NCBI GenBank assembly: GCA_028820635.1
Contig: JAPPIG010000064.1
Coordinates: 195,074 to 259,073 of the forward strand
Reading direction: 5' to 3'
DNA: 64,000 bases
DNA from: Candidatus Poribacteria bacterium
GTDB taxonomy: Bacteria > Poribacteria > WGA-4E > WGA-3G
Made by a program: the position numbers and the translations under genes. Positions within the stretch are counted from its first letter, which is position 1. Each line of letters begins with the position of its first letter. The notes beneath the pieces are model-generated. The model was given only the letters and a program-made list of their open reading frames with translations, had not been told where the DNA came from and did not search any database. Positions 1 to 64,000 of this stretch are shown here, piece after piece.

Positions 1-129
1 AACCGTGAAGTCCTCCGAGCCACACTTGAATATACCGATAATAACAAGGCAAAGGCAGCGAAAATACTTGACATCAGTCGACGAACTATTCAACGCAAAA
101 CCAAAGAATACGGACTGTGTGACAATTAA
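1..129 (+). CDS. 3' end of a sigma-54-dependent (NtrC/Fis-family) transcriptional regulator; only the C-terminal HTH is in the window
   Basis: Frame 1 reads ...REVLRATLEYTDNNKAKAAKILDISRRTIQRKTKEYGLCDN, stop at 127-129. This is the typical Fis-type HTH tail of enhancer-binding proteins. Not in the ORF track because it runs off the window edge. Confidence 0.5.
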   Translation, partial: NREVLRATLEYTDNNKAKAAKILDISRRTIQRKTKEYGLCDN

Positions 130-473
130 TAAAATTTCAAACGGTGTTTAGTCAGTTTGAAGGACGGATTGTCCATAGGTGTCAATTTAAGGATTTTCCG
201 AGTATATGAATCCTCTTTAGTCCCGTGAATCAACGCCAAATACGCGTATGGTATTTGACGGGGACGGTATGTTTATAGTATAATGTTTGTGCCATCTGTT
301 GAACTCCGTAGGAGTGACATAGCGTCGTAAGAACATACCGCCCCTACGGGGCTCGGGGCGTGGGTGAATGCTTATCTATAAACATTTCGCCTCTACGAGG
401 CTAACCAGCACAGCACCTAAAAATAAGTTCTTTCTCTTAAATTGGTGTCTATGGTTTGAAGTAGCGGATGGTT

Positions 474-1259
474 CTACTGAGACTGAAGTTTCAATTTATT
501 AGCATAAGACCGCTTATAGTATTCTACTTCTTTGAGATCAGAAGCAGCAGATTCATCAATTATGGTAACCGTGTTTGGATGCATTTGCAAAATAGACGCT
601 GGCACCATTGATGTAATGGGACCTTCAACTGCTTTTGCTATTGCCTCTGATTTTGATGTGCCGTTTGCTAAAAGCAAGCACTGCTTCGCTTCCATAATAG
701 TCCCAATTCCCATCGTAATTGCTATTTCTGGAACCGCGCTCATATCACCCTCAAAATGAGAGGCATTTGCAACAAGAGTACTTTCCGTCAGGGTTACTAT
801 ACGGGTTCGTGATGCAAGGGATGAACCCACTTCATTAAAGCCGATATGTCCGTCCGTACCGATACCGAGGACTTGAATGTCAATCCCGCCAGCACGTGCA
901 ATTGCTTCCTCATACGCTGCACAGAACGCTTCATGATTTTCTGCAGTATTTTGAGGGATATGTCGGTTTTTCACAGAAATGTTGACATGATCGAAAAAAT
1001 GATTCGCCATGAAGGTATGATAACTCTGGGGATGTTCACATGGGATTCCCACGTACTCGTCCAAATTAAAGGTGGTTACACTTGAAAAATCCAGTCCGTC
1101 TTCTTTGTACATACGGACAAGTGCTTTGTAAAGTCCTATCGGGGTGCTGCCTGTTGCTAATCCTAAAACAAGGTCGGGCTTCTTTAGGAGTGCGTCCCGA
1201 ATGATTTCTGAGGCAATCGTAGCGAGTTGCTTATAAGTTGACTGAATAATTATTTCCAT
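474..1259 (-). CDS. nagB: glucosamine-6-phosphate deaminase
   Basis: 261 aa. N-terminus LGLATGSTP and a DEYVG motif; whole-length NagB/6-phosphogluconolactonase fold signature. Confidence 0.9.
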   Translation of the reverse strand: MEIIIQSTYKQLATIASEIIRDALLKKPDLVLGLATGSTPIGLYKALVRMYKEDGLDFSSVTTFNLDEYVGIPCEHPQSYHTFMANHFFDHVNISVKNRHIPQNTAENHEAFCAAYEEAIARAGGIDIQVLGIGTDGHIGFNEVGSSLASRTRIVTLTESTLVANASHFEGDMSAVPEIAITMGIGTIMEAKQCLLLANGTSKSEAIAKAVEGPITSMVPASILQMHPNTVTIIDESAASDLKEVEYYKRSYANKLKLQSQ

Positions 1260-1274
1260 TTTAGAGTGAAAGGT

Positions 1275-2063
1275 TTACACCTCTCCAGCAATAATTCTGT
1301 CCATGTCTTCACTAATTTGATGTACCGTGCCTTCGGGATCGTCCGCGCCAACAGGCAGTTCGGCTGTCATGTAGTCGTCATATCCAACGTCTGTTAAAGC
1401 TGCCATGACTGCATTCCAATCAATTGTGCATTCTTCAATCAGATAGGTAAAACGGTGTTCATTTGCATTGAAGCCCTTTACATGCACTTTGGAAATCCGA
1501 GAACCGAGAGAACGGATCCAATGTTGTGGAAATCCATACGCTACAATATTGCCGACATCAAAATAAGCAGAAACGGCATCGCTTTCAAATTCATCAAGGT
1601 AACGCGAAAACTCTATTGGACTTAGTAGAAATTTATTCCATACATTCTCTATAGCAATTGTTAGTCCTTTTTCTTTCGCTGTTGGTATTAATTTTCGGAT
1701 CTCTTCTTGGGAACGTTGATATGCATCTTCATAAGTCGTCTTCTGATTGACAACCGCACAAACAAGCAGCACTGTATCTGCTCCAATTACCTCCGCAGTC
1801 GCAAGAGAATCAAGTATTGCATGATGGGACACTTCACGTACCGAAGCATCCGCATCTGAAAGTGGATGTGACCAGTGTTTTCCGTTCATCACACTGCACA
1901 GTTCAATTCCGTTATCTGTTGCCAACTGTTTTATTTCGACGCGTTCCGTTTCAGTACTTAAAGGTCCAATTTCAACACCGTCAAAACCTGCTTTTTTAGC
2001 GAGTTTAAACCGGGCATCTGTCGAATCACCGGGTAATGAACCGATACATATTCCTTTTTTCAT
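1275..2063 (-). CDS. sugar phosphate isomerase/epimerase (xylose-isomerase-like TIM barrel)
   Basis: 262 aa. TIM-barrel AP-endonuclease-2 / sugar isomerase-like pattern. Lies 15 bp from nagB on the same strand, so probably co-transcribed. Confidence 0.65.
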   Translation of the reverse strand: MKKGICIGSLPGDSTDARFKLAKKAGFDGVEIGPLSTETERVEIKQLATDNGIELCSVMNGKHWSHPLSDADASVREVSHHAILDSLATAEVIGADTVLLVCAVVNQKTTYEDAYQRSQEEIRKLIPTAKEKGLTIAIENVWNKFLLSPIEFSRYLDEFESDAVSAYFDVGNIVAYGFPQHWIRSLGSRISKVHVKGFNANEHRFTYLIEECTIDWNAVMAALTDVGYDDYMTAELPVGADDPEGTVHQISEDMDRIIAGEV

Positions 2064-2165
2064 TATGCTCCTCTGTATATGATTTTTTTATTACCGTATT
2101 ATTTCTATTGTAGTCTGTCAAAATATTTTGGATTCATCTCTATAAAGATGTGCAAACATATAGTG

Positions 2166-2206
2166 ATGAGAAAATGAATAGGGACAGCTTCTACGCTGTC
2201 CCTATA
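2166..2206 (-). terminator. rho-independent terminator downstream of the minus-strand LamG paralog
   Basis: Perfect 11-bp stem ATAGGGACAGC / GCTGTCCCTAT with loop ttctac (2178-2205). On the minus strand it is followed by the U-rich run UCAUUUUCUC. Confidence 0.6.
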
Positions 2207-2222
2207 TTGTATGGATATGGGA

Positions 2223-3008
2223 TTAGTCACGACGCGTTTTCATTTTTCCCCACGTAGTGGTAAGTTTTTCCTGTGGTTCAACAGGAAGTAGATCGCCCTC
2301 CATTACACTTGCAATCTCTTTTTCATCAAGAGCTCTATCGTAAACGTATAGTTCGTCAATGTAGAAGGTAGCTGCTCTGTATCCTGTTTTACCAATATAG
2401 AGTTGTTCAGCACCCTGAGCATGTTTTGCAGGAACAGGGTATTCTTGGAGTTTTTCGCCATCAACGTAAAACGTCAATGTTCCGTCTTCTTTAATACCTG
2501 CAACATGATACCATTTTTTAGTTTCAAACAGGGTGTTTTCTCCATCAGGACCAGCACAACCGGTGCCTTGGTTGCCCGGATTGAACCGCCAGTGTATATT
2601 CAGGGAATTTGGGCAAATCCATATACCAGGGGAACGATCAGAACCCGGTGCTTTTTTGGCAATGATTTGGCTCCAAGCACCATTATGAGCTTCAATGAAG
2701 TTGATCCAGAACAGATAACTATTGTCCTGATAATCTACCAATTCTTTGAAAGATTGAACTTGGACATCAGCATTTGCATCTCTGATTTCCAATGCGCCTT
2801 TACCGAACTTTTTTTCACCGGTTGTTATTTCTGCCTTATTGATTATTTCAGCGTCATTCCCGCCACCAGTTTTATCCTCAATCTTACCACCATTCTCATT
2901 ATCAAAACTGAAGTAGAGGATTAAACCGTCATCTTTAACAGCAGCTTGGACAGTTAGAAGTCCTACAAAAAATAGGAGTGTAGCGAACAGATGTGTCGTA
3001 AGTTTCAT
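2223..3008 (-). CDS. secreted LamG-domain (concanavalin A-like lectin/glucanase, Laminin_G_3-type) protein, paralog 1
   Basis: Signal peptide MKLTTHLFATLLFFVGLLTVQA, LILYFSFD motif, conserved C-terminal tail PVEPQEKLTTTWGKMKTRRD. RBS AAGGAGGG lies 8 nt upstream of the ATG. Confidence 0.8.
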   Translation of the reverse strand: MKLTTHLFATLLFFVGLLTVQAAVKDDGLILYFSFDNENGGKIEDKTGGGNDAEIINKAEITTGEKKFGKGALEIRDANADVQVQSFKELVDYQDNSYLFWINFIEAHNGAWSQIIAKKAPGSDRSPGIWICPNSLNIHWRFNPGNQGTGCAGPDGENTLFETKKWYHVAGIKEDGTLTFYVDGEKLQEYPVPAKHAQGAEQLYIGKTGYRAATFYIDELYVYDRALDEKEIASVMEGDLLPVEPQEKLTTTWGKMKTRRD

Positions 3009-3394
3009 TGTGAATCCCTCCTTGGGTATACAAGTTGGTTAATATTAGATGCGAGTATGTTTATTTTTCAAACCACATACTATTTTCAAATCTATTTCTC
3101 AAATACTATAGTGAAATCTATTCTACAAAAAACGATTAAATTTGTCAAGAAAAATCGAATATAATTCCCAGAGTTGTTATGTCAAGACAGTAGATTTTCA
3201 TGAAGCCGTATTGCGAGGAATGCACATCATAAACAAAATAGGGTTGGTTTTAGGTGTAATCTCTGGTTTTCACCTTCCCACTGAAACAAGCTGAAGTATT
3301 GAAAAATGGAAGATTCTATTCCAAGGTACATTCCTTAAGATTGAATGCATAAATTGAGGATTGTGTTATTAAATAAAAATAATGCAATTTTAAC

Positions 3395-3423
3395 TTGACA
3401 GATTTATACGTTTTTTGTAGAAT
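3395..3423 (+). promoter_or_regulatory. candidate sigma70 promoter for LamG paralog 2
   Basis: TTGACA at 3395-3400, 17-nt spacer, TAGAAT at 3418-3423, about 170 bp upstream of the ATG. Confidence 0.35.
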
Positions 3424-3594
3424 ATTAATATAATTACGTAATTATTACGAAAAGTTTGTTTTCAAGTTATCTCTCCCAAAAGATGTTGTTTAACTTACGA
3501 ACATTATACAATCCAAAGTGGGATGGCATAAACAAGGCTTTTCGCATCAAACAAGACCAAATAGTTTATTGAATACATGAGGAGGAATTTACTC

Positions 3595-4377
3595 ATGCGT
3601 TTTACGATTTATGTGTTTATTGCGGTAATGTTTTTCGCTGGTGGCGTTCTCACTACTCAGGCTGCGTTAGACGACGGTTTAATTCTTTACTTCAGTTTTG
3701 ACAAAGAAGTAGATGGCACCATTACTGATGGCACCCTTGGAGGCAATAACGGTACGCTGACAAATGCAAGTGTTACAACAGATGAAAAGAAAGTTGGCGC
3801 AGGATCTTTGGAAATGTTAGATCAGAATGCCAGTTTGGAAGTTGAATCTTTTTCAGAAATGGAAGAGTATCAGGACAATAGTTTTGTGTTCTGGCTGCAC
3901 TTCATTCAGGCTCATAACGGTGCGTGGAGCCAAATCTTCGCCAAGAAAGCGCCTGGTTCTGATCGTTCCCCTGGAGTATGGATTTGCCCCAATTCCTTGA
4001 ATATCCACTATCGATTCAATCCTGGGAACCAAGGTAGCGGTTGTGCTGGTCCTGGTGGAGAAAACGAACTGTTTGAAACAGGTAAATGGTACCATATCGC
4101 TGGAGTCAAAGCGGGTGGCAAATTCCATTTTTATATTGATGGTGTCCAAGTTGGTGAATATGACGTTCCCGCAGAACACGCTCAAGGTGAAGAGAAACTG
4201 TATATTGGAAAGACAGGATATAGATCCGCGACCTTCTACATTGATGACTTTTTTGTTTTCAACCGAGGACTCTCTAAAGACGAGGTTAACGATATAATGG
4301 GTGGTTTACTCATTTCTGTTGAACCTCGTGATAAGTTGACAACAACTTGGGGACATCTGAAAACAAAGCGGAATTAA
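3595..4377 (+). CDS. secreted LamG-domain protein, paralog 2
   Basis: The ORF-track start at 3577 lies inside the RBS GGAGGA (3581-86). The likely start is the ATG at 3595, giving signal peptide MRFTIYVFIAVMFFAGGVLTTQA. LILYFSFD motif; C-terminal tail SVEPRDKLTTTWGHLKTKRN. Confidence 0.8.
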   Translation: MRFTIYVFIAVMFFAGGVLTTQAALDDGLILYFSFDKEVDGTITDGTLGGNNGTLTNASVTTDEKKVGAGSLEMLDQNASLEVESFSEMEEYQDNSFVFWLHFIQAHNGAWSQIFAKKAPGSDRSPGVWICPNSLNIHYRFNPGNQGSGCAGPGGENELFETGKWYHIAGVKAGGKFHFYIDGVQVGEYDVPAEHAQGEEKLYIGKTGYRSATFYIDDFFVFNRGLSKDEVNDIMGGLLISVEPRDKLTTTWGHLKTKRN

Positions 4378-4407
4378 CACTTAACCGTCACACATAAACA
4401 ACAAAGA

Positions 4408-4446
4408 ACATGGGGAAATTTCTTGAAATTTCCCCATGTTTTCTTA
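4408..4446 (+). terminator. rho-independent terminator after LamG paralog 2
   Basis: Perfect 15-bp stem ACATGGGGAAATTTC / GAAATTTCCCCATGT with loop TTG, followed by TTTCTT. Confidence 0.7.
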
Positions 4447-4470
4447 AACACTCTCATTCAGGTTCAGTGC

Positions 4471-5796
4471 ATGTTAACCTACCGTCTACTTATGTGCTTT
4501 TGCTTGGCACTATGTTTTCAGTGGTGGACAGCATCGGGATGGAGCGATACCGATGTTGAGCTTAATAATCCGTTTGCGCTTGGACTCCATTATATGGAGA
4601 TGGAACAGTATGATAAGGCGTTAGCAGCGTTTAACGTTATCCGCAAGCAAGAACCGAGTAGTGGTATCTATTGTTATATCGGTATGGTGCTTCAAGAACA
4701 AAATAGACTAAGTGAAGCATTAGAAGCGTACCAGAACGCTTTAACATTTAAAGCCCCTCCGCAAATACACGGCAGTGCCCACCTCCATTTAGGAATCGTT
4801 TATAAAGCACAAGGCAAATTACGTCCTGCAGAAACCCATCTGAAAGAGGCACTTGCGCTTACTCCTGAAACTCCAGAAGCACATATCCATCTTGGAGAGG
4901 TATACCTCCTCCAACGTCGATTGGATAAGGCAGAACGTGCCTATCGCCAGAGTATCCGTCTGAACCCAAATTTTACCCAGTCCTATTATGGGTTAGGTAG
5001 AGTCGCAGAAATGCAGAATGATTTCACCTCTGCTGTTGATGGCTACCTTCAAGCCATTAAGCAAAACCCTTACGACCCACAACCTCACTACCGACTAGCG
5101 ATGGCTTATCGTTGTTTACAAAAACAGGAAGCAGCAGAAAAGGCGATGGCACAATTTGAACGGATGAAAAGTTACTCAGACAATGTTCATCGGTTTCGCG
5201 AAACGATTTACAAGAATCCCAACACTCCGATTTTGTATGTAAAGTTAGGGGAACTTCACGAAAAATTCGACAATGTTGCTGACGCGCAACGCGTATATCA
5301 AACTGCAATTACATTACATCCCACCTTTTTGCCTGCCTACCATAGCCTTGGCACAGTGTTGATTCGTCAACGGGCCTTAGAAAAGGCTACCGCAGTATAT
5401 CTTAAAATAACGGAAATTAAACCCAGCGATGTTCAAGCGTGGTTAAAGTTAGGTGTGATATATATTAATCGTCAGCAATTTGAACCAGCAATTAAGGCAT
5501 TCAAACAAGCTATTACTGCCGACGACACATCCGCAGAGGCATATAACAATTTAGCCCGCGTTTACGCCGGACTCGGTACAGAAACAAAGCAAGCAATTAT
5601 ACTTGCGGAAAAGGCGGTTGCTTTGTCTCCAATACCGAAACATTACGACACACTTGCTTACACCTATTTCCGTGATGAGCAGTACCCAGAGGCATTAGTT
5701 GCTATCAATCGTGCTGTCACCCTTGCTCCGGGTGAAGCAGCTTATGGAAGTTTTCGCACAAAAATACAAGAGAAAATGAAAGAAAATAAAAAGTGA
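4471..5796 (+). CDS. TPR-repeat protein (secreted or periplasmic)
   Basis: Multiple 34-aa TPR units (A..Y..A.....P pattern) throughout. The ORF-track start at 4423 is the loop TTG of the terminator hairpin. The first ATG downstream, 4471, gives a hydrophobic N-terminus MLTYRLLMCFCLALCF. Confidence 0.7.
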   Translation: MLTYRLLMCFCLALCFQWWTASGWSDTDVELNNPFALGLHYMEMEQYDKALAAFNVIRKQEPSSGIYCYIGMVLQEQNRLSEALEAYQNALTFKAPPQIHGSAHLHLGIVYKAQGKLRPAETHLKEALALTPETPEAHIHLGEVYLLQRRLDKAERAYRQSIRLNPNFTQSYYGLGRVAEMQNDFTSAVDGYLQAIKQNPYDPQPHYRLAMAYRCLQKQEAAEKAMAQFERMKSYSDNVHRFRETIYKNPNTPILYVKLGELHEKFDNVADAQRVYQTAITLHPTFLPAYHSLGTVLIRQRALEKATAVYLKITEIKPSDVQAWLKLGVIYINRQQFEPAIKAFKQAITADDTSAEAYNNLARVYAGLGTETKQAIILAEKAVALSPIPKHYDTLAYTYFRDEQYPEALVAINRAVTLAPGEAAYGSFRTKIQEKMKENKK

Positions 5797-6119
5797 ACTA
5801 CAAAAGAGAAATTAAAAATACTTAAATTAACTTGAGTTCGGTATAAGCAACTTTCGGAATCGGCAGAATATGTCGCCTAAAACTATTGTTATTTTGTATA
5901 CTTAAATAATACCGAATTTTCAGAGTCAAATATGACTATTTTTATCAGAATAAGCCTGCCGATCCAGTCATAACAAAGGATCGTAGCACATTATAAAATC
6001 CTATCATTTCTGAGTGACTCTGAAAACTCTAAAATCTTTTTATGAACGTGAATACGGAGAAAAGGTATGGAATTCTTCAAGTCTTTATACCGAACTCATG
6101 TTAAATTAGGATATTCACG

Positions 6120-6683
6120 ATGAAATCGAATAAACAGATTTATGTGGTGGGGCTATGTGGCAGCCTTCGGCAAGGCAGTACCACCCATGCAGCACTAACA
6201 ATTGCCCTAACAGGTGCAAAAGAGGTTGGGGCGGAAGTCGAATTACTCGACCTGAGTGAATATCAACTTATTTTCCACGGTGCAGTCGCTGATGAATCTG
6301 AATATCCTCCTGATGTATTCAAACTAAAAGAAAAAGTCAGACGCGCACACGGCATACTCCTCGGGACTCCTGAGTACCACGGTAGTTTTAGTGGTGTCCT
6401 CAAGAACGCATTAGATCTGATGTGGTTTGACGAGTTTGAAAACAAGGTTGTTGGGTTGATTGGTGTTTCAGGAGGTAGAATGGGTGCAGGAAACGCGTTG
6501 TCAATGTTAAGAACAGTAGGTGCAACATTACGTGCTTTGGTTATTCCTAACGATGTTTCAATCCCTCGTGCCTCAGAAGCTTTTGATGAGAACGGCAATT
6601 TACACGACCCAGAATTAGCAGCGCGCGTCAAAGCTGTCGGACGTGAAGTTACGCAATTTGCTGCCCTCTGTAATTCAAAATAG
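6120..6683 (+). CDS. NAD(P)H-dependent FMN reductase (flavodoxin-like fold)
   Basis: 187 aa. N-terminus YVVGLCGSLRQGSTT is typical of the NADPH-dependent FMN reductase / SsuE / ArsH-like family. Confidence 0.7.
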   Translation: MKSNKQIYVVGLCGSLRQGSTTHAALTIALTGAKEVGAEVELLDLSEYQLIFHGAVADESEYPPDVFKLKEKVRRAHGILLGTPEYHGSFSGVLKNALDLMWFDEFENKVVGLIGVSGGRMGAGNALSMLRTVGATLRALVIPNDVSIPRASEAFDENGNLHDPELAARVKAVGREVTQFAALCNSK

Positions 6684-6692
6684 ATATATAAT

Positions 6693-7349
6693 ATGAATGA
6701 TATACACGATTGGAATGAGTGGATTGGCACAGACGAAGCGGGAAAAGGTGATTACTTTGGACCGCTTGTCGTTGCGGGAGTTTACGTAAACGCCGAATGC
6801 CAGGACGATTTTTTAGAAATGGGTATTACCGACGGAAAGAAGATTTCAAATTCGCGTGTCCACAAACTTGCGGATTGGATGTGGAAACACTACGAACAAC
6901 ATATAGTTGTTTCTCAAAAGATGCCACAGGAGTATAATTCACTTTACGAAACACTCAAAAAGCGCGGTCAAAACCTAAATACGATGCTCGCAAAACTACA
7001 TGTTAAGGTCATTCAAACGCTTGCTAACCGCATGGGGACGAACTGCGCGCTCGTGGATAAATTTGCTCATAATGATGTTATCACACCACAGTTGGCGCAA
7101 CGAGATATACAGATAAAACAGGAAACTGGTGCAGAAAGAGACATCGCAGTTGCTGCTGCTTCAGTCATAGCGCGTGACGCTTTTCTGAAAGGGATAGAAT
7201 CATTATCCCAAAAATATGAGATGCAATTGCCGAGAGGGGCATATCAGGTTACAGAAGCAGGAAAAGAATTTGTTAAAAAACATGGCGGCAAAGCACTACG
7301 GAATGTCGCTAAACTCCATTTCCGTACAACAGGAACTGTTCTTGCCTAA
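6693..7349 (+). CDS. RNase HII/HIII-family ribonuclease, HIII-like catalytic domain only
   Basis: Motif GTDEAGKGDYFGPLVVAGVYV matches the RNase HIII catalytic DE(A/S)GKGD.FGPL signature. At 218 aa there is no N-terminal substrate-binding domain. Confidence 0.55.
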   Translation: MNDIHDWNEWIGTDEAGKGDYFGPLVVAGVYVNAECQDDFLEMGITDGKKISNSRVHKLADWMWKHYEQHIVVSQKMPQEYNSLYETLKKRGQNLNTMLAKLHVKVIQTLANRMGTNCALVDKFAHNDVITPQLAQRDIQIKQETGAERDIAVAAASVIARDAFLKGIESLSQKYEMQLPRGAYQVTEAGKEFVKKHGGKALRNVAKLHFRTTGTVLA

Positions 7350-7487
7350 ATTAATCAAACAATGCACGTAGGCGTGTTTTATAAGCGCGCTGTAAATGAT
7401 GTCAAAATTATTTGTCTACTTGGTCAAGGGTAATGAGTGCCTTAATCAACAATTTGAGTTTTTTAGCCAATATATGGAATAAAAGCA

Positions 7488-8675
7488 ATGTTTAATACCG
7501 AGAAATTATTTGTCATTCATTACGCTGAAGTTGGACTCAAAGGCAAAAATAGAGTTTTTTTTGAGAAAAAACTGGTACGGAATATTAAACTCTCCTTGCG
7601 TGGTACAGGTTATGCTGAAGTAAAAAGACTTCACGATAGAATTATTGTACATCTCAAACAAGATACGGATATTGCTGAAATTGAGAAACGGCTACGCCGG
7701 GTTATGGGTATAGCGCATTTTGAACTCGTCTACCGAACCGAAAAGGATATGTCGGTAATCAAAGACACTGCTTTGCAATTGACAGAAAATAAAGTTTTTG
7801 AGACTCTTAAAGTTGAAACAAAACGTTCCGACAAGACCTTTCCGTTAACTTCGCCTGAAATAAGTAGAGAGGTAGGAGGGTATCTGATTCAAAAAACTGG
7901 TGCACAGGCAGATATGCGTAATCCCAACTTGCGGTTATGGATAGATATATCACACAATGATGCTTACATCTATACGGATAAGCTTCAAGGAATAGGAGGA
8001 CTACCGGTTGGAGTCAGCGGTAAAGTTCTTGTGATGCTTTCTGGTGGAATTGATTCTCCTGTCGCAGCTTGGCAAATGATTAAACGTGGTGCAAAAGCCA
8101 TTTTTGTTCACTTCTACAGTTATCCTTACACCGATAAAGCGTCTTTAGAGAAAGTGATAGAATTGACCCGTATTTTGTCAGAGTCAAACTATCGTAGTGC
8201 GATTTATCTGGTCCCATTTGCAGATCTTCAACAAATTATCGTAACAGAAACTCCTGCACCGTTTAGGGTTTTACTGTATCGACGAATGATGACACGCATC
8301 GCACAACGGGTTGCTGCGCTTGTTGAAGCAGAGGCTATCGTTACAGGTGAAAGCCTGGCACAGGTAGCATCGCAAACACTTACCAATCTTCGGGCAATTG
8401 AAGCGATTGCAGACATACCAATTCTCCGCCCGCTTATCGGAGATGATAAGGCTGATATTATCGCTAAAGCAGAACAGATAGGTACTTTTGAGGTATCTAC
8501 ACTCCCACATCAGGATTGTTGCTCTCTTTTTGTTCCGAAACATCCTGCAACACATGCATCAGTTGCCGAGTTAGACAAAGCAGAGGAAGGTCTTAATATA
8601 ACAGCACTCGTTGAAACGGCAATAAACGGAATTGAAAAGCAAATTGTAAGTTTTTCTTATGAAAATGGTAATTGA
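7488..8675 (+). CDS. thiI: tRNA 4-thiouridine synthase / sulfurtransferase ThiI
   Basis: 395 aa. N-terminal THUMP-like region and PP-loop SGGIDSPVAAW. Confidence 0.85.
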   Translation: MFNTEKLFVIHYAEVGLKGKNRVFFEKKLVRNIKLSLRGTGYAEVKRLHDRIIVHLKQDTDIAEIEKRLRRVMGIAHFELVYRTEKDMSVIKDTALQLTENKVFETLKVETKRSDKTFPLTSPEISREVGGYLIQKTGAQADMRNPNLRLWIDISHNDAYIYTDKLQGIGGLPVGVSGKVLVMLSGGIDSPVAAWQMIKRGAKAIFVHFYSYPYTDKASLEKVIELTRILSESNYRSAIYLVPFADLQQIIVTETPAPFRVLLYRRMMTRIAQRVAALVEAEAIVTGESLAQVASQTLTNLRAIEAIADIPILRPLIGDDKADIIAKAEQIGTFEVSTLPHQDCCSLFVPKHPATHASVAELDKAEEGLNITALVETAINGIEKQIVSFSYENGN

Positions 8676-8753
8676 AAGCGGTTTTAGTTTAATAAGAATC
8701 TCTTAACAGAAAGCCGAGTTTTAACTCAACTACCGAAACCAGATTAAAGGGTC

Positions 8754-9746
8754 ATGGAAAAAATCTTACTCATCCGCCTCAGTTCACTCGGAGATATCGT
8801 GCTGACAACCCCAGCAATCCGAGCAATTCGCGCCTATTTTCCAAAAGCGTATATTGCGATGTTAGTTGCAAAACAATCAGCGGATGTCCTCCGACAAAAC
8901 CCACATCTCAATGAGATCATCCAATTCAATCGGCATGCTAATGATAAGGATACAGGAGAAATGCTGCGGATTATCCGTATTTTACGTCAACGGAAATTTG
9001 CACTTACATTTGACTTCCAACGTAAGTTTCGCACGGAATTGCTAATGTATTTTAGCGGTGCCTCTGAGAGGGTCGGCAAAGGGAAGTTATGTACTATACG
9101 TGTTCCTGAACAAGGGAACAAACATGCCACCGAACGCTATTTTGACCTGCTGCATGCTGCAGGAATTCCCGCTGAAAACCGTCAATTGGAGATGTTTCTC
9201 TCAAAGACTGAACGAGCAGATGCATGCTACGCTTTTGAAGAAGCAGGCGTTTCGGAAATGCAATTAAAAGTCGGACTATTCCCAGGTGCAGGATGGAAGT
9301 TGCGGGAATGGATGCCTGAACGTTTTGCATCTATCGGAGACAGGCTCGTTCAACACTTCAACGCACAAGTCATTGTTTTCGGAGGACCAAAGGAGACCGA
9401 ACTTGTAAACACAGTCACAAGTTTGATGAATGCCCCAGCCATTCCATTTGCTGGAACACTTCAGATTCGGCAGTTAGCAGCATGTATTGAAAAGTGTGAT
9501 CTGTTTCTGACAAATGACACCGGTCCAATGCACATTGCAGCTGCAATGGGAACACCTACTGTCGCTCTTTTCGGTCCCGGCAATCATATCCGATTCCAAC
9601 CTCTTGGCGATTCCCACACGACCATTCGTCATGATGTGCCGTGCAATCCATGTAAGCAGTTTACGGAAAAGTGTAAAGATAATATCTGTATGAAAAAAAT
9701 CACGGTAGATGAAGTGTGGGATTCCATCTGTCAGATTATTGGATGA
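8754..9746 (+). CDS. glycosyltransferase family 9 (ADP-heptose:LPS heptosyltransferase-like)
   Basis: N-terminus KILLIRLSSLGDIVLTTPAIRAIR and C-terminus LFLTNDTGPMHIAAAMGTPTVALFGP are GT9 hallmarks. Confidence 0.8.
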   Translation: MEKILLIRLSSLGDIVLTTPAIRAIRAYFPKAYIAMLVAKQSADVLRQNPHLNEIIQFNRHANDKDTGEMLRIIRILRQRKFALTFDFQRKFRTELLMYFSGASERVGKGKLCTIRVPEQGNKHATERYFDLLHAAGIPAENRQLEMFLSKTERADACYAFEEAGVSEMQLKVGLFPGAGWKLREWMPERFASIGDRLVQHFNAQVIVFGGPKETELVNTVTSLMNAPAIPFAGTLQIRQLAACIEKCDLFLTNDTGPMHIAAAMGTPTVALFGPGNHIRFQPLGDSHTTIRHDVPCNPCKQFTEKCKDNICMKKITVDEVWDSICQIIG

Positions 9747-9800
9747 TAATATACGCTTTTACCCGAGAAGCCAAACTTTAAACACGCTACATACATTGTG

Positions 9801-10859
9801 TTATCCACACGCAGCTTCAAAAACGCGCAAATGATTTCTACCCAAAACCTTTTGAATTGCTTCATCAGAATAACCGCGTTCGCTTAAGCCCTCTGTGATT
9901 CTGGGAAATTCGGTTGCATCTTTGAGGAGATCACCGCCACCATCAAAATCTGAACCAATGCCGACATGGTCAAGTCCAGCAACATCAATTGCGTATTCGA
10001 TGTGATTGAGCAGCTGCGCGAACGGTGGAATTTTCTTCCAACCATCTTCTGTGATAAATCCCGGTACAAAGGTTATACCTACGACGCCACCGTTTACTGC
10101 GATTGCCTTAAGTTGTTCGTTAGTTAAGTTCCGAGGATGGTTGCATAACGTCTTGCAGTTGCTATGGGAGGCGATGACAGGAGCATCAGAGATATCCAGC
10201 ACATCCCAAAATCCTCGTTCACTAATATGGGACACATCAACGAGCATTCCGAGTTTGTTCATCTCTTTTACCAACTGAACCCCAAATCTTGTTAAACCTC
10301 CACCTGTTTCGCCTTCATCGTTTCCCGTTGATGCCCATGTATTTGGGTTGTGTGTTAATCCAATTGAACGGACACCCAGCAAATAAAGAGAGCGCAGGAT
10401 ATTCAAACTTCGTTCCACTCCTTCACTATTTTCAATGGCAAGCACAGCGGCAAGTTTCCCTTCATCCTTCGCAATATGAATATCTGCTGCTTTCCGAACG
10501 ATGCAAATGTCAGAAGCATTTGCTGCTACTTCTGCATCAAACCAACCAAAAGCGTCTAATGCATAAGAGAGATGATTCTTCCATGCACGCGTTACATCAA
10601 CAGCAAAAAACGCCACATCAACCCCACCCTGCCGCATTTTTGGAATGTTGAGCTGGATACCGATAGCATCCTCTTCAGGCGGCACACGTCCACGTAGATA
10701 TGCAATAGTTCCACTGTGTTGATCAAGGTTTTTAGTATGTTCGTCTGCAAGACTGATGTTGCCACGGCGAATATGTGCAACGATAGCATCGTTGTGGGAA
10801 TCAATCACAAGAGACTGGGTGTGTAAATCAAGAATAGAAGTAGATTCTGACATTCGCAT
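9801..10859 (-). CDS. membrane dipeptidase, peptidase family M19
   Basis: DSHND, VDVSHISERGFWD, HSNCKTLCNHPRNL and GSDFDGGG motifs of renal-dipeptidase family. Confidence 0.8.
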   Translation of the reverse strand: MRMSESTSILDLHTQSLVIDSHNDAIVAHIRRGNISLADEHTKNLDQHSGTIAYLRGRVPPEEDAIGIQLNIPKMRQGGVDVAFFAVDVTRAWKNHLSYALDAFGWFDAEVAANASDICIVRKAADIHIAKDEGKLAAVLAIENSEGVERSLNILRSLYLLGVRSIGLTHNPNTWASTGNDEGETGGGLTRFGVQLVKEMNKLGMLVDVSHISERGFWDVLDISDAPVIASHSNCKTLCNHPRNLTNEQLKAIAVNGGVVGITFVPGFITEDGWKKIPPFAQLLNHIEYAIDVAGLDHVGIGSDFDGGGDLLKDATEFPRITEGLSERGYSDEAIQKVLGRNHLRVFEAACG

Positions 10860-10931
10860 ATTCCTTAATATAAATACGAAAATTGATGACTTTGTAACTC
10901 AAATTGGACTATACTTTTGAAGTTCTTTGAA

Positions 10932-12071
10932 TTAGGTTAGGTCAATACAGTAAATCTGTCGGGATCCTTCGTGGACAGAATCAAAGGTAATTGTCTTTCC
11001 ATCTGATGACCAACGCGGATGTAAATCGCACCGAATGTCTCCACTGAACTGTTCATCGTGATGGAATTCTCCAAGAACGATCTTTCGGTTTTCCGTAATA
11101 TCGTAAAGCATAAGTTCTGTTAAACGAGCAGGACCTCGTGGATAGGTATCACAAAGCAACCATTGACGGTCAGGTGAAAACGAGGCGTGTCCGTCGTTTG
11201 GTAAAACACCACGTCCGAGAGGTTTGAAATTTTGCATACCATCAGAAAACTCTACAAAACCCATCTCATCCACTATATCGGAAGATACAAGTATTTTCGT
11301 AGGTGTTTTCCAGTCAAAGTGCGAAACGCGATATCCGAATGGAATCTGCATCTCCAAATCGGTTCCATCAGGATTTACTGTCCATAGTGATGAATAAAAA
11401 CCTTTTTCGTGTCTGACACGGCAAAAAAACAGGACACGAGTTCCATCTGTATTGAAAAGGACATGGTTAAACCATGCCCGTCTGCCAACGAGTCGTTCGT
11501 CCTTACTCGTTGCAATTACATCTGCTATTGAAAGTACAAGTTTTGATGTTCCATCTTGAAGGTCAAGCAGATATAAACCATCATTTTCAGGCTGCGCCTT
11601 AATTTCAGCCGGTTCCATTTCACTGACATATCCAACAACGCTTCGACAATGTGCCATACGTTGATAGTTCAATCCTATAGCGATAGGTGCTGTTAGCGAT
11701 ACTGCCGCAATAGCACCATGAATCGTGCGTATCTCCTTTGTCTTTGGATTCAGCGCGCGCGACACAAGTTTCCCATCCTGCCAATCGTTAAAGGTAAATT
11801 CCTCGCCTATCCAATGCATCATGCTTCCTTGTTGTAGATTGAAAGCAGAGGTTTTGGCATAAGGAATAAAGTTATGTGTTTCACGGTCAACGAGTCCGAC
11901 ATTTGCAACATCCGATGTAACGGGACGATGTGCGTGAAAATCTGTTTCTAATGCAAGATGAAATTGACCTGATTTATCCCACGGGTTAATGCCGTAATAT
12001 CCGAAGAAATGATGTTTCGGAGAAACAGATAGTCTGTCTACTTTTAAGTTAAATTCAATGTAAAAAGCCAT
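10932..12071 (-). CDS. beta-propeller protein, possibly oligogalacturonide-lyase-like (PF14583-like) or TolB-like
   Basis: 379 aa. Repeated beta-strand blades and a C-terminal pattern DLHPRWSSDGKTITFDSVHEGSRQIY resembling Ogl/TolB C-terminal blades. Product assignment is tentative. Confidence 0.4.
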   Translation of the reverse strand: MAFYIEFNLKVDRLSVSPKHHFFGYYGINPWDKSGQFHLALETDFHAHRPVTSDVANVGLVDRETHNFIPYAKTSAFNLQQGSMMHWIGEEFTFNDWQDGKLVSRALNPKTKEIRTIHGAIAAVSLTAPIAIGLNYQRMAHCRSVVGYVSEMEPAEIKAQPENDGLYLLDLQDGTSKLVLSIADVIATSKDERLVGRRAWFNHVLFNTDGTRVLFFCRVRHEKGFYSSLWTVNPDGTDLEMQIPFGYRVSHFDWKTPTKILVSSDIVDEMGFVEFSDGMQNFKPLGRGVLPNDGHASFSPDRQWLLCDTYPRGPARLTELMLYDITENRKIVLGEFHHDEQFSGDIRCDLHPRWSSDGKTITFDSVHEGSRQIYCIDLT

Positions 12072-12157
12072 AAAAAGACACTCAAATTGACAATTTGAAA
12101 CAATTTTACTTTATTGTCGTTAATAATATACAACAAAAAAGGAAGGGCTTATTTTCG

Positions 12158-12892
12158 ATGAACTTTGTAGCAAAAACAGACATCGGTGCTCTTCGAGAAA
12201 GAAACGAAGATTCATACTTTGTTGACGATGAAAATCGTTTATTTGCGATCGCGGACGGTATGAGTGGACATGCACGGGGTGATATTGCGAGTCGACTTGC
12301 CCTTCAAGTCTTTGAGGAATGGGTAGCAGAAACACCTAATCCAGCAAGTGATTTAGGGCCTATCAAAAGACTCGAAATCTTACAAAACCTCGCCATTGAA
12401 GCGAATCGGCGCGTCTACGCCATGGGACAAGACTCACATCAATACCACAGGATGGGGACGACCCTTACCGCAGGCTTTGTGACGCCGAGTTATTTAGCTT
12501 ATGTCCACGTCGGTGACAGCCGGTTGTATGTCCTCCACAACGACATTCTTACACAAGTTACCATTGATGATTCATTAGTCCAAAAAATGGTTGACAAAGG
12601 TGAGATCACACCTGAAGAAGGGCGTGTCCATGCAAAACGAAACATCATTACCCAAGCTATTGGTTTGGCAGAAGAAGTTTCGCCTACAACGGATGTTTGT
12701 CCACTTTCTGCTGGTGACATCGTCCTTGCCTGCACCGATGGCTTGCACGATCTAATTACTGACGATACTGAAACTCGTGATATCATCTCTTCAGCATCTA
12801 CGCTTGAGGAAGCGAGCGAAAACCTCATCAACAAAGCACTTGCCTATGGTGGCACGGATAACGTCACTGTTTTGCTTACTTCTGTTGATTAG
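12158..12892 (+). CDS. PP2C-family Ser/Thr protein phosphatase
   Basis: FVAKTDIGALRERNEDSYFV and AIADGMSGHARGDIAS are PPM/Stp1-like motifs. Likely start ATG at 12158, preceded by RBS AAGGAAGG; the ORF-track start at 12095 is probably upstream read-through. Confidence 0.8.
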   Translation: MNFVAKTDIGALRERNEDSYFVDDENRLFAIADGMSGHARGDIASRLALQVFEEWVAETPNPASDLGPIKRLEILQNLAIEANRRVYAMGQDSHQYHRMGTTLTAGFVTPSYLAYVHVGDSRLYVLHNDILTQVTIDDSLVQKMVDKGEITPEEGRVHAKRNIITQAIGLAEEVSPTTDVCPLSAGDIVLACTDGLHDLITDDTETRDIISSASTLEEASENLINKALAYGGTDNVTVLLTSVD

Positions 12893-12945
12893 TTAATCGG
12901 ATAAATTCAACTGAGTAAGAAAACCTGCCTAACAAATCCCTTTCC

Positions 12946-13395
12946 TTAGGATTGATCTTCCCCATCTGCTGAAACAAGCCCCAACACCATTTCATCCTCA
13001 TCATATTCTTCTGGTTCTTCTAATAAAGGAATTCCGTCCATTTCCGGTAGTTCAACATGTGGTGCTTCTGCCCATAAACGCTCCAGACTATAATAGGAAC
13101 GTCTCTCATCTAAAAAGATATGAACTACAAAATCAACATAGTCTAACAATATCCAATCCGCTTTTTGCGATCCTTCCCGATGCCAAGGTTGCTGATCCCA
13201 ATTTTCTTCAAGTTCTTCTAAAACTGCTTCTGAAATACCATCAACTTGCACATCGGAAATACCGCTGAAAATCGCGAAATAGTCGGTGAAACAATCTAAT
13301 TCGCGAAGGTCGAGAATCACAGGATTCTGTGCGCGTCGACTCACAGCCGCTGATGCAGCTGCTTTTACAATTTCTAACGTATTATTTGTTGCCAT
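12946..13395 (-). CDS. rsfS: ribosome silencing factor RsfS (Iojap family) with acidic C-terminal extension
   Basis: ILDLRELDCFTDYFAIFSGISDVQVDGISEAV matches the RsfS core. Positioned after yqeK as in the conserved nadD-yqeK-rsfS cluster. Confidence 0.8.
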   Translation of the reverse strand: MATNNTLEIVKAAASAAVSRRAQNPVILDLRELDCFTDYFAIFSGISDVQVDGISEAVLEELEENWDQQPWHREGSQKADWILLDYVDFVVHIFLDERRSYYSLERLWAEAPHVELPEMDGIPLLEEPEEYDEDEMVLGLVSADGEDQS

Positions 13396-13514
13396 CAGAT
13401 GATCTCCTAACAGAATGAGGGCGTTTATGAATCGCGTTGCAATAGTATCGGTTATTGCATGTGATTTGAGGGCGACTTAGGTATTTGGCGTGGGCTAAAA
13501 TACCTCTTTGAGAC

Positions 13515-14162
13515 TTAGAATGTAGTATTCACCAATGTGCTATTGTAAGTAAGGATAGTATTCGGATGAATAATCCATCCTTTCTGCAGAAGAAAATCAA
13601 TTTTATAATGGGCGACGTTATGGACCGCCTGATCTAATTCCATTTCAGCTAATTTCCTTACCTGCGCAGCTTCTTTGTATTCTCGTGTCGGTTCTGCAAA
13701 ATCTGCAACATATATCAATTTTGCTATTAACCCCATTGATGCGTTGCCCGTTGTGTGGTTCCGGATCGCTTCAAGAATTTCTAAGTCAGTAATTTCAAAT
13801 AATTCAATAGCGCACTTTACTCCGACAATCGCGTGTAACAACGCAGGCATTATCTTCTCAATTGGGTCAAGTTCTATTTCGTGATGGGCTACCGCAGTGT
13901 ATAACTGATCGTCACTCATCCATTTTGCCACATCATGCAAAAGCGCCGCTAAATTGGTTTTCCAAACATCAGCATTATGACGTAGTGCTAACGTTACTGC
14001 TGTTTCCTGAACAGAAAACACATGATCAAGACGTTCTGGAGTAAGTTTTTCCGAAAGGTAACGTTGAATTTCTATTGACTTTGGGTGTTCTCTGAGTTCT
14101 ATTAATGTAGAAAACGATAATTCCGATTTACTGTTTACTGAAAAAATTTTTCTTTCCGTCAT
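13515..14162 (-). CDS. yqeK: HD-domain hydrolase YqeK (bis(5'-nucleosyl)-tetraphosphatase family)
   Basis: HD motif LLHDVAK and conserved position downstream of nadD. Confidence 0.7.
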   Translation of the reverse strand: MTERKIFSVNSKSELSFSTLIELREHPKSIEIQRYLSEKLTPERLDHVFSVQETAVTLALRHNADVWKTNLAALLHDVAKWMSDDQLYTAVAHHEIELDPIEKIMPALLHAIVGVKCAIELFEITDLEILEAIRNHTTGNASMGLIAKLIYVADFAEPTREYKEAAQVRKLAEMELDQAVHNVAHYKIDFLLQKGWIIHPNTILTYNSTLVNTTF

Positions 14163-14176
14163 GTTTAGCTTCCAAA

Positions 14177-14434
14177 CTATTCAGATTTTACATCATCTCC
14201 AAGTAGTTTTGCCAGTGTCTCTTCCTGAAATTCAGCAAAAATTTCTCGTTCGATTTCTGTTAAATTTTCTGCTTTTGGCAACGGTGTGCTGATACGGTAT
14301 TCCTCGTTGAGCCATTTACCTAAATCTATTGATTTACATCGTTTACTACAGAACGGAAAATTTGGAGGCAAGGGTGCGCCTTTTTCATAAATAAATTCAT
14401 AAGCAGTTCCGCAGAGACTACATTTCAATTTCAT
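14177..14434 (-). CDS. yacG: zinc-binding DNA gyrase inhibitor YacG-like protein
   Basis: 85 aa with the cysteine pattern CSLCG...FCSKRCKSIDLGKWLNEEYRI, typical of YacG. Confidence 0.55.
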   Translation of the reverse strand: MKLKCSLCGTAYEFIYEKGAPLPPNFPFCSKRCKSIDLGKWLNEEYRISTPLPKAENLTEIEREIFAEFQEETLAKLLGDDVKSE

Positions 14435-14529
14435 ATTAACTCCTTTGCAAACTTCATTTGAACTGTAAGGTGCGGATTTTGTGCTACGTATTTTCCAGAT
14501 AACACACTATAAAGAATATCTAAACACTT

Positions 14530-15111
14530 TTATTGATATAACTGATGCTGCTCAATATAAGTAACAACTGCTTCAGGAACAAGGTACCGGATAGAGACAT
14601 TATTCCGAATACGTTCACGAATCTCGGTTGCCGAAGTATCAAACCCGGTTATCCGAAAAGTTATAACGCTTTTACGAACCTCAAGAGGGACACGTTCCAA
14701 GTCGTAATTGGGACGCGTTGTAGCAATCATGGTACACTGCTTCAGCACTTCGTCAAAATCTTTCCAAATTTTGTACTCAATCAACGAATCCGCGCCGATT
14801 ATCCAAGCCAATTCTGTTGTTTCATCGTAAACGTGTCGTAACGTTTTTATCGTTTGAATCGTGTATGAGGGACCGGCACGATCCAATTCAATCCGAGATA
14901 CCTCAAAATATGGGTTGCCTGCTGTTGCTAATAACACCATTTGATATCTATGTTCAGCAGAAACCATATCCGGTTGTGCTTTGTGAGGCGGCCGTGCTGC
15001 GGGGACAAAAACTATTTTATCGTAGCCTAAACCCTCACGCACCTGCTCGGCACTCAGCAAATGCGCGTAGTGAATCGGGTTAAAAGACCCACCCATGATA
15101 GCGATTTTCAT
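14530..15111 (-). CDS. nadD: nicotinate-nucleotide adenylyltransferase
   Basis: MKIAIMGGSFNPIHYAHL contains the (H/T)xGH nucleotidyltransferase motif. Confidence 0.9.
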   Translation of the reverse strand: MKIAIMGGSFNPIHYAHLLSAEQVREGLGYDKIVFVPAARPPHKAQPDMVSAEHRYQMVLLATAGNPYFEVSRIELDRAGPSYTIQTIKTLRHVYDETTELAWIIGADSLIEYKIWKDFDEVLKQCTMIATTRPNYDLERVPLEVRKSVITFRITGFDTSATEIRERIRNNVSIRYLVPEAVVTYIEQHQLYQ

Positions 15112-15504
15112 CTGTCTCTTTTTCGCTCGCTGCCCAAGAAGATTTACAAATCATCCTTCACAATTATTAATTGGGTGTGTCTCAAAATAGACACACATGA
15201 ACAGATAAATACGATCTGTAACTATATTATCTAATTTTCAATTATACTAATTTACGTGATAAAAATCAAGACAAATTCTTTAGGTGGAGTATGTAAATCA
15301 AATCTCAAAGCCTGCTTCCAATAGTAGACGGTAAGCACTCTTCTCAATAATTTCGTTTTCCCAACATCTTAATCTCATAATCATTCTACTCGTCAATTTA
15401 GACAAAATACTTCCGATAATTAGAAACTGATTGATCTAATAGACACCTTAGAAATTGGCACAATTCTTGCATTAATTCTATTAATGTAAGAATGAGGCAA
15501 TCGA

Positions 15505-16479
15505 ATGTCTGAAACGCATATACCAGTTTTACGCAATGAAGTACTTGAATTTCTCAAACCGAAACCGACAGGTATTTACGTAGATGCGACAATCGGATTA
15601 GGTGGACACAGTCTCTGGATTCTAAAAGAATCTCATCCCACTGGTCACCTAATCGGAATTGACTTGGATGCAAGCGCATTGGCTATTGCGAAAAAAAGGC
15701 TACACGCATTTAAAGAACGAATCAGTTTGATCCATGGTAGCTTCGCACAACTTCAGCAATTATTGGAAACACATGGAATCAACGAAGTTGATGGTGTTTT
15801 GTTGGATCTTGGCGTGTCCTCGTTACAACTGGATACACCAGACAGAGGATTCAGTTTCCAAAATTTAGGCCCTTTAGATATGCGGATGGATGAACGAACG
15901 CCCATATCAGCAGCACAGATCATCAACAATAGTACGCCGGACAAATTGATTAAAATATTCAAAGAATATGGCGAGGAACGTTATGCGAAACGGATCGTCC
16001 GAAACATCGTTGCGGCACGATCAGAAAGACCGATAACATCAACATTACAACTTGCAGAAATCGTTGTGAATGCATATTCCACCAAAGCCAAACGTTCAAA
16101 AACACATGCACAAAACAGACAAAAAGAAAGAGAAATTCACCCTGCCACCCGCGTTTTTCAGGCATTGCGGATTGCAGTCAATGCCGAACTTGATAATCTT
16201 ACACTTGGATTAAACGCTGCTGTAACTCTCTTGAAACCGGGTAAATGTCTTTGCGTTATCAGTTTTCATTCACTCGAAGATCGTATAGTAAAAAGACAAT
16301 TTCAGCAGTTGGCAAAAACTTGTATTTGCCCACCGAAAACACCTATTTGTATTTGTGAACATCAGCAAGTATTGCAGGTGGTAACAAACAAACCTGTCTT
16401 ACCGTCGACAAGCGAAATTGAAGCAAATCCACGGGCACGTAGTGCAAAATTACGGGTAGCAGTCAAAGTAAAAAATTGA
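15505..16479 (+). CDS. rsmH: 16S rRNA (cytosine1402-N4)-methyltransferase RsmH (MraW)
   Basis: HIPVLRNEVLEFLKP...YVDATIGLGGHS; first gene of the dcw cluster. Confidence 0.9.
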   Translation: MSETHIPVLRNEVLEFLKPKPTGIYVDATIGLGGHSLWILKESHPTGHLIGIDLDASALAIAKKRLHAFKERISLIHGSFAQLQQLLETHGINEVDGVLLDLGVSSLQLDTPDRGFSFQNLGPLDMRMDERTPISAAQIINNSTPDKLIKIFKEYGEERYAKRIVRNIVAARSERPITSTLQLAEIVVNAYSTKAKRSKTHAQNRQKEREIHPATRVFQALRIAVNAELDNLTLGLNAAVTLLKPGKCLCVISFHSLEDRIVKRQFQQLAKTCICPPKTPICICEHQQVLQVVTNKPVLPSTSEIEANPRARSAKLRVAVKVKN

Positions 16480-16528
16480 TACGTTAAAAAGATGTATCAA
16501 AATTTAAAATTTATCGTATACATTAATA

Positions 16529-16852
16529 ATGAGGAATCCAAATACTTACTCTACGCTGTTTGAAGAAAAAACGAAGCCCAAACCGAAAGTCGCAATGTTT
16601 CTTGTTTATGTTGTTTTAGGATTGTCTTTATGCGTATTTGGGGCAAGCGTTTGGTTTTCGTCTTATGCGAAAAAGGTTTACATCCGACGCAGACCTGTCC
16701 TTGAAACGGAGGCGGGTAAAATTCAAAACGAAATTCACAAACTTGAATTAGAAGTGAACACGTTAACTGATATTGAAAGGGTCCGTTCACTCATTAAAGA
16801 ATTAAGATTGGTTGAACCTACAAAAAAAACGATTGAACTTCAAGATAGGTAG
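16529..16852 (+). CDS. ftsL: cell division protein FtsL-like (single TM plus coiled coil)
   Basis: 107 aa, one TM helix, C-terminal coiled coil. Sits between rsmH and ftsI. Confidence 0.6.
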   Translation: MRNPNTYSTLFEEKTKPKPKVAMFLVYVVLGLSLCVFGASVWFSSYAKKVYIRRRPVLETEAGKIQNEIHKLELEVNTLTDIERVRSLIKELRLVEPTKKTIELQDR

Positions 16853-16967
16853 TTTGAATATACCAAAAGTTAGAAACGTATTTCCTTATCAGCAAGATTA
16901 AAGCAACGGATAACATAACACAGAATTATAAATTTTCCATAGTATTGCAGAAAGACACAACAAGATT

Positions 16968-18893
16968 ATGAAAAAAAATGGTTCTCTTTCAATTCGTCGA
17001 CTCGTTGTTACGCTAATCGTCTTACAATTAGGCTTTTTGGTATTGATAGGCAAACTTTTTATGCTTCAATATCCGGATGAAGATACGTCTCGGAAAGATT
17101 GGCGTTATCGGGGAAAGAACGAGGTTAAACGGGGCAAAATTCTGGACCGACACGGGAGTGTGTTTGGTATTAGCCAAGATCAACTTGCGGTTTCTGCAGA
17201 CCCCAAGACCTTTAACAGAAAATCTAACGCGCACATTGTCGCAACCGAATTAGCCCCTTTATTAGATACTTCCAAATCAGAGTTATTAGCGCAGCTGAAA
17301 CGGAAGCGGAACGGAGAGTACGTTGAATTCGTTTGGCTTAAAAAAGGAATTGATTATGACAAGTTAGATGCAATCCGCAACATCGCCAAAAAACACAGAG
17401 GACTCAAAATTGAAATTGAACCGAATCGAGTTTATCCGAAAAAGACGCTTGCATCACAGGTCATTGGTTACCTGAATGATTTAAATGCAGGGGAAGGAAT
17501 TGAATATCAATATCACACGTACCTTCAAAATTTACATTCACCCCAACCGCAGAGAAGAGACGAGGGGGCATCTGTTTTGCTCCAAGCACAATCAATTCCC
17601 GAAACACTTGGAAAAAATGGGTGTAACGTTGTCCTAACACTTGATCAGGTAATTCAAGATATCACCGAAAAAGAACTGGCACAAGGATGTAAAGATTGGA
17701 ACGCCCCGAAGGGGACTGCCATTGTCCTCGCTGTAGAAACTTCAGAGATATTAGCGATGGCAAGTTATCCTACTTATGACATTAATGACCAGACAAACGC
17801 GGATGAAGAAGCAAAACGCAACCTCGGAATTTGGTATGTGTTTGAACCGGGTTCTATTTTCAAAATTATCGCTTCCTCGGCAGTGTTGAACGAAGGCATC
17901 ATGACACCTGAATCGACGGTCTTCTGTCATAACGGGCGTTACCGCATTGGTAAGCGACGCGTTGTAAAGGACGTTTCTGCAAAAGGGTATTTATCGCTTG
18001 AACAAGTAATACAGAAATCAAGCAATATCGGAATGATAAAAATTGTCCAAAAGTTAACACCTGAACGTTTGGAAGCGTATGTAGATAAATTCGGCTTTGG
18101 AAAGAAGACTGGTGTAGATCTGCCGTATGAACAGGAAGGCAACTTGTATGCATTGCGGCGGTGGAATGTGAACTCCCTTGCTGCTATTCCTTTTGGGCAG
18201 GGAATTTCTGTTACACCTCTCCAGATGGTGAATGCTTTAGCTGTCATTGCTAATGGTGGTATTCTACACCGACCCTATATTACTAAGGAAATCCGAGACG
18301 CACGCGGAAACCTTATCAAGAAAAATCATCCGACTGAAATTCGACGTGTCTTGCGACCAGAAATTGCCCAACAGATGACAGATATTCTTGTCGGCGTGGT
18401 TGAAAAGGGAAGTGGCAGGAGAGCGAAAATAGACGGTGTAAGTATCGCTGGTAAAACCGGAACAGCGCAGAAAGCTGAAAGGGGTAAAGGCTATGCTGCT
18501 GGTAAAGAGGTAATGTCCTTTATGGGATTTCTTCCCGCTGACGCACCTAAAATTGCCATTATTGTCACATTGGATGAACCCACCGGTGAAAGATTTAGTG
18601 GTCGTATCGCAGCGCCTGTTTTCAAACGGATTGCCGAGCAAACCCTTAAATATATTGAACAAACACATTTTTTCGACTCAGCACCAAGGCGAAGAAGTAC
18701 ACCTGACCGTAAATTTGTTGATGGAAACAGGACAACTACGCGGATTGCCAACACACATTCGTCAAATCAAACGCCTCACAAAACGACTACTTCTCTCACC
18801 AAAAAGGGAAACATAGATCAATCCAGTAATTCAGAAATAAAAAACACACCAATCCCTGATGACACTTTAGTGAGGAAGGGAGAGGGGTTATGA
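16968..18893 (+). CDS. ftsI: peptidoglycan D,D-transpeptidase FtsI (PBP3-like) with low-complexity C-terminal tail
   Basis: N-terminal TM, SxxK (SIFK), SSN (KSSNIG), KTG (AGKTGTA). C-terminal ~90 aa is a Ser/Thr/Arg/Lys-rich tail. Confidence 0.85.
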   Translation: MKKNGSLSIRRLVVTLIVLQLGFLVLIGKLFMLQYPDEDTSRKDWRYRGKNEVKRGKILDRHGSVFGISQDQLAVSADPKTFNRKSNAHIVATELAPLLDTSKSELLAQLKRKRNGEYVEFVWLKKGIDYDKLDAIRNIAKKHRGLKIEIEPNRVYPKKTLASQVIGYLNDLNAGEGIEYQYHTYLQNLHSPQPQRRDEGASVLLQAQSIPETLGKNGCNVVLTLDQVIQDITEKELAQGCKDWNAPKGTAIVLAVETSEILAMASYPTYDINDQTNADEEAKRNLGIWYVFEPGSIFKIIASSAVLNEGIMTPESTVFCHNGRYRIGKRRVVKDVSAKGYLSLEQVIQKSSNIGMIKIVQKLTPERLEAYVDKFGFGKKTGVDLPYEQEGNLYALRRWNVNSLAAIPFGQGISVTPLQMVNALAVIANGGILHRPYITKEIRDARGNLIKKNHPTEIRRVLRPEIAQQMTDILVGVVEKGSGRRAKIDGVSIAGKTGTAQKAERGKGYAAGKEVMSFMGFLPADAPKIAIIVTLDEPTGERFSGRIAAPVFKRIAEQTLKYIEQTHFFDSAPRRRSTPDRKFVDGNRTTTRIANTHSSNQTPHKTTTSLTKKGNIDQSSNSEIKNTPIPDDTLVRKGEGL

Positions 18894-20434
18894 GACTCCA
18901 AAACCTTCTGGATGGAATTGAAATCACCGAAATAATTGGTGATCGAAACCCCAAAATTACGGGTGTTGTCAGTGACCATCGAAAAGTGAAGCCAGGATAT
19001 GCGTTTGTCTGCTATCAAGGTCTGAACGTTGATGGACATTCGTTTATTACTGGTGCTATTAATAACGGTGCTATAGCAATTATCGCTGAAATACAGACAT
19101 TGGACCTACCTAACGGTGTAACTGGCGTTGTCACCTCTAATGGACGAAAAGCACAAGCCTTATGTGCTGCTAATTGGCACGGTAATCCAGCGAAACGATT
19201 AAAATTAACCGGAATCACCGGCACAAACGGTAAGACATCTACTGCCCATTTGACTTATGGAATTCTTAAGGCGCAAGGGTTGAAAACTGCTGTTTTAGGC
19301 ACAGTAGGACATACGTACGATACAAATGATTCAACTTCAAACGAAAAATCCTCAGCCAAAATTGAAATTCCAGCACTTCTAACTACACCCGACGCTTTTG
19401 AACTCCATGCAATGTTAAAGCAAATAGCCGATGCTGGCATAGAACATGTTGTCATGGAAACCTCTTCTCAAGGACTTGCACAACACCGATTAGCCGGTAT
19501 TACCTTCAAAACCGCTGTTTTTACCAACCTCACACAGGACCATCTGGATTATCACGGCACGATGGAAAATTACCTCGCTGCGAAAATGATGCTATTTGTG
19601 CAATTGAGTCCGGAGGGTGTCGCAATTTTGAACGCAGATTCTTTTGCCACATCTCACATCATTGAATGTATCTCGTCTCACGGAAACATACTTACTTACG
19701 GACTTGAAAACGAGGCAGATTTACAGGCACAGGATGTAGAAGTATCATTAAAGCAATTAGCCTTTACAGCGGTTCCGAATGGGAACGGTAGCGTTAACAA
19801 TTCAGATGTATCACTGCAGAAAATCAAGGCAAAAATCCGCTTGCTGGGTTCATATAATATCTACAACGCTCTCGCGGCAATTGGTGTTGGAATCCGTTAT
19901 AATTGCAGTGCTGCAGCGATTCGTGAAGGACTTGCTGAGACTGTTGTACCTGGACGTTTTGAACGTATTACCTCACTGGGAGAACGAGACAAAGATTTCG
20001 CGGTTATTGTTGATTATGCACACACACCTGATGGCTTGGAAAACGTTTTAAATGCAGCACGCGGAATTACAGAAGGGAAGTTAATTTCTGTGTTTGGTTG
20101 CGGTGGTGACCGTGATAGAGGAAAACGCCCCAAAATGGGAGCAATTTCCACGCAGATTGCAGATATGAGCGTAATTACTTCCGACAATCCCCGTACGGAA
20201 AATCCCGAAGAAATCATCTCAGAAATTGTGTCAAATTTACCACATGATGCAGCATATCTGTGTATTCCAGAGAGACGCGAAGCAATTCGCCATGCTATCA
20301 TGGATGCACATCCAGGTGATGTCGTTGTGATTGCCGGTAAAGGGCATGAAAATTATCAAGAGATTCACGGAAAAAGATTTCCGTTTGATGACCGCGAAGT
20401 GGCATCGGAAATATTACAACATCTACCTATGTAG
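18890..20434 (+). CDS. murE: UDP-MurNAc-L-Ala-D-Glu:meso-DAP ligase
   Basis: Mur ligase GTNGKTST P-loop and a DNPR motif (SDNPRTENP), indicating meso-DAP specificity. Start overlaps the ftsI stop by 4 nt. Confidence 0.9.
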   Translation: MRLQNLLDGIEITEIIGDRNPKITGVVSDHRKVKPGYAFVCYQGLNVDGHSFITGAINNGAIAIIAEIQTLDLPNGVTGVVTSNGRKAQALCAANWHGNPAKRLKLTGITGTNGKTSTAHLTYGILKAQGLKTAVLGTVGHTYDTNDSTSNEKSSAKIEIPALLTTPDAFELHAMLKQIADAGIEHVVMETSSQGLAQHRLAGITFKTAVFTNLTQDHLDYHGTMENYLAAKMMLFVQLSPEGVAILNADSFATSHIIECISSHGNILTYGLENEADLQAQDVEVSLKQLAFTAVPNGNGSVNNSDVSLQKIKAKIRLLGSYNIYNALAAIGVGIRYNCSAAAIREGLAETVVPGRFERITSLGERDKDFAVIVDYAHTPDGLENVLNAARGITEGKLISVFGCGGDRDRGKRPKMGAISTQIADMSVITSDNPRTENPEEIISEIVSNLPHDAAYLCIPERREAIRHAIMDAHPGDVVVIAGKGHENYQEIHGKRFPFDDREVASEILQHLPM

Positions 20435-20476
20435 CCGCAGCAGCCAGTTATTCGGTAGACGAATCCACGAATTGAA

Positions 20477-21223
20477 ATGTTCACAGAAATTGATAATCTA
20501 AAAATAGCCTATCAGGTTGAAGGTGCCGGTACCCCCGTTGTTCTTCTACACGGATGGGGTGGTGAAGCGAATAGTTTTAGACCTGTCTTCGATTCGTTAT
20601 CCCGTTTCTACCAAGTGTATGCACTTGATCTTCCCGGCTTTGGATTAAGTGAAATTCCTCCGACAGCATGGGATGCTTCTGACTACGCCAAATTTCTTTC
20701 TGCTTTTTTTCAAAAACTCCACATCAACAAGGCACACCTGATTGGACACTCTTATGGAGGAAGAATATCTATAGTAATGGCAGCCGAAGAACCAGAGAAG
20801 ATAGACAAACTAATTTTAGTGGACAGTGCAGGTATTATACCGCCCCGAACAACGAAATACTATATACGGATCAGTCTCGCAAAAGTCGGACGCTTAATGC
20901 GATATTGTGGAACGCTCGGTAACAGACTGGCAGATAATATAACACAAAGGGTAGGTTCAGAAGATTACCGGGAAGCAGGTCCGATGAGAGCGACGATGGT
21001 GAAATCCGTGAATCAAAATTTGCGTCCACTATTAGCCAAGATTCAGGCCTCTACACTATTGATCTGGGGAGAAAACGATACAGATACACCTATATCGTTT
21101 GGGAGAATAATGGAGAAGGAGATACCTGACGCTGGTTTGGTAATTCTCAAGGATGCAGGACATTTCTCATACCTTGACCAATTGCCGCAGTTTTGTGAAA
21201 CTGTGACTGATTTTTTAGCATGA
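20477..21223 (+). CDS. alpha/beta-fold hydrolase inserted in the dcw cluster
   Basis: 248 aa. HGWGG oxyanion region, GHSYGG nucleophile elbow, C-terminal DAGHF. Confidence 0.8.
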   Translation: MFTEIDNLKIAYQVEGAGTPVVLLHGWGGEANSFRPVFDSLSRFYQVYALDLPGFGLSEIPPTAWDASDYAKFLSAFFQKLHINKAHLIGHSYGGRISIVMAAEEPEKIDKLILVDSAGIIPPRTTKYYIRISLAKVGRLMRYCGTLGNRLADNITQRVGSEDYREAGPMRATMVKSVNQNLRPLLAKIQASTLLIWGENDTDTPISFGRIMEKEIPDAGLVILKDAGHFSYLDQLPQFCETVTDFLA

Positions 21224-21319
21224 ACAGTTGGGACCGATGGCAAGTTTTGCCGAATAAAAGGTTCTATTGAGGATGAAATATTAGATTCTGTTGTTGCACT
21301 ATCTAAGGTACACACGATG

Positions 21320-21380
21320 GCGCAATGAATAATGTCGCTGCTAAAATATTTCGTAGCAGCACAATTCATTGCGTTTTTGT
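21320..21380 (+). terminator. rho-independent terminator between the hydrolase and murF
   Basis: Long imperfect hairpin GCGCAATGAAT..GCTGCTA(aaatatttcg)TAGCAGC..ATTCATTGCG, followed by TTTTTGTT. Confidence 0.6.
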
Positions 21381-21457
21381 TAATGTGGGTTGAGAGTTAA
21401 TCAACGTGGAACTCTGAACCACTACATAAGTAGACGATTTTTTGGATAATTAAAGAA

Positions 21458-23098
21458 ATGTTAGAAACGGTTAGCGGATTACTCTTTTATTTTCTCGTTG
21501 TTGCTTGTTTTGTAAGGGCAGTCATTCGGACAACCCGCGGATTACATATACTACAACTTGATGGTTATAAACCTGGGCGATTTCTAAAATGGATTTTGAC
21601 ACACCTCAAACACTGCTTTGAAATCGTAGAGATTGTTATTATCGTAGGCCTCTTAACTATTACGACTATTTTTCCTAACATTCAAACCAATTGGTTTTTC
21701 CCCGCGGTTTGTGTAATCTGGACAGCGTTCCAAGTATATAAAATTGTATGGCGTAAAAAGTCAACAGCGAAAAAACCACTTGTTTACACTGCACGCGCGA
21801 AAAGGCTTTTCGGATTGACACTCAGTCTGCTTACTGTCGTTGCGACTGTGCTTGTTGTTTTAACAGAAGGCAACCGATCGCGAATAGGTGTATTTCTATT
21901 TAGTGAACTCACAGTGCCGATTCTCGTCGTGAGTAGTTTTTTAATTTGGCCATTAGAACAATTTATCAACGGTGCTTATTTACGTGACGCAAGAAAACGC
22001 ATCAAAACCCTTCAACCAAAAATTATCGGAATTACAGGCAGTTACGGAAAAACGAGTACCAAGTATATTCTTCACCAAATTTTATCAAAAAAGTATAATA
22101 CGCTGATGACTCCAGATAGCTATAATACACCGATGGGTATTTGCAAAGTTATCAGAGGTGATTTATTACCTGAACACGAATATTTCATAGTTGAGATGGG
22201 AGCGTATAAACGAGGTGATATTCGCGAACTGTGTCGACTTGCGCCACCGGAAATAGGAATTCTCACGGCTGTCGGTCCTCAACATTTAGAACGGTTTAAA
22301 AGTATTGAAAATACTGCCCGCGCAAAGTATGAGTTAATTGAAGCATTACCCGCAAACGGACTTGCAGTAATTAATGCTGATAACGAAATTTGTGCAGCAT
22401 TGGCAGATAAGACCGGCAGTGTTCCTGTTATTAGGTATGGCGTAGAAGCAAACGGTGTTGAGAATACGTCTTTAAGGTTGAAAGCACGTAATATTATACA
22501 GAGTGATAAAGGACTTACTTTTACTGTAAGTGACGAGGTAACAGGGACAACCGATATAAAAACACGTCTTCTGGGAAAACATAACGTATCAAACATTCTT
22601 GCTGCCATTGGTGTTTCTCTGCAATGCGGGATGACATTGAATGAAATTCAAGAGGCGCTTGAAGCATTAGAACCGGTTCCACATCGTTTGCAGCTGATAG
22701 CTGGAGGTGCAGGTGTAACTGTGATTGACGATAGTTTCAATGCTAATCCTGAAGGGGCAAAAGCAGCACTTGAGGTGCTTACTGATTTTGTGAGTGATAA
22801 GGATGGAAAAAAGGTATTAGTTACGCCAGGAATGGTGGAACTTGGTAAACGTGAATACGATGAAAACAAACAATTCGGTTCAGCAGCAGCTAAGGTGTGT
22901 GACCTTGTTATCCTTGTTGGCCCAGCAAGAACTGCACCGATTTTAGATGGACTCAAAACAGCAAATTATCCCGAACAACAGATTTATGTTGCGAAGGATC
23001 TCGCTGAGGCACAGCAACAACTTGCCGAACGCCTAAAACCGGGTGATGTAGTTCTTTTTGAGAATGATTTGCCCGATAATTATAATGAAGCATTTTAG
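21458..23098 (+). CDS. murF: UDP-MurNAc-tripeptide:D-Ala-D-Ala ligase MurF with N-terminal polytopic membrane domain
   Basis: C-terminal 370 aa is a MurF-type Mur ligase (GITGSYGKTSTK; DDSFNANP). The N-terminal ~175 aa contain about 5 predicted TM helices instead of the usual MurF domain 1. Confidence 0.8.
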   Translation: MLETVSGLLFYFLVVACFVRAVIRTTRGLHILQLDGYKPGRFLKWILTHLKHCFEIVEIVIIVGLLTITTIFPNIQTNWFFPAVCVIWTAFQVYKIVWRKKSTAKKPLVYTARAKRLFGLTLSLLTVVATVLVVLTEGNRSRIGVFLFSELTVPILVVSSFLIWPLEQFINGAYLRDARKRIKTLQPKIIGITGSYGKTSTKYILHQILSKKYNTLMTPDSYNTPMGICKVIRGDLLPEHEYFIVEMGAYKRGDIRELCRLAPPEIGILTAVGPQHLERFKSIENTARAKYELIEALPANGLAVINADNEICAALADKTGSVPVIRYGVEANGVENTSLRLKARNIIQSDKGLTFTVSDEVTGTTDIKTRLLGKHNVSNILAAIGVSLQCGMTLNEIQEALEALEPVPHRLQLIAGGAGVTVIDDSFNANPEGAKAALEVLTDFVSDKDGKKVLVTPGMVELGKREYDENKQFGSAAAKVCDLVILVGPARTAPILDGLKTANYPEQQIYVAKDLAEAQQQLAERLKPGDVVLFENDLPDNYNEAF

Positions 23099-23250
23099 CA
23101 CATAGAAATAGAATGAAAAGGCAAGAAGTTCTTCATAAATTTTATGAGAAATGAAAAGAGAAATAGAGATACTGGATTTTCAACATTTTAATATAAATAA
23201 CATACTTACCGTCAAGCGAGTTTTTATAGATACTTTTAAAGGATTAAAAC

Positions 23251-24483
23251 ATGAACGTAGCTCTCATATTTGGTGGCCGATCACCTGAACACGAAGTATC
23301 GATTGTCACTGCACATCAGGTCAATGCTGCCTTAGCGGAAACACATGACGTTATCCCAATTTATATCACTAAAGAGGGGGCATGGTTAACAGGCGAAAAA
23401 CTCAAAGAGCTGAGTACATTCACCGAAGGAAACTTACCTCGCGCCGCTGATTTTGATACAGTTAGCATTGAATTTGAGACGCACGCAAAATTCAGTGTCT
23501 TACCAAAACGCAGCGGTTTATTTAATAAAAAACGAGAACTTCCTATTGATGTCGTCTTTCCCGCGATTCACGGTGTACACGGCGAAGATGGTTCTCTTCA
23601 AGGACTTCTTGAACTAATAGATATACCTTATGTCGGAGCAAATGTTATCGGTTCTGGTGTCGGCATGGATAAGATCATGATGAAAGCTGTTCTTAGTGAG
23701 AATGGACTTCCTATTGTTCCTTATATCCCGTTCACCAAACATGATTGGGATTCGGCGAGCGACGATATTCTGAAAGTAATTGAAGAAAAAATAACCTATC
23801 CTATGTTCATAAAACCGGCTGTAAGTGGTTCAAGCATCGGTGTCAGCCAGGCGAAGAATGAGAGCGAACTTCGGGATGCGATTGAACTTGCATGCCGATA
23901 TTGCCGACGGATCCTCGTTGAGCAAGGAATCGAAAACGGTTTTGAAATAAATTGTTCCGTAATGGGAACACACACTCCGACTCCTTCAGTCTGTGAACAA
24001 CCAATTGCCAGCACAGATTTCCTCAGCTTTGACGATAAATATATACATCAAAATTCGGAAACTGAATCCATTTCTGACGATAAATCTGAGGCAGATGTTA
24101 CTTCTGGAATGGCAGGCGCACAACGTGAAATTCCTGCACCTATTCCAGAAGAATTGACGTTACATATTCAAAATCTTGCTACTTTAACTTTTCAAGTCCT
24201 TGACTGTGCGGGTATTGCCCGAATAGATTTCTTGGTGAACGAAGAAAATCAAGTATACGTAAATGAGATAAATACAATTCCTGGTTCTTTTAGTTTCTAC
24301 TTGTGGGAACCAGTCGGAATTTCATTCCCAGAATTAGTGTCCCAATTGGTTAACCTTGCATTAGAAACACACCACGAGAAAAATCGCTTAATCTATTCTT
24401 ATTCGACAAACTTGTTAAGTCAGACAGGGGCAAGTTTTGCAAAGTTAAAATCTGACGAATCACAATCACAGGAAACTGTGTAA
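23251..24483 (+). CDS. ddl: D-alanine--D-alanine ligase
   Basis: ATP-grasp Ddl motifs (HGVHGEDGSLQGLLE, FIKPAVSGSSIGVS, ARIDFLV...EINTIPG). Carries an acidic ~35-aa insertion and a C-terminal extension. Confidence 0.85.
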   Translation: MNVALIFGGRSPEHEVSIVTAHQVNAALAETHDVIPIYITKEGAWLTGEKLKELSTFTEGNLPRAADFDTVSIEFETHAKFSVLPKRSGLFNKKRELPIDVVFPAIHGVHGEDGSLQGLLELIDIPYVGANVIGSGVGMDKIMMKAVLSENGLPIVPYIPFTKHDWDSASDDILKVIEEKITYPMFIKPAVSGSSIGVSQAKNESELRDAIELACRYCRRILVEQGIENGFEINCSVMGTHTPTPSVCEQPIASTDFLSFDDKYIHQNSETESISDDKSEADVTSGMAGAQREIPAPIPEELTLHIQNLATLTFQVLDCAGIARIDFLVNEENQVYVNEINTIPGSFSFYLWEPVGISFPELVSQLVNLALETHHEKNRLIYSYSTNLLSQTGASFAKLKSDESQSQETV

Positions 24484-24614
24484 CCCTGCATAATGCTTTT
24501 AAGAGGGTGGTCATGGTAGTGTCATTCAACTATTCCCATATCATTTATTAAAGTTTAATTATGCCTCAGCAATAACATTTACCACGCTATGAAGCAAGTA
24601 AAGAAGCATAAGAA

Positions 24615-25733
24615 ATGTTTTATCAACTATTTTTTAAATACCTTGTTAACGTATTTCAACCCTTTAGCATTTTTAGTTCAATTCCTTTTCGTGCTGTTTA
24701 TGCAACAGCAACCGCTCTCATTATTTCCCTTGTTTTAGGACCTTTTATGATAAAAAGGTTAAAGCAGTTGCGAATTGGTGAACATATTCAAGAAGAGGTA
24801 GAAAAAGCACAGCAGCATAATGAAGACCAAAGCAAGGCTGGAACGCCGACAATGGGTGGCATCCTTATCATTGTCGCGGTACTTATATCTGTCATTTTTT
24901 GGGCGCGGCTTGATCAACCTTATATCTACCTGATGATCTTTACAACGATTTGGTTTGGGGGGCTCGGTTTTTTAGATGATATGTTCAAAATTAGCAAAAA
25001 ACAGTCGCTCGGTCTTAGGGCTTGGCAGAAATTCTTACTGCAAACCGTGGGGGCTGTGGCAATTGCATGCTATCTTTACCAATGGGGCCCTGCTGAGGCA
25101 AATGATACGGCAACTCGCACAGCGCTTAATCTTCCATTTTTCAAACACTTACAACCCAATCTTGGCATCTTCTTTATCCCGTTTGCGACCTTAGTGATCG
25201 TTGGCTCCTCAAACGCTGTGAATCTGACAGACGGTATGGATGGTTTAGCAATTGGATGTACACTATTTGTCGCAGGCACAATTGGGGTGTTAGGGTATAT
25301 TACAAGCCATAATGTTTTTGCAGAACATCTGAACCTTTTTCATTTGCCTGTTGGTGGAGAAGTTACGACGATCTTTTGTGCGTCGTTGGCAGGGGCAGGA
25401 TTAGGATTTCTATGGTACAACGGACATCCAGCACAACTTTTCATGGGAGACACCGGTTCTTTACCGCTCGGTGCAACGCTCGGAACTTGTGCGCTACTAA
25501 TAAAACAGGAATTTCTTCTTATCATCGTTGGCGGAATTTTTGTGGCAGAAGTATTATCCGTCATTATACAGGTTTTCTCATACAGAACATTTGGAAAACG
25601 AGTTATCAAGATGTCCCCGCTCCATTATCATTTCCTGCTTTCGGGTTGGAGAGAATCAAAAGTGGTCATACGTTTTTGGATTGTTGCGCTTATTTTAATG
25701 TTGATTGCATTGAGTACGCTGAAATTAGGGTAG
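24615..25733 (+). CDS. mraY: phospho-N-acetylmuramoyl-pentapeptide transferase
   Basis: 10-TM protein with NAVNLTDGMDGLA and the DD..K..S motifs of MraY. Confidence 0.9.
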   Translation: MFYQLFFKYLVNVFQPFSIFSSIPFRAVYATATALIISLVLGPFMIKRLKQLRIGEHIQEEVEKAQQHNEDQSKAGTPTMGGILIIVAVLISVIFWARLDQPYIYLMIFTTIWFGGLGFLDDMFKISKKQSLGLRAWQKFLLQTVGAVAIACYLYQWGPAEANDTATRTALNLPFFKHLQPNLGIFFIPFATLVIVGSSNAVNLTDGMDGLAIGCTLFVAGTIGVLGYITSHNVFAEHLNLFHLPVGGEVTTIFCASLAGAGLGFLWYNGHPAQLFMGDTGSLPLGATLGTCALLIKQEFLLIIVGGIFVAEVLSVIIQVFSYRTFGKRVIKMSPLHYHFLLSGWRESKVVIRFWIVALILMLIALSTLKLG

Positions 25734-25788
25734 GCGTGTTTACTCCGTAATATGTCTTTTCTCATAAATTTTACGATTGAGGTAATGC

Positions 25789-27273
25789 TTGAAACATCCA
25801 AACTTGGGCTGCTTGTCGGCAAAACAGATAACTGTTTTTGGTGCGAATCGAAGTGGCATAGCAATTGCACGGTTACTTCATGACCGTGGTGCGAATATCT
25901 CCCTTACAGATTCACGTGATGTAGAAGCATTGTCTACCGAAATTACGCAATTGAAAGACATACCGATTGAATACTATCTCGGAGGCCATAGCGAATCTTG
26001 TATTGCTAATGCTGAATTGATAGTTGTTTCACCCGGGGTGCCTTTAGAAATTCCGATTTTGGTTGAGGCAAAAAAAAGAAATATTCCAATTTTAGGCGAA
26101 TTGGAAGTCTCTGCAAGCCTTTGTCAAGCACCTATCGTCGCAATTACGGGCACAAAAGGAAAATCTACAACAACGCTTTTGACTGCGGCAATTTTAGAAG
26201 CAGATGACATATTTTCCAATGTGATAGTGGCAGGAAATATAGGCGTTCCGTTAGCAAGTAAAGTAGCGACATTAACCTATAAGGATGTCGTTGCCTTAGA
26301 GGCAAGTAGTTTCCAATTGGAGAGTACCGTTACTTTCCGACCAGCAGTGAGTGTGGTCCTGAATTTTTCACGTGACCATCTTGATCGCCATGGAACGATG
26401 GAATCGTATTTGAATGCGAAAAAAAAGATATGTGCAAATCAGACGAGTTCGGAATGGATAGTGGTAAATGCTGCTGATACAACTGCTAAGAATTTCAAGC
26501 ATGCCACCGCAGCGAAAAAAGCATTTTTCACAGATCACCTCTCAAATACAGATGAAGAATGGAAAAAAATATGTCGCAAAATGGGTGGTGGAATTGGAGC
26601 ATGTCTGCGAAGCAATGCAAACAACATTGGAATCTATACCTATAAAGATAATCAAGAACACTGGGTTTGTAATGTCGCTGATTTGCCGTTAGAAGGAGCA
26701 CATAATGTCAGAAACGTCCTTGCATCAATAGTTGTAGGGACAATCTTCGGTATAACACCTGCGGATATGGGTAAGGCTATTCGAGAATTTGATCGGATAC
26801 ACCCTGCTCTTGAACACGCTTTTGAAAAGGTTAGCGTTATCAAAGGTGTAGATTATATAAACGATTCTAAAGCAACAAACGTCATAGCAACATGCGCTGC
26901 CCTTGAGTCAATTGAAAAAACAACCGATCTTGGTGGAGATGTAAAACGCGTTTTCTTAATCATAGGAGGATATGATAAGGGAAACGATTACAAACCGCTA
27001 ATTGAACTTGTCCGTACTAAAGTTAAAAATTTAGTTCTACTTGGGGAATACACACAAAACATTGAAAAAACATTCAGCGGTTGTGTCAATATGCATCATA
27101 CTGCAACAATGGCAGAGGCAGTTGAATATGCGTACACACATGCTACACCAGGAGACATCGTCCTTTTATCACCCGCAAACGCGAGTTTTGATATGTACAC
27201 TGATTATAAGGAACGCGGGCAGGTGTTTAAAAACGCAGTGAATTCACTTGAGACTTATCAGTCGCTTGATTAA
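25789..27273 (+). CDS. murD: UDP-MurNAc-L-Ala:D-Glu ligase
   Basis: N-terminal Rossmann motif ITVFGANRSGIA; Mur ligase P-loop GTKGKSTT. Confidence 0.85.
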   Translation: MKHPNLGCLSAKQITVFGANRSGIAIARLLHDRGANISLTDSRDVEALSTEITQLKDIPIEYYLGGHSESCIANAELIVVSPGVPLEIPILVEAKKRNIPILGELEVSASLCQAPIVAITGTKGKSTTTLLTAAILEADDIFSNVIVAGNIGVPLASKVATLTYKDVVALEASSFQLESTVTFRPAVSVVLNFSRDHLDRHGTMESYLNAKKKICANQTSSEWIVVNAADTTAKNFKHATAAKKAFFTDHLSNTDEEWKKICRKMGGGIGACLRSNANNIGIYTYKDNQEHWVCNVADLPLEGAHNVRNVLASIVVGTIFGITPADMGKAIREFDRIHPALEHAFEKVSVIKGVDYINDSKATNVIATCAALESIEKTTDLGGDVKRVFLIIGGYDKGNDYKPLIELVRTKVKNLVLLGEYTQNIEKTFSGCVNMHHTATMAEAVEYAYTHATPGDIVLLSPANASFDMYTDYKERGQVFKNAVNSLETYQSLD

Positions 27274-27318
27274 GAAATTTACTTGATTCAAAGTTTAATT
27301 GAGATACACTGACAACTT

Positions 27319-28518
27319 ATGCAAAATTATAACACCCTCAATTATGCGAATCCAACTACTCTTCCTTCTGATAGAGAGCAACCCCAAATTGCGGGTCTTG
27401 GCAGAATAGACATCGCTCTGCTTGTTGTGACGCTCTTCTTGGTTGGAATAGGTATCGTGATGGTTTTTAGTGCTGGACATGTATTATCTGAAAAACAGTA
27501 CGGGAACAGTTACCATTACCTGAAAATCCAAGCAATTGCCTGTATGATAGGTTTGATTGGGATGGGTATTGCCTCGTATATCCCATATCGGTTTTATGAA
27601 AAGTATAGTAACATATTGTTGTTCTTGGCTTTTGGTTTGCTGATCTTGGTTTTTACGCCTATAGGTACCAGTGTGCAAGGGGCGGAAGGTGGCAGATTTA
27701 ACCGATGGATCGCCTTAGCAGGTGTCCAATTCCAACCTGTGGAATTTGCAAAGATCGCCATACTCATTCATACAGCACATTTCTTGGCGCGAAAGCCAGA
27801 ACGTATTAAAAGTTTCTTTCATGGAGTACTACCAAACATCTTAATCATAGGATTAATGTTCGGATTAGTGGCAATGCAGCCTGATTTCGGTTCAGCTGTA
27901 CTATTAGCAGCTACAGCAGGATGCCTCCTGTTTGTTGGCGGTATTCGCTTGTCCCATACATTTATATTAGTAGCAGTTGGAGGTGTATTATTAGCTGGAT
28001 TTATTATCAATGATCCGTACCGATTAACTCGCTTAACAGATTACTGGGCATCCTTACAATCTCCGGAAGCCACAAGTTTTCAGTTGGGACGTTCATTTGA
28101 GGCACTTAAATGGGGCGGTTTATTTGGAGTCGGCATTGTTGACAGCGTTGCTAAAATAAATTATTTGCCTTACCCGCACACAGATTTTATTTTTGCAGTA
28201 CTGGGTGAAGAGTTCGGATTTAGGGGCACAGCAGCGGTGACACTCATTTTTATGATATTTATTTGGCGTGGAATTTCAATCGCAAGACGTACAGAAAACC
28301 GATTTGGGGCACTATTTGCAACCGGACTTACGATAATCATCGGGCTTCAAGCATTCATCAATATCGGCGTTGTAACGGGACTACTTCCTACAAAGGGCAT
28401 CACTCTTCCTTTTCTCAGTTATGGTGGTTCATCTCTGGTAATCAGTCTGGTAAGTGTCGGCATGCTTTTGAATATTTCTCGAACTGCTACACGGTCATCT
28501 CCAAAAACAGCAAAATAA
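27319..28518 (+). CDS. ftsW: SEDS-family peptidoglycan polymerase FtsW
   Basis: 10-TM FtsW/RodA family, with the conserved QPSE-like region (QPDFGSAVLL) and the C-terminal PFLSYGGSS motif. Confidence 0.85.
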   Translation: MQNYNTLNYANPTTLPSDREQPQIAGLGRIDIALLVVTLFLVGIGIVMVFSAGHVLSEKQYGNSYHYLKIQAIACMIGLIGMGIASYIPYRFYEKYSNILLFLAFGLLILVFTPIGTSVQGAEGGRFNRWIALAGVQFQPVEFAKIAILIHTAHFLARKPERIKSFFHGVLPNILIIGLMFGLVAMQPDFGSAVLLAATAGCLLFVGGIRLSHTFILVAVGGVLLAGFIINDPYRLTRLTDYWASLQSPEATSFQLGRSFEALKWGGLFGVGIVDSVAKINYLPYPHTDFIFAVLGEEFGFRGTAAVTLIFMIFIWRGISIARRTENRFGALFATGLTIIIGLQAFINIGVVTGLLPTKGITLPFLSYGGSSLVISLVSVGMLLNISRTATRSSPKTAK

Positions 28519-28524
28519 GTTAAT

Positions 28525-29730
28525 GTGAAAAAGCAAAAAACGCGACATAAAAGGCAAGACGTTGCCAGCAAAAATACTAATCATAAAAAAAACGATAAAC
28601 GATTTGTCCTTGCCGGAGGTGGAACAGGCGGACATATCTATCCTGCCATTGGGATTGCCCAGGCCCTTCAACGCCTAAATCCAGAGGTAGACATAGTTTT
28701 TATCGGTGGGCGAGACCGCTTAGAATCAACGCTTGTTCCGCAACACGGTTTTCGGTTTCTACCCATTTCTGTTGAAGGATTTCCACGCAGCTTGACGTGG
28801 AAATGGTTTCCAGTTATCATAAAAGTCTGTCGTGGACTTGTACAATCGTTGAAATATCTTAGACAATTCCAGCCAAGTGTCGTTATTGGAACAGGTGGAT
28901 ATGTCTCTGGACCTGTTCTCTTTGCTGCTTCGCTTCTGGGTATCCCGATAGCGATACAGGAACAAAATGTGTCTCCCGGTTTAACAAATAGCATGCTGGC
29001 GCGTCGTGCCAAAGCAGCGTACCTCGCGTTACCACCAGATACTCAACGGTTTCCTAATCACATTGTGGAGATAACTGGTAATCCGATTCGAATCGGAATA
29101 ACGGATTATCCGCGTAATAACGAAACTTATCGAAAATTTAAATTATGTGAAGATCGCAAAACGGTATTCGTAATGGGAGGGAGTCAAGGTGCCCGTGCTA
29201 TTAATAAAGTGATGATAGAAGCGTGTCCATTAATTGCTAAATTTGCTGCATCTCTAATGTTGGAAACAGGTAGCACCAGCATGGGTAACCTCCAAATTGT
29301 ACATCAAACAGGAAAAACGGATGCGGAGCAAGTACAAACAGCCTATGCAGAACATGGAATAGCACATCATGTTCAACCATTCTTCGATCCTGTGGAAGAA
29401 ATATATAGTATCGCTGATGTAATGATTTGCAGAGCAGGTGGAATGACGGTATCTGAAGTTACCGCATGTGGTATTCCAGCAATTTTTATACCGCTACCTG
29501 CTGCCGTAGGTAATAACCAAGTTCGCAATGCTGAAACAGTGGCTAATGCAGGTGCTGCTGTCGTTCTTGAACAGGAAGAAGTAACACCTGAGGCACTTGT
29601 GAAAGAATTAATTCAAATAATTACAGATGAAAGTTCCTATCAACAAATGAAAACGGCAAGCCAGGATCTTGGTCGTCCGTATGCAAGTGATACGATTGCC
29701 GAATCAATTTTTAGGCTTGCATCTCCTTAA
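28525..29730 (+). CDS. murG: UDP-GlcNAc:lipid I GlcNAc transferase
   Basis: GGGTGGHIYPA G-loop and GT28 C-terminal domain. The ORF has a ~27-aa Lys/Arg-rich N-terminal extension, so the true start may be internal. Confidence 0.85.
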   Translation: MKKQKTRHKRQDVASKNTNHKKNDKRFVLAGGGTGGHIYPAIGIAQALQRLNPEVDIVFIGGRDRLESTLVPQHGFRFLPISVEGFPRSLTWKWFPVIIKVCRGLVQSLKYLRQFQPSVVIGTGGYVSGPVLFAASLLGIPIAIQEQNVSPGLTNSMLARRAKAAYLALPPDTQRFPNHIVEITGNPIRIGITDYPRNNETYRKFKLCEDRKTVFVMGGSQGARAINKVMIEACPLIAKFAASLMLETGSTSMGNLQIVHQTGKTDAEQVQTAYAEHGIAHHVQPFFDPVEEIYSIADVMICRAGGMTVSEVTACGIPAIFIPLPAAVGNNQVRNAETVANAGAAVVLEQEEVTPEALVKELIQIITDESSYQQMKTASQDLGRPYASDTIAESIFRLASP

Positions 29731-29791
29731 AAACATAAAAGAAATAAACAGTATTGCTAATTTAATTTTAGTATTGTACTGGAGATTAGCA

Positions 29792-31162
29792 TTGTTTGGA
29801 AAGACACAACACATTCATATAATAGGTATCGGTGGAGCTGGGTTGAGTGGAATCGCTGAAGTTCTTCTTGATCTCGATTTTGATGTCACGGGTTCGGACA
29901 TTGTAAAATCAACAACTACGGAACATCTTAAGGCATGTGGTGCCAAAATCTGGTATGGTCATGCATCCTCCCAAGTTAACGGAGCAGACGTAGTGGTCAT
30001 GTCACCAGCTATTCCGGAGGACAACCCAGAATTACAAGCTGCAATGCTTGCCAAAATACCGATTATTCGTGGAGCTGAAATGTTGAATGAGATAACACGA
30101 ATGCGGTATAGCGTTGCTGTCAGTGGTACTCATGGAAAAACAACAACAACTGCAATGACAGCGGCTGTGTTAGCCACACTCGACCCAACGGTCGTTGTTG
30201 GTGGCAAATTAGTCAATGGAAGTAACGCACGGAGTGGACACGGCGATGTGATGGTAATTGAAGCAGATGAGGCGTACGGGTCAATTGAAATGTTCTACCC
30301 TACTATCGCTGTTGTCACATCTGTTGATGCGGATCACCTTGACTACTACAATAACGTAGAAGAAATCGGTAAAACCTTTCTAACATTTATCAACAAAGTT
30401 CCGTTTTATGGTTCAGCCGTGTTGTGTCTCGACCAAGAAAACATCCAAAAGCTTATTCCACAAGTAGAGAAAAAATTTGTGACATACGGTCTCGAAACGA
30501 GAGCAGACCTGATTGCCGAAGAAATTAAGATTGACGGACCGACTTCACATTATCAAGTTCGTATGAACGATGAAGTTTACGGTAATGTACATCTTAAAAT
30601 GCCCGGACGGCATAATATTGCAAACTCCTTAGCTGCAATCGCAGTAGGACTTGAATTAGAGATTCCTTTTGAAAAAATCCAGGGCGCGCTTGAATCTTTT
30701 CAAGGTGTGCATCGTCGATTTGAAGTGTTAGGAACTGTAGATAATATAGTCGTTGTTGACGACTATGCACATAACCCCGCAAAACTTATGGCAGCACTCC
30801 GAGGTGCAAGAGAAGGTTATAATAGACGAATTGTGGCTGTTTTTCAACCACATCGATACGGACGCGTACGAGATCTCGCAGATGAGTTTAGCAGATCATT
30901 TTATCAAGCAGATGTCCTGATTGTTACGTCAATCTACGGGGCAGGCGAAGAACCGATAGAAAATGTAACAGGGGAAAACTTAGCTCGTGCAATAGAAGCA
31001 CACGGACATACACATGTAATTTATGAATCTGATATGGATGAAGCAGTTGAACGTCTGATGCAAATTACGCGACCTAATGATTTAGTCATCACGCTCGGGG
31101 CAGGCGATGTAGTGAATGTAGGACACAAATTTTTAAGCAAACGTGCATCGGAAATACGCTAA
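29792..31162 (+). CDS. murC: UDP-MurNAc:L-Ala ligase
   Basis: HIHIIGIGGAGLSGIAEVL and GTHGKTTTT. The ORF-track start at 29669 overlaps murG. An in-frame TTG at 29792 with GGAG 7 nt upstream gives a canonical MurC N-terminus. Confidence 0.8.
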   Translation: MFGKTQHIHIIGIGGAGLSGIAEVLLDLDFDVTGSDIVKSTTTEHLKACGAKIWYGHASSQVNGADVVVMSPAIPEDNPELQAAMLAKIPIIRGAEMLNEITRMRYSVAVSGTHGKTTTTAMTAAVLATLDPTVVVGGKLVNGSNARSGHGDVMVIEADEAYGSIEMFYPTIAVVTSVDADHLDYYNNVEEIGKTFLTFINKVPFYGSAVLCLDQENIQKLIPQVEKKFVTYGLETRADLIAEEIKIDGPTSHYQVRMNDEVYGNVHLKMPGRHNIANSLAAIAVGLELEIPFEKIQGALESFQGVHRRFEVLGTVDNIVVVDDYAHNPAKLMAALRGAREGYNRRIVAVFQPHRYGRVRDLADEFSRSFYQADVLIVTSIYGAGEEPIENVTGENLARAIEAHGHTHVIYESDMDEAVERLMQITRPNDLVITLGAGDVVNVGHKFLSKRASEIR

Positions 31163-32126
31163 AATGTTAATGAAACTTGAAAGAAAACGTAGACGGAGAA
31201 AAGATGGTCCATCTCACCGAATTTTTAAACCGATACGGAGCCGTGCACCAAAATACCGCGCTCGACGGATGTTCATATTGGGAACTTTCATCGTAACTTT
31301 ATTGTTTTTAGCGAAAATACTTCTCGGATTTTTCGATTTTGAACACGTACAAGTGTCCGTAGCACTTTTCGGTAATTCGCATTATACGGAAGGGGAAATT
31401 TACAATGTATTAGGCGAAAACCTTGATAATATCGTCACAGATTCCGAAGCACAAACTGTTGCATATCTAAAGGAAAATCTGAGTTACATTAAGGATGCTT
31501 ACGTTTCGAGAAGTTTTGTAAAACGGCAATTGACGATTGAAATTACTGAGCGTCAACCGTTTGCACGGGTAAAACATCTCTTTTTGAAAGAATCGAAATC
31601 AAAAAAAGAGTCTCAAAAAACAACAGGAAGGAAAAGCACGGATGAATTTTTTTTGATAGATGGTGCAGGTTATGTGTTAGAATCTATTACACCAGAAAAA
31701 TATCACCACATGACAATCGTTCTGGATGAAGGGATACAGGAGCCTGAAGTTGGTAAACAGATTAAAACTGACACAACTCAACTTGGGATTCACATTCTGA
31801 AGTTAGCGAAATTAAAAGAACCTGAACTGGCAAAATACCTCAAAACCATTGATGCGCGAGTTCCGCAGAAAATTAAAATTAACGTAGAGAGTTTGCCGAT
31901 GTCAGTGTGGATTGCCGCAGATTTGATTGAAACCGGACTTCACAATGTTGGGTTGTTTGTCCAACAACGAGGACTCCTTATCCTTCAGAGAGAAAGACAA
32001 ATGGAAAAGGTAAAGACATTGACAAAAACACGTGTAGGCAAAAAGGATTTCCTCTTGCCAGAAAATTTTACGTATTTGGATGTACGATATGAAGATACAC
32101 TTTATTTAGGAGGTGAAGGCAAATAG
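31143..32126 (+). CDS. ftsQ: cell division protein FtsQ/DivIB (POTRA domain)
   Basis: Basic cytoplasmic N-terminus, one TM, then a POTRA-like segment VQVSVALFGNSHYTEGEI...IEITERQPFARV. Confidence 0.7.
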   Translation: MHRKYAKMLMKLERKRRRRKDGPSHRIFKPIRSRAPKYRARRMFILGTFIVTLLFLAKILLGFFDFEHVQVSVALFGNSHYTEGEIYNVLGENLDNIVTDSEAQTVAYLKENLSYIKDAYVSRSFVKRQLTIEITERQPFARVKHLFLKESKSKKESQKTTGRKSTDEFFLIDGAGYVLESITPEKYHHMTIVLDEGIQEPEVGKQIKTDTTQLGIHILKLAKLKEPELAKYLKTIDARVPQKIKINVESLPMSVWIAADLIETGLHNVGLFVQQRGLLILQRERQMEKVKTLTKTRVGKKDFLLPENFTYLDVRYEDTLYLGGEGK

Positions 32127-33362
32127 ATGGCAAAAGGAACCATTATTACTGGATTAGATATCGGCTCAAGTAAGATCTCGGTTGTAGCATGCCACACCTT
32201 ACCGAGTCTGGATGGCCAGATGGAGATTATTGGTGTCGGCAGTGCTGAATCAAAGGGCTTACGAAGAGGTGTCGTCGTTGACATCAATCTCACTGCAGAA
32301 GCAATTCGTGAGGCAATTTCCGAAGCAGAACTCATGGCAGGTGTAAACATCGAGTCGGTATGTTTAAACGTTTCAGGTGAGCATGTTGTTGGACAAACGT
32401 CACGCGGTGTGGTAACTGTAAAAAATGCTGCACAAATCACAAAGGATGATGTAGATCGGGCAATGCAGTCGGCAAGAACAATTGCTGCTATCCCTGAGGG
32501 GCATGACATTCTGCACGTGCTTGAGCAAAACTTTGTTATTGACATGGACATGCGGACCAAGGAACCGATTGGAATGTCAGGGTCGCGTTTAGAAGCAAAT
32601 GCGTATATAATTACTGGAAACACAAGTGGAATTCAAAGTCTGTTAAACAGCGTTGAAAGTGCAGAAATTCCAAGTGTGGAAACACTTGCTGTCGCCCCAG
32701 TCGCATCAGCAAAATCTGTTCTCCAGAGAGACGAACGGGAAGTCGGAATCACACTTGTAGATATCGGAGACCAAACCACAGAAATCATTGTCTACAAAGA
32801 AGATGCTATTGAACATGTAGTTGTATTTCCTGTAGGTGGACAACATGTAACAAACGACATCGCCCAATATTTAAAAGTGACGTTACCTATGGCGGAAGAA
32901 CTGAAACTTCACCGAGGATGCGCATGGACAGAGTGGGTACAAGAAGATGATACTAACCCTATCCCGATTACTACAGGTTCAGCGCCGCCTAAGTTTATCA
33001 GCCGTTTAGAATTAGCACAAATCATTGAATATCGAATGGTACAGATTCTTGAAGGAATAGCTAACGAACTCGGAGATATGCAACTTCCCGGTGGACTTGT
33101 GTTAACGGGAGGAACAGCACTCATGGATGGTTTGGCAGAACTCGCTGAACAAATCCTGCAACTCCGTGTACAAATAGGATATCCTATAGAACTAAAGGGA
33201 TTGACAGACAGGATAAATTATCCAATGTATGCCACGAGTCTTGGATTAGCAATGTACGGAGAATCTTTGCGGCGTGAAGAAAAACAGGTACAAGCATTGA
33301 GACGAGGTTCAAGTCCAATTGGTGGATTTTTCCGTCGTATAAAGGAATGGTTCGGCTATTAG
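32127..33362 (+). CDS. ftsA: cell division protein FtsA
   Basis: Actin-like ATPase: IITGLDIGSSKISVVA, VLTGGTALMDGL. Confidence 0.9.
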   Translation: MAKGTIITGLDIGSSKISVVACHTLPSLDGQMEIIGVGSAESKGLRRGVVVDINLTAEAIREAISEAELMAGVNIESVCLNVSGEHVVGQTSRGVVTVKNAAQITKDDVDRAMQSARTIAAIPEGHDILHVLEQNFVIDMDMRTKEPIGMSGSRLEANAYIITGNTSGIQSLLNSVESAEIPSVETLAVAPVASAKSVLQRDEREVGITLVDIGDQTTEIIVYKEDAIEHVVVFPVGGQHVTNDIAQYLKVTLPMAEELKLHRGCAWTEWVQEDDTNPIPITTGSAPPKFISRLELAQIIEYRMVQILEGIANELGDMQLPGGLVLTGGTALMDGLAELAEQILQLRVQIGYPIELKGLTDRINYPMYATSLGLAMYGESLRREEKQVQALRRGSSPIGGFFRRIKEWFGY

Positions 33363-33527
33363 GCTGTAAAAATCTATTACGATAATTTGCTTTTTATATT
33401 TCGGAATAACGGTAAGAAACAAAGTGTTTCGCAATATACAAGCCTGGATAGCAAGATTTAAATCGTGAGAACCCAGTCAAGACTCAAAGAAAATTTAATA
33501 TATACACCCTTTTTATCATTCATTATA

Positions 33528-33556
33528 TTGATTTAATTCTAAATTATTTGTATAAT
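33528..33556 (+). promoter_or_regulatory. candidate sigma70 promoter in the ftsA-ftsZ spacer
   Basis: TTGATT at 33528-33, 17-nt spacer, TATAAT at 33551-56. About 400 nt upstream of ftsZ, which implies a long leader. Confidence 0.35.
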
Positions 33557-33953
33557 AAAATAATATAATTACTAATTGATGAATAAAGCACGGAAGGAAG
33601 TATATACCTTTGTTTATTGAAGGTAAGTTAAAATATTTTAACAACGAGATAGGAAAGTTGCAATCTCACTTTTAGCGTGTGGTTGCTTGAGTGACGCGCT
33701 GTGTGTAGAATTCATTATCGGGACGTATTGACACCGAAGGGAGTTCGGTGGAGTCAAGATTCGTGTAAAAAGATATTGGTAAACTACACGAGTGTAAATT
33801 ACACACTGAAATAGTGTTTTCAGCATGAAGTGCTTATACAGAAGGAGGAATTAGGTTGCCGTTGGTTAGACAACGTTCCACAAAATGAAACGTAAGTTAT
33901 AATGCTGCGGAGGCACCGAAGGATGTGTTGTCCACAGGTGACTGAAATAAAAA

Positions 33954-35285
33954 ATGATAGATTTTGAACAAGAAGAATTTGAAAAAGCGAATGCGAAAAT
34001 AAAGGTTATCGGGGTAGGTGGAGCAGGCGGAAACGCTGTCAGACGGATGATCGAAGCAGCACTTACCGGCATAGAGTTTTATGCCGTTAATACCGACGCG
34101 CAAGCACTTAGTGCATGCCATGGTGCCACACCAATTCAGATTGGAATGAATATAACTAATGGGTTAGGGGCAGGAGCCAATCCCGAGGTAGGTAAAGAGG
34201 CGGCTCAGGAAGACCGTGAGTGTTTACAAGAAATAGTTGATTCTGCCAACATGGTTTTTGTCGCTGCCGGAATGGGTGGCGGCACAGGCACAGGCGCAGC
34301 ACCAATTATCGCAGGTCTTGCGAAGGAAAAGGGTGCTTTAACAGTTGGGGTAGTCACGCGACCATTTGATTTTGAAGGAAAACATCGCGCAGAAAAAGCT
34401 GAAATAGGGTTGAAAGATCTCAGAGACAGCGCGGATTCAGTCATCGTAGTTCCTAACCAACGTTTGATTGACACCATAGATAGAAAACTACCGATCCCTG
34501 AAGCATTTAAGAAGGGTGATGAGATCCTGTTACATGCTGTTCAGAGTATCTCCGATATTATAACCGAAACAGGTGAAATTAATGTTGATTTTGCCGATGT
34601 GGAAACAGTTATGCGAGATGCAGGAACAGCCTTGATGGGAATGGGCAGCGCAGTAGGAGATAATCGGGCTCAAGTCGCAGCATCAGAAGCTATCTCCTCA
34701 CCTCTACTCGAAGAAACCAGCATAGCAGGTGCTGTTGGGATGATTGTTAATATCACCTCTCCCCCAAATTTTACGATGCACGAATTGGGTGAAACCATGA
34801 AAGTCATCACAGATGTATGTGAAGATGCACAACCGATATTTGGTTTAGTTTACAAGGAGGAATTGGAACTTAGCGATGAGGTGTTGGTCACTGTAATTGC
34901 TACAGGCTTTGATCCGCCGACAGATGCAGATTATGTTCCAAACCAAGGTGGCAGATTCCACCCACAAGGTACACAACCTAATCCGATGTTGCAAGGTAGT
35001 CGCGTCCGAAATACTGAGGCAGGCACTGCAGGGCGGCCTCAACAGACTACGCAGCGTCCAGCTTGGAACAGGCAGCCACAAGGGAGAGGGAACGAGGGAA
35101 CAACTGGTTCCGCTACTCAAGTTCCCGCGAATCGCCAAAATACCTCGCCTCAGCCTGTAGGACAAGAAAAACCGGAAAATAATGATGATGAAACCAATGA
35201 TGAACAAAATCAAGACCGTGAAAAACAGTGGGACATCCCCGCATTTCTCCGGGTTCAACAGAAAAGGGACAAACGTAGAAATTAA
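33954..35285 (+). CDS. ftsZ: cell division GTPase FtsZ with long Q/P/G/T-rich C-terminal linker
   Basis: GVGGAGGNAV and GGGTGTGAAP tubulin signature. About 120-aa disordered linker before the C-terminal DIPAFLR peptide. Confidence 0.95.
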   Translation: MIDFEQEEFEKANAKIKVIGVGGAGGNAVRRMIEAALTGIEFYAVNTDAQALSACHGATPIQIGMNITNGLGAGANPEVGKEAAQEDRECLQEIVDSANMVFVAAGMGGGTGTGAAPIIAGLAKEKGALTVGVVTRPFDFEGKHRAEKAEIGLKDLRDSADSVIVVPNQRLIDTIDRKLPIPEAFKKGDEILLHAVQSISDIITETGEINVDFADVETVMRDAGTALMGMGSAVGDNRAQVAASEAISSPLLEETSIAGAVGMIVNITSPPNFTMHELGETMKVITDVCEDAQPIFGLVYKEELELSDEVLVTVIATGFDPPTDADYVPNQGGRFHPQGTQPNPMLQGSRVRNTEAGTAGRPQQTTQRPAWNRQPQGRGNEGTTGSATQVPANRQNTSPQPVGQEKPENNDDETNDEQNQDREKQWDIPAFLRVQQKRDKRRN

Positions 35286-35339
35286 TTCTATAATATCCTT
35301 ATCTGATTCTATATATGCTTATACTTAAGAGGAATTGAA

Positions 35340-37082
35340 TTGGATTTACGCGAGCATACGCAGCAGCTACTAAAAACCGAAAAGTACGCGTTGCCAAGTC
35401 AAAACAAACGGACTCGGTTCAGGAAGCCAAATAGATTTGCCTTAGTTTATCCAAGCACGTATGAACTTGGTATGTCCAGTTTGGGCGTTCAGGTTATCCA
35501 TGCTACGCTAAACAGTCGTAAAGATACTGCGTGTGAACGCGTCTTTATACCAGAACCTCAATATGTCCGCGAACTGATAAAGAAGAAGATACCTCTCTTC
35601 TCGTTAGAGACGCAAACCGCACTTCACGCGTTTGATATCGTCGGATTTTCTGTCTCATTTGAATCTGACTATGTCAATATCCCACGTACTTTGGAATTAG
35701 GCAACATACCGCCCCTGGCTGAAGAACGCTCAGAATGGGATCCGCTTGTTGTTGCGGGTGGAATTAATATCTCTTATAATCCAGAACCGTTGGCTGATTT
35801 CATTGATGTCTTTGTAGTAGGTGAGGCTGAATTGATTATCCATCAACTGATGGATAAATTCCACGAATGGAAGATGTCAAACGCTCCCAAAGCAGATCTA
35901 TTAAAATCACTTGGTGCAGAACCGGGACTGTATGTGCCAAGTTTTTACGATGTCACATACCATGCCGATGGGAAGGTTCAACAGGTTAATCCGAAGCAAG
36001 GGATGCCTGAGAAAATTCGTTCCGCAGCAGTCCCCGACCTAAATAGTGTAGAAACTTGCACGCAGATTCATACCCCTAACACTGAGTTTTCAAATGCACA
36101 TTTAATTGAAATTGTCCGGGGATGTGGTAGACAGTGTCGCTTCTGTGTGGCAGATTACGCAAGGCGATGGCCGAGACACCGATCCGTCCAAAATACACTT
36201 GCACTGGCAGAAAAAGCAAGAGGGATTACGGATAGGATTGGATTAGTAGGGGCATCCATCTCCGACCATCCGCAGATTAATGAGATCGCTACAGGTTTAG
36301 TTGATAGAGGATTCCGTATCTCGTGTGCGTCGCTCCGCGCTGAAACTGTTGAAGCGCCACTCCTTGACGCGCTTGCTGACAGTGATCAAGGCACAATTAC
36401 AATCGCTCCCGAAGTGGCAACCGAGGAACTTCAAAAGGTTGTAAATAAAGCAATTCCCCGCGAACGACTCTACTATGTTTTTGAAGAGGCATTGAAACGT
36501 GATATTCTTAACCTCCGCCTATATTTTCTTATTGGTGTCCCTCAGGAAACACCTGCAGATGTTACAGCAATTGCAGAAATGGCAAAAGAGATGCGAACAA
36601 TTCTGCTTCCACATGCCAAACGGACAGGAAAAATAGGACGTATCAGTTTTACGATTTCACCAATGGTACCAAAGCCACATACTCCGTTTCAATGGGTAGC
36701 AATGGAACCACCAAAGACTATCGCCAAGAAACTTGACTATCTGAAACGAGAGATTAACAGTCTTGGCAGTATAAAGGTATCGTCTGCAAGTGCACGGATG
36801 GCACATCAAGAAGCTGTTTTTGCACGCGGTGATCGCCGTCTCGGCAAAGTTATATTGGAACTTTCCCAAGGAACATCGTGGAATAACGCTTTCCGAAAAC
36901 ACGGATTATCTCCTGATTTTTACGCACTGCGTCAACGTGAATTTAACGAAGTTAACCCATGGGATCACCTTGACCTTAACGTTAAACCTCAATTTTTACA
37001 ACTTGAATTCAATAAGCACGAAAAAGGTTTTATGACCAGCGAATGTGACACCACAGTTTGTAAGAAATGTGGTGCTTGCTAA
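35340..37082 (+). CDS. B12-binding-domain / radical SAM family protein
   Basis: TTG start with RBS AAGAGGA. CGRQCRFC (Cx3Cx2C) radical-SAM cluster motif, plus a C-terminal extra Cys cluster CDTTVCKKCGAC. Confidence 0.75.
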   Translation: MDLREHTQQLLKTEKYALPSQNKRTRFRKPNRFALVYPSTYELGMSSLGVQVIHATLNSRKDTACERVFIPEPQYVRELIKKKIPLFSLETQTALHAFDIVGFSVSFESDYVNIPRTLELGNIPPLAEERSEWDPLVVAGGINISYNPEPLADFIDVFVVGEAELIIHQLMDKFHEWKMSNAPKADLLKSLGAEPGLYVPSFYDVTYHADGKVQQVNPKQGMPEKIRSAAVPDLNSVETCTQIHTPNTEFSNAHLIEIVRGCGRQCRFCVADYARRWPRHRSVQNTLALAEKARGITDRIGLVGASISDHPQINEIATGLVDRGFRISCASLRAETVEAPLLDALADSDQGTITIAPEVATEELQKVVNKAIPRERLYYVFEEALKRDILNLRLYFLIGVPQETPADVTAIAEMAKEMRTILLPHAKRTGKIGRISFTISPMVPKPHTPFQWVAMEPPKTIAKKLDYLKREINSLGSIKVSSASARMAHQEAVFARGDRRLGKVILELSQGTSWNNAFRKHGLSPDFYALRQREFNEVNPWDHLDLNVKPQFLQLEFNKHEKGFMTSECDTTVCKKCGAC

Positions 37083-37163
37083 ACAATTTGCTGTGTTTAA
37101 GTAGATTTTGGAAAACATCCAATAAAAAAGAATAATTAAACCTGTTTTAAGGAGGATACAGTT

Positions 37164-37940
37164 GTGCGCAAATTTCTACAATTTACAACGGGACTCGCTG
37201 CAATATTGATGCTGTTTATTATCGTCTCACCATCGTATGCGGGTTTGGACGATAAATCGCTCGTATTATACCTTTCCTTTGATGAAGGCAAGGGGGGCAC
37301 TGCCAAAGATAGCTCTGAATATGGACATGATGGCGAACTTATCAAAGATCCTACATGGGTTGATGGACAATTTGGTGGCAAGGCACTTGAGTTTGATGGT
37401 ACAAAAGGACAATATGTTATGGTACCTATTAACGATACTTTACAGCTAAGAGAACAGTTTACCATAGCATTTTGGGTCAAACGTGGAAATCAACAAATTC
37501 GGGCATGGAACTATATGGTTTCTGCTGGTTCACTTGTCTGGGCAACTATTTTTAATAACGATAATAAAAAAACTTATCTCTATTCCAAAGATCCAGGTTG
37601 GTCTCCAGAAGCTATTTCTGATGTAGAGCAACCTGAAGATTGGGTACATATTACTGTAACACATGATCCTAAATCTGAGTCTGCAATTTACTATGATGGT
37701 GATAAAGTCGGATCTGATAATAACCCGGCCCAAATCATTGAGATTGACGGTTCTATTATGGTTGGGGCAAGGCACCCTGGTCAGGAATTTTTTACTGGTA
37801 TAATTGATGAGGTGCATCTCTTTAATAGAGTCATTACCGAAGACGAGATGAGTACAATTATTAATGGTGAATTTACACCGGTAGAACCTGCGGAGAAATT
37901 GGCTACAACGTGGGGTGTCATTAAAATGGAACGCCACTGA
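37164..37940 (+). CDS. secreted LamG-domain protein, paralog 3
   Basis: GTG start after AAGGAGG. Signal peptide ...LMLFIIVSPSYA, LVLYLSFDEGKGG motif, C-terminal tail PVEPAEKLATTWGVIKMERH. Confidence 0.8.
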   Translation: MRKFLQFTTGLAAILMLFIIVSPSYAGLDDKSLVLYLSFDEGKGGTAKDSSEYGHDGELIKDPTWVDGQFGGKALEFDGTKGQYVMVPINDTLQLREQFTIAFWVKRGNQQIRAWNYMVSAGSLVWATIFNNDNKKTYLYSKDPGWSPEAISDVEQPEDWVHITVTHDPKSESAIYYDGDKVGSDNNPAQIIEIDGSIMVGARHPGQEFFTGIIDEVHLFNRVITEDEMSTIINGEFTPVEPAEKLATTWGVIKMERH

Positions 37941-37951
37941 TAGGTTAGGTA

Positions 37952-37990
37952 AAATAGGGCAGAGAGTACTCTCTGCCCTATTTTAGTTAA
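37952..37990 (+). terminator. rho-independent terminator after LamG paralog 3
   Basis: Perfect 15-bp stem AAATAGGGCAGAGAG / CTCTGCCCTATTT with loop tact, then TTTTAG. Confidence 0.75.
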
Positions 37991-38135
37991 TTGGCTGGTA
38001 TTCCTATATTTGTAGTAGAATCCAAAAATACGTAGACCCCTGATAAATGCAGTTTCCTAACCTCGCCTATACAGAATGTACAAATAATTCAAAATCCAAC
38101 CGTAAAACTAATGCTTTGTCTACCTATTATTGTGG

Positions 38136-38201
38136 GTCGCGATTCGGAGATCGCTCCTACAGAAGTCTTGTGTATTGTAGGAGGGAACTCCGATTCCCGA
38201 C
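38136..38201. repeat. palindromic intergenic repeat element, copy 1 (arms A-spacer-B)
   Basis: GTCGCGATTCGGAGATCGCTCCTACAG ...13 nt... TGTAGGAGGGAACTCCGATTCCCGAC. The arms are imperfect reverse complements. The spurious ORF 38047..38235 (..RFGDRSYRSLVYCRRELRFPT..) is a translation of it. Confidence 0.7.
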
Positions 38202-38248
38202 TACATTCAAGAACCATCAATTAACACTTGACTAAGCACTAAATCAAT

Positions 38249-41200
38249 ATGTCAGAGGAGAGGGAAATTAAGTTGAAGGCACAAGTAAATTTCATAAAAA
38301 TCAGTTGCATATTGATGTTGATTTTAGTCGGTAGTGTTGATGCACAACAGAATCTGGCACAAGAGGCTTACGCGATCTTTGAACAGTCGTGTCTAATATG
38401 TCATGGTGAAAATGGTTCCTACAGGGAATCGCTCATCATTGAGCATGCAGCACTCATTAAAGGTGGCACAGTTGTTCCCGGAAACCCTGATGCCTCCGTA
38501 TTCTTTCAACGACTCATTGAATCAAACGTTTCCAAACGGATGCCACTCGGACAACCACCGCTTGACTCCGAAGCAATTACGACGATTCGGCAATGGATTT
38601 TAGCAGGCGCCCCCGATTGGAGTGACACTCCCAGACCAAAACCCGACTTCATTACAAACGGGACGATGCTCGGAACAATTGAAAATCACGTCAACTCACT
38701 CACACCGTTTGACCGTTCCTTCGCTCGCTATTTCACATTAACACATCTCTACAACGCAGGTGAGACAACTGAAGCACTCAACGCCTATCGGCGCGCCCTC
38801 TCAAAACTGATTAATAGCCTCTCTTGGGGACGCCAAGTTGTCAAACCGCAGCCGATTGATGCAGAACAAACTATTTTCTATATTGACCTGCGCGACTACG
38901 AATGGGATGTCCGAAACGATGCATGGACACAGATTGAGCAGGCATACCCTTACAAAATGACGTTTGATGCCCCAACACAAACACATCTCCACGAAAAACT
39001 GACGACCCTACAGCAAGAGATGAACTGTGAAGTGCCGTTTGTCCATATAGATTGGTTTCTTGCGACTGCCTCGCTACCACCGCTCTACCATGACATTCTC
39101 GCGTTGCCCAAAACAGACCGTGAATTAGAGGCATCACTTGAGGTGTTCGTTACCGAAAACCTCCTAAATGCACCGGGAAAACGCGTTTGGCGTGCAGGTT
39201 TCAACAATTCGGGTGTTTCAAGGCATAATCGCGTTGTTGAGCGTCACATATCACGGTATGGTGCATATTGGAAAAGTTATGACTTTGCGGGAAGTGCGGA
39301 ATCGCAGAATATCTTTACACATCCGCTTGATTTCATACATGACGGTGGCGAAATTATCTTTAACCTACCGAACGGTTTACAAGCATATTATCTTGTAGAT
39401 GGTGAAGGAAACCGTCTTGATGTAGCACCGACAGACATTGTTTCTAATCCCGCTGTCAGTGATCCTGCTGTGCGTAATGGACTTTCCTGCATTGGCTGCC
39501 ACACGGAAGGGATGAAGACGTTTGAAGACGAAGTGCGTGCTGCTGTTGAAGAAGCTGACAATCCACCTTTTAACAAAGATAGGGCTTTAAATCTCTATGT
39601 AGAAAGAGCAGTGATGGCTGATCTTGTAGCGGAGGATACGCAACGTTACAGGACAGCACTTGAAGCAGCAGGCGGTGTTTTTGGTGGTATTGAACCGGTC
39701 CAGCGATTCCATGAGGCGTTTCAAGGTCCGCTTGATGCTGCACACGCTGCAGCTGCGGTTGGATTTGAAACGGAGGTGTTTCTTGAAAAAATCAGCGAGA
39801 ATGTGAGTTTACAAAACTTATTAGGCACACAAATATTAGAAAACAGCACCGTCAAACGAGATACATGGACGTATCATTTTGAGAAAGTGATCTCGCTCCT
39901 GAATACGCCAGATACAATACTTCCACCCGTTGAACAACGCCCTGAGCGTATTCCTGGTGCCACTGTTCACATCCCCGATGCACAGCTACGAGCATCGATT
40001 GAGAAGAAACTCGGCAAAGCGTCCGGGGACCCAATTACGATAAAGGAAATGAAAAATCTTCCACAAAGGTACACGCTTCCAATAGATATACATACATCAG
40101 GAGTTGAAAATCTTGAGGGAATCCAATTCGCGACCAATTTACAACACTTATCTATTTCATACAGTTCAGTAACCGACCTATCACCACTGTCTGGACTTAC
40201 AAAATTGGAACGTCTATCTCTTCGCGAGATAGCCAGAGATAGAGCACCCAACGGTAGTATCCTTAAGCACCACAACCTTGATCTATCACCTTTAGAAGGA
40301 TTAACCAAATTAAAGTGGTTATATATTGTCAAAACCAGAATAGACGATCTTTCACCGCTTTCAAAGTTGAATAATTTGAGGGGCCTTACACTGTATGGTT
40401 GTCCCAATCTGCGCGGTTCTCCCGATAACATCTCTGACATATCACCCTTAGCCGCATTAACTAATTTGGGTGCTCTTAATCTGTCAAATAACAACATCTC
40501 TGACATATCACCCTTAGCCGCATTAACTAATTTGGGTGCTCTTTATCTATTTAACAACAACATCTCTGACATATCATCCTTATCCGCAATACCTCATAAT
40601 TTCTTTACGCTTGATCTGGGACAAAATAACATATCAGATATTTCGCCTCTGGCAAACATGCAAGGATTAAGAAAACTACTTTTAGATTCCAACAATATAT
40701 CAGATGTTACACCTCTGGCAAACTTACATCGATTAGAAGGACTACTAATACAGCATAATGACATATCCGACATATCGCCTCTGAACAAGTTACGCGAACG
40801 GACAAATAAGGTATTTTGGCACGACAACCCTGGTTTCCCGCAGGGAGGACCTGAAATGATAGACTCATGGGTATGGGGAGTCATCCCAGCAGAGGAAATC
40901 AAAGATCACTCTGACCCTGGCATACCTGGAGAAATTATTTATATAAATAGTCAGGTTAGCTTTGCCAGAGATGCGGATTTGCTTTTAGATGTAACTGATG
41001 GCTCGTTAAGCGAATTAGAGGTTGCTACTAACGGGGCAATCGTGGGAAATCCTGTTGTCGGAGAACACGTATGGACACCACACAAATTCAAACGTCCTCC
41101 CGGCGAATATGATGAAGATTTTTATACCCGTAGGCAAAACACTCTTAAAATACCGCCTTATGGTTGTGTCGTTTATGGTTCAGTTACCTTGTATTCACCT

Positions 41201-42538
41201 CGTGAACAACAGATAAATATGTTTGACTCAAGTGCGGAAGGGCATAAAATCTGGCTTAATGGGGAGTTAGTTCGTGACTGGAGAATTCCAGTGCATCTAA
41301 CGGCATGGACTAATGGTAGGAATTCGCAATGGGGTAGGTGGCTTCAATATCCTCTGGATTATACAGCGGTTTTTCCTGTTACGCTCAAACGTGGGCGAAA
41401 TGTCTTATTGATTGCGATGCGTCTGAAAAAACCAGGTGATCTTTGGGGCCATTTCGGATTTGAACCTGACGCGGAATATACGTTATCAAAAGGCATCGGA
41501 TACGCCTTATCTCAAGATAATATCTTCGCGGGTGATACTTTTACCCTCACTCTTAATGCTGAAAACCTGATCGATTTAGCGGGATGGCAAGCGGATATAG
41601 CGTTTGACCCGAATATGCTTGAAGCGGTTGAAGTTACCGAAGGTGATTTCTTGAAGCAGGATAACGGAAATACCTACTTCCAAGCTGGTACGATTGATAA
41701 CACAGCGGGCAAAATTACAGGACTCTTGTCGGCACGGAGCACACAAAATGGTGTCAGTGGTATAGGGCACCTACTTTACGTAACATTCATCGCAAAAGCA
41801 ACTGGTGAAACCAAAGTAACACTGGAGAACTACGAATTCGGGTCGAGCACGGGGGCAATTATACCATCTGCATCACCAAATATAATACTTGCCGTAGAAG
41901 CTGTAGAAAAATATTCTAAATGGGATATAAATCAGGATGAACAAATCGACATTCTTGATCTGGTGCTTGTCGCACAGGACTTAGGGGCAGATACTCCGGC
42001 TAATGAACGAACCGACGTAAATGGCGACGGTGTCATCAATATCCAAGACATTATTCTTGTGGGGCAACACATCAATGAAACAGAAACCGCTGCTGCACCA
42101 CCTATACTTGCAATAGATGACGAAGAACTCATGCCTGATCTGGTCCAAACATGGATAGATCAAGCACAGGCTGAAAACGACGGTTCGCTTGCTTTCCGAC
42201 AAGGTATAGAGAATCTTGAGAGGCTATTAGCATCACTAATTCCTGAAAAAACAGCACTGCTCGTAAACTATCCGAATCCGTTTAATCCGGAGACGTGGAT
42301 ACCGTATCACCTCGCCAAACCTGCAGAGGTTACTTTGAAAATCTATGCTGCGAACGGTGCGGTTGTTCGGACATTGGCATTAGGGCATCAGGCAGCGGGT
42401 ATCTATCAGAGTCGTAGCCGTGCAGCGCATTGGGATGGCAGAAACAGTGTTGGTGAGTCTGTGGCAAGCGGAATCTATTTCTATATGTTAACCGCAGATG
42501 ACTTCACCGCAACACGCAAAATGTTAATTCTGAAATAA
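38249..42538 (+). CDS. giant secreted mosaic protein: PSCyt1-type cytochrome-c module, LRRs, cohesin-like module, dockerin, T9SS C-terminal sorting domain
   Basis: Signal peptide. FEQSCLICHGENG...VPGNPDASVFFQRL...MP matches the Planctomycete cytochrome C (PSCyt1) pattern, with a second CIGCH motif. About 12 internalin-like 22-aa LRRs (NNISDISPLAALTNLGAL). A cohesin-like beta-sandwich (..LAGWQADIAFDPNMLEAVEV..). Dockerin repeats (DINQDEQIDILDL...DVNGDGVINIQDI). The C-terminus NYPNPFNPETWIPY...SGIYFYMLTA...KMLILK is a Por_Secre_tail-like T9SS sorting domain. Confidence 0.85.
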   Translation: MSEEREIKLKAQVNFIKISCILMLILVGSVDAQQNLAQEAYAIFEQSCLICHGENGSYRESLIIEHAALIKGGTVVPGNPDASVFFQRLIESNVSKRMPLGQPPLDSEAITTIRQWILAGAPDWSDTPRPKPDFITNGTMLGTIENHVNSLTPFDRSFARYFTLTHLYNAGETTEALNAYRRALSKLINSLSWGRQVVKPQPIDAEQTIFYIDLRDYEWDVRNDAWTQIEQAYPYKMTFDAPTQTHLHEKLTTLQQEMNCEVPFVHIDWFLATASLPPLYHDILALPKTDRELEASLEVFVTENLLNAPGKRVWRAGFNNSGVSRHNRVVERHISRYGAYWKSYDFAGSAESQNIFTHPLDFIHDGGEIIFNLPNGLQAYYLVDGEGNRLDVAPTDIVSNPAVSDPAVRNGLSCIGCHTEGMKTFEDEVRAAVEEADNPPFNKDRALNLYVERAVMADLVAEDTQRYRTALEAAGGVFGGIEPVQRFHEAFQGPLDAAHAAAAVGFETEVFLEKISENVSLQNLLGTQILENSTVKRDTWTYHFEKVISLLNTPDTILPPVEQRPERIPGATVHIPDAQLRASIEKKLGKASGDPITIKEMKNLPQRYTLPIDIHTSGVENLEGIQFATNLQHLSISYSSVTDLSPLSGLTKLERLSLREIARDRAPNGSILKHHNLDLSPLEGLTKLKWLYIVKTRIDDLSPLSKLNNLRGLTLYGCPNLRGSPDNISDISPLAALTNLGALNLSNNNISDISPLAALTNLGALYLFNNNISDISSLSAIPHNFFTLDLGQNNISDISPLANMQGLRKLLLDSNNISDVTPLANLHRLEGLLIQHNDISDISPLNKLRERTNKVFWHDNPGFPQGGPEMIDSWVWGVIPAEEIKDHSDPGIPGEIIYINSQVSFARDADLLLDVTDGSLSELEVATNGAIVGNPVVGEHVWTPHKFKRPPGEYDEDFYTRRQNTLKIPPYGCVVYGSVTLYSPREQQINMFDSSAEGHKIWLNGELVRDWRIPVHLTAWTNGRNSQWGRWLQYPLDYTAVFPVTLKRGRNVLLIAMRLKKPGDLWGHFGFEPDAEYTLSKGIGYALSQDNIFAGDTFTLTLNAENLIDLAGWQADIAFDPNMLEAVEVTEGDFLKQDNGNTYFQAGTIDNTAGKITGLLSARSTQNGVSGIGHLLYVTFIAKATGETKVTLENYEFGSSTGAIIPSASPNIILAVEAVEKYSKWDINQDEQIDILDLVLVAQDLGADTPANERTDVNGDGVINIQDIILVGQHINETETAAAPPILAIDDEELMPDLVQTWIDQAQAENDGSLAFRQGIENLERLLASLIPEKTALLVNYPNPFNPETWIPYHLAKPAEVTLKIYAANGAVVRTLALGHQAAGIYQSRSRAAHWDGRNSVGESVASGIYFYMLTADDFTATRKMLILK

Positions 42539-42796
42539 GTGGACAAGAGAAATTATACGTTGACGCATAACACAATCTTGTGTTATAACAAGCAGTGAGC
42601 ATCGCGGGATGTAAAAAAAACATTTTCAGGACAGACGCAAATTGAGCAGAAAAAGAAGATATTAGACTTAAAAAAGTTCGTCGCTATTTGGTATCTTAAC
42701 CTTCTAAATTCTCCAACCCTTCTTTATCCCCTATCAAGGAGTAGAGAGACTTTTGAACTGTCGCGTCTGTCCTACATTTTTTAAAAGGAGAACACC

Positions 42797-43063
42797 ATGC
42801 CATATTCTGATTATACCTCCGAAGCCATCGTCGCTCGCGGTGAGGAAATTTATCAACAGTTTCGTGACGAACTTGAATCTCAGTACAAAGGACAGTTTTT
42901 TGTGGTTGACATTAAAACGGAAGATTATGAAATCGCTAACGAGGATTTGGTCGCTACAGAACGCCTACTGGCCAAGCATCCTGATGCTGTCACTTACGGT
43001 TTGCAAATCGGCTTTGGAGCCGCCTATCGTCTCGGCTTTAGAATTTCGGTGCCGACACAATGA
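42797..43063 (+). CDS. small hypothetical protein (88 aa)
   Basis: Strong RBS AAAGGAG 6 nt upstream of the ATG. No recognisable catalytic motif. Contains KGQFFVVDIKTEDYEIANEDL...HPDAVTYGLQIG. Confidence 0.5.
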   Translation: MPYSDYTSEAIVARGEEIYQQFRDELESQYKGQFFVVDIKTEDYEIANEDLVATERLLAKHPDAVTYGLQIGFGAAYRLGFRISVPTQ

Positions 43064-43197
43064 TTAGACATTATAATGATTTAATTTGAATTAAGGTTTA
43101 CCGAGCGTCTTGGACCTCTTGAGTTCCGTAGAACGCTATGTTTATAGAGCGTATCTCATAAATAGGATTTGTTGGTTCATTATCAGTTGATTCTCTT

Positions 43198-43252
43198 TGT
43201 AGGAGGGAACTCCGATTCCCGACAGGTCGCGATTCGGAGATCGCTCCTACAG
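43198..43252. repeat. palindromic intergenic repeat element, copy 2 (arms B-A, tight loop)
   Basis: TGTAGGAGGGAACTCCGATTCCCGAC ag GTCGCGATTCGGAGATCGCTCCTACAG: same two arms as copy 1, in swapped order. Confidence 0.7.
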
Positions 43253-43334
43253 GATTTTGAAATCGGGCTTTCAAAGCCCTCCAACTATTTATGATAGGTT
43301 GTACATAAATGTTCATACGGAAGTAAAATTTAAC

Positions 43335-44648
43335 ATGGAATCGCACATAAACCTTATTCAAATTCGCAAATACACAATACGGACGTTAAGATACGTAACG
43401 ATACTTATCCTCTGTAGCGGATTAGGGCACATTTCCCATGCCAACCCTCCCAACGAATACTTCCAACGCGGCGTAAAATATTTTGAAGAAGGTCGTTATA
43501 GTAAGGCATTACAATCTTTTGACAAAGCCCTGCAATCTCAAACAGCAGATGCCGATCCTAATTGGTTTGCCGAAATTCATTTCCAAAAAGCAACCGCTTA
43601 CCGCGCGTTGGAGGAGCATGTGAAGGCTGTATCGGAATACAAGGCAGCGATCGCGCTCAACCAAAATTCTGCAGTTTTCTACAACGCACTCGGAATTACG
43701 CACTCGGAACTCAAGCAATATACTGCCGCACTTAATGCTTATAAGAAGGCATTACAGTTGTCCCCAATGACAGCAGAACCACACTATAATATCGGGTTGG
43801 TTTATCTGAAACAGGGAACTTTTCCGCTTGCTGTAGATGCGTTTAAAGAAGCGGTTACTATTGATGCAAAATGGTCAGATGCCCATAGCGGACTTGCTGA
43901 GGCATACTTAAAACAAGAGTTTCTTTCTCAAGCAGAAAAATCTTATGTGAAGGCAGTTCGTCTGAATCCAAGTGGAATCGGTGCGAATTTGGGTTTAGGT
44001 CAGGTATATGCTAAGCAGACACGGTATGATGACGCGATAACAAAGTTTAAGAAAGTTATTGATATCCAACATGATAACACGGATGCACACTATCAACTCG
44101 CCCAGATATATATCAAACTTGGGGAAAAAGAAAAAGCATCATCAGCAATGGAGTTTTTTAAAATTCTCCGCCACACTGATCCACTTCTTCAAAAAGCCCA
44201 GAAGTATGTCAAAATTCATCCAGATGATCCGAAAGGCTATAACAATCTCGGTATTGTTTACTTGACGCGCAAGCGGTATGACAAAGCAATTGAAAGCTAT
44301 AAACGCGCAATTTCACTGTCCCCTACTTTAGCCTCTTCCCACTACAATTTAGGACTTACCTATCACAAACAAGGAAATATAAAACTCGCAATTGAGGCAT
44401 ACCAAAAAGCAATCTCTGCAGATGCAACGCTTGCCATTGCCCATAATAATATCGCTGTTTGCTACACTGAATCGCAAGCGGATCTTGAAAAAGCACTATC
44501 CCACGCACAAACCGCCACTGACCTCGCGCCAACTGAGGCGAATTATTGGGATACGCTCGCCACTGTTTACACTCAGCTTGGATTAAACAGTGAAGCAAAA
44601 CATGCCCGCCAAAAGCAGATTTCCCTCCTAACTACGTCGAAAAAATGA
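43335..44648 (+). CDS. TPR-repeat protein with N-terminal signal/anchor
   Basis: About 10 TPR units (e.g. AEIHFQKATAYRALEEHVKAVSEYKAAIALNQ). The ORF-track start at 43257 abuts the repeat; the ATG at 43335 gives a hydrophobic N-terminus. Confidence 0.7.
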   Translation: MESHINLIQIRKYTIRTLRYVTILILCSGLGHISHANPPNEYFQRGVKYFEEGRYSKALQSFDKALQSQTADADPNWFAEIHFQKATAYRALEEHVKAVSEYKAAIALNQNSAVFYNALGITHSELKQYTAALNAYKKALQLSPMTAEPHYNIGLVYLKQGTFPLAVDAFKEAVTIDAKWSDAHSGLAEAYLKQEFLSQAEKSYVKAVRLNPSGIGANLGLGQVYAKQTRYDDAITKFKKVIDIQHDNTDAHYQLAQIYIKLGEKEKASSAMEFFKILRHTDPLLQKAQKYVKIHPDDPKGYNNLGIVYLTRKRYDKAIESYKRAISLSPTLASSHYNLGLTYHKQGNIKLAIEAYQKAISADATLAIAHNNIAVCYTESQADLEKALSHAQTATDLAPTEANYWDTLATVYTQLGLNSEAKHARQKQISLLTTSKK

Positions 44649-46345
44649 GATGTGTGTGTCACCTTCTACTATGCTTGACTTTCTTGAGTGCTCCCGCGTA
44701 TACAGAGGTTCAATTTGTTGATGTAACTACCACTGCGGGAATTGATTTTCAACACGTAGACGGTAGAACTGGTGAAAAATATCTTATTGAAACACTCGGT
44801 TCAGGTGCGCTTTTCTTTGATTTTAACCGTGATGGTAACCTTGACCTGTATATTGTTAACGCTGCACACACACCATCGCCTATACAAACAACAGAACCGT
44901 CCACAAATTCTGCTGATCTCCCGAAAAATTTGCTTTATCAGAACAATGGAGATGGCACTTTTACTGACATTACCGAAAAAGCAGGTGTTGGCGACACCGG
45001 ATATGGTGTTGGTTGTGCTGCTGCAGATATTAACAACGATGGCTATCCCGAAATATATATAACAAATTTTGGAGACAACCGCCTCTATTACAACAATGGT
45101 GATGGCACTTTTACTGACATCACCGAAAAGGCAGGTGTTGGCGATAAACGTTGGGGAACAGGTTGTGCTTTTCTGGATTATAACTTAGATGGATACGTAG
45201 ACCTCTATGTTGTTAACTATATGATATTTTCTACTGAGGGAAACCAAGGGTGGGAGTTACGTGGTACCCGTATCTATTGTAGCCCTGTGGATCAAATGGA
45301 TAACAGTCGTTTCAAGAGTGAACCAGATATTCTCTATCGTAATAACGGAGATGGCACTTTCACAGATGTCACCACTGCAGCAGGAATTACGCATCGCTCC
45401 CTTGGGCTTGCTGTCGCTGTTGGAGATTACGATAACGATGGCGACCCTGACTTACACATTGCTAACGATATGGAACCTGACCTACTATATGAAAATAATG
45501 GTGATGGGACTTTTACTGATGTTACAGACTTTACCGGGACAGGATATGACGAAAACGGTATCCCTGGTAGCGGCATGGGGAGCGCATTTGGGGATTATAA
45601 TAACGATGGATACTTTGATTTAGTTGTAAGCAATGCTTCTGCTCAACATGTAATCCTCTATCATAATGACAATGCTCAGTTTTTTACAGATGTATCCTTC
45701 TCTTCCGGCATCGGTGCGGTGACTCTACCATACTTTAAGTGGGCAGTTGATTTTTTAGATTACAACAATGATGGTCTTCAAGACATCTATGTTTCCAATG
45801 GACATCTTCAGGATACCATTGAACTTTTTTCGGATGCCACTTATGCACAAACAGACCTGCTATTCCAGAACAATCACCGAAACGGAAAACACACTTTTTC
45901 CGATGTTTCTGCCCGAGTCGGGTTAACACAACTGACCAAAATGGTAGGTAGAGGTGCAGCCTTTGGCGACTACGATAACGACGGGGATATTGATATTTTT
46001 CTGAATCACTCCAATCAACCTGCTAAACTTCTCCGCAACGATGGTGGAAATACTAACAATTGGACCGCTATTCACACTATCGGTACGCAAAGCAATGCAT
46101 CAGGGATCGGCACGAAAATTATTTTAAAATCAGATGCACTCTCACTTATTAAAGAGGTTCGTAGCGGTTCCAGCTATCTCTCACAGAACGATCTCCGCGT
46201 TCACTTTGGACTTGGAAAGAACACAAAGATTGACTCGCTTGAACTTCACTGGCCAAGTGGACATAAGGATAGGTTTTCTAATTTAAAAACAAATCAAATT
46301 CTTCGTATTAAAGAGGGACATGGACTTGTAAATACAACAAAGTGA
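44645..46345 (+). CDS. CRTAC1-family protein: FG-GAP/VCBS beta-propeller repeats plus C-terminal ASPIC/UnbV domain
   Basis: Repeated NGDGTFTDITEKAGVG...DINNDGYPEIY units; C-terminus VRSGSSYLSQNDLRVHFGLGKNTKIDSLELHWPSG (UnbV_ASPIC signature). Confidence 0.75.
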   Translation: MRCVCHLLLCLTFLSAPAYTEVQFVDVTTTAGIDFQHVDGRTGEKYLIETLGSGALFFDFNRDGNLDLYIVNAAHTPSPIQTTEPSTNSADLPKNLLYQNNGDGTFTDITEKAGVGDTGYGVGCAAADINNDGYPEIYITNFGDNRLYYNNGDGTFTDITEKAGVGDKRWGTGCAFLDYNLDGYVDLYVVNYMIFSTEGNQGWELRGTRIYCSPVDQMDNSRFKSEPDILYRNNGDGTFTDVTTAAGITHRSLGLAVAVGDYDNDGDPDLHIANDMEPDLLYENNGDGTFTDVTDFTGTGYDENGIPGSGMGSAFGDYNNDGYFDLVVSNASAQHVILYHNDNAQFFTDVSFSSGIGAVTLPYFKWAVDFLDYNNDGLQDIYVSNGHLQDTIELFSDATYAQTDLLFQNNHRNGKHTFSDVSARVGLTQLTKMVGRGAAFGDYDNDGDIDIFLNHSNQPAKLLRNDGGNTNNWTAIHTIGTQSNASGIGTKIILKSDALSLIKEVRSGSSYLSQNDLRVHFGLGKNTKIDSLELHWPSGHKDRFSNLKTNQILRIKEGHGLVNTTK

Positions 46346-46370
46346 ATACTATTTTACTGATACAAAAAGG

Positions 46371-46399
46371 TTGACAACTGGATTTAGATAGAGTATCAT
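46371..46399 (+). promoter_or_regulatory. candidate sigma70 promoter for the PhyH-family gene
   Basis: TTGACA at 46371-76, 17-nt spacer, TATCAT at 46394-99. Confidence 0.35.
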
Positions 46400-46471
46400 A
46401 ACACCAATATCATATTTGTATAAAACGAAAATTACAACAGATTTGAAATATTTTAGGGAGAGCACTAATCA

Positions 46472-47293
46472 ATGGCAATTACGGATGCAATGCCAGAACT
46501 CAAGCGTAAACTACAATTCTTCCCTGTTGAAAACGAAAACCCATCAACGTTGACACCTCAGCAAATCCAACACTTTAATGAAAACGGATTTATCAGTCCT
46601 TTAGACGTTTTCTCTGAAGCAGAAATCTCGCAACACCGTGCGTATTTTAACCAACTTATGGAAAAAGTTTTGGCGGACGGTGGAAACGGTTATTCCATTA
46701 ACGGATGGCATACACGTTGTGCTGGCATTCATGACCTCATTACTGAAGACAGAATACTGGATTATGTCCAAGACCTGCTTGGTGAAAACCTTATCTGTTG
46801 GGGGACTCACTACTTCTGCAAACTTCCTGGTGATGAAAAACAGGTAAGTTGGCATCAAGATGCGTCTTACTGGCCCCTCTCGCCAAGTAAAACCGTCACA
46901 GTATGGCTCGCAATTGATGATGCCTCCGTTGAAAACGGTGCGATGGCTGTTATTCCAAAATCACATTTACACGGACAGATTGCTTTTGAAAGAAGCGCAG
47001 CAGAGGAAAAGAATGTACTTGGTCAGACTGTTCATGAACCGGAACAATTTGGCGACGCGCCTGTGCCTTTTGAGATGAAAGCAGGGCAGCTTTCGTTGCA
47101 TTCGGATTTACTATTGCACGGTTCAGAACCAAACACATCAGACAGGCGGCGATGCGGTTTAACCATGCGATTTGTCCCACCAGAAGTCCAGGCATCGAAC
47201 AATTGGAACCAAAGGGCTATTATTGCCAGAGGCACTGATCCGAATAGGCATTGGGTTCACAACCCACGTCCTGCTGAGGATACCCTTCCGTAA
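46472..47293 (+). CDS. phytanoyl-CoA dioxygenase (PhyH) family Fe(II)/2-oxoglutarate oxygenase
   Basis: WHQDASYWPLSP ... VWLAIDDASVENGAMAVIPKSH ... HGSEPN: HxD...H facial triad of the PhyH family. Confidence 0.8.
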   Translation: MAITDAMPELKRKLQFFPVENENPSTLTPQQIQHFNENGFISPLDVFSEAEISQHRAYFNQLMEKVLADGGNGYSINGWHTRCAGIHDLITEDRILDYVQDLLGENLICWGTHYFCKLPGDEKQVSWHQDASYWPLSPSKTVTVWLAIDDASVENGAMAVIPKSHLHGQIAFERSAAEEKNVLGQTVHEPEQFGDAPVPFEMKAGQLSLHSDLLLHGSEPNTSDRRRCGLTMRFVPPEVQASNNWNQRAIIARGTDPNRHWVHNPRPAEDTLP

Positions 47294-47323
47294 CAGCAAT
47301 GGCTACCATGAATTTCCGTAAGT

Positions 47324-48634
47324 ATGGATATAAATAATAGCACACGAAGCGTGTCCCGCTACTTCTCAGAGTTTGTTAATCTCCCAAGACGTATCCTTTT
47401 TGCTGCATTTGCTATTTCCGCTGCTGCGAGTTTTCTTTTATGTGGTTATGAATTTATCCGGGCAGTCTCAGATTCCTTATTCATTGAAGTATACACGGCA
47501 AAAAACCTTCCGTGGGTAATGACGGCTGTTCCACCCAGTGTGCTTTTAATTCTTTGCCCCTATGGACTTTTCCTCTCGTGGCTTGGTGCCACGCGCACCT
47601 TAGCGATAACCTCTATTCTATCAGGGGCTTTGATCTTATCATGCTACTTTGCACTTTCAAGCGGGATAGGTTTCGCTGCTGCTATTATTTATGTTTTTCG
47701 TGAAGCGTACATTGTAATCATCCTTGAACAATTCTGGTCTTTTGTCAACAGTACTCTCAAATCTAAACAAGCAAAAACAATAAATGGACCCTTTTGTGCA
47801 ATTGCCTCAGTCGGATCTGTTATCGGAGGGAAACTTGTAGCAAGATGGGCAGAAACGCTGGGATCAGAAACGCTACTTGTGTTCGCCGCCAGTTCCCTTA
47901 TACCAGCGGCAATTTTCGGTGTAATCGCTTACGCCCTTGCTGGGGAACCGAAACCTACTGTAGCTGAGGAAGGTGGACGACGTGGACACTTAGGTCTAAA
48001 GACGTTTTTTAGTTCTAAATATTTGGTTTTCATAGGTTTGCTGATTATAAGTACTCAAGTCATCTCAACTGTACTTGATCTCCGATTCAAAGGTCTGGTA
48101 GAAATGGATTTTCCTGTCAAAGATACCAGAACTGCGTATATCGGCAACTTTTATGGAAACCTCGGCGCGGTCTCAGCCGTTTTGCAACTGATTGTTGTAC
48201 CTTTAGCACTCCGATTTGTCTCTATCCGGATTATCCATATCGGCATTCCGATCATGCACCTGATTAACGGGTTAGTTCTGACTCTTAAGCCATCGCTTGG
48301 TACTGCAGCAAGAGCCTTTCTAACATTTAAAGCGCTTGATTATTCACTTTTTCGTGCTGCCAAAGAATTATTTTATATACCGCTTTCCTATGATGAACGT
48401 TACCGCGCTAAACAGATTATCGATTCTTTCCTATACCGTTCTGCCAAAGGTGGAAGTGCGGGTGTCATTGCATTAATTGGTCTGGGTATAAAAACTATTC
48501 CCGGTATGGCCTATTCCATTGCAGCTATGGCAGCATCATGTATATGGGGTGGACTTGTCACGAATTTGACATCACAATATCAAAAGTTAGAAAAAACCGA
48601 TAAAAACGTTGACAATGAAACTTCCATTGTGTAA
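47324..48634 (+). CDS. 12-TM transporter, MFS superfamily / nucleotide-transporter (NTT/TLC)-like
   Basis: 436 aa with about 12 TM helices. The N-terminal region YEFIRAVSDSLFIEVYTAKNLPWV resembles the NTT/AAA-family N-terminus. Family assignment is tentative. Confidence 0.55.
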   Translation: MDINNSTRSVSRYFSEFVNLPRRILFAAFAISAAASFLLCGYEFIRAVSDSLFIEVYTAKNLPWVMTAVPPSVLLILCPYGLFLSWLGATRTLAITSILSGALILSCYFALSSGIGFAAAIIYVFREAYIVIILEQFWSFVNSTLKSKQAKTINGPFCAIASVGSVIGGKLVARWAETLGSETLLVFAASSLIPAAIFGVIAYALAGEPKPTVAEEGGRRGHLGLKTFFSSKYLVFIGLLIISTQVISTVLDLRFKGLVEMDFPVKDTRTAYIGNFYGNLGAVSAVLQLIVVPLALRFVSIRIIHIGIPIMHLINGLVLTLKPSLGTAARAFLTFKALDYSLFRAAKELFYIPLSYDERYRAKQIIDSFLYRSAKGGSAGVIALIGLGIKTIPGMAYSIAAMAASCIWGGLVTNLTSQYQKLEKTDKNVDNETSIV

Positions 48635-48660
48635 AATATAGATTAGAAACTAACGTTGAA

Positions 48661-49470
48661 ATGGAGGACAAAGGCGTGACATATCATTTTTTGAGAGGTA
48701 TGCCAACACAATTGCTTTATTTCGGTGTGCTTATTTTGGTCGGTGCATTGTTAGTCGGTTGTGCAGTCGCACCCCAACCTTCAATTGATGTCTACATAGA
48801 GGCGATTGAAGGACAGACAAACACAAAAATAGATCCCGAAACTGGTGCCGTTACCGTTTTACAAAAAGGTGTTGCTGTTACTATTGAACCGCTTAATGAA
48901 GTGGAGATTTTTGAACTAACTGATGATCCGCGCATCAATCCTTATCTCATTGTAGGAAACCGTGGTAATGTTGAACCTATCTATACAGTTTTTCAAATGA
49001 CTGTTCACAATCTTGATACGCCACGAGTTTTGGTTGAAGAATCTGCTACGCTACTGGATAAGAATGGAGCGCAGTACGCAAACTTACCTTACGATTACTT
49101 TGAAGACCTCTACGCCAACGTGACTCGTTCTGAGAATAACGCTTTACCCGCAAGAACATATCCACATTACCATCCTCCCTATCGCAGCTATTATCCATAC
49201 TACCGAACTTACTTGGATGTTGCGGCATTAGAGGAAGGACAAGCGGTAGTTGCGGAGAGTCTCTTTGAAAGTGGGAAGTTGTTCAAAGGTGCTAAGCGGA
49301 GAGGGCTTTTAATCTTTGACCGACTCGACCTTGACAATACGGAATTGAGGGTAATTGTCCCCGAAATCAGTGTTGTGAATTCAGATAGCAAGCAGGAAAA
49401 ATTGAAATTTAACTTTGATTTTAGGCAGGTTGTTACTGAGAAACCTGCTATTGAACGAAGGGAGTATTGA
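48661..49470 (+). CDS. hypothetical lipoprotein with Tyr/Pro-rich segment
   Basis: Lipobox LLVGC after a hydrophobic leader. YPHYHPPYRSYYPYYRTY low-complexity stretch. No known domain recognised. Confidence 0.5.
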   Translation: MEDKGVTYHFLRGMPTQLLYFGVLILVGALLVGCAVAPQPSIDVYIEAIEGQTNTKIDPETGAVTVLQKGVAVTIEPLNEVEIFELTDDPRINPYLIVGNRGNVEPIYTVFQMTVHNLDTPRVLVEESATLLDKNGAQYANLPYDYFEDLYANVTRSENNALPARTYPHYHPPYRSYYPYYRTYLDVAALEEGQAVVAESLFESGKLFKGAKRRGLLIFDRLDLDNTELRVIVPEISVVNSDSKQEKLKFNFDFRQVVTEKPAIERREY

Positions 49471-49474
49471 TAAA

Positions 49475-50653
49475 ATGAGAAATTGGTTGGTAGGATTGAT
49501 GTTGTTAATGTCACTCGCATTTGTTTACGGCTGCGATACTGGAAATCAAGTAAGGGTAGCTGTAGCAGGACCTTTTACAGGCACCGCAGCAGCGTTTGGA
49601 GAAATGATTAAACGCGGCGCACAACTTAAAGAAAAAGAGATTAATGAGGCGGGTGGTATCAATGGCAAAATGTTGAAACTTGTCTTTAAAGATGATGCTG
49701 GCAAACCGAAAGATGCAAGCAATGTTGCAAATAGCATCGCCGATAACAGACGGTTTCTTGCGGTTGTTGGACATTTTAACAGTTCTTGTTCCCTTGCCGG
49801 TAAACCAATTTACAAACAGAAAGGAATAGTTGAATTATCACCCGGTTCGACAAATGTAAAAGTTTGTGAAGGAAGCGATTGGACATTTAGGAATTTGTAT
49901 AGAGATGATTTTCAGGGTCAATTCGTGGCTGAATATGTTAATAAATATATGAATGAAATTAAAACTGTCGCCATTTTGTTTGATAATGACGATTATGGAC
50001 GTGGTCTTCGTGATGGTTTTACTTCTGCCGCAGGAAATTTTGGTCTGAATATTGTTGCTTCCGAAGCGTATGATCGGAATAGCACTGATTTTAAAGCACA
50101 ACTCACTGGTATTAAGGCAAAGAATCCAGACCTTGTATTCATTTCTGGCCTCTATAGCGAGGCAGGACTCATTGTTAAACAAGGGCGTGAGGTCGGAATT
50201 ACTGCCCAGTTCTTTGGTGCAGATGGCGTAGATTCTCCGGATTTCCTTACAGTCGCAGGTGATGCAGCGGAAGGAACTTACCTAACAACACCTTTTATAT
50301 TCAGTGAAGGTGGAGGTGAAGCATTACGAGTTGCTGAAGCATTTAAAACTGAGTTCAACGGTATTGAACCTGATACATGGGCAGCACTCTCATACGATGC
50401 AGTTGGTATGATTGCTGAAGCAATTGAAAAAACCTTTGATCAAGACGCTTCACTTGCGGACAAGCGAAAAGCAATCCGGGATCATTTAGCTTCGTTAGAC
50501 ACACCAGAAAAAGGGTACACAGGAATTACAGGATTAACCTATTTTGATAAAAATGGTGACACTGTTAATAAGCCTGCTTATGTCAAAATTGTTGAAAATG
50601 GAAAATTCATCACTGCTCCTCAGCAATTGCTTAACGCTGGATCTCAGGAGTAA
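49475..50653 (+). CDS. livK: branched-chain amino acid ABC transporter substrate-binding lipoprotein (LivK/LivJ family)
   Basis: Start ATG at 49475 with RBS GAAGGGAG; the ORF-track start at 49415 overlaps the previous gene. Lipobox VYGC. RVAVAGPFTGTAAAFGEMIKRGAQL...EINEAGGINGK matches type I periplasmic binding-protein Leu/Ile/Val. Confidence 0.8.
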   Translation: MRNWLVGLMLLMSLAFVYGCDTGNQVRVAVAGPFTGTAAAFGEMIKRGAQLKEKEINEAGGINGKMLKLVFKDDAGKPKDASNVANSIADNRRFLAVVGHFNSSCSLAGKPIYKQKGIVELSPGSTNVKVCEGSDWTFRNLYRDDFQGQFVAEYVNKYMNEIKTVAILFDNDDYGRGLRDGFTSAAGNFGLNIVASEAYDRNSTDFKAQLTGIKAKNPDLVFISGLYSEAGLIVKQGREVGITAQFFGADGVDSPDFLTVAGDAAEGTYLTTPFIFSEGGGEALRVAEAFKTEFNGIEPDTWAALSYDAVGMIAEAIEKTFDQDASLADKRKAIRDHLASLDTPEKGYTGITGLTYFDKNGDTVNKPAYVKIVENGKFITAPQQLLNAGSQE

Positions 50654-50697
50654 CATAACGGTCAACTTTCCAATAACAGAGCAAAGATTATAGACTT

Positions 50698-51621
50698 ATG
50701 TCAGTTTTTTTACTGCAGCTAATTAATGGATTGGTTCAAGGTGGAATCTACGCACTTATTGCTGTTGGTTACACCATGGTGTATGGAATAATTCAGCTGA
50801 TTAATTTCGCCCATGGCGAGATTTTCATGTTGGGTGCCTATTTTGCTCTAATTCTTGTTACAGCTACACCTCTTCCATTTTGGGCAGCTGTACTGTTGAG
50901 CATGGTTTTTTGTGCAGTGTTGGGAATGTTAATAGACTATATAGCATATCGTCCCCTTCGCAACGCGCCACGTTTATCCGCCTTGATTACCGCTATTGGT
51001 GTATCGTTAACACTCCTAAATCTCGCGCGGATGCTCTGGTCGTCACGCCAGCGAACATTTCCTGACGACTCAAAACCTGCTATATTCCAAAGTAAAATTG
51101 ATTTAGAAACAGGTGAGGTTTTCAACGCTATCCCACTTCCGGATGGAGCCATTCTTCCTTACACAGATATTTTTATCATCTTGCTTGCAGTTGTGTTGAT
51201 GTTTGCCTTAAACAGGTTAGTTCACCTGACGAAAATTGGCAAAGCAATGCGTGCTTGCGCCCAGAGTCCGGTGGCAGCAAATCTGATGGGCATCAAGACG
51301 AATCAGGTCATATCAGTAACATTTGCAATCGGTTCTGCCTTAGGTGCCGTTGCAGGAGTGATGGTGGGTTTACGGGAAGCAATTATGCCTACAATGGGTT
51401 ACCATAAAGGAATTGCGGCTTTTGCCGCCGCAGTCCTTGGAGGCATAGGGAACATCACTGGCGCGATGCTTGGTGGCATCATAATTGGATTAGCTGAAGC
51501 CTTTGGAGGTGGATATATCTCTGGGGGGTATAAGTTAGCGTTTGCATATGTTATCATGATTGTCGTTATTCTTATTCGTCCATCCGGGCTTTTTGGGAAA
51601 TCCACAGCTCAACGTGCCTAA
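50698..51621 (+). CDS. livH: branched-chain amino acid ABC transporter permease LivH
   Basis: N-terminus LLQLINGLVQGGIYALIAVGYTMVYG is the LivH signature. Confidence 0.85.
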   Translation: MSVFLLQLINGLVQGGIYALIAVGYTMVYGIIQLINFAHGEIFMLGAYFALILVTATPLPFWAAVLLSMVFCAVLGMLIDYIAYRPLRNAPRLSALITAIGVSLTLLNLARMLWSSRQRTFPDDSKPAIFQSKIDLETGEVFNAIPLPDGAILPYTDIFIILLAVVLMFALNRLVHLTKIGKAMRACAQSPVAANLMGIKTNQVISVTFAIGSALGAVAGVMVGLREAIMPTMGYHKGIAAFAAAVLGGIGNITGAMLGGIIIGLAEAFGGGYISGGYKLAFAYVIMIVVILIRPSGLFGKSTAQRA

Positions 51622-51675
51622 ATCTAAAATATCCATATCTATGTCATGCTTGAGTTTAATTAATGTCAAGGCATC

Positions 51676-52677
51676 ATGCAAAATAAGTTAACACCGAAGA
51701 ATATTATCCTTCTTCTCATCGTATGTTTTATACCCTTGCTTCTGTTTGGAATAGATTTGCTTGCCCGTCTTTTGTTCGATAACTTCGGTATTGATCTGCC
51801 TATTCCGGGCGCAAGTTCCATACTACGAATTCTCGCTTTGACAGGTCTGTATGTTTTGCTCGCCGTTGGACTTAATATAGTCTGTGGTTATACAGGATTG
51901 TTAGATCTTGGGTACGTTGGTTTCTATCTTGTAGGCGGATATACCGTGGGGCTTTTGATGACTCGTTTTGGATTTAGTTATTGGATAGCTCTACCGCTTG
52001 CTGTATTGAATGGTGCATTTTGGGGGTTGCTGAGAGGGGTGCCTACCTTACGCCTCACTGGAGATTATTTCGCGATAGTAACATTCGGGTTTGCAGAATT
52101 GTTATACCAAATCGTTAAGAATGAAGAATGGCTGATAGGGAATGTGAACGGTATGGTCAACGACATTCCGCGAGCATCAATTTTCGGGATAGAACTTGAT
52201 CAAAATTTGTACCATTATTACCATATTCTCATCTTGATCGCATTAGTAGTTTTTGTTTCCTATCGATTACAGCATTCTCGCGTTGGAAGAGCGTGGGTAG
52301 CCATCCGGGAAGATGAACAAGCAGCTGAGAGTATGGGTATCAATATTAGTCGATATAAGTCACTTGCCTTTGCAGTTAGCGCAGCTATTGGTGCCCTTGG
52401 CGGAGCCTTTTTTACACAACTTCAGTCTAATCTAGCCGTAGAAGTATTTGAATTTTGGGAATCCATTCTAATTCTATGCATGGTCGTTCTCGGTGGAATG
52501 GGAAATATTAGAGGGGCTATAATAGGTGGGATTATTATTGGTTCTTTAGGCGAAGTCTTACGTATCGTTCTCGGCTTTAACCCTCAACTTGCGGATGCAC
52601 GGTTTCTCATCTTTGGAATTATCTTAATATTATTAATGCGTTATCGTCCCGATGGATTGGTTTTTAGAAAAACATGA
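51676..52677 (+). CDS. livM: branched-chain amino acid ABC transporter permease LivM
   Basis: LivM-type permease following livH; GLLDLGYVGFYLVGGY motif. Confidence 0.8.
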   Translation: MQNKLTPKNIILLLIVCFIPLLLFGIDLLARLLFDNFGIDLPIPGASSILRILALTGLYVLLAVGLNIVCGYTGLLDLGYVGFYLVGGYTVGLLMTRFGFSYWIALPLAVLNGAFWGLLRGVPTLRLTGDYFAIVTFGFAELLYQIVKNEEWLIGNVNGMVNDIPRASIFGIELDQNLYHYYHILILIALVVFVSYRLQHSRVGRAWVAIREDEQAAESMGINISRYKSLAFAVSAAIGALGGAFFTQLQSNLAVEVFEFWESILILCMVVLGGMGNIRGAIIGGIIIGSLGEVLRIVLGFNPQLADARFLIFGIILILLMRYRPDGLVFRKT

Positions 52678-52716
52678 GCACACATTAAATAAGGTCAAGT
52701 ACATAAAAACTGTCCT

Positions 52717-53751
52717 TCAACCCATCTTACTTGAACTATCCTCCTTCCCGTTTTTCCATTTCTGAATAAGCATTTCTCCCACTAAAAGAATCAGTGCCAA
52801 CCCCGCAAACCACTGAAACCTTTCCTCATATTCACCATCAGAATGCACTCTAAATTTCTGCTTTTCAAGTTGTGCCAAGTCTGTTGCTAACTGGGCAACA
52901 CCCTCGTCTGCATGATAATAGTTACCATTCCCTTCTTTGGCAATTTCGCGTAAACTTACCTCATTTAATGCGGTTAACACCAGTTGTCCATCCACATTTC
53001 GTTTGTACCCCGCACTTTCAACCGGAAGAGGTATCGGAACAGGTTTTTCAGAGTTTCCAACACCAACACAATATATATGTACTCCATCTCTCTTAGCTGC
53101 TTTTGCTGCTGCAATAGCATCATCACCGAAGTCCTCCCCGTCTGTGAAAAGAATCAATACTTTCTGTCCGCTGGAATTATTTTTTGTTGTCAACTCACTC
53201 CTATCTGAAACGAATCGGTCAGTTGCGACTTCAATAGCGTTGCCAATATGTGTGCCTCTATGTGCAAGGGTTTCTGGAGTCAACGATGCTAAAAATTCTC
53301 TTAACGTCTTTACATCGCTTGTCAATGGACATACGACAACACTTGCTTCAGCAAAGTAGAGTAAACCGAGCCGATCCCCTTTAAGCTGCTCCATCAAAGA
53401 AAACATAAAATCTTTTGCTTGCGTTATTCGTCGGACAGAGTTGTCATCTATGGCAAGCATACTCGTAGAAATATCCATCGCAAGCATGACATCTAATCTT
53501 TCAGCGACAGTTTCAGGTTTAGCACCCCACTGCGGATGCGCGATTGCAATAGCCATAAACAGGTAACTCAACATCAACAACATTGCTTGAATTTTGTGTC
53601 GTTTTAGATGGGTTGCCCGGACATTGCTTTGGAAAAGCAGCATCGCCTTCCGCTTCATTCGCAATCCCAAAAGAAGCAGTAGAATTAAAATAGGCAATCC
53701 GATCCATAACAAAAAGATGAACTCCGGATTGCCAAAACGAAACCAATTCAT
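52717..53751 (-). CDS. von Willebrand factor A domain protein, BatA-like
   Basis: N-terminal two TM helices (MNWFRFGNPEFIFLLWIGLPILILLL...), then a vWA domain with MIDAS DISTSM, and a C-terminal TM. Confidence 0.75.
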   Translation of the reverse strand: MNWFRFGNPEFIFLLWIGLPILILLLLLGLRMKRKAMLLFQSNVRATHLKRHKIQAMLLMLSYLFMAIAIAHPQWGAKPETVAERLDVMLAMDISTSMLAIDDNSVRRITQAKDFMFSLMEQLKGDRLGLLYFAEASVVVCPLTSDVKTLREFLASLTPETLAHRGTHIGNAIEVATDRFVSDRSELTTKNNSSGQKVLILFTDGEDFGDDAIAAAKAAKRDGVHIYCVGVGNSEKPVPIPLPVESAGYKRNVDGQLVLTALNEVSLREIAKEGNGNYYHADEGVAQLATDLAQLEKQKFRVHSDGEYEERFQWFAGLALILLVGEMLIQKWKNGKEDSSSKMG

Positions 53752-53784
53752 GTTCTATAAAGCCAAATTTGGACTACATTTATT

Positions 53785-55476
53785 TTACAAATTATGATTT
53801 AACCAATGAATACGATGTTTATACTTTTCAACTTCTGCTTTGACCCTCTCCTGATCCCAATTGTTCCTTTTGCCCAAGAATTGTGCTATTTCTGGTGCTA
53901 TATCTAACCCTTGTCCCTGCGTCCATCCAATGCGGGTGCGTCTCCATAACAAATCTTCTAAAGTTATTGCCATTTCTCCCCAAAAAGCATAAAGGATTTC
54001 TGCCTTCATAAATGGAAGCACCTTAGTTATAGGTTCAGCAAGTGTCGCATCCTTACCAACGAATTCTTGAATAGTCTGATACCCTTTGTTTCCATATCGT
54101 TGAATAAGTCGCTCCTTATCAACTAAATGCGTGCCTCCTTTGCCAGTGTCATACCCATTAAGTTTATCTGGTGTGGCACTTGGCAATGGACAGACAGCGG
54201 TTTTACATTCACGAGGCACACTTAAAGATTCAGCCAAATAGTCTACCGTTTCCTCAGCAATCAGACGGTGTGTCGTCAGTTTTCCACCATAAACATATAA
54301 AATGCCGCTTGGACTTTCAGTGATTATATGTTCTCTTGAAACGAAATTACGACCACCGTTTTCCTGTTTTGAATGGTTAGGAGCGATGAGGGGACGTATT
54401 CCAGCATAAGTACCGATAATTGAGCTGCGATCCAGCGACATACTTGGGAAAACCCGTTGTGCTTCGGAAAGTAAATACGCTACTTCTTTTGCGGAAGGAC
54501 GAGCAGACTCCGGTCCATTCTCTGGTGTCGTTTCTGTTGTGCCAACAATAGAGGTATTGTGCTCACCGGGCAAAATAAAAATCGCTCGCTGTTTTTCATT
54601 GTACGACTTTTCCGCATGTGTTAATGTCACGATACCATGCTGATTTGGTGTGTTTCCTGCAAGGCAGCGTGGCAAGATAAGATGAATCCCTTTAGCATTT
54701 TCGGTTACTAATCGAGGGGCGCCATCGTAGCTGGGATCTTTACACCATAACTGATCGGTCCACGGGCCTGTCGTAGAGACGATTTTGCGTGCAGCGATCT
54801 CAAAACAGTCGCCTGAAATGGTATCTTTAGCTATTACGCGATGCATTGGATTTGACGCATCCGGTTGGGCAATAAAATCAAGAAACTGGACGTAGTTAGT
54901 GACGATGCCACCATTTAAATGGGCATCCTTGAGAGTTGCTAAAGTTAATCTTGCGTCATCAACAGTGCTATCCCAAAGTACAACACAGCCTTTAAGTCCG
55001 TTTGTAGCGACAGCACCAACTATGGTTTGTATTTTATGTACATCAAGAAGTAATTTCGCTTTTTCTGTTGTGTCCGATTTTGACAGATGATTATAGTATT
55101 GTGCAGCAAGTCGAATCCCAGTAAGTGGATACGGGTCCCCCTTATAACGAAGAATCGCTATCGGTATGGGTTTAACAAGATTCGGGGCTATGTGAAGCAG
55201 GATTTCCCGTTCCTTGCGTGCTTGTTTCACAAGAGCAATGTCACGTTTGGCAAGATATCTAAATCCACCGTGAATCAATTGGGAACTTGCACCGCTCGTG
55301 CCGCTGGCAAAATCGCCTTTCTCAATCAGACCTGCTCTGATTCCTCCGTTTAAAGTGAGGTCTCGAATTAAACCTGCACCGACGATGCCACCGCCGATAA
55401 CTAACACATCTAACGGTTCCGTCTTTAAGGTTTTTATATTTTGGGTTCGAGTTTGGTCTGAAAATTCTATTGACAT
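53785..55476 (-). CDS. glpD: FAD-dependent glycerol-3-phosphate dehydrogenase
   Basis: DVLVIGGGIVGAG FAD-binding motif; GlpA/GlpD-family length and C-terminal helical domain. Confidence 0.8.
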   Translation of the reverse strand: MSIEFSDQTRTQNIKTLKTEPLDVLVIGGGIVGAGLIRDLTLNGGIRAGLIEKGDFASGTSGASSQLIHGGFRYLAKRDIALVKQARKEREILLHIAPNLVKPIPIAILRYKGDPYPLTGIRLAAQYYNHLSKSDTTEKAKLLLDVHKIQTIVGAVATNGLKGCVVLWDSTVDDARLTLATLKDAHLNGGIVTNYVQFLDFIAQPDASNPMHRVIAKDTISGDCFEIAARKIVSTTGPWTDQLWCKDPSYDGAPRLVTENAKGIHLILPRCLAGNTPNQHGIVTLTHAEKSYNEKQRAIFILPGEHNTSIVGTTETTPENGPESARPSAKEVAYLLSEAQRVFPSMSLDRSSIIGTYAGIRPLIAPNHSKQENGGRNFVSREHIITESPSGILYVYGGKLTTHRLIAEETVDYLAESLSVPRECKTAVCPLPSATPDKLNGYDTGKGGTHLVDKERLIQRYGNKGYQTIQEFVGKDATLAEPITKVLPFMKAEILYAFWGEMAITLEDLLWRRTRIGWTQGQGLDIAPEIAQFLGKRNNWDQERVKAEVEKYKHRIHWLNHNL

Positions 55477-55487
55477 TTTAGAGTATT

Positions 55488-56954
55488 TTAAGCCGTATCA
55501 TTTTTCAGGGTATTTGCTAACAGTTCCGCATGATTGGAAATCTTACGAATTGCCATCAATATCTGTTCTGCTGCCTTTGGAACAGGTTTTGTCAAGAGTG
55601 GTAAGAACACCAACTGTGAACATACTTTCTCAGTAATTGGCAAATCTCCTGCAGCGTATCCTTCATAATCTCCTCCCATTTCAGATGTACAGAGAGACCC
55701 TCGTCCATTCGTAAAGACATCAAGTCCCTTCATAAAGAGTGGAAGGGTATGAAGTAATGGATAAGGGTTGCTATTCGTTGGCAAACTCCCAGAAAAAACA
55801 GGCACGCCGTCACCGACCATTAGCGGATATGGGTTATTATTTGCCAAGACACCCTCTTTCCGTAGCGCGTGAGCAAACATTGGTGCCGATAAGCCGCGCA
55901 TCTCTTCCGCGCGATAATGGATAGGAAATCCAAAAAATGCCGCTGGCTCCGTACCTGCATACCGCTCAACAGGATTTACCCCAGGAATATCTTGCAATCC
56001 ATCTCTGATTTCTTCAATATATTTCCGACGGTTTGCGTTGAGATCATCAAGTTTTTGTAACTGCACGGAAGCGATGCCGATAGCCAACGGATGCGCGCGA
56101 TATTTTACGCCTAATCCCATAGGTGGGAGATGTGGGTAGTTAAGTGCAGAAGGATCCAAAACAGGGTCGCCAATACTGTTTATAGTACGATTAACTTGCC
56201 CCAATAAACAGGCACGTTCAAAAACCGTGATATCATTCGTGGCAAGCATTCCGCCTTCACCAGCACTCACTGCTTTGCTTCCTTGCAAACTCCATGCCCC
56301 TGCATGTCCGATACTGCCACACGGTTTGCCTTTGTATGATGCCCCGTGTGCGTGCGAGCAGTCTTCTATCACTGGGACGCCAGTTTCTTCACTGAGTTCC
56401 ATTAAAGCATCCATATCACACACGTTACCCCACAGATGGACTGCAACGATTGCTCTTGTACGCGTTGTAACACGTTGCCGGACATCATCAACATCAATAA
56501 CCAACGTTCTGGGATCAACTTCACAAAAAACAGGTCTTGCATTTAGCATGAGTGCAGGTGTTATAGAACCCATCCATGTATAGGTAGGACAAATAACTTC
56601 ATCACCGGGACCTACCCCGAGCCCAAACATTGCACTATGTAGTGCAGCAGTACCGTTGCTTAGACTCATAGCGAATTGGGTTTGGTGGCGTTCACGCCAA
56701 GTCCGCTCAAATTCCTGAACAACGGAAGACCCGCTGGACAGTTCATTTCGCAACGTCATTTCATAGGCTATCTGTGCCTCTGCTTCTGTTATTTGTTTCC
56801 ATTGATCCAATTTTGGAAAAGGTGTTTCTTCTGAAATCTCAAAGACTGGTTTTCCACCTAAAATCGCGGGAAGGGTTTTTCTATCAATCTCAGTGTTAGA
56901 AAGATGCTTGTTTTTCATTGTAATTTGCCCGTGCGTGATTTGTGAGGGTTCCAA
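55488..56954 (-). CDS. DegT/DnrJ/EryC1/StrS-family PLP-dependent aminotransferase with terminal extensions
   Basis: GDEVICPTYTWMGS, EDCSHAHGASYKGKPCGS..., SLQGSKAVSAGEGGM core of sugar aminotransferases. 488 aa is about 100 aa longer than typical. Confidence 0.8.
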   Translation of the reverse strand: MEPSQITHGQITMKNKHLSNTEIDRKTLPAILGGKPVFEISEETPFPKLDQWKQITEAEAQIAYEMTLRNELSSGSSVVQEFERTWRERHQTQFAMSLSNGTAALHSAMFGLGVGPGDEVICPTYTWMGSITPALMLNARPVFCEVDPRTLVIDVDDVRQRVTTRTRAIVAVHLWGNVCDMDALMELSEETGVPVIEDCSHAHGASYKGKPCGSIGHAGAWSLQGSKAVSAGEGGMLATNDITVFERACLLGQVNRTINSIGDPVLDPSALNYPHLPPMGLGVKYRAHPLAIGIASVQLQKLDDLNANRRKYIEEIRDGLQDIPGVNPVERYAGTEPAAFFGFPIHYRAEEMRGLSAPMFAHALRKEGVLANNNPYPLMVGDGVPVFSGSLPTNSNPYPLLHTLPLFMKGLDVFTNGRGSLCTSEMGGDYEGYAAGDLPITEKVCSQLVFLPLLTKPVPKAAEQILMAIRKISNHAELLANTLKNDTA

Positions 56955-57292
56955 TTCAGTAAATAAGAACTCGTTCTATATGCGGAAGAAAGACATTAAA
57001 ATAAACGGGAATATCAGAGAAAATCTAAAGTGCTGGTTGACCAACTCCTCAAATCAAAGATTTGAATATACTGTATTTGAATACACATATTCAGATTTCC
57101 TTAATTTGAGATTGATGGAAAATCCAAAACAATTGTTTTAATGTCAAGTCTGTGTTATACTAACAACACTCGTTAACTTGATAAATAGGAAACGTAACAA
57201 GTCCTAACCAAGTTTACGTCCTACACATATTATCATGTTTGCGATAAACTGTCAATTTTTTGTGATTTAGACTCCGCATTTCTGAGAAGATT

Positions 57293-58378
57293 TTGAATAT
57301 CCACCAATCTTTCATTACGTTCTTCAACAGTCTGATTGTTCAGATTCGACAATTGATTCGTAACCTTTTGCCGCCGCTACTTGCTATCTGCGGTTTTTTT
57401 CTTTTGTGCGGGGTTGTGCTAATCCTGAGAGGGCAGAATCCATGGGAGTTCTATGCGACAATTTTTATCAGTGGGTTTTCCAGTTTTGATGAAGTCGGCA
57501 GTGTATTATTTAATGCGACACCACTTATTTTTACCGGACTTGCTGTCGCTGTAGGGTATAAGGGTGGATTGTTTAATATCGGTTGCGAAGGACAACTCTA
57601 TGTTGCAGCTTTTGCAGCAACGTGGATAGGCTTGTATCTGAACCTTCCTTCTGTTCTATTAGTGCCTCTCAGCATAGGTGCCGCAATGATTACAGGTGCT
57701 TTTTGGGGCGCGGTTCCTGGGTTTTTAAAAGCGAAATTCGGTGCACACGAAGTTATCAACACAATTATGATGAACTTCATTGCGTTTGCCATAACGAATT
57801 TCCTCGTCACATCTGTATACAAAGAACCAAATCAGATGATTCCACAAACGTCTCAGATTCATGATGCAGCGCATTTACCTCGTTTAGCAGGTGTCTTAAC
57901 TTTTTTTCCACAAAGCAACCTGCTAAATGCCAGTTTTTTGCTCGCTTGTGCTTGTGTAATTTCATGTTATATCTTTTTAAAGTATACCCGATGGGGATAC
58001 GAACTCCGCTTAGTAGGTAACGCGCCAGAAGTTGCTGAATACGGAGGGATAAATCCTCGTGCCGTGACAGTATGGGTAATGGCACTGAGCGGCGCAATTG
58101 CTGGGTTAGCAGGTGTTGCAGACGTTATGGGGTATCGGTACAGATTCTTAGATGGTTTTTCATCTGGATGGGGTTTCACCGGAATTGCTGTAGCACTTTT
58201 GGGTAGAAATCATCCGTTTGGTGTATTTGCAGCTGCACTGTTATTTGGTTTACTTAATAAAGTGGCATTAGATATAGAACTTATATTAGAAGTGCCGCGC
58301 GGTTTATTTCTTGCCGGTCAAGGATTACTGATTATCGGGTTAGTCTGCATGGAAGGTATTTCAAAGAGAAATAACTGA
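57293..58378 (+). CDS. ABC transporter permease (BMP/nucleoside-type, YufP-like)
   Basis: 10-TM permease of the simple-sugar/nucleoside ABC family; start codon uncertain. Confidence 0.65.
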   Translation: MNIHQSFITFFNSLIVQIRQLIRNLLPPLLAICGFFLLCGVVLILRGQNPWEFYATIFISGFSSFDEVGSVLFNATPLIFTGLAVAVGYKGGLFNIGCEGQLYVAAFAATWIGLYLNLPSVLLVPLSIGAAMITGAFWGAVPGFLKAKFGAHEVINTIMMNFIAFAITNFLVTSVYKEPNQMIPQTSQIHDAAHLPRLAGVLTFFPQSNLLNASFLLACACVISCYIFLKYTRWGYELRLVGNAPEVAEYGGINPRAVTVWVMALSGAIAGLAGVADVMGYRYRFLDGFSSGWGFTGIAVALLGRNHPFGVFAAALLFGLLNKVALDIELILEVPRGLFLAGQGLLIIGLVCMEGISKRNN

Positions 58379-59220
58379 TGATTTTAGATTTGATTCCAAG
58401 CACATTGCGAATGACAACACCACTCGGTTTTGCTGCACTCGGCGGAATCTATTCCGAACGTTCAGGCATTATTAACATTGCCCTTGAGGGTATGATGCTC
58501 ATCGGGGCTTACGGTTATGTGGTTGGTGCACAGACATCAGGTTCTGCTTGGATTGGATTGTCCGTTGGCATCGGTTTAGGGGTTGTAATAGCCTTGTTAC
58601 ATGCAATTGCCACAATCACTTTTCGTGCTGAACAAATTGTCACGGGTATTGCGATAAACATTCTGGCGTTAGGCCTCACAGAGTATCTCATCCCTACCAC
58701 TGATAGGGTGCCAGGGTTACCAGAGATGGAATTGCCATTCATTGGTTCCTACAGTGTTCTTGTGTATCTGCTTCCTGTATTGATGGTTACGAGCCATATC
58801 CTACTTTTCAAAACGCCGTGGGGTTTGCGGTTACGTGCTGCCGGAGAGTCTACCGAAGCACTCAAAACACTCAGTTTAAGTCGCGCAAAGTGGCAGTATT
58901 TTGGTGTAATATTAAGTGGAGTCTTCGCATCGACTGGGGGTTGTTTCCTCACATCCGAAGTCCATTATTTTACAGAAGGCATTTCCGCCGGACGAGGATA
59001 CGTAGCGCTTGCAGCAGTAATCTTCGGAAAATGGCATCCACTTTATGGTGTTGCTGCGTGTTTACTCTTCGGATTTGCTTCTTCTTTAGAACTTGCTAAT
59101 CAGTGGCAAATTCCTGATCAGTTGATAAAAAGTTTTCCACATATCTTAACAATGGTTGTGCTCGCTGGATTTGTCGGCAGATCGCGTCCACCAGCAGCAT
59201 TGGGAAAAATGGAATCCTAA
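58378..59220 (+). CDS. ABC transporter permease (BMP/nucleoside-type, YufQ-like)
   Basis: Second permease, start overlapping the stop of the first; AALGGIYSERSGIINIALEGMM motif. Confidence 0.65.
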   Translation: MILDLIPSTLRMTTPLGFAALGGIYSERSGIINIALEGMMLIGAYGYVVGAQTSGSAWIGLSVGIGLGVVIALLHAIATITFRAEQIVTGIAINILALGLTEYLIPTTDRVPGLPEMELPFIGSYSVLVYLLPVLMVTSHILLFKTPWGLRLRAAGESTEALKTLSLSRAKWQYFGVILSGVFASTGGCFLTSEVHYFTEGISAGRGYVALAAVIFGKWHPLYGVAACLLFGFASSLELANQWQIPDQLIKSFPHILTMVVLAGFVGRSRPPAALGKMES

Positions 59221-59240
59221 ACGATTTGCATAAGGATCTC

Positions 59241-61634
59241 TTAACTCCCTTCATCCGTTAACTCATAATAACCAGCATGTCTGTTATAGTATCCATAGGA
59301 TTTAGCGTGCTTTGGACTTATCATATTGCATAACACGCCGATACCTTTTGATGGCAAAACTTCCTTAAGATGTTTTATCCCTGTCAACACATCAAAACGT
59401 TTAGTTTTCGTAATGTCAAATACATAAACGACAGCATCAACGATAGTCGCTAAAATAACCGGATCCGCTACTGCACGCACAGGTGGAGAATCGATAACTA
59501 TTACATCGTATTCAGATTTTACCAGTTCCAGCCATTGTGTCATCATATCTGAATTTAGTAGTTCAATAGGATTTGGTGGAACAGTGCCACCCGGCACGAG
59601 GTGGAAATTGGGAATACCAGTCTGCCTCACTGTTGACTGAAAAACATCATAACTATTTTCAGTGTTTATACTGATGAGTGCTTCGCTCAACCCTGGTTTA
59701 CGGGTGTCACTATGCGTTACCACTTGTGGATCGGATACAGAGTCTTCGGACGTATCAATCTCATCAGGGGATGTTATCTTAAGAAGTTGTTCTGTCGGGA
59801 AAAATGTGTGTTGCGACGGTCTACGCATATCCGCATCTATGAGTAATACCTTATTCCCTTTTTGCGCGAGCGCAGCAGCGAGATTGGAAGAAACAGTACT
59901 CTTCCCTTCTCCACGGGTAGAACTTGTGACAAGAACAGTTTTCAATCCACCACCGAGGTTAAGAAATGGTAGTTTCGCTACAAGCACTCTAAACGCTTCT
60001 GCTGTTCTGGAGTTAGGCGCGTCATTTACAATGAGAGGAATCCGATAAGCACTCCGTTTCTTAATGGAGGGAATAACACCGAGAAAACTTGGCGGCTCCG
60101 GCAGCGAATCTAATTGACGGACAGAATCTTCTAATCGCAAATATGTGTCTTTGAAGTAATTTTTGGCTACAGCAAATGTAAGACCGAGTAGTCCACCAAG
60201 CATTGCTCCTAAAACAAGATTTAATTTCATCCGAGGTTTGATAGGCTCTTCTGAAAGACGGGCATGATCTAATACCTTAAGACTATCTGTGCGGGCTTCA
60301 GCAACAATTTGTGACTCCCGTATTTTCGCCTCTAAAGCAACGACCTGTGCAGTGTAAATTTCAACATCGCGCTTAAGACGAAACATCTTCAACTGTTCAT
60401 CTGACCAACTCCCAAGTGTTTTGAGGTATTCATTGATTTGAGTAGAAACCTCTTCCTTTTGTTTCTTAAGGCTCTTAATTGCAGCTTCTGCTTCATTGAC
60501 CTTTTCTGTGAGTGCTTGATGAAGCGGGTTGAAAGATGACGTTGTGCTTGTAATTTCTTTTTCTTCTTTGGTAAGGCGTGATTTTGTTTCTTTTATTTTT
60601 TCATCAAGAGAGGTAATTTCAGGATGTGTTACATCCCCGTATTTTCCGATAAGTGCCTTCCGTTCAATTTCATATTCGTTCAAGTTGTCATTCAGTTTGG
60701 AATATGAAGGGTTCTTTGTTTTCGTTTCTGAAATAAGATTTTCTTCAATTTTTTCAAGGTCATCTTGATATGCTAAAAGCCTCAATTCGGCAGCAGCCAA
60801 TTGGCTTGTCAGTTCGTTTTCACTCAATTGCAAGGCTACAATCAGTTGTGCTTGGGTTCCCGCCTCAGCATTTAAAGTCAACTCCGTATTTTCTTGCTGG
60901 AATTCAAAGAGTTGCTGCTCCGAACTTTTCAGGTTCTGCTTTGCTTCCTCCAACATTTCTTGCGGGAGTGGCTTTTCCCACCATCGCATATTTTCCGTTT
61001 TCTCTGCATCAACAACTTGGATGAGTACAGCGGCAATTCTATTACACAGAAGCTGCGCGTATTCTGGGTACTGTTGTTTCACAGTAAGGGTGATAACGTT
61101 GCCATCCTGGGATTCTTCAACTTTTAACTTCTCATCAATAAGCGTTTTGATGAAATAGTCTTTCCACTCAGTATCAGTGAGTTCACCTTGTTCAGTCACG
61201 GTCGAATCCAATTCAATATTCAGAAAATTCGCCAACCGCTTCACTGTGTCCCCTCGGTGAAGTGGTTGTGGTTTCAACAGTTCTTCATCTATAAGTTGGC
61301 TGACTGTTGGGGCAATCACTAAGTCTCGGGATTGCATCAAAGTCGCGTAAGTGCCTAATGATGCACCTTTTAGGAATCCCGATAGTGGAAACTGTGAAAG
61401 TAATGAAGATGCGGATTGGTCATCAAGGATACGAAGCGTTGTTTCGGATTGATAAACTGGTGGTGTGAAATCGGTTACGAGGAATGCACCAAAGACACAA
61501 AGTAAAAAGATTGCAAGAACACTCCATTTATTCCGGAAAAGTATCCAAAAATAGTCTGATAATCGAATTTCTGTAATTTGTTCAAGTTGTCGATCAGTTG
61601 TTTCTGGCATATTAACCTCATTCTCGTTTTCCAT
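59241..61634 (-). CDS. wzc: polysaccharide co-polymerase / BY-kinase (Wzc-like tyrosine autokinase)
   Basis: N-terminal Wzz-like domain with 2 TM helices and long coiled coils. Walker A VTSSTRGEGKST, Walker B VIVIDSPP, C-terminal Tyr cluster YGYYNRHAGYY. Confidence 0.8.
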   Translation of the reverse strand: MENENEVNMPETTDRQLEQITEIRLSDYFWILFRNKWSVLAIFLLCVFGAFLVTDFTPPVYQSETTLRILDDQSASSLLSQFPLSGFLKGASLGTYATLMQSRDLVIAPTVSQLIDEELLKPQPLHRGDTVKRLANFLNIELDSTVTEQGELTDTEWKDYFIKTLIDEKLKVEESQDGNVITLTVKQQYPEYAQLLCNRIAAVLIQVVDAEKTENMRWWEKPLPQEMLEEAKQNLKSSEQQLFEFQQENTELTLNAEAGTQAQLIVALQLSENELTSQLAAAELRLLAYQDDLEKIEENLISETKTKNPSYSKLNDNLNEYEIERKALIGKYGDVTHPEITSLDEKIKETKSRLTKEEKEITSTTSSFNPLHQALTEKVNEAEAAIKSLKKQKEEVSTQINEYLKTLGSWSDEQLKMFRLKRDVEIYTAQVVALEAKIRESQIVAEARTDSLKVLDHARLSEEPIKPRMKLNLVLGAMLGGLLGLTFAVAKNYFKDTYLRLEDSVRQLDSLPEPPSFLGVIPSIKKRSAYRIPLIVNDAPNSRTAEAFRVLVAKLPFLNLGGGLKTVLVTSSTRGEGKSTVSSNLAAALAQKGNKVLLIDADMRRPSQHTFFPTEQLLKITSPDEIDTSEDSVSDPQVVTHSDTRKPGLSEALISINTENSYDVFQSTVRQTGIPNFHLVPGGTVPPNPIELLNSDMMTQWLELVKSEYDVIVIDSPPVRAVADPVILATIVDAVVYVFDITKTKRFDVLTGIKHLKEVLPSKGIGVLCNMISPKHAKSYGYYNRHAGYYELTDEGS

Positions 61635-61678
61635 GAATACGCCCTAATGGACAGCCCATTCTAAAATTATAGGCAATA

Positions 61679-61744
61679 GTCGGGAATCGGAGTTCCCTCC
61701 TACAATAGATAAGATTTCTGTAGGAGCGATCTCCGAATCGCGAC
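61679..61744. repeat. palindromic intergenic repeat element, copy 3 (reverse orientation), intercistronic between wza and wzc
   Basis: GTCGGGAATCGGAGTTCCCTCCTACA ...14 nt... TGTAGGAGCGATCTCCGAATCGCGAC. The spurious ORF 61618..61899 (..RFGDRSYRNLIYCRRELRFPT..) is a translation of it. Confidence 0.7.
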
Positions 61745-61829
61745 CTATAATATAAATGTAGACTGAACACTAAGGAAATAAGAAAGGATAAAAATGGAAT
61801 AGAGAACATATATTTTCTTTCTTGTTTTT

Positions 61830-63011
61830 TTATCTGTATCTTAACCAAACACTTACGACTAAGTTTGTCAGCGAAGCAGCGAAGCTCAAAACTCGCCAAT
61901 CAATCCGTGTTCGTTCTAATATTCGGAGTTGATCGTTTGGGTGAAGATAAACTTCTGACTGAACCAAATTAAAGTCAAGTTCTTCTTGTGTTCCATCGGC
62001 ACGTGTAAGGATACATTTTTTGGGGTTGGCTTTCTCCTCGTCTAATCCACCTGCCATTGCCACAGCATCTCTTAAAAGTATCGGTTCAGTAATTACATAT
62101 TGACTTGGCTTATCTACTGCTCCGACAACGCTAATTTTTGCCTCAGCCAGTGGAATAAATAAAACATCCCCTGGTTTCAACATTGCGCTAACATTTTCCG
62201 AAGTGAGATCAATAGGGGTATTTTCGGGACCGGTGATAATCTCAGCCTTTTTTAAATCTGCGAAGTCAGCTCTGGAACCACCTGCAAGTTTCAACGCTTG
62301 GTCAGCAGGGATCTGATTATTTGTAATTGGATAAAAGCCGGGAGTTATGACTGCTCCAATTACACGAATCCGTCGTTGTGCATAAATAGAAGGTACAATA
62401 ACAATATCATAATCTTTCAAAGGAATATCAACGCCACCTGTTTGAATATGCTCTTCGAAATTTACTGTTTTAAAAATCTCACCATTGCGCCAGACTGTAA
62501 TTTTGGTTAGATCAGCCAGTTCATAGTTGATTCCTGCCGCCGCCAAAGCATGCATCAAATAAACTTGTCCTGTTTCAAAAATATGCATGTTTCCTCTCGG
62601 TCTCTGATCAACTGCTCCGAAAACCAGAATGTGTCGTTTGGGTTGCATGAGTGTAACAAACACTCGGGCGCTCGGAAGTTTCTTGGCGAAAACCCGCTGC
62701 ATCTGTGCTTCAAGTTCTGAAACTGTTACACCTGTTGCCTTGATTAACCCAATGAGTGGGTAGGAGATATAGCCATCTGGTTGAATAGGAATGGGAACGC
62801 GGTCTTTAGTATATTCAGGATAACCTTCAACAGTAACAACAATACTGTCCCCAATCTGCAATTTATAAGTGGATGTTTCTGGAAACTGTGGACTTTTGGT
62901 TACAATGTTTTCATCAGAGGTTTCCTCAGCAAAAACGAATGGAGAGAAACTTTGAAATCCTAAAATTATCAGGGAAAGAAATAGAAAACGTAAACGTAAA
63001 AACGTGTTCAT
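61830..63011 (-). CDS. wza: polysaccharide export outer-membrane protein (Wza-like; Poly_export plus SLBB domains)
   Basis: Likely start at 63011 (signal peptide MNTFLRLRFLFLSLIILGFQSFSPFVFA); the ORF-track start at 63131 adds 40 aa. YKLQIGDSIVVTVEGYPEY...PDGYISYPLIGLIKATGVTVSELE is a Poly_export signature. Confidence 0.75.
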   Translation of the reverse strand: MNTFLRLRFLFLSLIILGFQSFSPFVFAEETSDENIVTKSPQFPETSTYKLQIGDSIVVTVEGYPEYTKDRVPIPIQPDGYISYPLIGLIKATGVTVSELEAQMQRVFAKKLPSARVFVTLMQPKRHILVFGAVDQRPRGNMHIFETGQVYLMHALAAAGINYELADLTKITVWRNGEIFKTVNFEEHIQTGGVDIPLKDYDIVIVPSIYAQRRIRVIGAVITPGFYPITNNQIPADQALKLAGGSRADFADLKKAEIITGPENTPIDLTSENVSAMLKPGDVLFIPLAEAKISVVGAVDKPSQYVITEPILLRDAVAMAGGLDEEKANPKKCILTRADGTQEELDFNLVQSEVYLHPNDQLRILERTRIDWRVLSFAASLTNLVVSVWLRYR

Positions 63012-63421
63012 AAATTTCACATAACCTTTTGTTTGCTTTCTTGGAGTACACCTTGAGATAATCTCATATTGACGTTTTTGGGACTTATGTTCTTTATTAT
63101 TTCTTAAAATTCTCGCGCAGACTTTCAGCAATACAGCGTTTTTCAGTATAAATGTTCCTTAAAGTGATTTCTAAAGAATTTTAGCAGGAATAGGGCAAAG
63201 ATTCAAGTGAAAATAGAAAAACTACCAAGTTGGAGTAGTAGTCTTTCCTCAGCCTTCATTTATCCTGTTTGTTGTAATCAGTTACGTTTTTCTTCAAGAA
63301 ATTTTGGAAAAAGTTACACATACTTGGTTGAGAATGTTTGTTGCTTTAACCTATTGAGTTATGCTAATATAATCTTGTGAATTTAAAAAATGTCTTTACT
63401 CAAATTAAAAATAAAAAGGTG

Positions 63422-64000
63422 ATGATAATCGGAGACATCATTGTAGATGAGTACATCTGGGGAGATGTAGACCGCATTTCGCCTGAAGCACCGGTTCCAG
63501 TATTTGAAATGGCTGCTGAAAGATCCGGTTGTGGTGGTGCTGCTAACGTCGCACAAAATATCGTTAGTTTAGGTGGCAAAGCAAAATTGGTCGGTGTGAT
63601 TGGAAAAGACAGAGATGGCGAAAAACTGATCCAGATGCTAAAGCATACAGGCGTAGGTACCGCTGACATCTGTATAGATGTCCAGCGCCCCACAAGCAAA
63701 AAAACGCGCGTGATCGTTAGCACTGCTACCACTGATTCGCTACAGCAAAATGTCAACAGGCCTGAAACTTTGTTTCTGCATCACGGACACCATCTACTTC
63801 GGATTGATAGGGAATCTAAGCAGGAAATCAGTGTTTTAATAAAGGAACGTCTAATGAGCGCTATCATATCTCAAATGGCAGAGAGTGATGCAATTATTTT
63901 CGCTGACTATGACAAAGGTGTTGTCAGTGCTGAGTTGATAAAGGATGTCGTAACGCATGCCAAACCTTATGGCATACCGATTATTGTCGACCCAAAACAG
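63422..64000 (+). CDS. hldE: D-glycero-beta-D-manno-heptose-7-phosphate kinase (HldE/RfaE domain I), 5' part, runs off the window
   Basis: MIIGDIIVDEYIWGDVDRISPEAPVPV... matches the RfaE/HldE kinase N-terminus (PfkB family). No stop before the window end. A GTG at 63377 is an alternative start. Confidence 0.7.
   Translation, partial: MIIGDIIVDEYIWGDVDRISPEAPVPVFEMAAERSGCGGAANVAQNIVSLGGKAKLVGVIGKDRDGEKLIQMLKHTGVGTADICIDVQRPTSKKTRVIVSTATTDSLQQNVNRPETLFLHHGHHLLRIDRESKQEISVLIKERLMSAIISQMAESDAIIFADYDKGVVSAELIKDVVTHAKPYGIPIIVDPKQ

Follow-up and report, generated by a model that had tools for sequence, protein, structure and literature searches.

A C-terminal tail common to three secreted LamG paralogs

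The 64-kb window, by which we mean the whole stretch of DNA analyzed, encodes three exported proteins whose last 20 residues are nearly identical, and the question raised by this locus is what such a tail is for. A sequence-only reading had described three ORFs of 258-266 aa with a signal peptide, a LamG core and the common tail. All three were found, and Pfam placed each body in Laminin_G_3 (PF13385), with E-values of 4.2e-19, 3.5e-16 and 2.1e-21 for paralogs 1, 2 and 3, respectively (69.6, 60.1 and 77.1 bits against a gathering score of 27.6). Paralog 1 is a 261-aa ORF on the minus strand (2223-3008) and is 100% identical to the NCBI entry 'LamG domain-containing protein [Candidatus Poribacteria bacterium]'. 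Paralog 2 (3577-4377) and the divergent paralog 3 (37164-37940, 258 aa, GTG start) lie on the plus strand. Read from 3577, paralog 2 has 266 aa; an ATG at 3595 gives a 260-aa protein. This ATG is the better start because an AGGAGG Shine-Dalgarno sequence, part of a GAGGAGG stretch, lies 9-10 nt before it and because the homologues P0036 and P0047 begin with MRFTIY; it is likely the true one. Shine-Dalgarno sequences were also seen for paralog 1 (AGGAGGG, 7 nt upstream) and paralog 3 (AAGGAGG).

Each protein reads as having a type I signal peptide devoid of a lipobox Cys, with predicted cleavage between VQA and AV, TQA and AL, and SYA and GL in paralogs 1, 2 and 3, respectively. In the translation of paralog 1 the signal peptide (2943-3008, minus strand) is MKLTTHLFATLLFFVGLLTVQA, followed by AVKDDG. 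The three proteins end in PVEPQEKLTTTWGKMKTRRD, SVEPRDKLTTTWGHLKTKRN and PVEPAEKLATTWGVIKMERH, encoded together with the stop codon at 2223-2285 (minus), 4315-4377 (plus) and 37878-37940 (plus), and have VEPxxKL[TA]TTWGxxKxxR in common. No other ORF of the 64-kb window carried the tail. Over the bodies, paralog 1 was 64% identical to paralog 2 and 28% identical to paralog 3, and the DNA encoding the three tails was 60-67% identical.

The genes are monocistronic, as had been proposed, and a hairpin terminator was indeed present beside each of them. The one after paralog 1 (2178-2205, minus strand) has an 11-pair stem, six of the pairs being GC, with a T-rich stretch behind it, and the one after paralog 2 (4407-4440, plus strand) has a 15-pair stem, AACATGGGGAAATTT-cttg-AAATTTCCCCATGTT; the latter was scored on the minus strand, and the plus strand then reads TTTTCTT. 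The hairpin after paralog 3 (37945-37990, plus strand) is the inverted repeat I2, AAAATAGGGCAGAGAGT/ACTCTCTGCCCTATTTT, with 23-nt arms that are 91% complementary and a loop of 0 nt. Because its loop has fewer than 3 nt, it was absent from the terminator scan and was seen as an inverted repeat. Paralogs 1 and 2 are arranged head-to-head across the AT-rich region that the sequence-only reading had noted (3009-3576, 568 bp, or 586 bp with the start at 3595), in which the GC content was 30.1% as compared to 41.9% for the window. Three promoter-like sites in this spacer, each a consensus match only, agreed at 11 of 12 positions (3185-3158 and 3148-3120 on the minus strand, 3395-3423 on the plus strand).

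The tail in models of the fold

All three window genes encode LamG proteins and a hairpin terminator follows soon after each tail. Both facts would fit an explanation in which the tail is no more than the final structural part of a single LamG subfamily, the product of recent duplication or gene conversion, or a DNA- or RNA-level element laid over gene ends. The structural version was addressed with AF2 models of two paralogs. For paralog 1 the mean pLDDT was 87.6 and the body exceeded 90, while tail residues 241-261 scored 40-52; paralog 3 gave the same picture, with residues 240-258 below 50. The confident fold stopped at about residue 238 and about residue 233 in the two models, in both of which the tail is thus placed outside the LamG fold. 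The paralog 1 body was modelled as a jelly-roll beta-sandwich, and its best Foldseek matches in the PDB (E ~1e-10, TM ~0.6) were the LamG-like lectin domains of botulinum and tetanus neurotoxin Hc, NTNH and trypanosome trans-sialidase.

Recent duplication or gene conversion is excluded for the paralogs by the low identity of the tail-coding DNA, and a body identity down to 28% also speaks against it. The sequence-only reading had itself listed a last beta-strand and uniformly similar recent duplicates as outcomes that would undo its proposal. Neither was the case, given the low tail pLDDT, a nearly phylum-limited distribution with many carriers other than LamG proteins, and the scrambled synonymous sites described below.

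Sequence, selection and spread of the tail

We scanned 185,579 species genomes at the DNA level for the coding pattern of KL[AT]TTWGxxK and obtained at least 120 stretches. Among the matches listed, a stop codon came 4-15 aa (mode, 6) after the pattern in 141 of 143 genomic matches; the two internal matches, from Muribaculaceae and Synechococcus, looked like chance. The tail consensus was [LTF]-[AP]-V-[ED]-[PA]-x-x-K-L-[AT]-T-T-W-G-x-[LI]-K, then 2-5 residues, basic or polar for the most part, up to the free C-terminus, with V(-5), K, L, T, T, W, G and K the most conserved. Beyond the search pattern itself, Val occupied position -5 in 137 of 141 instances among the matches listed, in which [AP] at -6, [ED] at -4, [PA] at -3 and L, I or V at +8 were also preferred. 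Across these 141 listed instances the invariant residues K, L, T, T and G were encoded by every one of their synonymous codons, indicating at the level of sequence that selection on the tail acts on the protein. In aligned columns the tail was 67% identical as compared to 19% for the body, in keeping with a modular tail. With the codons scrambled, the identities low and the bodies often unrelated to LamG, we ruled out a DNA-level element, gene conversion and a last strand of the fold; we give that whole group of explanations next to no chance.

By record title, 109 of the 120 stretches among the matches listed came from Poribacteria, as MAGs from sponge, coral and the deep ocean, and the tail was thus found almost only in this phylum, plus some phages. 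A profile of the doubled tail gave no proteins of 80 aa or more; its matches were fragments or mis-called ORFs with diverse sequence upstream of the tail, and they were reused as a tail-only profile. A tail-only profile matched 852 clusters (50% identity) at E <= 1e-3 among 1.84 billion representatives, and nearly all matches finished within 6 aa of the C-terminus. Several copies occur per genome: three in the window, tandem arrays of three to four in loci L050, L102 and L112, and, among the matches listed, at least several blocks from each of the chromosomes OY761015.1, OZ246958.1 and OY762722.1.

The carriers were mostly 215-300 aa, an unusually uniform size, and were otherwise diverse. Pfam found a Laminin_G_3 body in 66 of the 112 full-length tail proteins among the matches listed, CBM9 in 6, F5/8C (discoidin) in 6 and 3-keto-disaccharide hydrolase/DUF1080 in 5. 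Rarer bodies were ankyrin, DUF3108-like, Kelch, LTD with He_PIG (lamin-tail/Ig) and PD40, and many had no Pfam match; BLAST likewise separated the tail proteins into many clusters. As far as sequence can tell, these carriers establish the tail as a modular and portable element. By a hydropathy criterion, 107 of 113 tail proteins among the matches listed had an N-terminal hydrophobic signal. In the other six the starts look mis-called. A lipobox-like string was present in only 4 of these 113, and the lipoprotein reading was therefore ruled out.

Modularity, the strict C-terminal place and the signal peptides support the proposal that the tail is a functional C-terminal tag for sorting, anchoring or partner binding. 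We favor, with a probability of roughly 60%, a phylum-wide portable tag for envelope targeting or anchoring that has no transmembrane segment and would be read by an envelope factor.

Charge and hydropathy of the tail

Net charge after WG was +1 to +3 in 101 of 113 tail proteins among the matches listed. R and K were enriched at +11 and +12, no consistent Arg cluster was seen, and KTRRD was limited to the paralog 1 family. Over the last 30 aa, the highest 15-aa Kyte-Doolittle mean never exceeded 1.47, and its median was 0.31 as compared to 2.46 for the N-termini; by this measure none of the 113 tail proteins among the matches listed had a transmembrane segment after the motif.

Trp and Lys are residues often met at membrane interfaces. 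A short segment that is amphipathic and contains both could by itself serve as an in-plane membrane or LPS anchor, much like the C-terminal helices that bring MinD or FtsA to the membrane, and would require no dedicated machinery. The Trp/Lys content and positive charge of the tail are consistent with this, as are the L, W and L/I at i, i+4 and i+7 of the consensus and the low-confidence helix that AF2 draws for the tail. However, the AF2 confidence is too low for any conformation, Thr-rich segments containing Gly form helices poorly, and the hydrophobic face would consist of just three residues. Generic anchors also keep a pattern, not an exact sequence, whereas T, T, W, G and Val(-5) are almost invariant across the phylum. 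We therefore regard a self-sufficient anchor as quite improbable.

Comparison with known C-terminal signals

The tail had been described as unlike PEP-CTERM, LPXTG, GlyGly-CTERM or T9SS signals. Our searches agreed: NCBIfam gave no match with the three full proteins at E <= 0.1 or with the isolated tails at E <= 10, and no Pfam model matched the tail. In the PDB the sole match was a chance-level one (E = 0.59) of 11 residues at the N-terminus of 8dj2_A, 'Adhesin', and we found no description of the tail in the literature on Poribacteria and LamG, CRTAC1 or T9SS proteins. As a positive control, the 1429-aa neighbor of paralog 3 matched TIGR04183 with 29.2 bits against a cut-off of 23.

Haft (bioRxiv 10.1101/2023.06.07.544157) lists seven attributes of tripartite small C-terminal sorting domains, among them a hydrophobic segment of TM length after the motif, 2-5 basic residues at the end, N-terminal signal peptides on most carriers and carrier pairs that have no other homology. 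Five of the seven apply to the tail, namely the extreme C-terminal place, multiple copies, a signature motif, signal peptides and unrelated carriers; the TM-length hydrophobic segment is lacking, with 2-5 residues beyond the motif. Like LPXTG/sortase, PEP-CTERM/exosortase, GlyGly-CTERM/rhombosortase, MYXO-CTERM/myxosortase and PGF-CTERM/archaeosortase, the tail is extreme C-terminal and has a near-invariant motif, many copies per genome, a lineage-restricted distribution, otherwise unrelated carriers with signal peptides and a slightly basic end. Its V-E-P element superficially resembles the PEP of PEP-CTERM. Unlike those tripartite signals, it is only ~20 aa, has no TM helix and generally no Arg cluster, and 118 gene neighborhoods among the matches listed contained no sortase or intramembrane protease candidate. 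Since no TM segment follows the motif, the tail is not a signal of the LPXTG/PEP-CTERM type, and a sortase, exosortase, rhombosortase or myxosortase mechanism cannot apply.

Both types of T9SS C-terminal domain (A, TIGR04183; B, TIGR04131) resemble the tail in being C-terminal and free of TM segments on Sec-exported, often lectin- or adhesin-like proteins of diderms. They are, however, folded beta-sandwiches of ~70-100 aa, while the tail is an unstructured peptide of ~20 aa that matches no HMM, and the two occur on different proteins of the same genome. PTS1 (-SKL, read by the Pex5 TPR), KDEL and the cargo peptides of encapsulins and microcompartments are similar in form, being short, exposed, portable and set by a free C-terminus, with many unrelated clients and, in the case of the tail, presumably one receptor. 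Those signals operate inside the cytosol or the ER, or serve cargo that stays in the cytoplasm. The clients of the tail, on the other hand, have Sec signal peptides and must therefore be recognized in the envelope, and on the same ground an encapsulin or microcompartment cargo peptide was ruled out. An OMP beta-signal was rejected as well: of the 113 proteins among the matches listed only 17 end in F, Y or W, and R, Q, N and K dominate at the last position. Dockerin-cohesin pairs likewise have one small C-terminal element common to many binding or catalytic modules, but dockerins are Ca-binding duplicated helices of ~60-70 aa and the tail has no such feature.

Gene neighborhoods and candidate partners

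We analyzed 118 eight-kb loci around tail genes among the matches listed. No peptidase, sortase-like protein, glycosyltransferase or radical-SAM maturase recurred in these neighborhoods, a result that weighs against the tail being a post-translational processing or modification site, with function conferred by the modification and not by the peptide. Candidate reactions would be proteolytic removal, PorU-like transpeptidation to glycan or lipid as in T9SS, O-glycosylation of Thr, or a Lys-Trp cross-link. A contiguous invariant heptapeptide near the C-terminus is typical of protease and transpeptidase sites such as LPXTG. In addition, Kamke et al. (2014, PMC3909097) reported T9SS-type CTDs in Poribacteria that have no known T9SS genes, and the neighbor of paralog 3 carries such a CTD, making a C-terminal processing pathway of an unknown kind plausible. 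The cross-link was rejected, since the radical SAM gene that precedes paralog 3 (35340-37082) is a TIGR03960-family member located after the dcw cluster (murD-ftsW-murG-murC-ftsA-ftsZ), and is therefore unrelated to the tail. Overall, we consider processing or modification a distinctly unlikely basis of tail function.

Within the same loci the only enriched neighbor was a CRTAC1-like FG-GAP/ASPIC gene. Fourteen of 15 CRTAC1-like genes adjoined a tail gene as compared to 6.9 expected from within-locus shuffles of these listed, tail-selected loci; 14 of the 15 adjacent tail genes were on the same strand, and five tail-body clusters were involved. The window contains a related pair on the plus strand (43257-46345), a TPR gene (43257-44648) and a CRTAC1-like FG-GAP/UnbV_ASPIC gene (44645-46345), a type of pair that is followed by one to four tail genes in other Poribacteria loci, though not in the window. 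The tail could be a docking peptide through which many different lectin-like modules attach non-covalently to one shared scaffold, secreted or on the cell surface, in the manner of a miniature dockerin-cohesin system, with a CRTAC1-like beta-propeller/ASPIC protein plus TPR, in many cases encoded just upstream, as the lead candidate. The near-invariance of the seven contiguous residues KL[AT]TTWG on both faces of the peptide suggests groove binding or strand addition, and clients that are mostly single binding modules of uniform size would suit a multi-protein assembly. However, the adjacent cases are not independent because many are orthologous copies of ~5 locus types. When CRTAC1 loci were sampled independently of tails (the window, P0442, P0413, P0390 and P0398), a tail gene was adjacent in only one of five, P0442, a CRTAC1 paralogue whose next gene encodes a tail-bearing CBM9 protein. 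When metagenomes were scanned for relatives of CRTAC1, most loci came from outside Poribacteria (GC 55-73%), and only 2 of 80 had tails. The window genes are themselves monocistronic and none stands beside a CRTAC1 gene. The CRTAC1-like protein is thus a lead only, and a docking peptide remains, in our estimation, rather unlikely.

Directly 3' of paralog 2 lies an exported TPR protein (4423-5796, plus strand; the real start is probably an ATG near 4471) of TPR cluster c4, which recurs by CRTAC1-like and tail genes and for this reason had a place in the docking argument. Adjacency of c4 to tail genes was at chance level (4 of 11 against 4.2 expected in the loci among the matches listed), and the TPR neighbor was rejected as a tail receptor. 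The 1429-aa gene adjoining paralog 3 (38249-42538) bears a cohesin in addition to its TIGR04183 CTD; it too was rejected as docking partner, as no homologue of it recurred in the 118 tail loci listed. Cohesin and dockerin domains do exist in the genome, in this gene.

A probable envelope tag

Under the envelope-tag reading that we favor, Sec would export the tail proteins, their type I signal peptides would be cleaved and the products would not be lipoproteins. In the envelope a conserved factor peculiar to Poribacteria may recognize the exposed, flexible tail as a linear peptide; this factor would keep the protein at the cell surface or deliver it there, and its clients would be mostly single-domain lectin-like modules. 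We infer from this that the tag directs localization or anchoring, in analogy to the sorting and anchoring signals at the C-termini of other bacterial proteins but with no TM segment. Poribacteria are uncultivated, so localization is hard to measure. The tag would be a new, TM-less type of bacterial C-terminal sorting signal and implies an undiscovered reader or machinery; the concrete question is what reads the TTWG tail. A single search with a simple HMM for the tail would bring up hundreds of exported proteins of the lectin-like, ankyrin, Kelch and Ig kinds, which probably form the interface of Poribacteria with sponge and coral hosts or marine particles, and the tag is a near-diagnostic marker of Poribacteria contigs. 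More tentatively, and with doubts that outweigh our confidence, the TTWG tail might label a new tether-free envelope sorting or secretion pathway, perhaps the same orphan route as that of the T9SS-like CTD proteins. If so, this pathway would determine which lectins this dominant sponge-symbiont phylum secretes or displays on its surface, and Poribacteria phages would have taken the label to put a LamG protein of their own on or in the host envelope.

Phage carriers

Three T4-like phage contigs (L207, L212 and L208) encoded an exported LamG protein with the tail. The phage LamG body was ~23% identical to paralog 3, and the GC content of the gene equalled that of the phage, indicating from these contigs that the tail has been captured by phages. 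Since phage contigs carry the tag, it might also help to match phages with hosts among the Poribacteria.

Three LamG proteins in the window end in a near-identical tail

Three ORFs in the 64-kb window (GC 41.9%) ended in the tail VEPxxKL[TA]TTWGxxKxxR, namely paralog 1 (2223-3008, minus strand), paralog 2 (3577-4377, plus strand) and paralog 3 (37164-37940, plus strand), and a six-frame scan of the window detected no further tail-bearing ORF. All three proteins matched Pfam Laminin_G_3 well above threshold, and NCBIfam gave them no name, its sole match being weak and located in the LamG region. Each gene was preceded by a strong Shine-Dalgarno sequence, and direct reading of the sequences gave each protein a type-I signal peptide without a lipobox. 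For paralog 2, the ATG at 3595 preferred by the sequence-only reading is the better start, since AGGAGG lies ahead of it and close homologues start there. Paralog 1 was 64% identical to paralog 2 and 28% identical to paralog 3, and the final ~20 residues were near-identical across all three, with 60-67% identity in the DNA coding for them. The original observation of three LamG ORFs with diverged bodies and near-identical tails was therefore borne out. The hairpin terminator reported 3' of each gene was also confirmed, as was the 568-bp spacer (GC 30%) between the head-to-head paralogs 1 and 2, in which we noted three near-consensus promoter-like sites. The mechanically assigned TTG start (4423) of a TPR ORF falls within the terminator hairpin of paralog 2, and translation of this ORF probably begins at the ATG near 4471 (MLTYRLLMCFCLALCF..., signal-like).

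The NCBI entry 'LamG domain-containing protein [Candidatus Poribacteria bacterium]' was 100% identical to paralog 1, for which 379 homologues were detectable. The best 120 of these 379 were all ~260 aa long with 58-100% identity, and nearly all of them carried the tail LLPVEPxDKL[AST]TTWGx[LMIV]KxRRD. Paralog 3 was found on Poribacteria contigs measuring 0.29 and 5.24 Mb. In the window it is directly preceded by the segment 25789-37082, which comprises a complete dcw-type cell-division cluster (murD, ftsW, murG, murC, an unnamed 320-aa gene, ftsA and ftsZ) and then a TIGR03960-family B12-binding radical SAM gene. This cluster shows that a canonical FtsZ divisome locus is present in Poribacteria.

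The tail is widespread in Poribacteria

We scanned one genome per species (185,579 species) for DNA encoding K-L-[AT]-T-T-W-G-x-x-K and obtained at least 120 stretches. Among the 120 matches listed, 109 had Poribacteria titles and seven were titled 'uncultured bacterium'. Since a hand calculation gave about 70 chance matches across the whole 596-Gb collection, the dominance of Poribacteria among the listed matches is overwhelming. Two others of the 120, from bins labelled Pseudomonadota (L044, RHO2_bin_21) or Deltaproteobacteria (L115), encode genuine C-terminal tails and sit on contigs that are short or of low coverage. Both most likely stem from Poribacteria DNA that was mis-binned, because RHO2_bin_20 of the same study is Poribacteria; an occurrence outside the phylum is possible, if less likely. 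In the two matches from Muribaculaceae and Synechococcus the pattern lies inside a gene, and these look like chance. A stop codon followed the motif by 4-15 residues (mode 6) in 141 of the 143 matches listed. When 1.84 billion cluster representatives were searched with a tail-only profile, 852 clusters matched at E <= 1e-3, and the C-terminus was nearly always at most 6 residues beyond the end of the match; the few ending farther away look like read-through or frameshift artefacts. In the BLAST clusters of tail proteins, almost all members failing the strict DNA pattern had variant tails, for example KVATTWG, KLATTWA, KLATIWG and MWGWLKQ, indicating that the strict pattern undercounts.

The tail is a portable module selected as a peptide

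A Pfam scan of 112 full-length carriers (proteins ending in the tail), with longer proteins scanned separately, identified a Laminin_G_3 body in 66. Other bodies were CBM9 (6), discoidin F5/8C (6), 3-keto-disaccharide hydrolase/DUF1080 (5), ankyrin with or without a reprolysin-like region, DUF3108-like, and Kelch and PD40 propellers, and many had no Pfam match. The long carriers (968-1681 aa) combined He_PIG Ig repeats with lamin-tail domains. In aligned columns the tail showed 67% identity as compared to 19% for the body; the tail is a module separate from LamG. Conservation extended outside the search pattern, with Val at -5 in 137 of 141 instances and also [AP] at -6, [ED] at -4, [PA] at -3 and L/I/V at +8. 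Across the 141 instances, the invariant residues K, L, T, T and G were encoded by all of their synonymous codons, which rules out gene conversion, or an element acting in DNA or RNA, as the cause of the likeness; selection on the tail acts at the peptide level.

At locus L106 (uncultured bacterium SRP200020_co5_420), tandem PD40/WD40-like propellers encoded by ORFs 1424-2710, 2458-3513 and 3510-4511 (minus strand) carried the variant tail ...HRALMWGWLKQLGAGG, and Kelch proteins of the same locus carried the canonical ...KLTTTWGAMKRR; the tag core may therefore be reduced to [T/M]-W-G-x-L-K. Two very short predicted proteins, P0146 (55 aa, MTHRQILTYLFMLAIIPLSATAF...LAVEPHEKLTTTWGQLKQ) and P0191, contained little beyond a signal peptide and the tail; they may have arisen by gene decay or be natural carriers of minimal size.

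An AlphaFold2 model of paralog 1 from an 88-sequence alignment gave a confident jelly-roll body, with pLDDT above 90 to about residue 238, followed by residues 241-261 at 40-52. Paralog 3 behaved alike, its tail residues 240-258 falling below 50. Since the tail is of low pLDDT beyond a confident body, it is predicted to be an exposed appendage, and the low-confidence helix drawn there by AlphaFold2 is not to be trusted. Foldseek neighbours of the body were generic LamG-type lectin domains (clostridial neurotoxin Hc/NTNH, trans-sialidase). An N-terminal hydrophobic signal was detected in 107 of 113 full-length carriers, the other six appearing to have over-extended starts, and a lipobox-like string occurred in only 4 of the 113. 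This marks the carriers as exported proteins other than lipoproteins.

The tail differs from known C-terminal signals

As a yardstick we used the attributes that Haft published for small C-terminal sorting domains (bioRxiv 10.1101/2023.06.07.544157). The tail shares with them its C-terminal position, several copies per genome and invariant signature residues; the basic end fits in part, no consistent Arg cluster being present; the carriers have signal peptides and are otherwise unrelated to one another. However, the transmembrane segment that defines these sorting domains is absent from the tail, so membrane-tethered cleavage cannot apply and the tail is not of the LPXTG, PEP-CTERM, GlyGly-CTERM or MYXO-CTERM type. 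In this defining respect it departs from known sorting signals. Nor is the tail a T9SS C-terminal domain (CTD): no NCBIfam model matched the tails of the three proteins or the isolated tails, whereas the 1429-aa protein encoded directly 3' of paralog 3 (38249-42538, plus strand) matched TIGR04183 with 29.2 bits against a cut-off of 23. The earlier claim that the tail is unlike PEP-CTERM, LPXTG, GlyGly-CTERM and T9SS tails is thus upheld. An OMP beta-signal was absent from the carriers, and their export signals rule out an encapsulin or microcompartment cargo peptide. The PDB yielded a single match, at chance level: residues 6-16 of 8dj2_A ('Adhesin'), HVSPKGKLATT, resemble the first half of the tail consensus, and the E value of 0.59 is what chance alone could give. 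Searches of the literature turned up no account of the tail, which is apparently undescribed so far.

The 1429-aa protein has internalin-like LRRs, a cohesin domain, a dockerin and a FlgD_ig/T9SS type A CTD. Poribacteria have been reported to possess T9SS-type CTDs without T9SS structural genes (Kamke et al. 2014, PMC3909097), so that its TIGR04183 CTD is an orphan signal. The TTWG tail is the second orphan C-terminal signal of Poribacteria after the T9SS-type CTD. A related genome encodes a 1734-aa version of this LRR/cohesin protein. The 308 bp preceding the 1429-aa gene contain an imperfect inverted repeat (38136-38201; 26-nt arms, 85% complementary, 14-nt spacer), which may be a hairpin with a regulatory role or else a repeat element.

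Phages carry the tail on a LamG protein

The strict DNA pattern matched six stretches in IMG/VR, four of which were true C-terminal tails. Contigs L207, L212 and, partially, L208 are phage (GC 31-36%) with a T4-like replication module by PHROGs (family-B DNA polymerase, clamp loader, UvsX-like recombinase and DnaB-like helicase). Downstream of it lies the LamG gene (L207 12770-13696 and L212 5498-6421, both plus strand; partial in L208), which encodes a protein of ~308 aa with an N-terminal hydrophobic signal or anchor and a Laminin_G_3 domain, ending in ...VEPKLKLTTTWGEVKK. The gene and its phage have equal GC, identity of the protein body to paralog 3 is only ~23%, and the two phage copies are 73% identical to each other. 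Retention of the exact tail on an exported phage protein is an argument for a reader in the host envelope, and the T4-like phage protein would be a case of a host tag put to use by a phage. The phage gene may serve as a host-assignment marker.

Interpretation and candidate readers of the tail

The tail is real and widespread within one uncultivated phylum, and its anatomy and distribution were observed directly; that it functions as a tag we infer from its capture by phages and its likeness to sorting tags already known. The results best support reading it as a portable C-terminal tag, specific to Poribacteria and devoid of a transmembrane segment, on Sec-exported, mostly lectin-like proteins, and the hedged proposal of the sequence-only reading, a C-terminal functional tag, is supported. 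The tag would be recognized as a linear peptide, and recognition would retain the proteins at, or deliver them to, the cell surface. Seven contiguous tail residues are near-invariant, on both faces of any extended conformation, which favours a specific protein reader over generic membrane affinity, the less likely option. Candidates for such a reader are a receptor, a processing enzyme or a component of a translocon, and the tail data are compatible with sorting, processing and non-covalent docking alike.

We clustered the 853 ORFs of tail loci and found no recurring peptidase or sortase-like neighbour among them, and TPR, GFO/IDH, PhyH and ECF-sigma neighbours of tail genes showed no excess over expectation. 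One family stood out, a CRTAC1-like secreted protein with an FG-GAP_3 propeller and a UnbV_ASPIC domain. Its genes adjoined a tail gene in 14 of 15 cases versus 6.9 expected from within-locus shuffles, many of these loci being orthologous copies, and the adjacent tail genes belonged to five different body clusters. Among five CRTAC1 paralogues sampled independently of tails, only P0442 adjoined a tail gene, the next gene encoding a tail-bearing CBM9 protein. The CRTAC1-like protein is no more than a lead as tail reader. The usual order, a recurrent, operon-like arrangement, was a TPR gene, the CRTAC1-like gene and then 1-4 same-strand tail genes of different body families. The TPR/CRTAC1-like arrangement was noted at loci L021, L055, L067, L088, L092, L094, L099, L111, L112, L120 and L203 and in the window at 43257-46345 (plus strand), where the pair is followed by a PhyH gene in place of a tail gene.

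Follow-up and report, generated by a model that had tools for sequence, protein, structure and literature searches.

A MurF-type ligase subfamily with a five-helix membrane module in place of domain 1

In a 64-kb stretch of Poribacteria DNA (the window), the gene in the murF slot encodes a MurF-type ligase, TM-MurF, from which the canonical MurF domain 1 is absent and in which a five-helix membrane module stands in its place. Textbooks present MurC to MurF, and drug discovery pursues them, as soluble enzymes of the cytoplasm in which the N-terminal domain grips the precursor by its UDP end. TM-MurF belongs to a large and phylogenetically broad lineage, which questions the textbook view of a soluble enzyme for the D-Ala-D-Ala step. 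Automatic annotation labels members of the family plain MurF or "Mur ligase family protein," so the difference escapes both pathway reconstructions and inhibitor design. Coordinates of the gene, its parts, and its neighbors are given in Table 1.

Table 1. TM-MurF and neighboring features in the window
Feature	Positions	Strand	Basis
murE, canonical, with N-domain; upstream flank of cassette	18890..20434	+	
Alpha/beta-fold hydrolase, 248 aa; cassette gene 1	20477..21223	+	Pfam Abhydrolase_1/6, Hydrolase_4
TM-MurF ORF, 546 aa	21458..23098	+	ATG start
N-terminal five-helix membrane module, residues 1-165	21458..21952	+	Hydropathy, positive-inside rule, AF2
TM1, residues ~4-23	21467-21526	+	Hydropathy
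Motif 1, LHILQLDGY, residues 29-37, cytoplasmic end of helix 1	21542..21568	+	Conservation
TM2, residues ~53-72	21614-21673	+	Hydropathy
TM3, residues ~78-97	21689-21748	+	Hydropathy
Motif 2, KKPLVYTARAKR, residues 105-116, basic cytoplasmic loop TM3-TM4	21770..21805	+	Conservation
TM4, residues ~117-135	21806-21862	+	Hydropathy
TM5, residues ~143-165	21884-21952	+	Hydropathy
PxE (P165, E167) where TM5 exits the membrane, and linker helix (residues 165-187)	21950..22018	+	Conservation, AF2
Mur ligase middle (ATP-binding) domain, with P-loop GITGSYGKTSTK	22028..22615	+	Pfam PF08245
Mur ligase C-terminal domain	22682..23059	+	Pfam PF02875 and MurF alignment
Long D-Ala-D-Ala ligase, 410 aa; cassette gene 3	23251..24483	+	Pfam Dala_Dala_lig_N/C
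mraY; downstream flank of cassette	24615..25733	+	

The TM-MurF reading frame runs unbroken from a single ATG; the closest in-frame stop upstream lies just before position 21434. Residues ~188 to 534 make up a complete MurF-type ligase body. Pfam matched Mur_ligase_M (PF08245) to residues 192 to 386 (151 bits; cut-off, 24) and Mur_ligase_C (PF02875) to residues 409 to 534 (67.7 bits). The best NCBIfam match was TIGR01143 murF, at 259.7 bits versus 120.5 for MurD, 105.6 for MurE, and 102.2 for MurC, and the top PDB matches, by sequence as well as by fold, were all MurF (1gg4, 4cvk, 4qdi/4qf5, and 3zl8). Residues 188 to 488 align with residues 101 to 391 of Escherichia coli MurF at 36% identity (E = 2e-42), and the ligase part was also aligned to MurF from P. 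aeruginosa and A. baumannii. The P-loop (residues 191 to 202, positions 22028 to 22063), E246, H276, K290, NADN, HN..N, R410, and the MurF-type DDSFNANP (residues 424 to 431, positions 22727 to 22750, aligned with DDSYNAN of E. coli MurF) are invariant in homologues and align with the E. coli enzyme; within the middle domain, E246, H276, K290, N306, and D308 are invariant among homologues. By these comparisons the ligase part is nearer MurF than any other Mur ligase and is MurF-type, the latter as the initial annotation had concluded from its P-loop and DDSFNANP. Its TIGR01143 score lies under the curated MurF cut-off (259.7 < 288.6 bits), and every MurF equivalog model in NCBIfam scores it far under its own cut-off. 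Rfam, promoter, and terminator scans around the gene returned nothing exceeding chance.

Residues 1 to 185 of TM-MurF carry no PF01225 N-domain and no other Pfam or NCBIfam match. Alignment to E. coli MurF begins only at residue 101 of the latter, so that its residues 1 to 100 remain unaligned, and domain-1 probes from two canonical MurFs matched MurE alone in the 64-kb window. On these three grounds we rejected a retained, cryptic domain 1; the earlier suggestion that the UDP-binding domain is missing was correct.

The module itself was delimited by calling transmembrane helices from Kyte-Doolittle values together with a hydropathy profile across the whole family; the AF2 model of TM-MurF has helices at matching positions (pLDDT, ~80 to 90), bearing out the approximately five hydrophobic helices noted before. 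Lysine plus arginine counts are 0 at the N terminus, 7 in loop 1, 0 in loop 2, 8 in loop 3, 2 in loop 4, and 5 after TM5. The predicted topology is thus N terminus outside and C terminus inside, which would place the ligase on the cytoplasmic face. The gap from TM5 to the P-loop is about 25 residues (166 to 190), the spacing given in the initial annotation, and in the AF2 model a single long helix (residues 139 to 185) spans TM5 and the linker and runs into the P-loop strand.

Conservation within the module is concentrated in three consensus motifs, LHxLQLxxY, KKPLVxTxRxxR, and PxE, all on the predicted cytoplasmic face. Gln33 and Tyr37 in motif 1, which are invariant across phyla, Thr111, Arg113, and Arg116 in motif 2, and Pro165 are invariant; His30, Trp45, Lys105, Lys106, and Glu167 are nearly so. 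All of these residues are predicted to lie on the cytoplasmic side, adjoining the ligase; the motif 2 loop is flexible in the AF2 model (pLDDT, ~61). The domain had been read as a membrane tether. Its polytopic character and the cytoplasmic position of the ligase agree with that reading, but it does not appear to be a passive one: because its invariant positions are taken by polar or basic residues that face the cytoplasm, the module is likely to be more than an anchor. No Pfam or NCBIfam model covers it, and it has no fold relative in the PDB. A profile search with the N-terminal module yielded 19 matches, all Poribacteria fragments, a number probably limited by the word prefilter acting on hydrophobic sequence. 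In line with the initial annotation, no characterized MurF of this architecture came to light, and a full-text literature corpus yielded no description of it.

TM-MurF is not peculiar to the window genome. Independent Poribacteria assemblies contain >120 full-length homologues (66 to 97% identity, 539 to 566 aa). We also scanned species-representative genomes using a degenerate DNA pattern built on motif 2, which matched at least 120 loci; among the matches listed, 113 of 120 have the same architecture in full and 5 more are cut by the end of the locus or contig. These listed matches come from Clostridia, Tissierellia, Bacilli, Bacteroidales, Balneolales, Chloroflexota, Synergistaceae, and Poribacteria, and in them the spacing from motif 2 to the P-loop is conserved at 85 to 100 residues, a range into which the window protein fits. 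Ligase parts of the TM type share 37 to 65% identity within the subfamily, versus 28 to 36% with canonical MurF. By its sequence relationships TM-MurF is a coherent, widespread subfamily represented in at least seven major lineages, which answers the survey of orthologues suggested at the outset. The same data bear on the concern that a frameshift, a miscalled start, or a sequencing or assembly error had fused a membrane-protein gene to a normal or truncated murF. We regard such an artifact as extremely improbable and treat it as excluded, given the intact frame with one ATG, the many full-length homologues of near-constant size in independent assemblies, the recurrence of the full architecture with conserved motif-to-P-loop spacing across many phyla, the continuous AF2 helix from TM5 into the ligase, and a 64-kb window in which no domain-1 remnant lies nearby.

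In the window, TM-MurF is the middle gene of a cassette (alpha/beta-hydrolase, TM-MurF, long Ddl; positions 20477 to 24483), whose order and strand are the same in nearly all of the 120 loci among the matches listed and also in loci L123 and L124. The hydrolase lies immediately upstream of TM-MurF in nearly all of these listed loci, and Ddl is conserved immediately downstream. The Ser-Asp-His triad of the hydrolase is intact (Ser92 within GHSxGG, Asp201, and His229, each ≥95% conserved; n = 99 orthologues); its relatives in NCBIfam and the PDB are generic esterases and C-C hydrolases only. The cassette Ddl exceeds the NCBIfam cut-offs (NF002528, 345 > 262; TIGR01205, 290 > 245.65), and its omega-loop K263-Y264 is ≥95% conserved (n = 74 orthologues); by these measures it is a bona fide ligase of the D-Ala-D-Ala type. 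Neither the conserved hydrolase nor the long Ddl figured in the initial annotation as a partner of TM-MurF.

The dcw cluster of the window reads mraW, ftsI, murE, (hydrolase, TM-murF, ddl), mraY, murD, ftsW, murG, murC, ftsQ, ftsA, ftsZ, with mraY two genes downstream of TM-murF, as reported earlier; we found no second murF or ddl in the 64-kb window. Seven other Poribacteria genomes have the same murE-cassette-mraY arrangement. Only in Poribacteria does the cassette occupy the murF slot between murE and mraY; elsewhere it lies away from mraY and dcw. The idea that a membrane tether sets MurF beside MraY is thus consistent with gene order here, but, because of the location outside Poribacteria, gene order does not make proximity to MraY a general rationale. 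The cassette is kept in ~100 genomes in housekeeping neighborhoods. It was not found on plasmids (PLSDB), it has no recurrent neighbors beyond its three genes, and no regulators, VanH/VanX-like genes, or mobile-element genes were found near it. One Lachnospiraceae metagenome-assembled genome (MAG) carries two cassettes (L039 and L085). We looked for co-presence of TM-type and canonical MurF in PLSDB, in the named-species matches, and in 20-kb neighborhoods, and saw it at the order level only: Subdoligranulum has a canonical murF in its dcw cluster, and cassette-bearing Ruminococcus belongs to the same order.

The closest known system is canonical MurF (EC 6.3.2.10; TIGR01143; E. coli 1GG4, P. 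aeruginosa 4CVK, and A. baumannii 4QF5), with which TM-MurF shares the middle and C-terminal domains, the P-loop, the Mg/ATP and carbamyl-Lys-position residues, DDS(Y/F)NANP, and a gene located between murE and mraY and linked to ddl. Where canonical MurF has a soluble domain 1 of ~80 to 100 residues that holds UDP, TM-MurF has the conserved five-TM module; it also differs in its nearly constant hydrolase partner and in forming a separate sequence subfamily. MurT, of the lipid II isoglutaminyl synthase MurT/GatD, is likewise a Mur-ligase homologue without the UDP-binding N-domain, with a co-encoded hydrolase-type partner and a membrane-bound precursor, and so offers a precedent for Mur ligases at the membrane (PMC6113224). 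Unlike TM-MurF, MurT is a soluble protein whose C-terminal domain is of the DUF1727 type; it carries a Cys4 zinc ribbon and amidates D-Glu with the glutaminase partner GatD, whereas TM-MurF is membrane integral, with a standard PF02875 C-domain, MurF motifs, and hydrolase and Ddl partners. Membership of TM-MurF in the MurT family was rejected on the basis of this C-domain, these partners, and the absence of the MurT model NF045635 from its NCBIfam matches.

CapB (PgsB), a subunit of poly-gamma-glutamate synthetase, has a Mur-ligase fold and attaches to the membrane through an N-terminal hydrophobic segment. That segment is a single anchor helix, in contrast to the five of TM-MurF, and CapB polymerizes glutamate with CapA and CapC; it belongs to the FPGS-like branch (PMC11915815), and TM-MurF has no CapB match in Pfam or NCBIfam. 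Natural Mur chimeras (MurE-MurF, MurC-Ddl, MurD-FtsW, and MraY-MurG) join pathway partners, including membrane proteins (PMC10214165). They fuse two complete known enzymes, while in TM-MurF one domain is swapped for a module of an uncatalogued family; because the survey that described them took proteins of >600 aa, the ~540-aa TM-MurF would have been missed.

We think that TM-MurF is probably a membrane-integral variant of MurF, predicted to attach D-Ala-D-Ala during the synthesis of peptidoglycan precursors. In place of domain 1, the module's cytoplasmic loops would hold the acceptor, binding the pyrophosphate or nucleotide end of the MurNAc-tripeptide at the surface of the membrane; D-Ala-D-Ala would come from the co-encoded Ddl, and the product would be passed straight to MraY. 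The catalytically intact hydrolase may edit or trim as a stoichiometric partner, and in Poribacteria the cassette would provide the housekeeping MurF and Ddl. Some observations count against this reading: the textbook MurF step leaves no room for the nearly always present hydrolase, and the score under the curated MurF cut-off is matched by a noncommittal RefSeq label (the Ruminococcus flavefaciens orthologue is named just "Mur ligase family protein"). The Clostridia cassette could be paralogous and non-housekeeping, because Subdoligranulum has a dcw murF and one MAG has two cassettes.

Geometry and gene context also admit a different acceptor, which we consider unlikely: undecaprenyl-pyrophosphoryl-MurNAc-tripeptide (lipid I or II with a tripeptide or trimmed stem) rather than UDP-MurNAc-tripeptide. 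The module would then bind polyprenyl-pyrophosphate in the position where domain 1 binds UDP, faulty stems on the lipid would be edited or trimmed by the hydrolase, with the dipeptide coming from Ddl; in Poribacteria the pathway would be reordered (MurE to MraY to TM-MurF), and elsewhere the cassette might be a repair system. Such an acceptor would suit a membrane-embedded domain that stands in for a UDP-binding one and a TM5 that leaves the membrane exactly at the N-domain/middle-domain boundary. Structures of MurE and MurF have the pyrophosphate of the substrate at this boundary, and in MurT, a lipid II enzyme also without the N-domain, the same boundary has been argued to face the membrane (PMC6113224). 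Also in its favor are the invariant or near-invariant basic residues K105, K106, R113, and R116 at the membrane surface and the precedent of UshA, an alpha/beta-hydrolase that acts on undecaprenyl-phosphate-linked sugars (PMC11898649), and a cassette lying away from dcw in an order with a known canonical murF fits an additional role better than a replacement. The conserved cytoplasmic Gln, Tyr, His, and Trp, however, could equally make a uridine pocket, and no similarity was detected between the module and known polyprenyl-phosphate-binding folds. The tripeptide nucleotide is a poor MraY substrate, which likewise counts against lipid-level addition.

We find it decidedly unlikely that TM-MurF is an accessory paralogue, in which case cassette genomes would retain canonical MurF and Ddl while the cassette made or attached a dipeptide for a different job. 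Such a job might be an alternative end on the precursor that gives intrinsic tolerance of glycopeptides or D-cycloserine, a wall specific to stress or sporulation, or the modification of some other envelope molecule that bears a carboxylate. The subthreshold MurF score, the separate and deep-branching subfamily, the location outside dcw in Clostridia and Bacteroidales, the canonical dcw murF in a related genus, and the doubled cassette in one MAG would all fit such a role, as would a dedicated Ddl and hydrolase in a layout that recalls van-type gene sets. Yet the Poribacteria cassette fills the murF slot, in a cluster and a 64-kb window with no other murF or ddl; the omega-loop Tyr is typical of D-Ala-D-Ala rather than D-Lac ligases, in line with the Ddl cut-offs passed; and the cassette has housekeeping flanks, free of the regulators, VanH/VanX-like genes, and mobile elements that were looked for, with no plasmid-borne copies.

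If TM-MurF serves as the housekeeping enzyme, the final "cytoplasmic" step of peptidoglycan precursor synthesis would be physically membrane bound in its carriers. A lipid-linked acceptor, if true, would change the pathway order in Poribacteria or add a new lipid I/II repair route in gut Clostridia and Bacteroidales. Carriers include sponge-symbiont-type Poribacteria, rumen Ruminococcus, and gut Lachnospiraceae, Muribaculaceae, and Prevotella.

TM-MurF, a MurF-type ligase body behind a five-helix membrane module, is encoded by a single uninterrupted open reading frame (ORF) (see the table). TIGR01143 (murF) was clearly its top NCBIfam model (259.7 bits, profile positions 63 to 403), compared with 120.5 bits for MurD, 105.6 for MurE, and 102.2 for MurC; this score lies below the curated TIGR01143 cut-off of 288.6. 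The top PDB sequence matches were MurF of E. coli, P. aeruginosa, A. baumannii, T. maritima, and S. pneumoniae, with all alignments starting at about query residue 175 to 188. BLASTP paired residues 188 to 488 with residues 101 to 391 of E. coli K-12 MurF (36% identity, E 2e-42), and a Foldseek search with the whole AlphaFold2 model also placed MurF structures first (4qf5, E 1.7e-24), over the approximately 370 to 383 columns of the ligase part. By sequence comparison, the catalytic body is of the MurF type and keeps all conserved catalytic positions.

Features of TM-MurF and its cassette partners
Feature	Position	Strand	Details
TM-MurF ORF	21458-23098	+	ATG start, TAG stop, 546 aa, uninterrupted
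Mur ligase middle domain	TM-MurF residues 192-386		Pfam, 151 bits
Mur ligase C-terminal domain	TM-MurF residues 409-534		Pfam, 67.7 bits
Membrane module, K+R counts			N-terminus, 0; loop 1, 7; loop 2, 0; loop 3, 8; loop 4, 2; after TM5, 5
Motif LHxLQLxxY	predicted cytoplasmic side		Q33 and Y37 invariant; alignment of distant relatives
Motif KKPLVxTxRxxR	predicted cytoplasmic side		T111, R113, and R116 invariant; alignment of distant relatives
Motif PxE	cytoplasmic end of TM5		P165 invariant, E167 ≥90% conserved; alignment of distant relatives
alpha/beta-hydrolase	20477-21223	+	cassette gene 1, between murE and TM-murF
ddl	23251-24483	+	cassette gene 3, 410 aa

The initial annotation held that a polytopic membrane domain replaces domain 1, the canonical soluble N-terminal domain (PF01225) that holds the UDP moiety. 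This agrees with our searches: domain 1 is genuinely gone, not cryptic, because Pfam finds no Mur ligase N-terminal domain, E. coli MurF residues 1 to 100 find no partner ahead of query residue 188, and domain-1 probes (from E. coli and Subdoligranulum MurF) run against the whole 64-kb window matched only the MurE N-domain. The same three results rule out a cryptic, retained domain 1. Residues 1 to 185 match no Pfam domain whatever, the N-terminal 191 residues alone matched no NCBIfam family, and no model in Pfam-A (2025) or NCBIfam 20.0 covers the membrane module.

The five N-terminal hydrophobic helices noted earlier were recovered at residues ∼4 to 23, 53 to 72, 78 to 97, 117 to 135, and 143 to 165, both from Kyte-Doolittle hydropathy and from a profile averaged over 30 distant relatives. 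Their flanking charges cleanly obey the positive-inside rule, with a predicted topology that places the N-terminus outside and the ligase in the cytoplasm. The AlphaFold2 model (41 homologues; mean pLDDT, 84.5; pTM, 0.75) is confident and likewise helical in this region (residues 2 to 34, 39 to 48, 56 to 71, 80 to 98, and 112 to 135); its long helix 139 to 185 passes from TM5 directly into the P-loop strand (188 to 193). Modeled alone, residues 1 to 190 (pLDDT, 77) have no fold relative in the PDB (best match, E 0.54; TM ≤0.3). The invariant polar and basic residues of the module lie at the predicted cytoplasmic membrane surface, adjoining the ligase.

Among 5.8 billion protein clusters, we found >120 full-length homologues (539 to 566 aa, 66 to 97% identity), the named ones being Candidatus Poribacteria. 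The closest are 97% identical, which marks the window as coming from a Poribacteria-type organism, as do its LRR-cohesin-dockerin and TPR proteins. The N-terminal 180 residues alone gave 231 matches at E ≤0.001 among 1.84 billion representatives; many are 510 to 565 aa long and merely 25 to 48% identical, and the architecture is therefore common to distant lineages. A degenerate DNA pattern for KKPLVxTxRxxR, run over one genome per GTDB species, returned at least 120 loci. Among the 120 listed, 118 have an ORF with the motif, mostly ∼490 to 575 aa long, and 113 have the ligase P-loop ∼85 to 110 residues past it; the five ORFs without a P-loop, and about nine shorter ones among the 113, are broken by a locus or contig end or by a frameshift. 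The listed loci span Clostridia (Lachnospiraceae, Oscillospiraceae, Ruminococcus, Christensenella, and Acutalibacteraceae), Tissierellia (including the cultured [Clostridium] ultunense), Bacilli, Bacteroidales (Muribaculaceae, Prevotella, and others), Balneolales, Chloroflexota, Synergistaceae, Syntrophobacterales, and Poribacteria. A search from an Oscillospiraceae member reached Ruminococcus flavefaciens and many other Ruminococcus species, whose proteins carry only the RefSeq name "Mur ligase family protein."

This survey of orthologues, which the initial annotation had called for along with a check for frameshifts, refutes a fusion or assembly artefact: the architecture recurs in the >120 homologues and in 113 of the 120 listed loci, and is real, robust, and widespread. 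TM-MurF is a coherent, old subfamily and not a recent local fusion: TM-type ligase parts from seven lineages share 37 to 65% identity with one another versus 28 to 36% with canonical MurF of E. coli and Subdoligranulum.

In nearly all listed loci, an alpha/beta-hydrolase gene lies upstream of TM-murF on the same strand, its stop codon often overlapping the TM-murF start codon, and a gene for a ∼400-aa D-Ala-D-Ala ligase (Ddl) lies downstream; Pfam annotation of further loci agrees. The initial annotation had remarked on mraY two genes downstream and missed this partnership. We found no other recurrent neighbors among the listed loci; the flanks are housekeeping genes (e.g., nadD, yqeK, rsfS, RNase R, smpB, and recG). 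The hydrolase is predicted to be an active enzyme, because Ser92 (GHSxGG), Asp201, and His229 are ≥95% conserved among 99 orthologues; its NCBIfam and PDB relatives are generic esterases, lipases, and C-C hydrolases only. It also keeps an SxDY motif (S161, D163, and Y164). The Ddl scores above curated Ddl subfamily cut-offs (NCBIfam) and keeps the omega-loop Lys-Tyr, which is typical of D-Ala-D-Ala, not D-Ala-D-Lac, ligases (DdlB, Van ligases). It is unusually long (family median, ∼400 aa stop to stop): the window copy has a ∼12-residue insertion (∼267 to 278) right after the Lys-Tyr, missing in most orthologues, and a C-terminal extension of ∼30 to 40 residues, and its Pfam C-domain match falls into two stretches.

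In the window, the cassette occupies exactly the murF slot of the dcw cluster (mraW, ftsI, murE, [hydrolase, TM-murF, ddl], mraY, murD, ftsW, murG, murC, ftsQ, ftsA, ftsZ), and the 64 kb hold no second MurF or Ddl. Seven other Poribacteria genomes share this arrangement; among the loci examined, only Poribacteria have the cassette inside a dcw cluster. The window cluster (15505-35285) lacks murB, a canonical murF, and a separate ddl.

We propose that TM-MurF probably carries out the D-Ala-D-Ala addition step of peptidoglycan synthesis as an integral membrane enzyme. Cytoplasmic loops in the module would stand in for domain 1, holding the pyrophosphate/nucleotide end of the acceptor; Ddl would provide the dipeptide locally, and the product would form at the membrane, the site of MraY activity. 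That the hydrolase is translationally coupled to TM-MurF and strictly co-occurs with it suggests a complex, and an editing or trimming role for the hydrolase. A lipid-linked acceptor is suggested by geometry, although we regard it as unlikely. Structures of MurE and MurF place the substrate pyrophosphate where the N-domain meets the middle domain, and the same boundary has been argued to face the membrane in MurT, a Mur ligase homologue without an N-domain that acts on lipid II (PMC6113224); TM5 of TM-MurF exits the bilayer exactly at this boundary. UshA, an alpha/beta-hydrolase acting on undecaprenyl-phosphate-linked sugars, offers a precedent (PMC11898649).

That the cassette is an accessory paralogue strikes us as quite improbable. 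It would fit the canonical murF that Subdoligranulum, of the same order as cassette-bearing Ruminococcus, carries between murE and mraY, as well as one Lachnospiraceae metagenome-assembled genome (MGBC139979) with two hydrolase/TM-MurF cassettes on two contigs (L039 and L085). The Subdoligranulum variabile record with a PBP-murE-murF-mraY-ftsW dcw cluster is filed as a 100-kb plasmid ("plasmid 5," OY725839.1) and is probably a chromosomal fragment or chromid; the TM-MurF architecture is found on no PLSDB plasmid.

Among known systems, canonical MurF is the closest relative of the membrane enzyme, which presumably works like it. TM-MurF departs from MurF in two respects, its missing domain 1 and a score under the curated cut-off, and is best filed as a distinct subfamily, not as a plain member; it is neither a MurT nor a CapB. 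The suggestion that the architecture is new among characterized MurF enzymes held up: a 2023 survey of natural Mur chimeras, which covers proteins >600 aa only, does not contain it (PMC10214165), it is absent from recent classifications of Mur-domain families (PMC11915815), and full-text literature searches returned no description.

Some loci depart from the usual layout. Balneolales are the only listed lineage with a broken-up cassette, TM-murF lacking hydrolase and Ddl neighbors in L028, L064, and L068. One Poribacteria locus (L036, 4393-6064) has ∼1.6 kb between hydrolase and TM-murF versus 234 bp in the window. Genes for nadD, an HD-domain (yqeK-like) protein, and rsfS occur near the cassette in two settings: immediately 5′ on the same strand in several Clostridia, and, in Poribacteria, on the opposite strand a short way ahead of the dcw cluster (window, 13515-14162 [−]; L124, a further locus, 1426-3599). 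This proximity may be a remnant of shared regional ancestry or a coincidence. In the window, a B12-binding radical SAM gene (35340-37082) directly follows ftsZ, and two Laminin_G_3 (concanavalin-like) proteins of ∼260 aa are encoded far apart (2223-3008 [−] and 37164-37940 [+]). Poribacteria typically carry eukaryote-like repeat proteins; the window encodes a 1429-aa protein (38249-42538 [+]) with leucine-rich repeats and cohesin, dockerin, and FlgD-Ig domains, followed by a TPR protein (43257-44648) and an FG-GAP/ASPIC protein (44645-46345).

Follow-up and report, generated by a model that had tools for sequence, protein, structure and literature searches.

A Poribacteria-wide family of GTAG-tagged REP units and the probable arrival of two of its copies inside IS630-type MITEs

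Here, we describe a Poribacteria-wide family of GTAG-tagged REP units, which is new as a family and ordinary in kind; REPs and MITEs are classic bacterial repeats, and this kind of element is not new. The window (the whole stretch of 64,000 nucleotides that was analysed) contains three copies of a hairpin-forming pair made of one A unit and one B unit. Such units are spread through Poribacteria, copies 1 and 3 probably arrived as cargo of IS630-type MITEs, and copy 2 is an A+B pair without recognizable MITE ends. The literature that we searched held no paper linking Poribacteria with REP, RAYT or REPIN, or containing these sequences.

The window was searched for both arms of the pair with up to three mismatches allowed, using dinucleotide-preserving shuffles as a control. 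The arm GTCGCGATTCGGAGATCGCTCCTACAG occurs exactly at positions 38136-38162 (+), 43226-43252 (+), and 61718-61744 (-), and the arm TGTAGGAGGGAACTCCGATTCCCGAC exactly at 38176-38201 (+), 43198-43223 (+), and 61679-61704 (-), giving three mismatch-free matches per arm against none in shuffled sequence, even with three mismatches. An earlier sequence-only reading, which had proposed three copies of the repeat at these places, is borne out by the exact matches. A degenerate pattern covering both arms returned the same six units and no diverged further copies in the window, a density of 6 units in 64 kb. When each unit is read from its GTAG head, the first arm is a type A unit (stem GCGAT/ATCGC) on the minus strand in copies 1 and 2 and on the plus strand in copy 3, and the second arm is a type B unit (stem GGGAA/TTCCC) on the plus strand in copies 1 and 2 and on the minus strand in copy 3; the GTAG heads of copy 2 point outward. 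The same reading had given spacers of 13, 2, and 14 nt between the arms, of which the values for copy 1 (13 nt) and copy 2 (2 nt) agree with our measurements and that for copy 3 does not, its spacer being 13 nt. It had also described the arms as near reverse complements able to fold, and they are indeed complementary at 22 of 26 positions; RNA folding of the arm pairs gave stems of 21-22 bp interrupted by four symmetric mismatches of one base each, with energies of -33 to -37 kcal/mol (z of -5 to -6), and about -18 kcal/mol when folded as DNA. The peptide SRFGDRSYR..(I/V)YCRRELRFPT shared by two short open reading frames is, as had been suspected, a mere translation of the repeat.

All three copies are intergenic. 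Copy 1 lies between a LamG-like gene and a gene for a 1429-aa LRR/cohesin/dockerin protein, copy 2 between a small open reading frame and a TPR gene starting at 43335, and copy 3 between two polysaccharide-export genes on the minus strand, one Wza-like (61830-63131) and one Wzc-like (59241-61634). The start codons at 38249 and 61634 were also chosen by an independent gene call on the source scaffold (ENA ERZ23495530, ROBB21-1 scaffold_36). The flank of copy 2 at 43253-43305 is shared with a nonorthologous Poribacteria locus (L047), and no IS630-type TIR or target-site duplication (TSD) was recognized in the flanks of this copy.

The arms are short units, within the 20-40 nt of REPs, in which stem-loop pairing is maintained, and by their sequence they are best classed as GTAG-tagged REP units with the GTAG-1/2 sub-design. 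Each is a REP-type unit of 25-27 nt in which (c)T-GTAG-GA is followed by a 5-bp stem, the loop CTCCGA, the stem partner, and GAC, and conservation reaches from the cT before GTAG to the GAC. The reverse complement of arm A, GTAGGAGCGATCTCCGAATCGCGAC, differs from arm B, GTAGGAGGGAACTCCGATTCCCGAC, at four positions, which amount to two compensatory base-pair swaps (GCGAT/ATCGC in A versus GGGAA/TTCCC in B); because these swaps fall in the hairpin internal to each arm, the apparent mismatches between the arms are not noise. Across 264 units the head reads G in 256, T in 252, A in 246, and G in 249, counts that were partly selected for by a scan allowing up to four mismatches to a GTAG-containing pattern. 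The preceding CT, which lay outside the scan pattern, is also enriched (C in 158 and T in 191 of the 264 units), and the GA after GTAG and the GAC after the stem are nearly invariant. In the 167 units that match the pattern exactly, the four free positions read CTAG in 74, GATC in 57, and GTAC in 18, with rarer combinations making up the rest, and both variable pairs are Watson-Crick in 153.

A covariation test was run on 77 distinct units. Their inner stem is 89.9% paired, whereas shuffled partners reach 73.9%, with none of 500 shuffles as high, and slid partners 26-55%. At pair 8:21 we counted CG (31), GC (29), AU, and UA, and at pair 11:18 UA (33), AU (26), CG (3), and GC (2), all of these being counts of sequences rather than events. 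Several rarer versions of the stem, such as GCGAGC..GCTCGC and GCGACC..GGTCGC, still pair with the register shifted. An alternative GGAG/CTCC hairpin shows no variation across units and is hence uninformative. The hairpins of lone units are weak, at -3.5 to -6.6 kcal/mol, and no better than those of shuffles.

A pattern scan of one genome per species, with the four variable positions left free, found units in at least 113 stretches of 8 kb each from at least 51 assemblies among the matches listed. All of these listed matches are assigned to Candidatus (49 assemblies) or uncultured Poribacteria, save two stretches from one MAG named 'uncultured bacterium', a distribution that agrees with the lineage specificity suggested earlier. 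Within the 113 listed stretches we counted about 250-264 units at up to four mismatches, arranged as 75 singletons, 61 doublets, and clusters of up to 14. The arrangement follows strict rules. Inverted neighbours joined an A to a B in each of the 48 typed cases, and direct neighbours were of a single type in 22 of 22; because inverted neighbours are always A + B, the long hairpin always keeps its four mismatches. Pairs with heads outward have linkers of 13-15 nt, rarely of 1-2 nt (as in window copy 2), and pairs with heads inward, the arrangement of window copies 1 and 3, have linkers of 14-16 nt. Larger clusters include one in which A and B alternate with two linker types in a BIME-like manner (L075) and another composed of ten direct A units (L045).

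Placement is predominantly intergenic. Out of 148 clusters, 113 lie between open reading frames of at least 150 aa, 22 at locus edges, and 13 overlap an open reading frame, which makes 113 of the 126 assessable clusters intergenic (about 90%). The 13 overlaps fall mostly at over-extended 5' ends, and two of them are truly internal to a gene, which is Eco57I-like in one case and encodes a UvrD/PD-(D/E)XK helicase-nuclease in the other. The genes flanking clusters are arranged in tandem in 77 cases, convergently in 15, and divergently in 21.

Two of the three window copies carry a second layer of structure. When isolated pairs were aligned with 70 nt of flank on either side, oriented by unit type, conserved arms were found to extend 30-41 nt beyond the pair on both sides. 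In what we call class II, in which the GTAG heads point inward and to which window copies 1 and 3 belong, 16 aligned elements measure 122-134 bp, and 13 of the 16, both window copies included, end in TIRs of 11 nt that fall into the sub-types TGCTTTGTCAA and TGGACAGTCCA. Immediately outside, the outer 4 bp on either side are identical in 10 of 16 elements (CTAG in four, CTAT in three, and CTAC, CTAA, and TTAG in one each), and both window copies 1 and 3 have matching flanks (CTAA). Six of these ten are nonpalindromic and can hence only be direct target duplications, not an extension of the TIR; where both flanks are CTAN, the N agrees in nine of nine class II elements. No TSD occurs directly at the borders of the arm pair, and duplications appeared only once the true outer ends had been located.

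MITE copy 1, of class IIa, spans 127 bp (38112-38238) around its REP A+B core, with TIRs TGCTTTGTCTA on the left (38112-38122) and TTGACTAAGCA on the right (38228-38238), between identical CTAA duplications on the left at 38108-38111 and on the right at 38239-38242. Folded as a whole, the element reaches -45.8 kcal/mol (z = -5.5), and its end lies 10 nt upstream of the ATG at 38249, 6 nt once the duplicated CTAA is counted. MITE copy 3, of class IIb, spans 122 bp (61648-61769) around the same kind of core, with TIRs TGGACAGCCCA (61648-61658) and TAGACTGAACA (61759-61769), between CTAA at 61644-61647 and an identical second CTAA at 61770-61773; it folds at -56.5 kcal/mol (z = -6.9) and ends 13 nt from the start codon at 61634, or 9 nt beyond the duplicated CTAA. 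A contig of a short-read assembly breaks inside MITE copy 3. A clean empty site was obtained for none of the class II MITEs. The orthologous intergenic regions in other species carry other elements, and the predicted empty site of copy 3 had no match in the metagenome collection.

Unit anatomy, the occurrence of singletons, pairs and clusters, intergenic placement, and the TIRs and TSDs of copies 1 and 3 together confirm the initial identification of a REP/MITE-like repeat family. Further copies exist in at least 113 stretches and are overwhelmingly intergenic rather than confined to this genome or housed in conserved coding sequence. What needs revision is the extent of the element: the arm pair of 55-66 bp had been taken as the whole, and in copies 1 and 3 it is the core of MITEs of 122-127 bp, with conservation running well beyond it.

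A search for MITE-type ends at larger spacing identified a candidate parent. Elements of 1.24-1.26 kb with such ends are present in two other Poribacteria stretches (L018, 204-1446, and L001, 3559-4814), with a partial one in a third (L077). They carry an HTH open reading frame followed by a DDE_3 open reading frame and are bracketed by CTAG, and the transposases of L018 and L001 match the IS630 family transposase model NF033545 at 121.7 and 130.2 bits, respectively (cut-off 100). Between the IS end TGGTTAGTCCAGTCTAACTTTTCGGGTATAG of L001 and the MITE IIb arm TGGACAGTCCATTCTAATTCTTCGGGTAAAG, 25 of 31 bases are the same. Metagenomes contain many relatives of this transposase, and about 38 of the 47 environmental relatives with both ends recovered have the ends CTAG-T[AG]....GTCA[AC], the type of the MITE IIa terminus, CTAG-TGCTTTGTCAAC. 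The ends of class II MITEs are thus similar to the ends of an autonomous IS from the same lineage; the window itself contains no IS630 gene. IS630-family elements are usually described as duplicating TA only. The MITE flanks indicate instead a 4-bp duplication, CTAN, and every one of the environmental IS copies has the palindrome CTAG on both sides, which fits a 2-bp and a 4-bp duplication alike.

Judged by their ends and flanks, copies 1 and 3 are IS630-derived MITEs with a REP heterodimer as internal segment. We propose that they reached their present sites inside the 127-bp and 122-bp MITEs, inserted at a CTAN target by an IS630-family DDE transposase acting in trans, an arrival suggested by the TIRs, the TSDs, and the similarity to IS ends. 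The likely source of this enzyme would be a parent IS of about 1.25 kb of the kind found in other Poribacteria genomes. The REP units themselves may have begun as substrates of a RAYT-type single-strand transposase.

Class II is one of several carriers. Class I elements, with GTAG heads outward, measure 132-140 bp and have inverted arms of about 28 nt, TTATAGTGnAnnTnnAATTAAnTTTACA, of which both are present in 18 of 37 elements and at least one in 27 of 37; their ends are palindromic (TTATAG...CTATAA), masking any TA duplication. A third carrier, with the ends GGGCTATTTAGTT...AACTAAATAGCCC, holds single A and D units. The carriers are modular in the other direction as well, as classes I, II, and III are also found with other GTAG-type cores, for example dimers of GTAGGTTGGGTTGAGCGAAGCGAAACCCAAC in L017, and a Pseudomonas-like unit, GTAGGAGCGAGCTGCGCTCGCGAT, is the carrier core in L032; no carrier without a GTAG core was seen. 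An IS adjoining a class I element in L038 was considered as a possible mobilizer and rejected, being an IS701-family element inserted into the MITE end. Units also exist outside MITE carriers, in arrays and as intragenic singletons.

Comparison of related loci indicates turnover of these elements. The near-identical strains L115 and L118 differ by a 162-nt indel containing an A+B pair, and no other copies of its flanks were found. REP-containing insertions in L036 stand against spacers of 17 nt and shorter in L023, a cluster in L050 against a single unit in L099, and L081 and L014 hold unrelated elements at one orthologous spacer. The orthologue of the window copy-1 region in L062 has a pair in the other arrangement.

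The same A+B pair, or single units, occupy the centre of no fewer than three unrelated terminal-repeat carriers, which raises the possibility that hairpin pairs in Poribacteria spread largely as MITE cargo; we put this forward tentatively and regard it as more doubtful than not. If true, REPs would spread independently of RAYT by hitch-hiking on DDE transposases; alternatively, REP/REPIN insertion would be aimed at the apex of pre-existing long palindromes, in which case the carriers would preserve naturally a record of the targets that RAYT chose.

Several features of the units would suit a pure REP/REPIN-RAYT system, in which the A+B pairs are REPINs copied by a RAYT on single-stranded hairpins and the outer arms are incidental or preferred targets. 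Escherichia coli TnpA-REP depends on GTAG and cuts at a CT adjacent to the REP, and in short REPs the loop bases are decisive (PMC8266576). The CT before GTAG and the invariant loop of the Poribacteria units fit this picture, and the GTAG head itself and the covarying stem also speak for a RAYT system. Singletons, both types of pair, and BIME-like clusters growing beside existing units are likewise observed, as are the same units in several different carriers and inside genes. The phylum does possess a RAYT (L059, 5565-6140; NF047646 at 175.6 bits, cut-off 80). Its orthologues occupy one conserved syntenic site, in the manner of a domesticated gene, in the order TPR, HD-domain protein, RAYT, 166-aa protein, methyltransferase, and ferrochelatase, and one genome has three tandem RAYT copies there. 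What brackets the L059 gene, however, is another REP, GTAGGGTG[CG]GCACTGC[GC]CACC (REP-C), which is rare elsewhere and absent from the window, and REP-C-type units also flank RAYTs of about 60% identity in two genomes of 38% GC; other relatives at about 60% identity belong to named cyanobacteria. Searching with tblastn, using the Poribacteria RAYT and, as a lead only, an approximate E. coli RayT sequence, turned up a single RAYT locus, L059, and five look-ups of RAYT homologues led to the same syntenic REP-C-flanked locus or to non-Poribacteria genomes. Neither the window nor the other 112 listed REP-bearing stretches contain a RAYT-like gene, no RAYT adjoins A/B units in about 0.9 Mb of REP-bearing sequence, and the sampled stretches and the window yielded no cognate enzyme for the A/B units. 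Both the genes that A/B units bracket and the recurrent neighbouring families turned out to be ordinary families of paralogues (GFO/IDH/MocA, WD40, LamG, PhyH, sulfatase, and others), not transposases. A Y1 HUH enzyme, moreover, does not produce 4-bp direct duplications and IS630-type TIRs such as copies 1 and 3 have (HUH mechanism in PMC8266576), and we regard a pure RAYT system as a rather improbable account of the window copies.

Host function offers a different kind of explanation, namely that the repeat is a regulatory or structural motif kept by selection (for example one bound by a nucleoid or regulatory protein, or one acting in RNA stability or attenuation) and is not mobile DNA. The strong conservation of loop and head across about 50 species, the long stable hairpins, and the proximity of two window copies to start codons (6-9 nt upstream, with the duplicated CTAA included) would suit such a role. 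Yet the flanking genes belong to unrelated housekeeping families, orthologous intergenic regions differ in the presence, arrangement or type of element, and target-site duplications and arrays of 10-14 units are found. Neither a U-tract intrinsic terminator nor a sigma-70 promoter signature occurs at any of the three window sites, and the TTGACT boxes that face outward in the MITE arms have no consistent -10 partner on inspection of the alignment. These signals lend no support to the effects on mRNA stability, termination or recombination proposed in the earlier reading. Rfam 15 has no match at gathering score anywhere in the window, which also contains no tRNAs. In the listed clusters, unit orientation is not biased with respect to transcription, and intervals between divergent genes are not depleted of units, which argues against a strict role at RNA 3' ends. 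We therefore hold a host motif to be very unlikely as the origin of the repeats. Chance similarity, an assembly artefact or a CRISPR-like array can practically be dismissed: direct arrays with short spacers exist (L045) and lend a repetitive look, but shuffles gave no matches, units recur in independent assemblies that include closed long-read chromosomes, and a CRISPR array was rejected on account of spacers that are 12-16 nt long and themselves repeated, with most neighbours inverted. Under the preferred reading, of REP units that arrived at copies 1 and 3 as IS630-type MITE cargo, hairpins of -33 to -56 kcal/mol could, once transcribed, act as putative barriers to 3' exonucleases, like REP/MITE hairpins elsewhere, or alternatively as a putative 5' leader structure of the gene downstream, which starts 10-13 nt from the TIR.

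The closest relatives of the units are found among the superfamily of GTAG-tagged REPs catalogued by Di Nocera et al. in 2013 (PMC3733652), in which GTAG-1/2 are built from 'GW' bases after GTAG, a stem-loop with compensatory sub-families, and a 3-bp tail, and for which heterodimers, clusters, and intragenic units in repair genes are on record (PMC3733652). Like GTAG-1 and GTAG-2 (Pseudomonas REPs, and Thauera units with 5-bp stems), the Poribacteria units have an unpaired GTAG, two extra bases, and a 3-bp tail, form compensatory sub-families, occur as singletons, dimers, and clusters, and are mostly intergenic with occasional intragenic units in repair genes. In contrast to them, the Poribacteria units have an invariant loop of 6 nt (CTCCGA) on a stem of only 5 bp, come from a phylum that no paper in the literature searched links with such units, and have no REPtron with A/B units in the sampled stretches. 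Compared to E. coli BIMEs, with their Y/Z REP heterodimers, and to Pseudomonas REPINs, many Poribacteria pairs are enclosed in TIR-bearing carriers with target duplications, and no cognate RAYT was identified for the A/B units in the sampled stretches. In Anabaena variabilis, GTAG-15 dimers are nested in long palindromes, TATAGGAnTnnnATTTGATT..TGAAA--TTTCA.. (PMC3733652), which likewise place a REP dimer at the centre of a longer palindrome, and the Poribacteria class I arms are similar in style. In Poribacteria, however, at least three unrelated carriers hold the same units, the same carriers hold other REP cores, and the TSD and parent IS family could be identified for one carrier class.

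The carriers themselves share with RUP of Streptococcus pneumoniae, Correia/CREE of Neisseria, and ERIC a length of 100-160 bp, TIRs, a TA-centred target duplication, the lack of a transposase gene, folding into long hairpins, and an intergenic position often near gene starts. RUP has been linked to an IS630-type element. Unlike RUP, Correia/CREE, and ERIC, whose general properties as bacterial MITEs have been described (PMC3184786), the Poribacteria MITEs have a REP heterodimer as core and flanking repeats of 4 bp (CTAN) rather than TA.

The route by which REPs disseminate is still an open question (PMC8266576), and the two window copies, which bear footprints of the DDE type (TIR and TSD) and not of Y1, offer a concrete and testable alternative route. 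The compensatory 5-bp hairpin and the strict A+B rule bear on how units are recognized and on the avoidance of perfect long palindromes. As a previously undescribed phylum-wide REP family in uncultivated sponge symbionts, the units are usable as a lineage marker, and they also cause assembly breaks and spurious short open reading frames.

The carriers of the A and B units, the two stem variants of the 25- to 27-nt GTAG-tagged REP unit, also hold other GTAG-type REP cores within the same terminal repeats (L017 6510-6641, L043 6609-6815, L032 2836-2975, and L049 6530-6655, in stretches examined beyond the window and numbered internally), and we therefore conclude that several REP families occupy interchangeable carriers in Poribacteria. 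Carriers are also found together with insertion sequences. In L038, an IS701-family insertion sequence (4223-5522) with the terminal inverted repeat TCAGGACTTACGCA, a TAG duplication and a 346-aa transposase matching NF049921 at 365 bits has inserted into a class I REP-carrying element (GTAG heads outward), at its outer end; both the IS701-family element and the class I element are absent from the orthologous spacer in the window (52677-52717). In L001, a class II MITE (IS630-derived, heads inward; 3430-3562) abuts a full IS630-family element (3559-4814), the two having a single CTAG in common, as if the regenerated CTAG target had been used twice.

The REP-associated tyrosine transposase (RAYT) of Poribacteria is flanked by a REP type different from the A and B units. 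Its gene lies at one conserved syntenic site (L059 5449-6760; L114-L119 around 4001-4580), bordered on both sides by inverted GTAGGGTG[CG]GCACTGC[GC]CACC units, among which compensatory variants are present. The 3' end of the gene is partially duplicated in L059, and L119 holds three tandem full copies of the RAYT. RAYTs approximately 60% identical to that of Poribacteria occur in genomes of 38% GC (L120 2994-3681 and L121 2994-3650), flanked by GTAGGGTGGGCAATGCCCACC, the same REP type as around the Poribacteria RAYT, which suggests that enzyme and REP travel or persist jointly across phyla. Other relatives, likewise at approximately 60% identity, come from named cyanobacteria.

The A and B units themselves form large clusters, comprising 14 alternating A and B units with two linker types in a BIME-like arrangement (L075 2930-3490), ten direct A units with purine-rich spacers of 12 to 13 nt (L045 4066-4429), and five direct B units (L004 2698-2877). 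Single units also lie within long, real genes, one encoding an Eco57I-like restriction-modification protein and the other a UvrD/PD-(D/E)XK helicase-nuclease (L057 4607-4631 and L076 3669-3693), a placement that resembles the published tendency for intragenic REPs to occur in DNA repair genes. One exact unit was seen in each of two IMG/VR "viral" contigs of approximately 50% GC (L124 1659-1683 and L125 1105-1129), possibly prophage calls in Poribacteria genomes. Further small palindromic intergenic repeats, such as CCCCCTnnnnCCCCTTnnnAGGGGG, accompany REP units at several loci (L036 6240-6300; L030 790-850).

Within the window, a hairpin directly after the LamG-like gene (GGGCAGAGAG-TA-CTCTCTGCCC, 37956-37985), followed by ATTTTA and conserved in the orthologous L062 region, is probably the real terminator, overlooked by the terminator scan because of a loop of just 2 nt. 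Downstream of this hairpin, the leader of the following gene contains MITE copy 1. Copy 2 is enclosed by nested inverted repeats (43083-43364), the inner a perfect 10-nt pair, TCATAAATAG/CTATTTATGA (43156-43165 and 43285-43294), and the outer of 16 nt (43083-43098 and 43349-43364), extending into the TPR gene. Its flank (43253-43305), with the small hairpin GGGCTTTCAAAGCCC (43266-43280), recurs in L047. MITE copy 3 causes assembly breaks: a short-read (Logan) contig carrying the Wzc-like gene (L123, whose positions 1-51 correspond to about 61635-61685) ends within this repeat, 51 nt upstream of the gene start.

Follow-up and report, generated by a model that had tools for sequence, protein, structure and literature searches.

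Described relatives and layout of the protein

Cohesin and dockerin modules outside cellulosomes are known from Archaeoglobus fulgidus (cohesin 2xdh) and from Clostridium perfringens (cohesin and dockerin-like modules of GH33/GH84 proteins), and these are the closest described counterparts of the cohesin-dockerin part of the protein examined here. In contrast to them, this protein belongs to a Gram-negative candidate phylum and carries a fixed cassette of cohesin, dockerin, linker and sorting tail behind a two-haem head and leucine-rich repeats (LRRs). For the head, the closest known proteins are cytochrome P460 and cytochrome c'-beta (PDB 8brk, 7s5o, 6hiu, 2je3 and 6amg), to which it has no sequence-level match, and the corresponding domain lies within a larger module of 540 aa that also has helical parts and a further class-I cytochrome c. 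The FoxE Fe(II) oxidoreductase and the Planctomycete PSCyt1 cytochromes have only ~90 residues in common with the protein, and the Planctomycete companion domains (i.e. PSCyt2, PSD1 and others) were absent in a Pfam scan. Internalins (i.e. Listeria InlA/InlH class 1) share 22-residue LRRs and an N-terminal cap, and internalin models gave the best NCBIfam matches; however, the protein lacks both the internalin-type inter-repeat Ig domain and the LPXTG anchor, the likeness being one of repeat type only. Type A cargo of the T9SS (type IX secretion system) of Bacteroidota (TIGR04183) likewise combines a Sec signal peptide with a threshold-passing Ig-like C-terminal domain and, as in such cargo, the tail is found on many unrelated heads within the same genomes. 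Differences are that the phylum lies outside Bacteroidota and that a helical linker always precedes the tail. The preliminary description had supposed the overall architecture to be undescribed and a literature search found no paper describing it, nor any tying Poribacteria to cohesin or dockerin, or T9SS to cohesin-dockerin.

Features of the gene are collected in Table 1. The open reading frame agreed with that given before and the NCBI annotation contains an identical protein (P0001; 100%), given as 1421 aa. Translation probably begins at the TTG at 38273, as judged from the sequence, because the 1421-aa length fits and a Shine-Dalgarno-like GAGGAGAGGG precedes this codon. The signal peptide was called by inspection of the sequence, and alignment showed the A-Q-Q/E-N-L junction at its end to be conserved among homologues. 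A promoter and terminator scan found no terminator-like site on the + strand 3' of the gene, contrary to the claim that the gene has its own terminator; the number of matches did not exceed that in shuffled sequence and a clear hairpin (37958-37979) is part of the upstream LamG gene. This LamG gene, previously called a paralogue, was rejected both as paralogue and as partner, as its best BLASTP match to the protein was not significant (E = 0.59) and its neighbouring position is not conserved.

Table 1. Position of the gene, its protein modules and its haem-binding motifs
Feature	Position	Strand	Residues	Remarks
Whole ORF	38249..42538	+	1429 aa plus stop	
Sec-type signal peptide	38249..38344	+	1-32	hydrophobic core FIKISCILMLILVGSV; cleavage motif VDA|QQ
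Class-I cytochrome c domain	38345..38623	+	33-125	PSCyt1 type
Haem 1 motif	38390-38404	+	C48xxC51H52	C48-L-I-C51-H52
Uncharacterised region	38624..39943	+	126-565	~440 aa; helices and one beta-sheet; single compact module with the cytochrome c domain
Predicted beta-sheet sub-domain, then second haem motif	39185..39502	+	~313-418	fold may resemble cytochrome P460 / c'-beta
Haem 2 motif	39488-39502	+	C414xxC417H418	C414-I-G-C417-H418
Internalin-like LRR region	39965..40828	+	573-860	N-terminal cap and 9 clear 22-residue DxSPL repeats
Jelly-roll domain	40844..41503	+	866-1085	resembles GH2 sugar-binding / galactose-binding-like fold
Cohesin module	41504..41893	+	1086-1215	
Dockerin module	41918..42088	+	1224-1280	two Ca-binding loops
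Conserved helical linker	42089..42262	+	1281-1338	always accompanies the tail in this family (family HMM matches)
C-terminal sorting-type Ig-like domain	42263..42535	+	1339-1429	T9SS type A / FlgD_ig type

The order of modules is signal peptide, two-haem head (~540 aa), LRR array, sugar-binding-like jelly roll, cohesin, dockerin, helical linker and T9SS-type C-terminal domain. All five modules named in the preliminary description (i.e. PSCyt1, LRRs, cohesin, dockerin and sorting tail) held in Pfam and NCBIfam searches; the Pfam models PSCyt1, LRR_4, Cohesin and Dockerin_1 passed their cut-offs, whereas Pfam Por_Secre_tail did not and the tail was recognised by NCBIfam TIGR04183. The full order, with both CxxCH motifs ~366 aa apart, was present in 118 of the 120 best homologues, the other two lacking one end only. 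All 78 best genomic loci belonged to Candidatus Poribacteria, with several genomes containing 2-4 copies. The protein had been presented as a combination of parts from unrelated systems, which suggests an oddity; instead, the architecture is fixed in nearly all of the 120 best homologues, and the design is stable and repeatedly duplicated. The gene is one member of a large, conserved and so far undescribed family in sponge-associated Poribacteria. Clustering of ORFs at the 78 poribacterial loci revealed no conserved operon partner (e.g. a redox partner), the large clusters being antisense shadow ORFs inside the gene itself. On balance, we lean slightly towards the view that the gene belongs, as one of several paralogues, to a family of modular proteins that occurs throughout Poribacteria and whose members are exported and probably displayed on the surface, and infer the mechanism set out in the following sections.

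The two-haem head and the leucine-rich repeats

The PSCyt1 model matched aa 48-99 with a borderline score (23.2 bits versus a cut-off of 22). A CxxCH motif and axial Met, a cytochrome c fold and periplasmic export, as predicted, place this domain among class I c-type cytochromes; M98-P99 is invariant and its Met is, from the alignment, the likely axial ligand of haem 1. An AlphaFold2 model of aa 30-570 was obtained with high scores (pLDDT 92.9; pTM 0.91), and the haem portion is far larger than the 'PSCyt1 plus a second CxxCH' of the preliminary description. No Pfam or NCBIfam model covered aa 126-565, and a Pfam scan of 46 head members returned only cytochrome c models, confined to the first ~100 aa. 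Similarly, a head profile searched against PDB sequences matched cytochromes over the first ~100 aa only and retrieved no P460 or c'-beta chains, a Foldseek comparison of the head with the PDB gave no match at E<=0.001, and the Pfam Cytochrome_P460 model had no match at E<=1 in the protein or the 46 homologues. Fatty acid cis/trans isomerase (PF06934) was rejected as a candidate, as its matches of ~80 residues were below the gathering threshold (12.7-14.6 bits versus 25); weak matches occurred in 4 of the 46 homologues (best E 1.6e-4).

Both CxxCH motifs were invariant in an alignment of 20 full-length homologues, in which most invariant columns fell within aa 30-570, making the head the most conserved part of the protein. 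Eight residues (i.e. C48, C51, H52, M98, P99, C414, C417 and H418) were also invariant in 46 distant homologues. Head homologues formed 5780 representative clusters, 1572 of them at E<1e-30. Elsewhere the head is fused behind a Ser/Thr kinase in five proteins, behind FHA in two, and also behind TPM and 7TM domains, or stands in front of TPR, EGF, WD40 and FGE-sulfatase domains; by analogy, the Ser/Thr kinase and FHA fusions resemble the use of an extracytoplasmic sensor or redox domain. After the protein crosses the inner membrane via Sec, two haems c would be attached to the head in the periplasm, pairing a cytochrome c for electron transfer (His/Met haem) with a further haem in a P460/c'-beta-like pocket. 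The head may then serve as a unit for redox reactions or for binding small ligands (NO, NH2OH, CO, O2), a role in keeping with the use of this module, in other phyla, as the portion of Ser/Thr kinases and FHA proteins lying outside the cytoplasm. A broader proposal, offered tentatively and with considerable doubt, is that the head is an unrecognised, very widespread extracytoplasmic haem module in which a class-I cytochrome c is coupled to a P460/c'-beta-like haem that binds ligands. In Planctomycetota and other phyla this module would provide Ser/Thr kinases and FHA proteins with their sensor domain; in Poribacteria, a cohesin-dockerin network at the surface would carry it, with export through the type-A tail relying on machinery distinct from the classical Bacteroidota T9SS.

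The internalin-like type of the LRRs was borne out by LRR_4 (91.3 bits versus a cut-off of 27) and LRR_8 matches, but their number was lower than the ~12 counted before, with nine clear DxSPL repeats following an N-terminal cap, which LRR_EndoS matched at aa 575-688. Scores for the class 1 internalin models NF033189 and NF033188 were far below threshold (118.6 versus 1600 and 113.4 versus 1050 bits, respectively). Homologues contain 1-3 copies of the jelly roll. In the proposed mechanism, LRRs and jelly roll would bind host or matrix ligands. A related explanation makes the protein a 'eukaryote-like' LRR adhesin, whose repeats bind sponge proteins (e.g. for evasion of phagocytosis) and whose haem head is accessory or vestigial. 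Sponge symbionts are enriched in LRR proteins, which have been discussed as host-interaction factors of Poribacteria (PMC3909097), and LRR number differs widely among paralogues (proteins of 1353-2338 aa), as for a diversifying binding surface. Against this, conservation is highest in the head and neither haem site varies among thousands of distant relatives; a vestigial head is thereby ruled out and the explanation as a whole is very improbable. The adhesin explanation is otherwise compatible with the family of surface-displayed proteins favoured here, differing mainly in emphasis.

Cohesin, dockerin and candidate partners

The Cohesin model (PF00963) matched aa 1094-1204 with 43.9 bits (cut-off 24.1) and structure prediction gave the nine-stranded beta-sandwich of cohesins; by sequence and predicted fold, the module is a cohesin. 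Dockerin_1 (PF00404) matched aa 1226-1276 with 33.6 bits (cut-off 22.9), assigning the adjacent module to type I, and solved dockerins were also matched (2y3n_B, E 9.7e-7; 3kcp_A, E 1.8e-6). Residues of its two loops (D1226-N1228-D1230...D1237 and D1256-N1258-D1260-G1261...D1267) were invariant in 20 homologues. The fold modelling suggested in the preliminary description upheld the cohesin, while the dockerin model reached moderate confidence only (pLDDT 60-74), the dockerin identity being supported by sequence and intact calcium loops.

In other Poribacteria genomes, homologous loci had candidate partners in their flanks, namely five LRR/GHL15 proteins ending in dockerin and one two-cohesin protein, together with proteins in which the same cohesin/dockerin/tail cassette follows a WD40 or LRR head. 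The only enzymes with dockerin in these flanks were GHL15-like. By contrast, family HMMs run against all six-frame ORFs of the window (i.e. the whole 64-kb stretch of DNA analysed) found the protein itself and no further cohesin, dockerin or tail genes. All partner-type proteins inspected had N-terminal signal-peptide-like sequences; for those with dockerin only, the route across the outer membrane is not obvious. The dockerin-ended GHL15 and two-cohesin proteins of these flanks lend support to a possible cellulosome-like surface network. At the surface, the cohesin would capture dockerin-ended proteins and the protein's own dockerin would plug into another cohesin, building a network that is cellulosome-like yet non-cellulolytic. 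An intramolecular, self-capped cohesin-dockerin state is possible.

The C-terminal tail and the proposed route to the surface

The C-terminal domain matched TIGR04183 at aa 1341-1427 of 1429 (29.2 bits versus a cut-off of 23), whereas Pfam Por_Secre_tail (PF18962) was below its cut-off (17.9 versus 27 bits). FlgD_ig matched aa 1353-1416 (36.5 bits versus 27) and FlgD structures were matched at E 1e-3. The tail contains YPNPFNPET, GIYFY and a final KMLILK, and the YPNPF / GxYFY / K-x-L-I-L-K motifs are typical of TIGR04183 type A tails. With its TIGR04183 domain at the extreme C-terminus and a signal peptide by inspection, the protein has the make-up of T9SS type A cargo. Invariant residues of the linker include W1302 and D1311-G-S1313, and its helices were modelled with low confidence (model residues 431-465). 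Linker and tail are common to 3939 proteins; a search with them for other cargo or a PorU-like protein yielded mostly short C-terminal fragments and was uninformative.

These features are what would be expected if the protein were canonical T9SS cargo, its tail being recognised by a complete, perhaps divergent, poribacterial T9SS that translocates the folded haem protein, after which a PorU-like sortase would cleave the tail and link the protein to surface lipopolysaccharide. PorU, PorZ and other T9SS proteins have similar tails, and the transport by T9SS of proteins already folded in the periplasm would suit a c-type cytochrome. However, the 20 neighbouring ORFs that were annotated, in the 29-63 kb part of the window, included no T9SS gene. 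Kamke et al. 2014 (PMC3909097) reported TIGR04183 tails on many poribacterial repeat proteins but no Por secretion structural genes in poribacterial single-cell genomes, which were incomplete, and PMC11611037 describes T9SS as limited to Bacteroidetes. As no structural genes were found in poribacterial genomes (Kamke et al. 2014), T9SS export is unproven, and we regard this route as rather unlikely. Of the earlier claim of T9SS export and surface attachment, the tail stands; absence of a T9SS, which would count against that claim, is partly borne out by these incomplete genomes.

A second explanation dispenses with export across the outer membrane, the protein being a periplasmic or inner-face redox or sensor protein with a tail that is merely a FlgD-like Ig structural domain, and with cohesin and dockerin assembling a periplasmic complex. 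The higher score for FlgD_ig than for Por_Secre_tail, the lack of reported T9SS genes in the phylum (PMC3909097) and the periplasmic orientation of the two-haem head in kinase and FHA fusion proteins agree with this. On the other hand, the tail follows many unrelated heads and in every case ends the protein, as a sorting signal would and a structural domain would not. Furthermore, extracellular proteins are where one typically finds LRR arrays, sugar-binding-like jelly rolls and cohesin/dockerin pairs, and a periplasmic location appears improbable. With the machinery not seen in the annotated part of the window and reported absent from single-cell genomes, surface localisation is inferred from the tail alone. 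Under the favoured reading of a surface-displayed family, the folded protein would be brought to, or kept at, the cell surface through the C-terminal domain.

Among uncultured symbionts of marine sponges, Poribacteria rank with the most abundant, and the likely interface with the host is formed by their surface proteins. This family appears, from its sequences, to couple a probable redox or gas-binding haem unit with host-binding repeats and self-assembling cohesin-dockerin modules, suggesting that extracellular proteins are organised into a network in a phylum for which none has been described. It also provides a test case for the question raised in 2014 of how Por-tailed poribacterial proteins exit the cell when T9SS genes had not been found. 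Relatives of the two-haem head number in the thousands; the head is kinase-fused elsewhere and is without a family model or solved structure. Work on a single member would allow a large set of 'hypothetical cytochromes' to be annotated and might establish a new class of periplasmic sensors based on haem.

Reading frame and surroundings of the target gene

The target is a real, unbroken reading frame of 1429 codons, as the preliminary description had it. An identical NCBI protein (P0001, 'cohesin domain-containing protein [Candidatus Poribacteria bacterium]') has 1421 aa, a length that matches a TTG start at 38273, 3' of the Shine-Dalgarno-like stretch GAGGAGAGGG. The first ATG (window 38249-38275) lacks a ribosome-binding site, and homologues likewise begin with 'MK..' at the position of this TTG. 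The window is chromosomal DNA with murC, ftsQ, ftsA and ftsZ, then a radical-SAM gene and a LamG-domain gene upstream of the target, and TPR, FG-GAP/ASPIC and PhyH genes downstream. Poribacterial genomes feature TPR, ASPIC/UnbV and VCBS (FG-GAP-like) repeat genes and phyH clusters, and FG-GAP/ASPIC and PhyH domain types are abundant in them (Kamke et al. 2014, PMC3909097). An ATP/ADP translocase-like gene further downstream is of note in a symbiont. A 104-aa ORF, with a probable ATG at 42798 after AAGGAGAA, separates the target from the TPR gene. Two antisense ORFs of 100-180 aa were rejected as genes; they merely shadow conserved LRR coding sequence on the opposite strand, which alone explains their recurrence in homologous loci.

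The LamG gene, initially taken for a paralogue, is unrelated to the target; its 258-aa product is secreted-looking and matches Pfam Toxin_R_bind_N in addition to LamG/Laminin_G_3. This gene is followed by a GC-rich hairpin and T-run, and the 308-nt spacer 5' of the target holds this terminator-like hairpin together with a REP-like palindromic repeat. The target had also been credited with its own terminator; a scan of the + strand downstream of the gene found none. The repeat consists of two 26-nt sequences of imperfect complementarity (GTCGCGATTCGGAGATCGCTCCTACA / TGTAGGAGGGAACTCCGATTCCCGAC) and has three exact intergenic copies in the window, as compared to a chance expectation of none. Two copies bracket the target region, one upstream and one past the small downstream ORF.

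Features of the window and of homologous poribacterial loci (L-handles; coordinates within each locus)
Feature	Location	Remark
LamG/Laminin_G_3 protein	37164-37940	upstream
GC-rich hairpin and T-run	37958-37979	after LamG gene
REP-like pair	38136-38201; 43198-43251; 61679-61744	
Target	38249-42538 (+)	
Antisense ORFs	39967-40506 (-); 40594-40902 (-)	rejected
104-aa ORF	42753-43067	downstream
FG-GAP/ASPIC (UnbV) repeat protein	44645-46345	downstream
PhyH dioxygenase	46472-47293	downstream
TLC-type ATP/ADP transporter-like protein	47324-48634	downstream
GHL15-dockerin proteins	L039:3897-5894; L036:4801-7047; L026:8459-10003; L033:65-1234; L023:10052-12046	adjoin family genes
Two-cohesin protein	L066:10136-11761	
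WD40 propeller-cohesin-dockerin-linker-tail protein	L024:3660-5594	
LRR-GHL15-LDL-receptor-class-B propeller-tail protein	L019:2709-5672	
Tandem family genes (L036 and L041)	OZ242029.1 4859229-4874762	

Domain composition and conservation of the family

Domain calls were judged against Pfam gathering thresholds, which were exceeded by LRR_4 (91.3 bits), Cohesin (43.9 bits vs 24.1), Dockerin_1 (33.6 bits vs 22.9), FlgD_ig (36.5 bits vs 27) and, marginally, PSCyt1 (23.2 bits vs 22); the T9SS type A sorting domain TIGR04183 passed in NCBIfam (29.2 bits vs 23). A sequence search of solved structures matched dockerins (E ~1e-6) and a cohesin (E 1.7e-3), and both calcium loops of the target dockerin are intact and invariant in the homologue alignment. 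The matches were therefore not restricted to generic Ig-like or EF-hand domains, and the cohesin and dockerin calls stand. The LRRs were also upheld, at nine clear repeats and a cap instead of the approximately 12 first counted.

The target had been presented as a mosaic; its module order is common to all 120 best database homologues. A cytochrome c, a large head domain, LRRs, 1-3 jelly rolls, 1-2 cohesins, a dockerin, a linker and a tail were found in 118 of these proteins, the other two each lacking one end only, and all 120 contain two CxxCH motifs ~366 residues apart. Varying LRR and jelly-roll numbers account for most of the spread in length (1291 to 2338 aa). When one genome per species was scanned, 590 relatives emerged, and the best 78 loci all belong to Candidatus Poribacteria. 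Several of these genomes carry 2-4 family copies, in one case in tandem, and the single-cell genome WGA-3G has at least two; the architecture is not mentioned in a study of WGA-3G (Kamke et al. 2014, PMC3909097). The family is real, conserved and apparently undescribed. It is a new combination of known module kinds, sharing its cohesin-dockerin modules with non-cellulosomal cohesin-dockerin proteins, its sorting-type tail with tail-sorted surface proteins and its LRRs with 'eukaryote-like' proteins. In several assemblies (loci L009, L011, L012, L016, L020, L032 and L045), family genes are broken into 2-3 consecutive ORFs; these frameshifts or pseudogenes may stem from misassembly of long repeats or from true decay of paralogues.

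The two-haem head

Residues 30-570 are the best-conserved stretch of the target in the homologue alignment. Pfam and NCBIfam recognise only the first ~100 head residues, as a class-I cytochrome c, and neither has a model covering the remaining ~440. Searched exhaustively with HMMER, 1.84 billion cluster representatives yielded 5780 head relatives, 1572 at E<1e-30; the named ones belong to Planctomycetaceae and Chthonomonadaceae. In a 46-member alignment (~40% identity), C48, C51, H52, M98, P99, C414, C417 and H418 (numbered on the full target protein) are invariant. An AlphaFold2 model from this alignment formed one compact unit (pLDDT 92.9, pTM 0.91), for which Foldseek found no solved relative of the whole head. 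The head is one member of a large, uncharacterised family of haem domains.

The head is located behind a cytoplasmic Ser/Thr kinase in five distant homologues (P0311, P0341, P0359, P0369 and P0373), behind an FHA domain in two (P0277 and P0295) and behind a TPM or 7TM domain in others; elsewhere it precedes TPR, EGF, WD40, FGE-sulfatase or prenyltransferase-like domains. Some kinase- or FHA-headed relatives end in a C-terminal FGE-sulfatase domain. Such variety of context is typical of extracytoplasmic domains with a sensory or catalytic role, and the kinase and FHA fusions suggest a family of haem-based transmembrane signalling proteins that has no family model.

Partner-type proteins, export and proposed function

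Partner-type proteins were surveyed in the 6-kb flanks of poribacterial family loci. Five proteins with a GHL15-like (hypothetical glycosyl hydrolase) domain, which LRRs precede in three cases, end in a dockerin without a sorting tail. These share the classical enzyme-dockerin layout and are candidate cargo of the family cohesin. In five loci, a protein of ~710 aa with an LRR-jelly roll-dockerin-linker-tail order is encoded immediately 5' of the family gene; in a sixth, such a protein is encoded on its 3' side. Alongside the other tail- or cohesin-bearing proteins (see table), the cohesin-dockerin-linker-tail cassette is evidently a reusable unit. Every partner-type protein inspected starts with a signal-peptide-like sequence. 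Poribacteria thus have the parts that a cohesin-dockerin assembly system would need, with tail-bearing cohesin proteins that could hold dockerin-ended ones. No partner-type cohesin, dockerin or tail protein was found in the present 64-kb window, and no conserved operon partner across the family loci.

Export by a type IX secretion system had been proposed from the tail, which does fit the type A model with its characteristic motifs. The machinery was not matched: no T9SS-like gene occurs among the 20 annotated neighbouring ORFs, the system is described as confined to Bacteroidetes in the abstract of PMC11611037, and Por secretion structural genes were not found in poribacterial genomes, which were incomplete (Kamke et al. 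2014, PMC3909097). With this weak point in both neighbouring ORFs and literature, T9SS export is therefore an unlikely, minority explanation. The preferred reading makes the tail a signal for sorting or anchoring.

The family protein would be exported by Sec, acquire two haems in the periplasm and undergo tail-dependent surface display, where cohesin-dockerin contacts could network it and the LRRs and jelly roll may bind ligands. The His/Met cytochrome c would exchange electrons, in either direction, with a P460/c'-beta-like haem in the head, which would bind small ligands (such as NO, NH2OH, CO or O2). In the sponge mesohyl such molecules come from nitrifiers and host cells, and a plausible, if speculative, role would be to detoxify or sense them at the cell surface. 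The leads of greatest value are the head and the unexplained route of export, ahead of the mosaic aspect of the protein.
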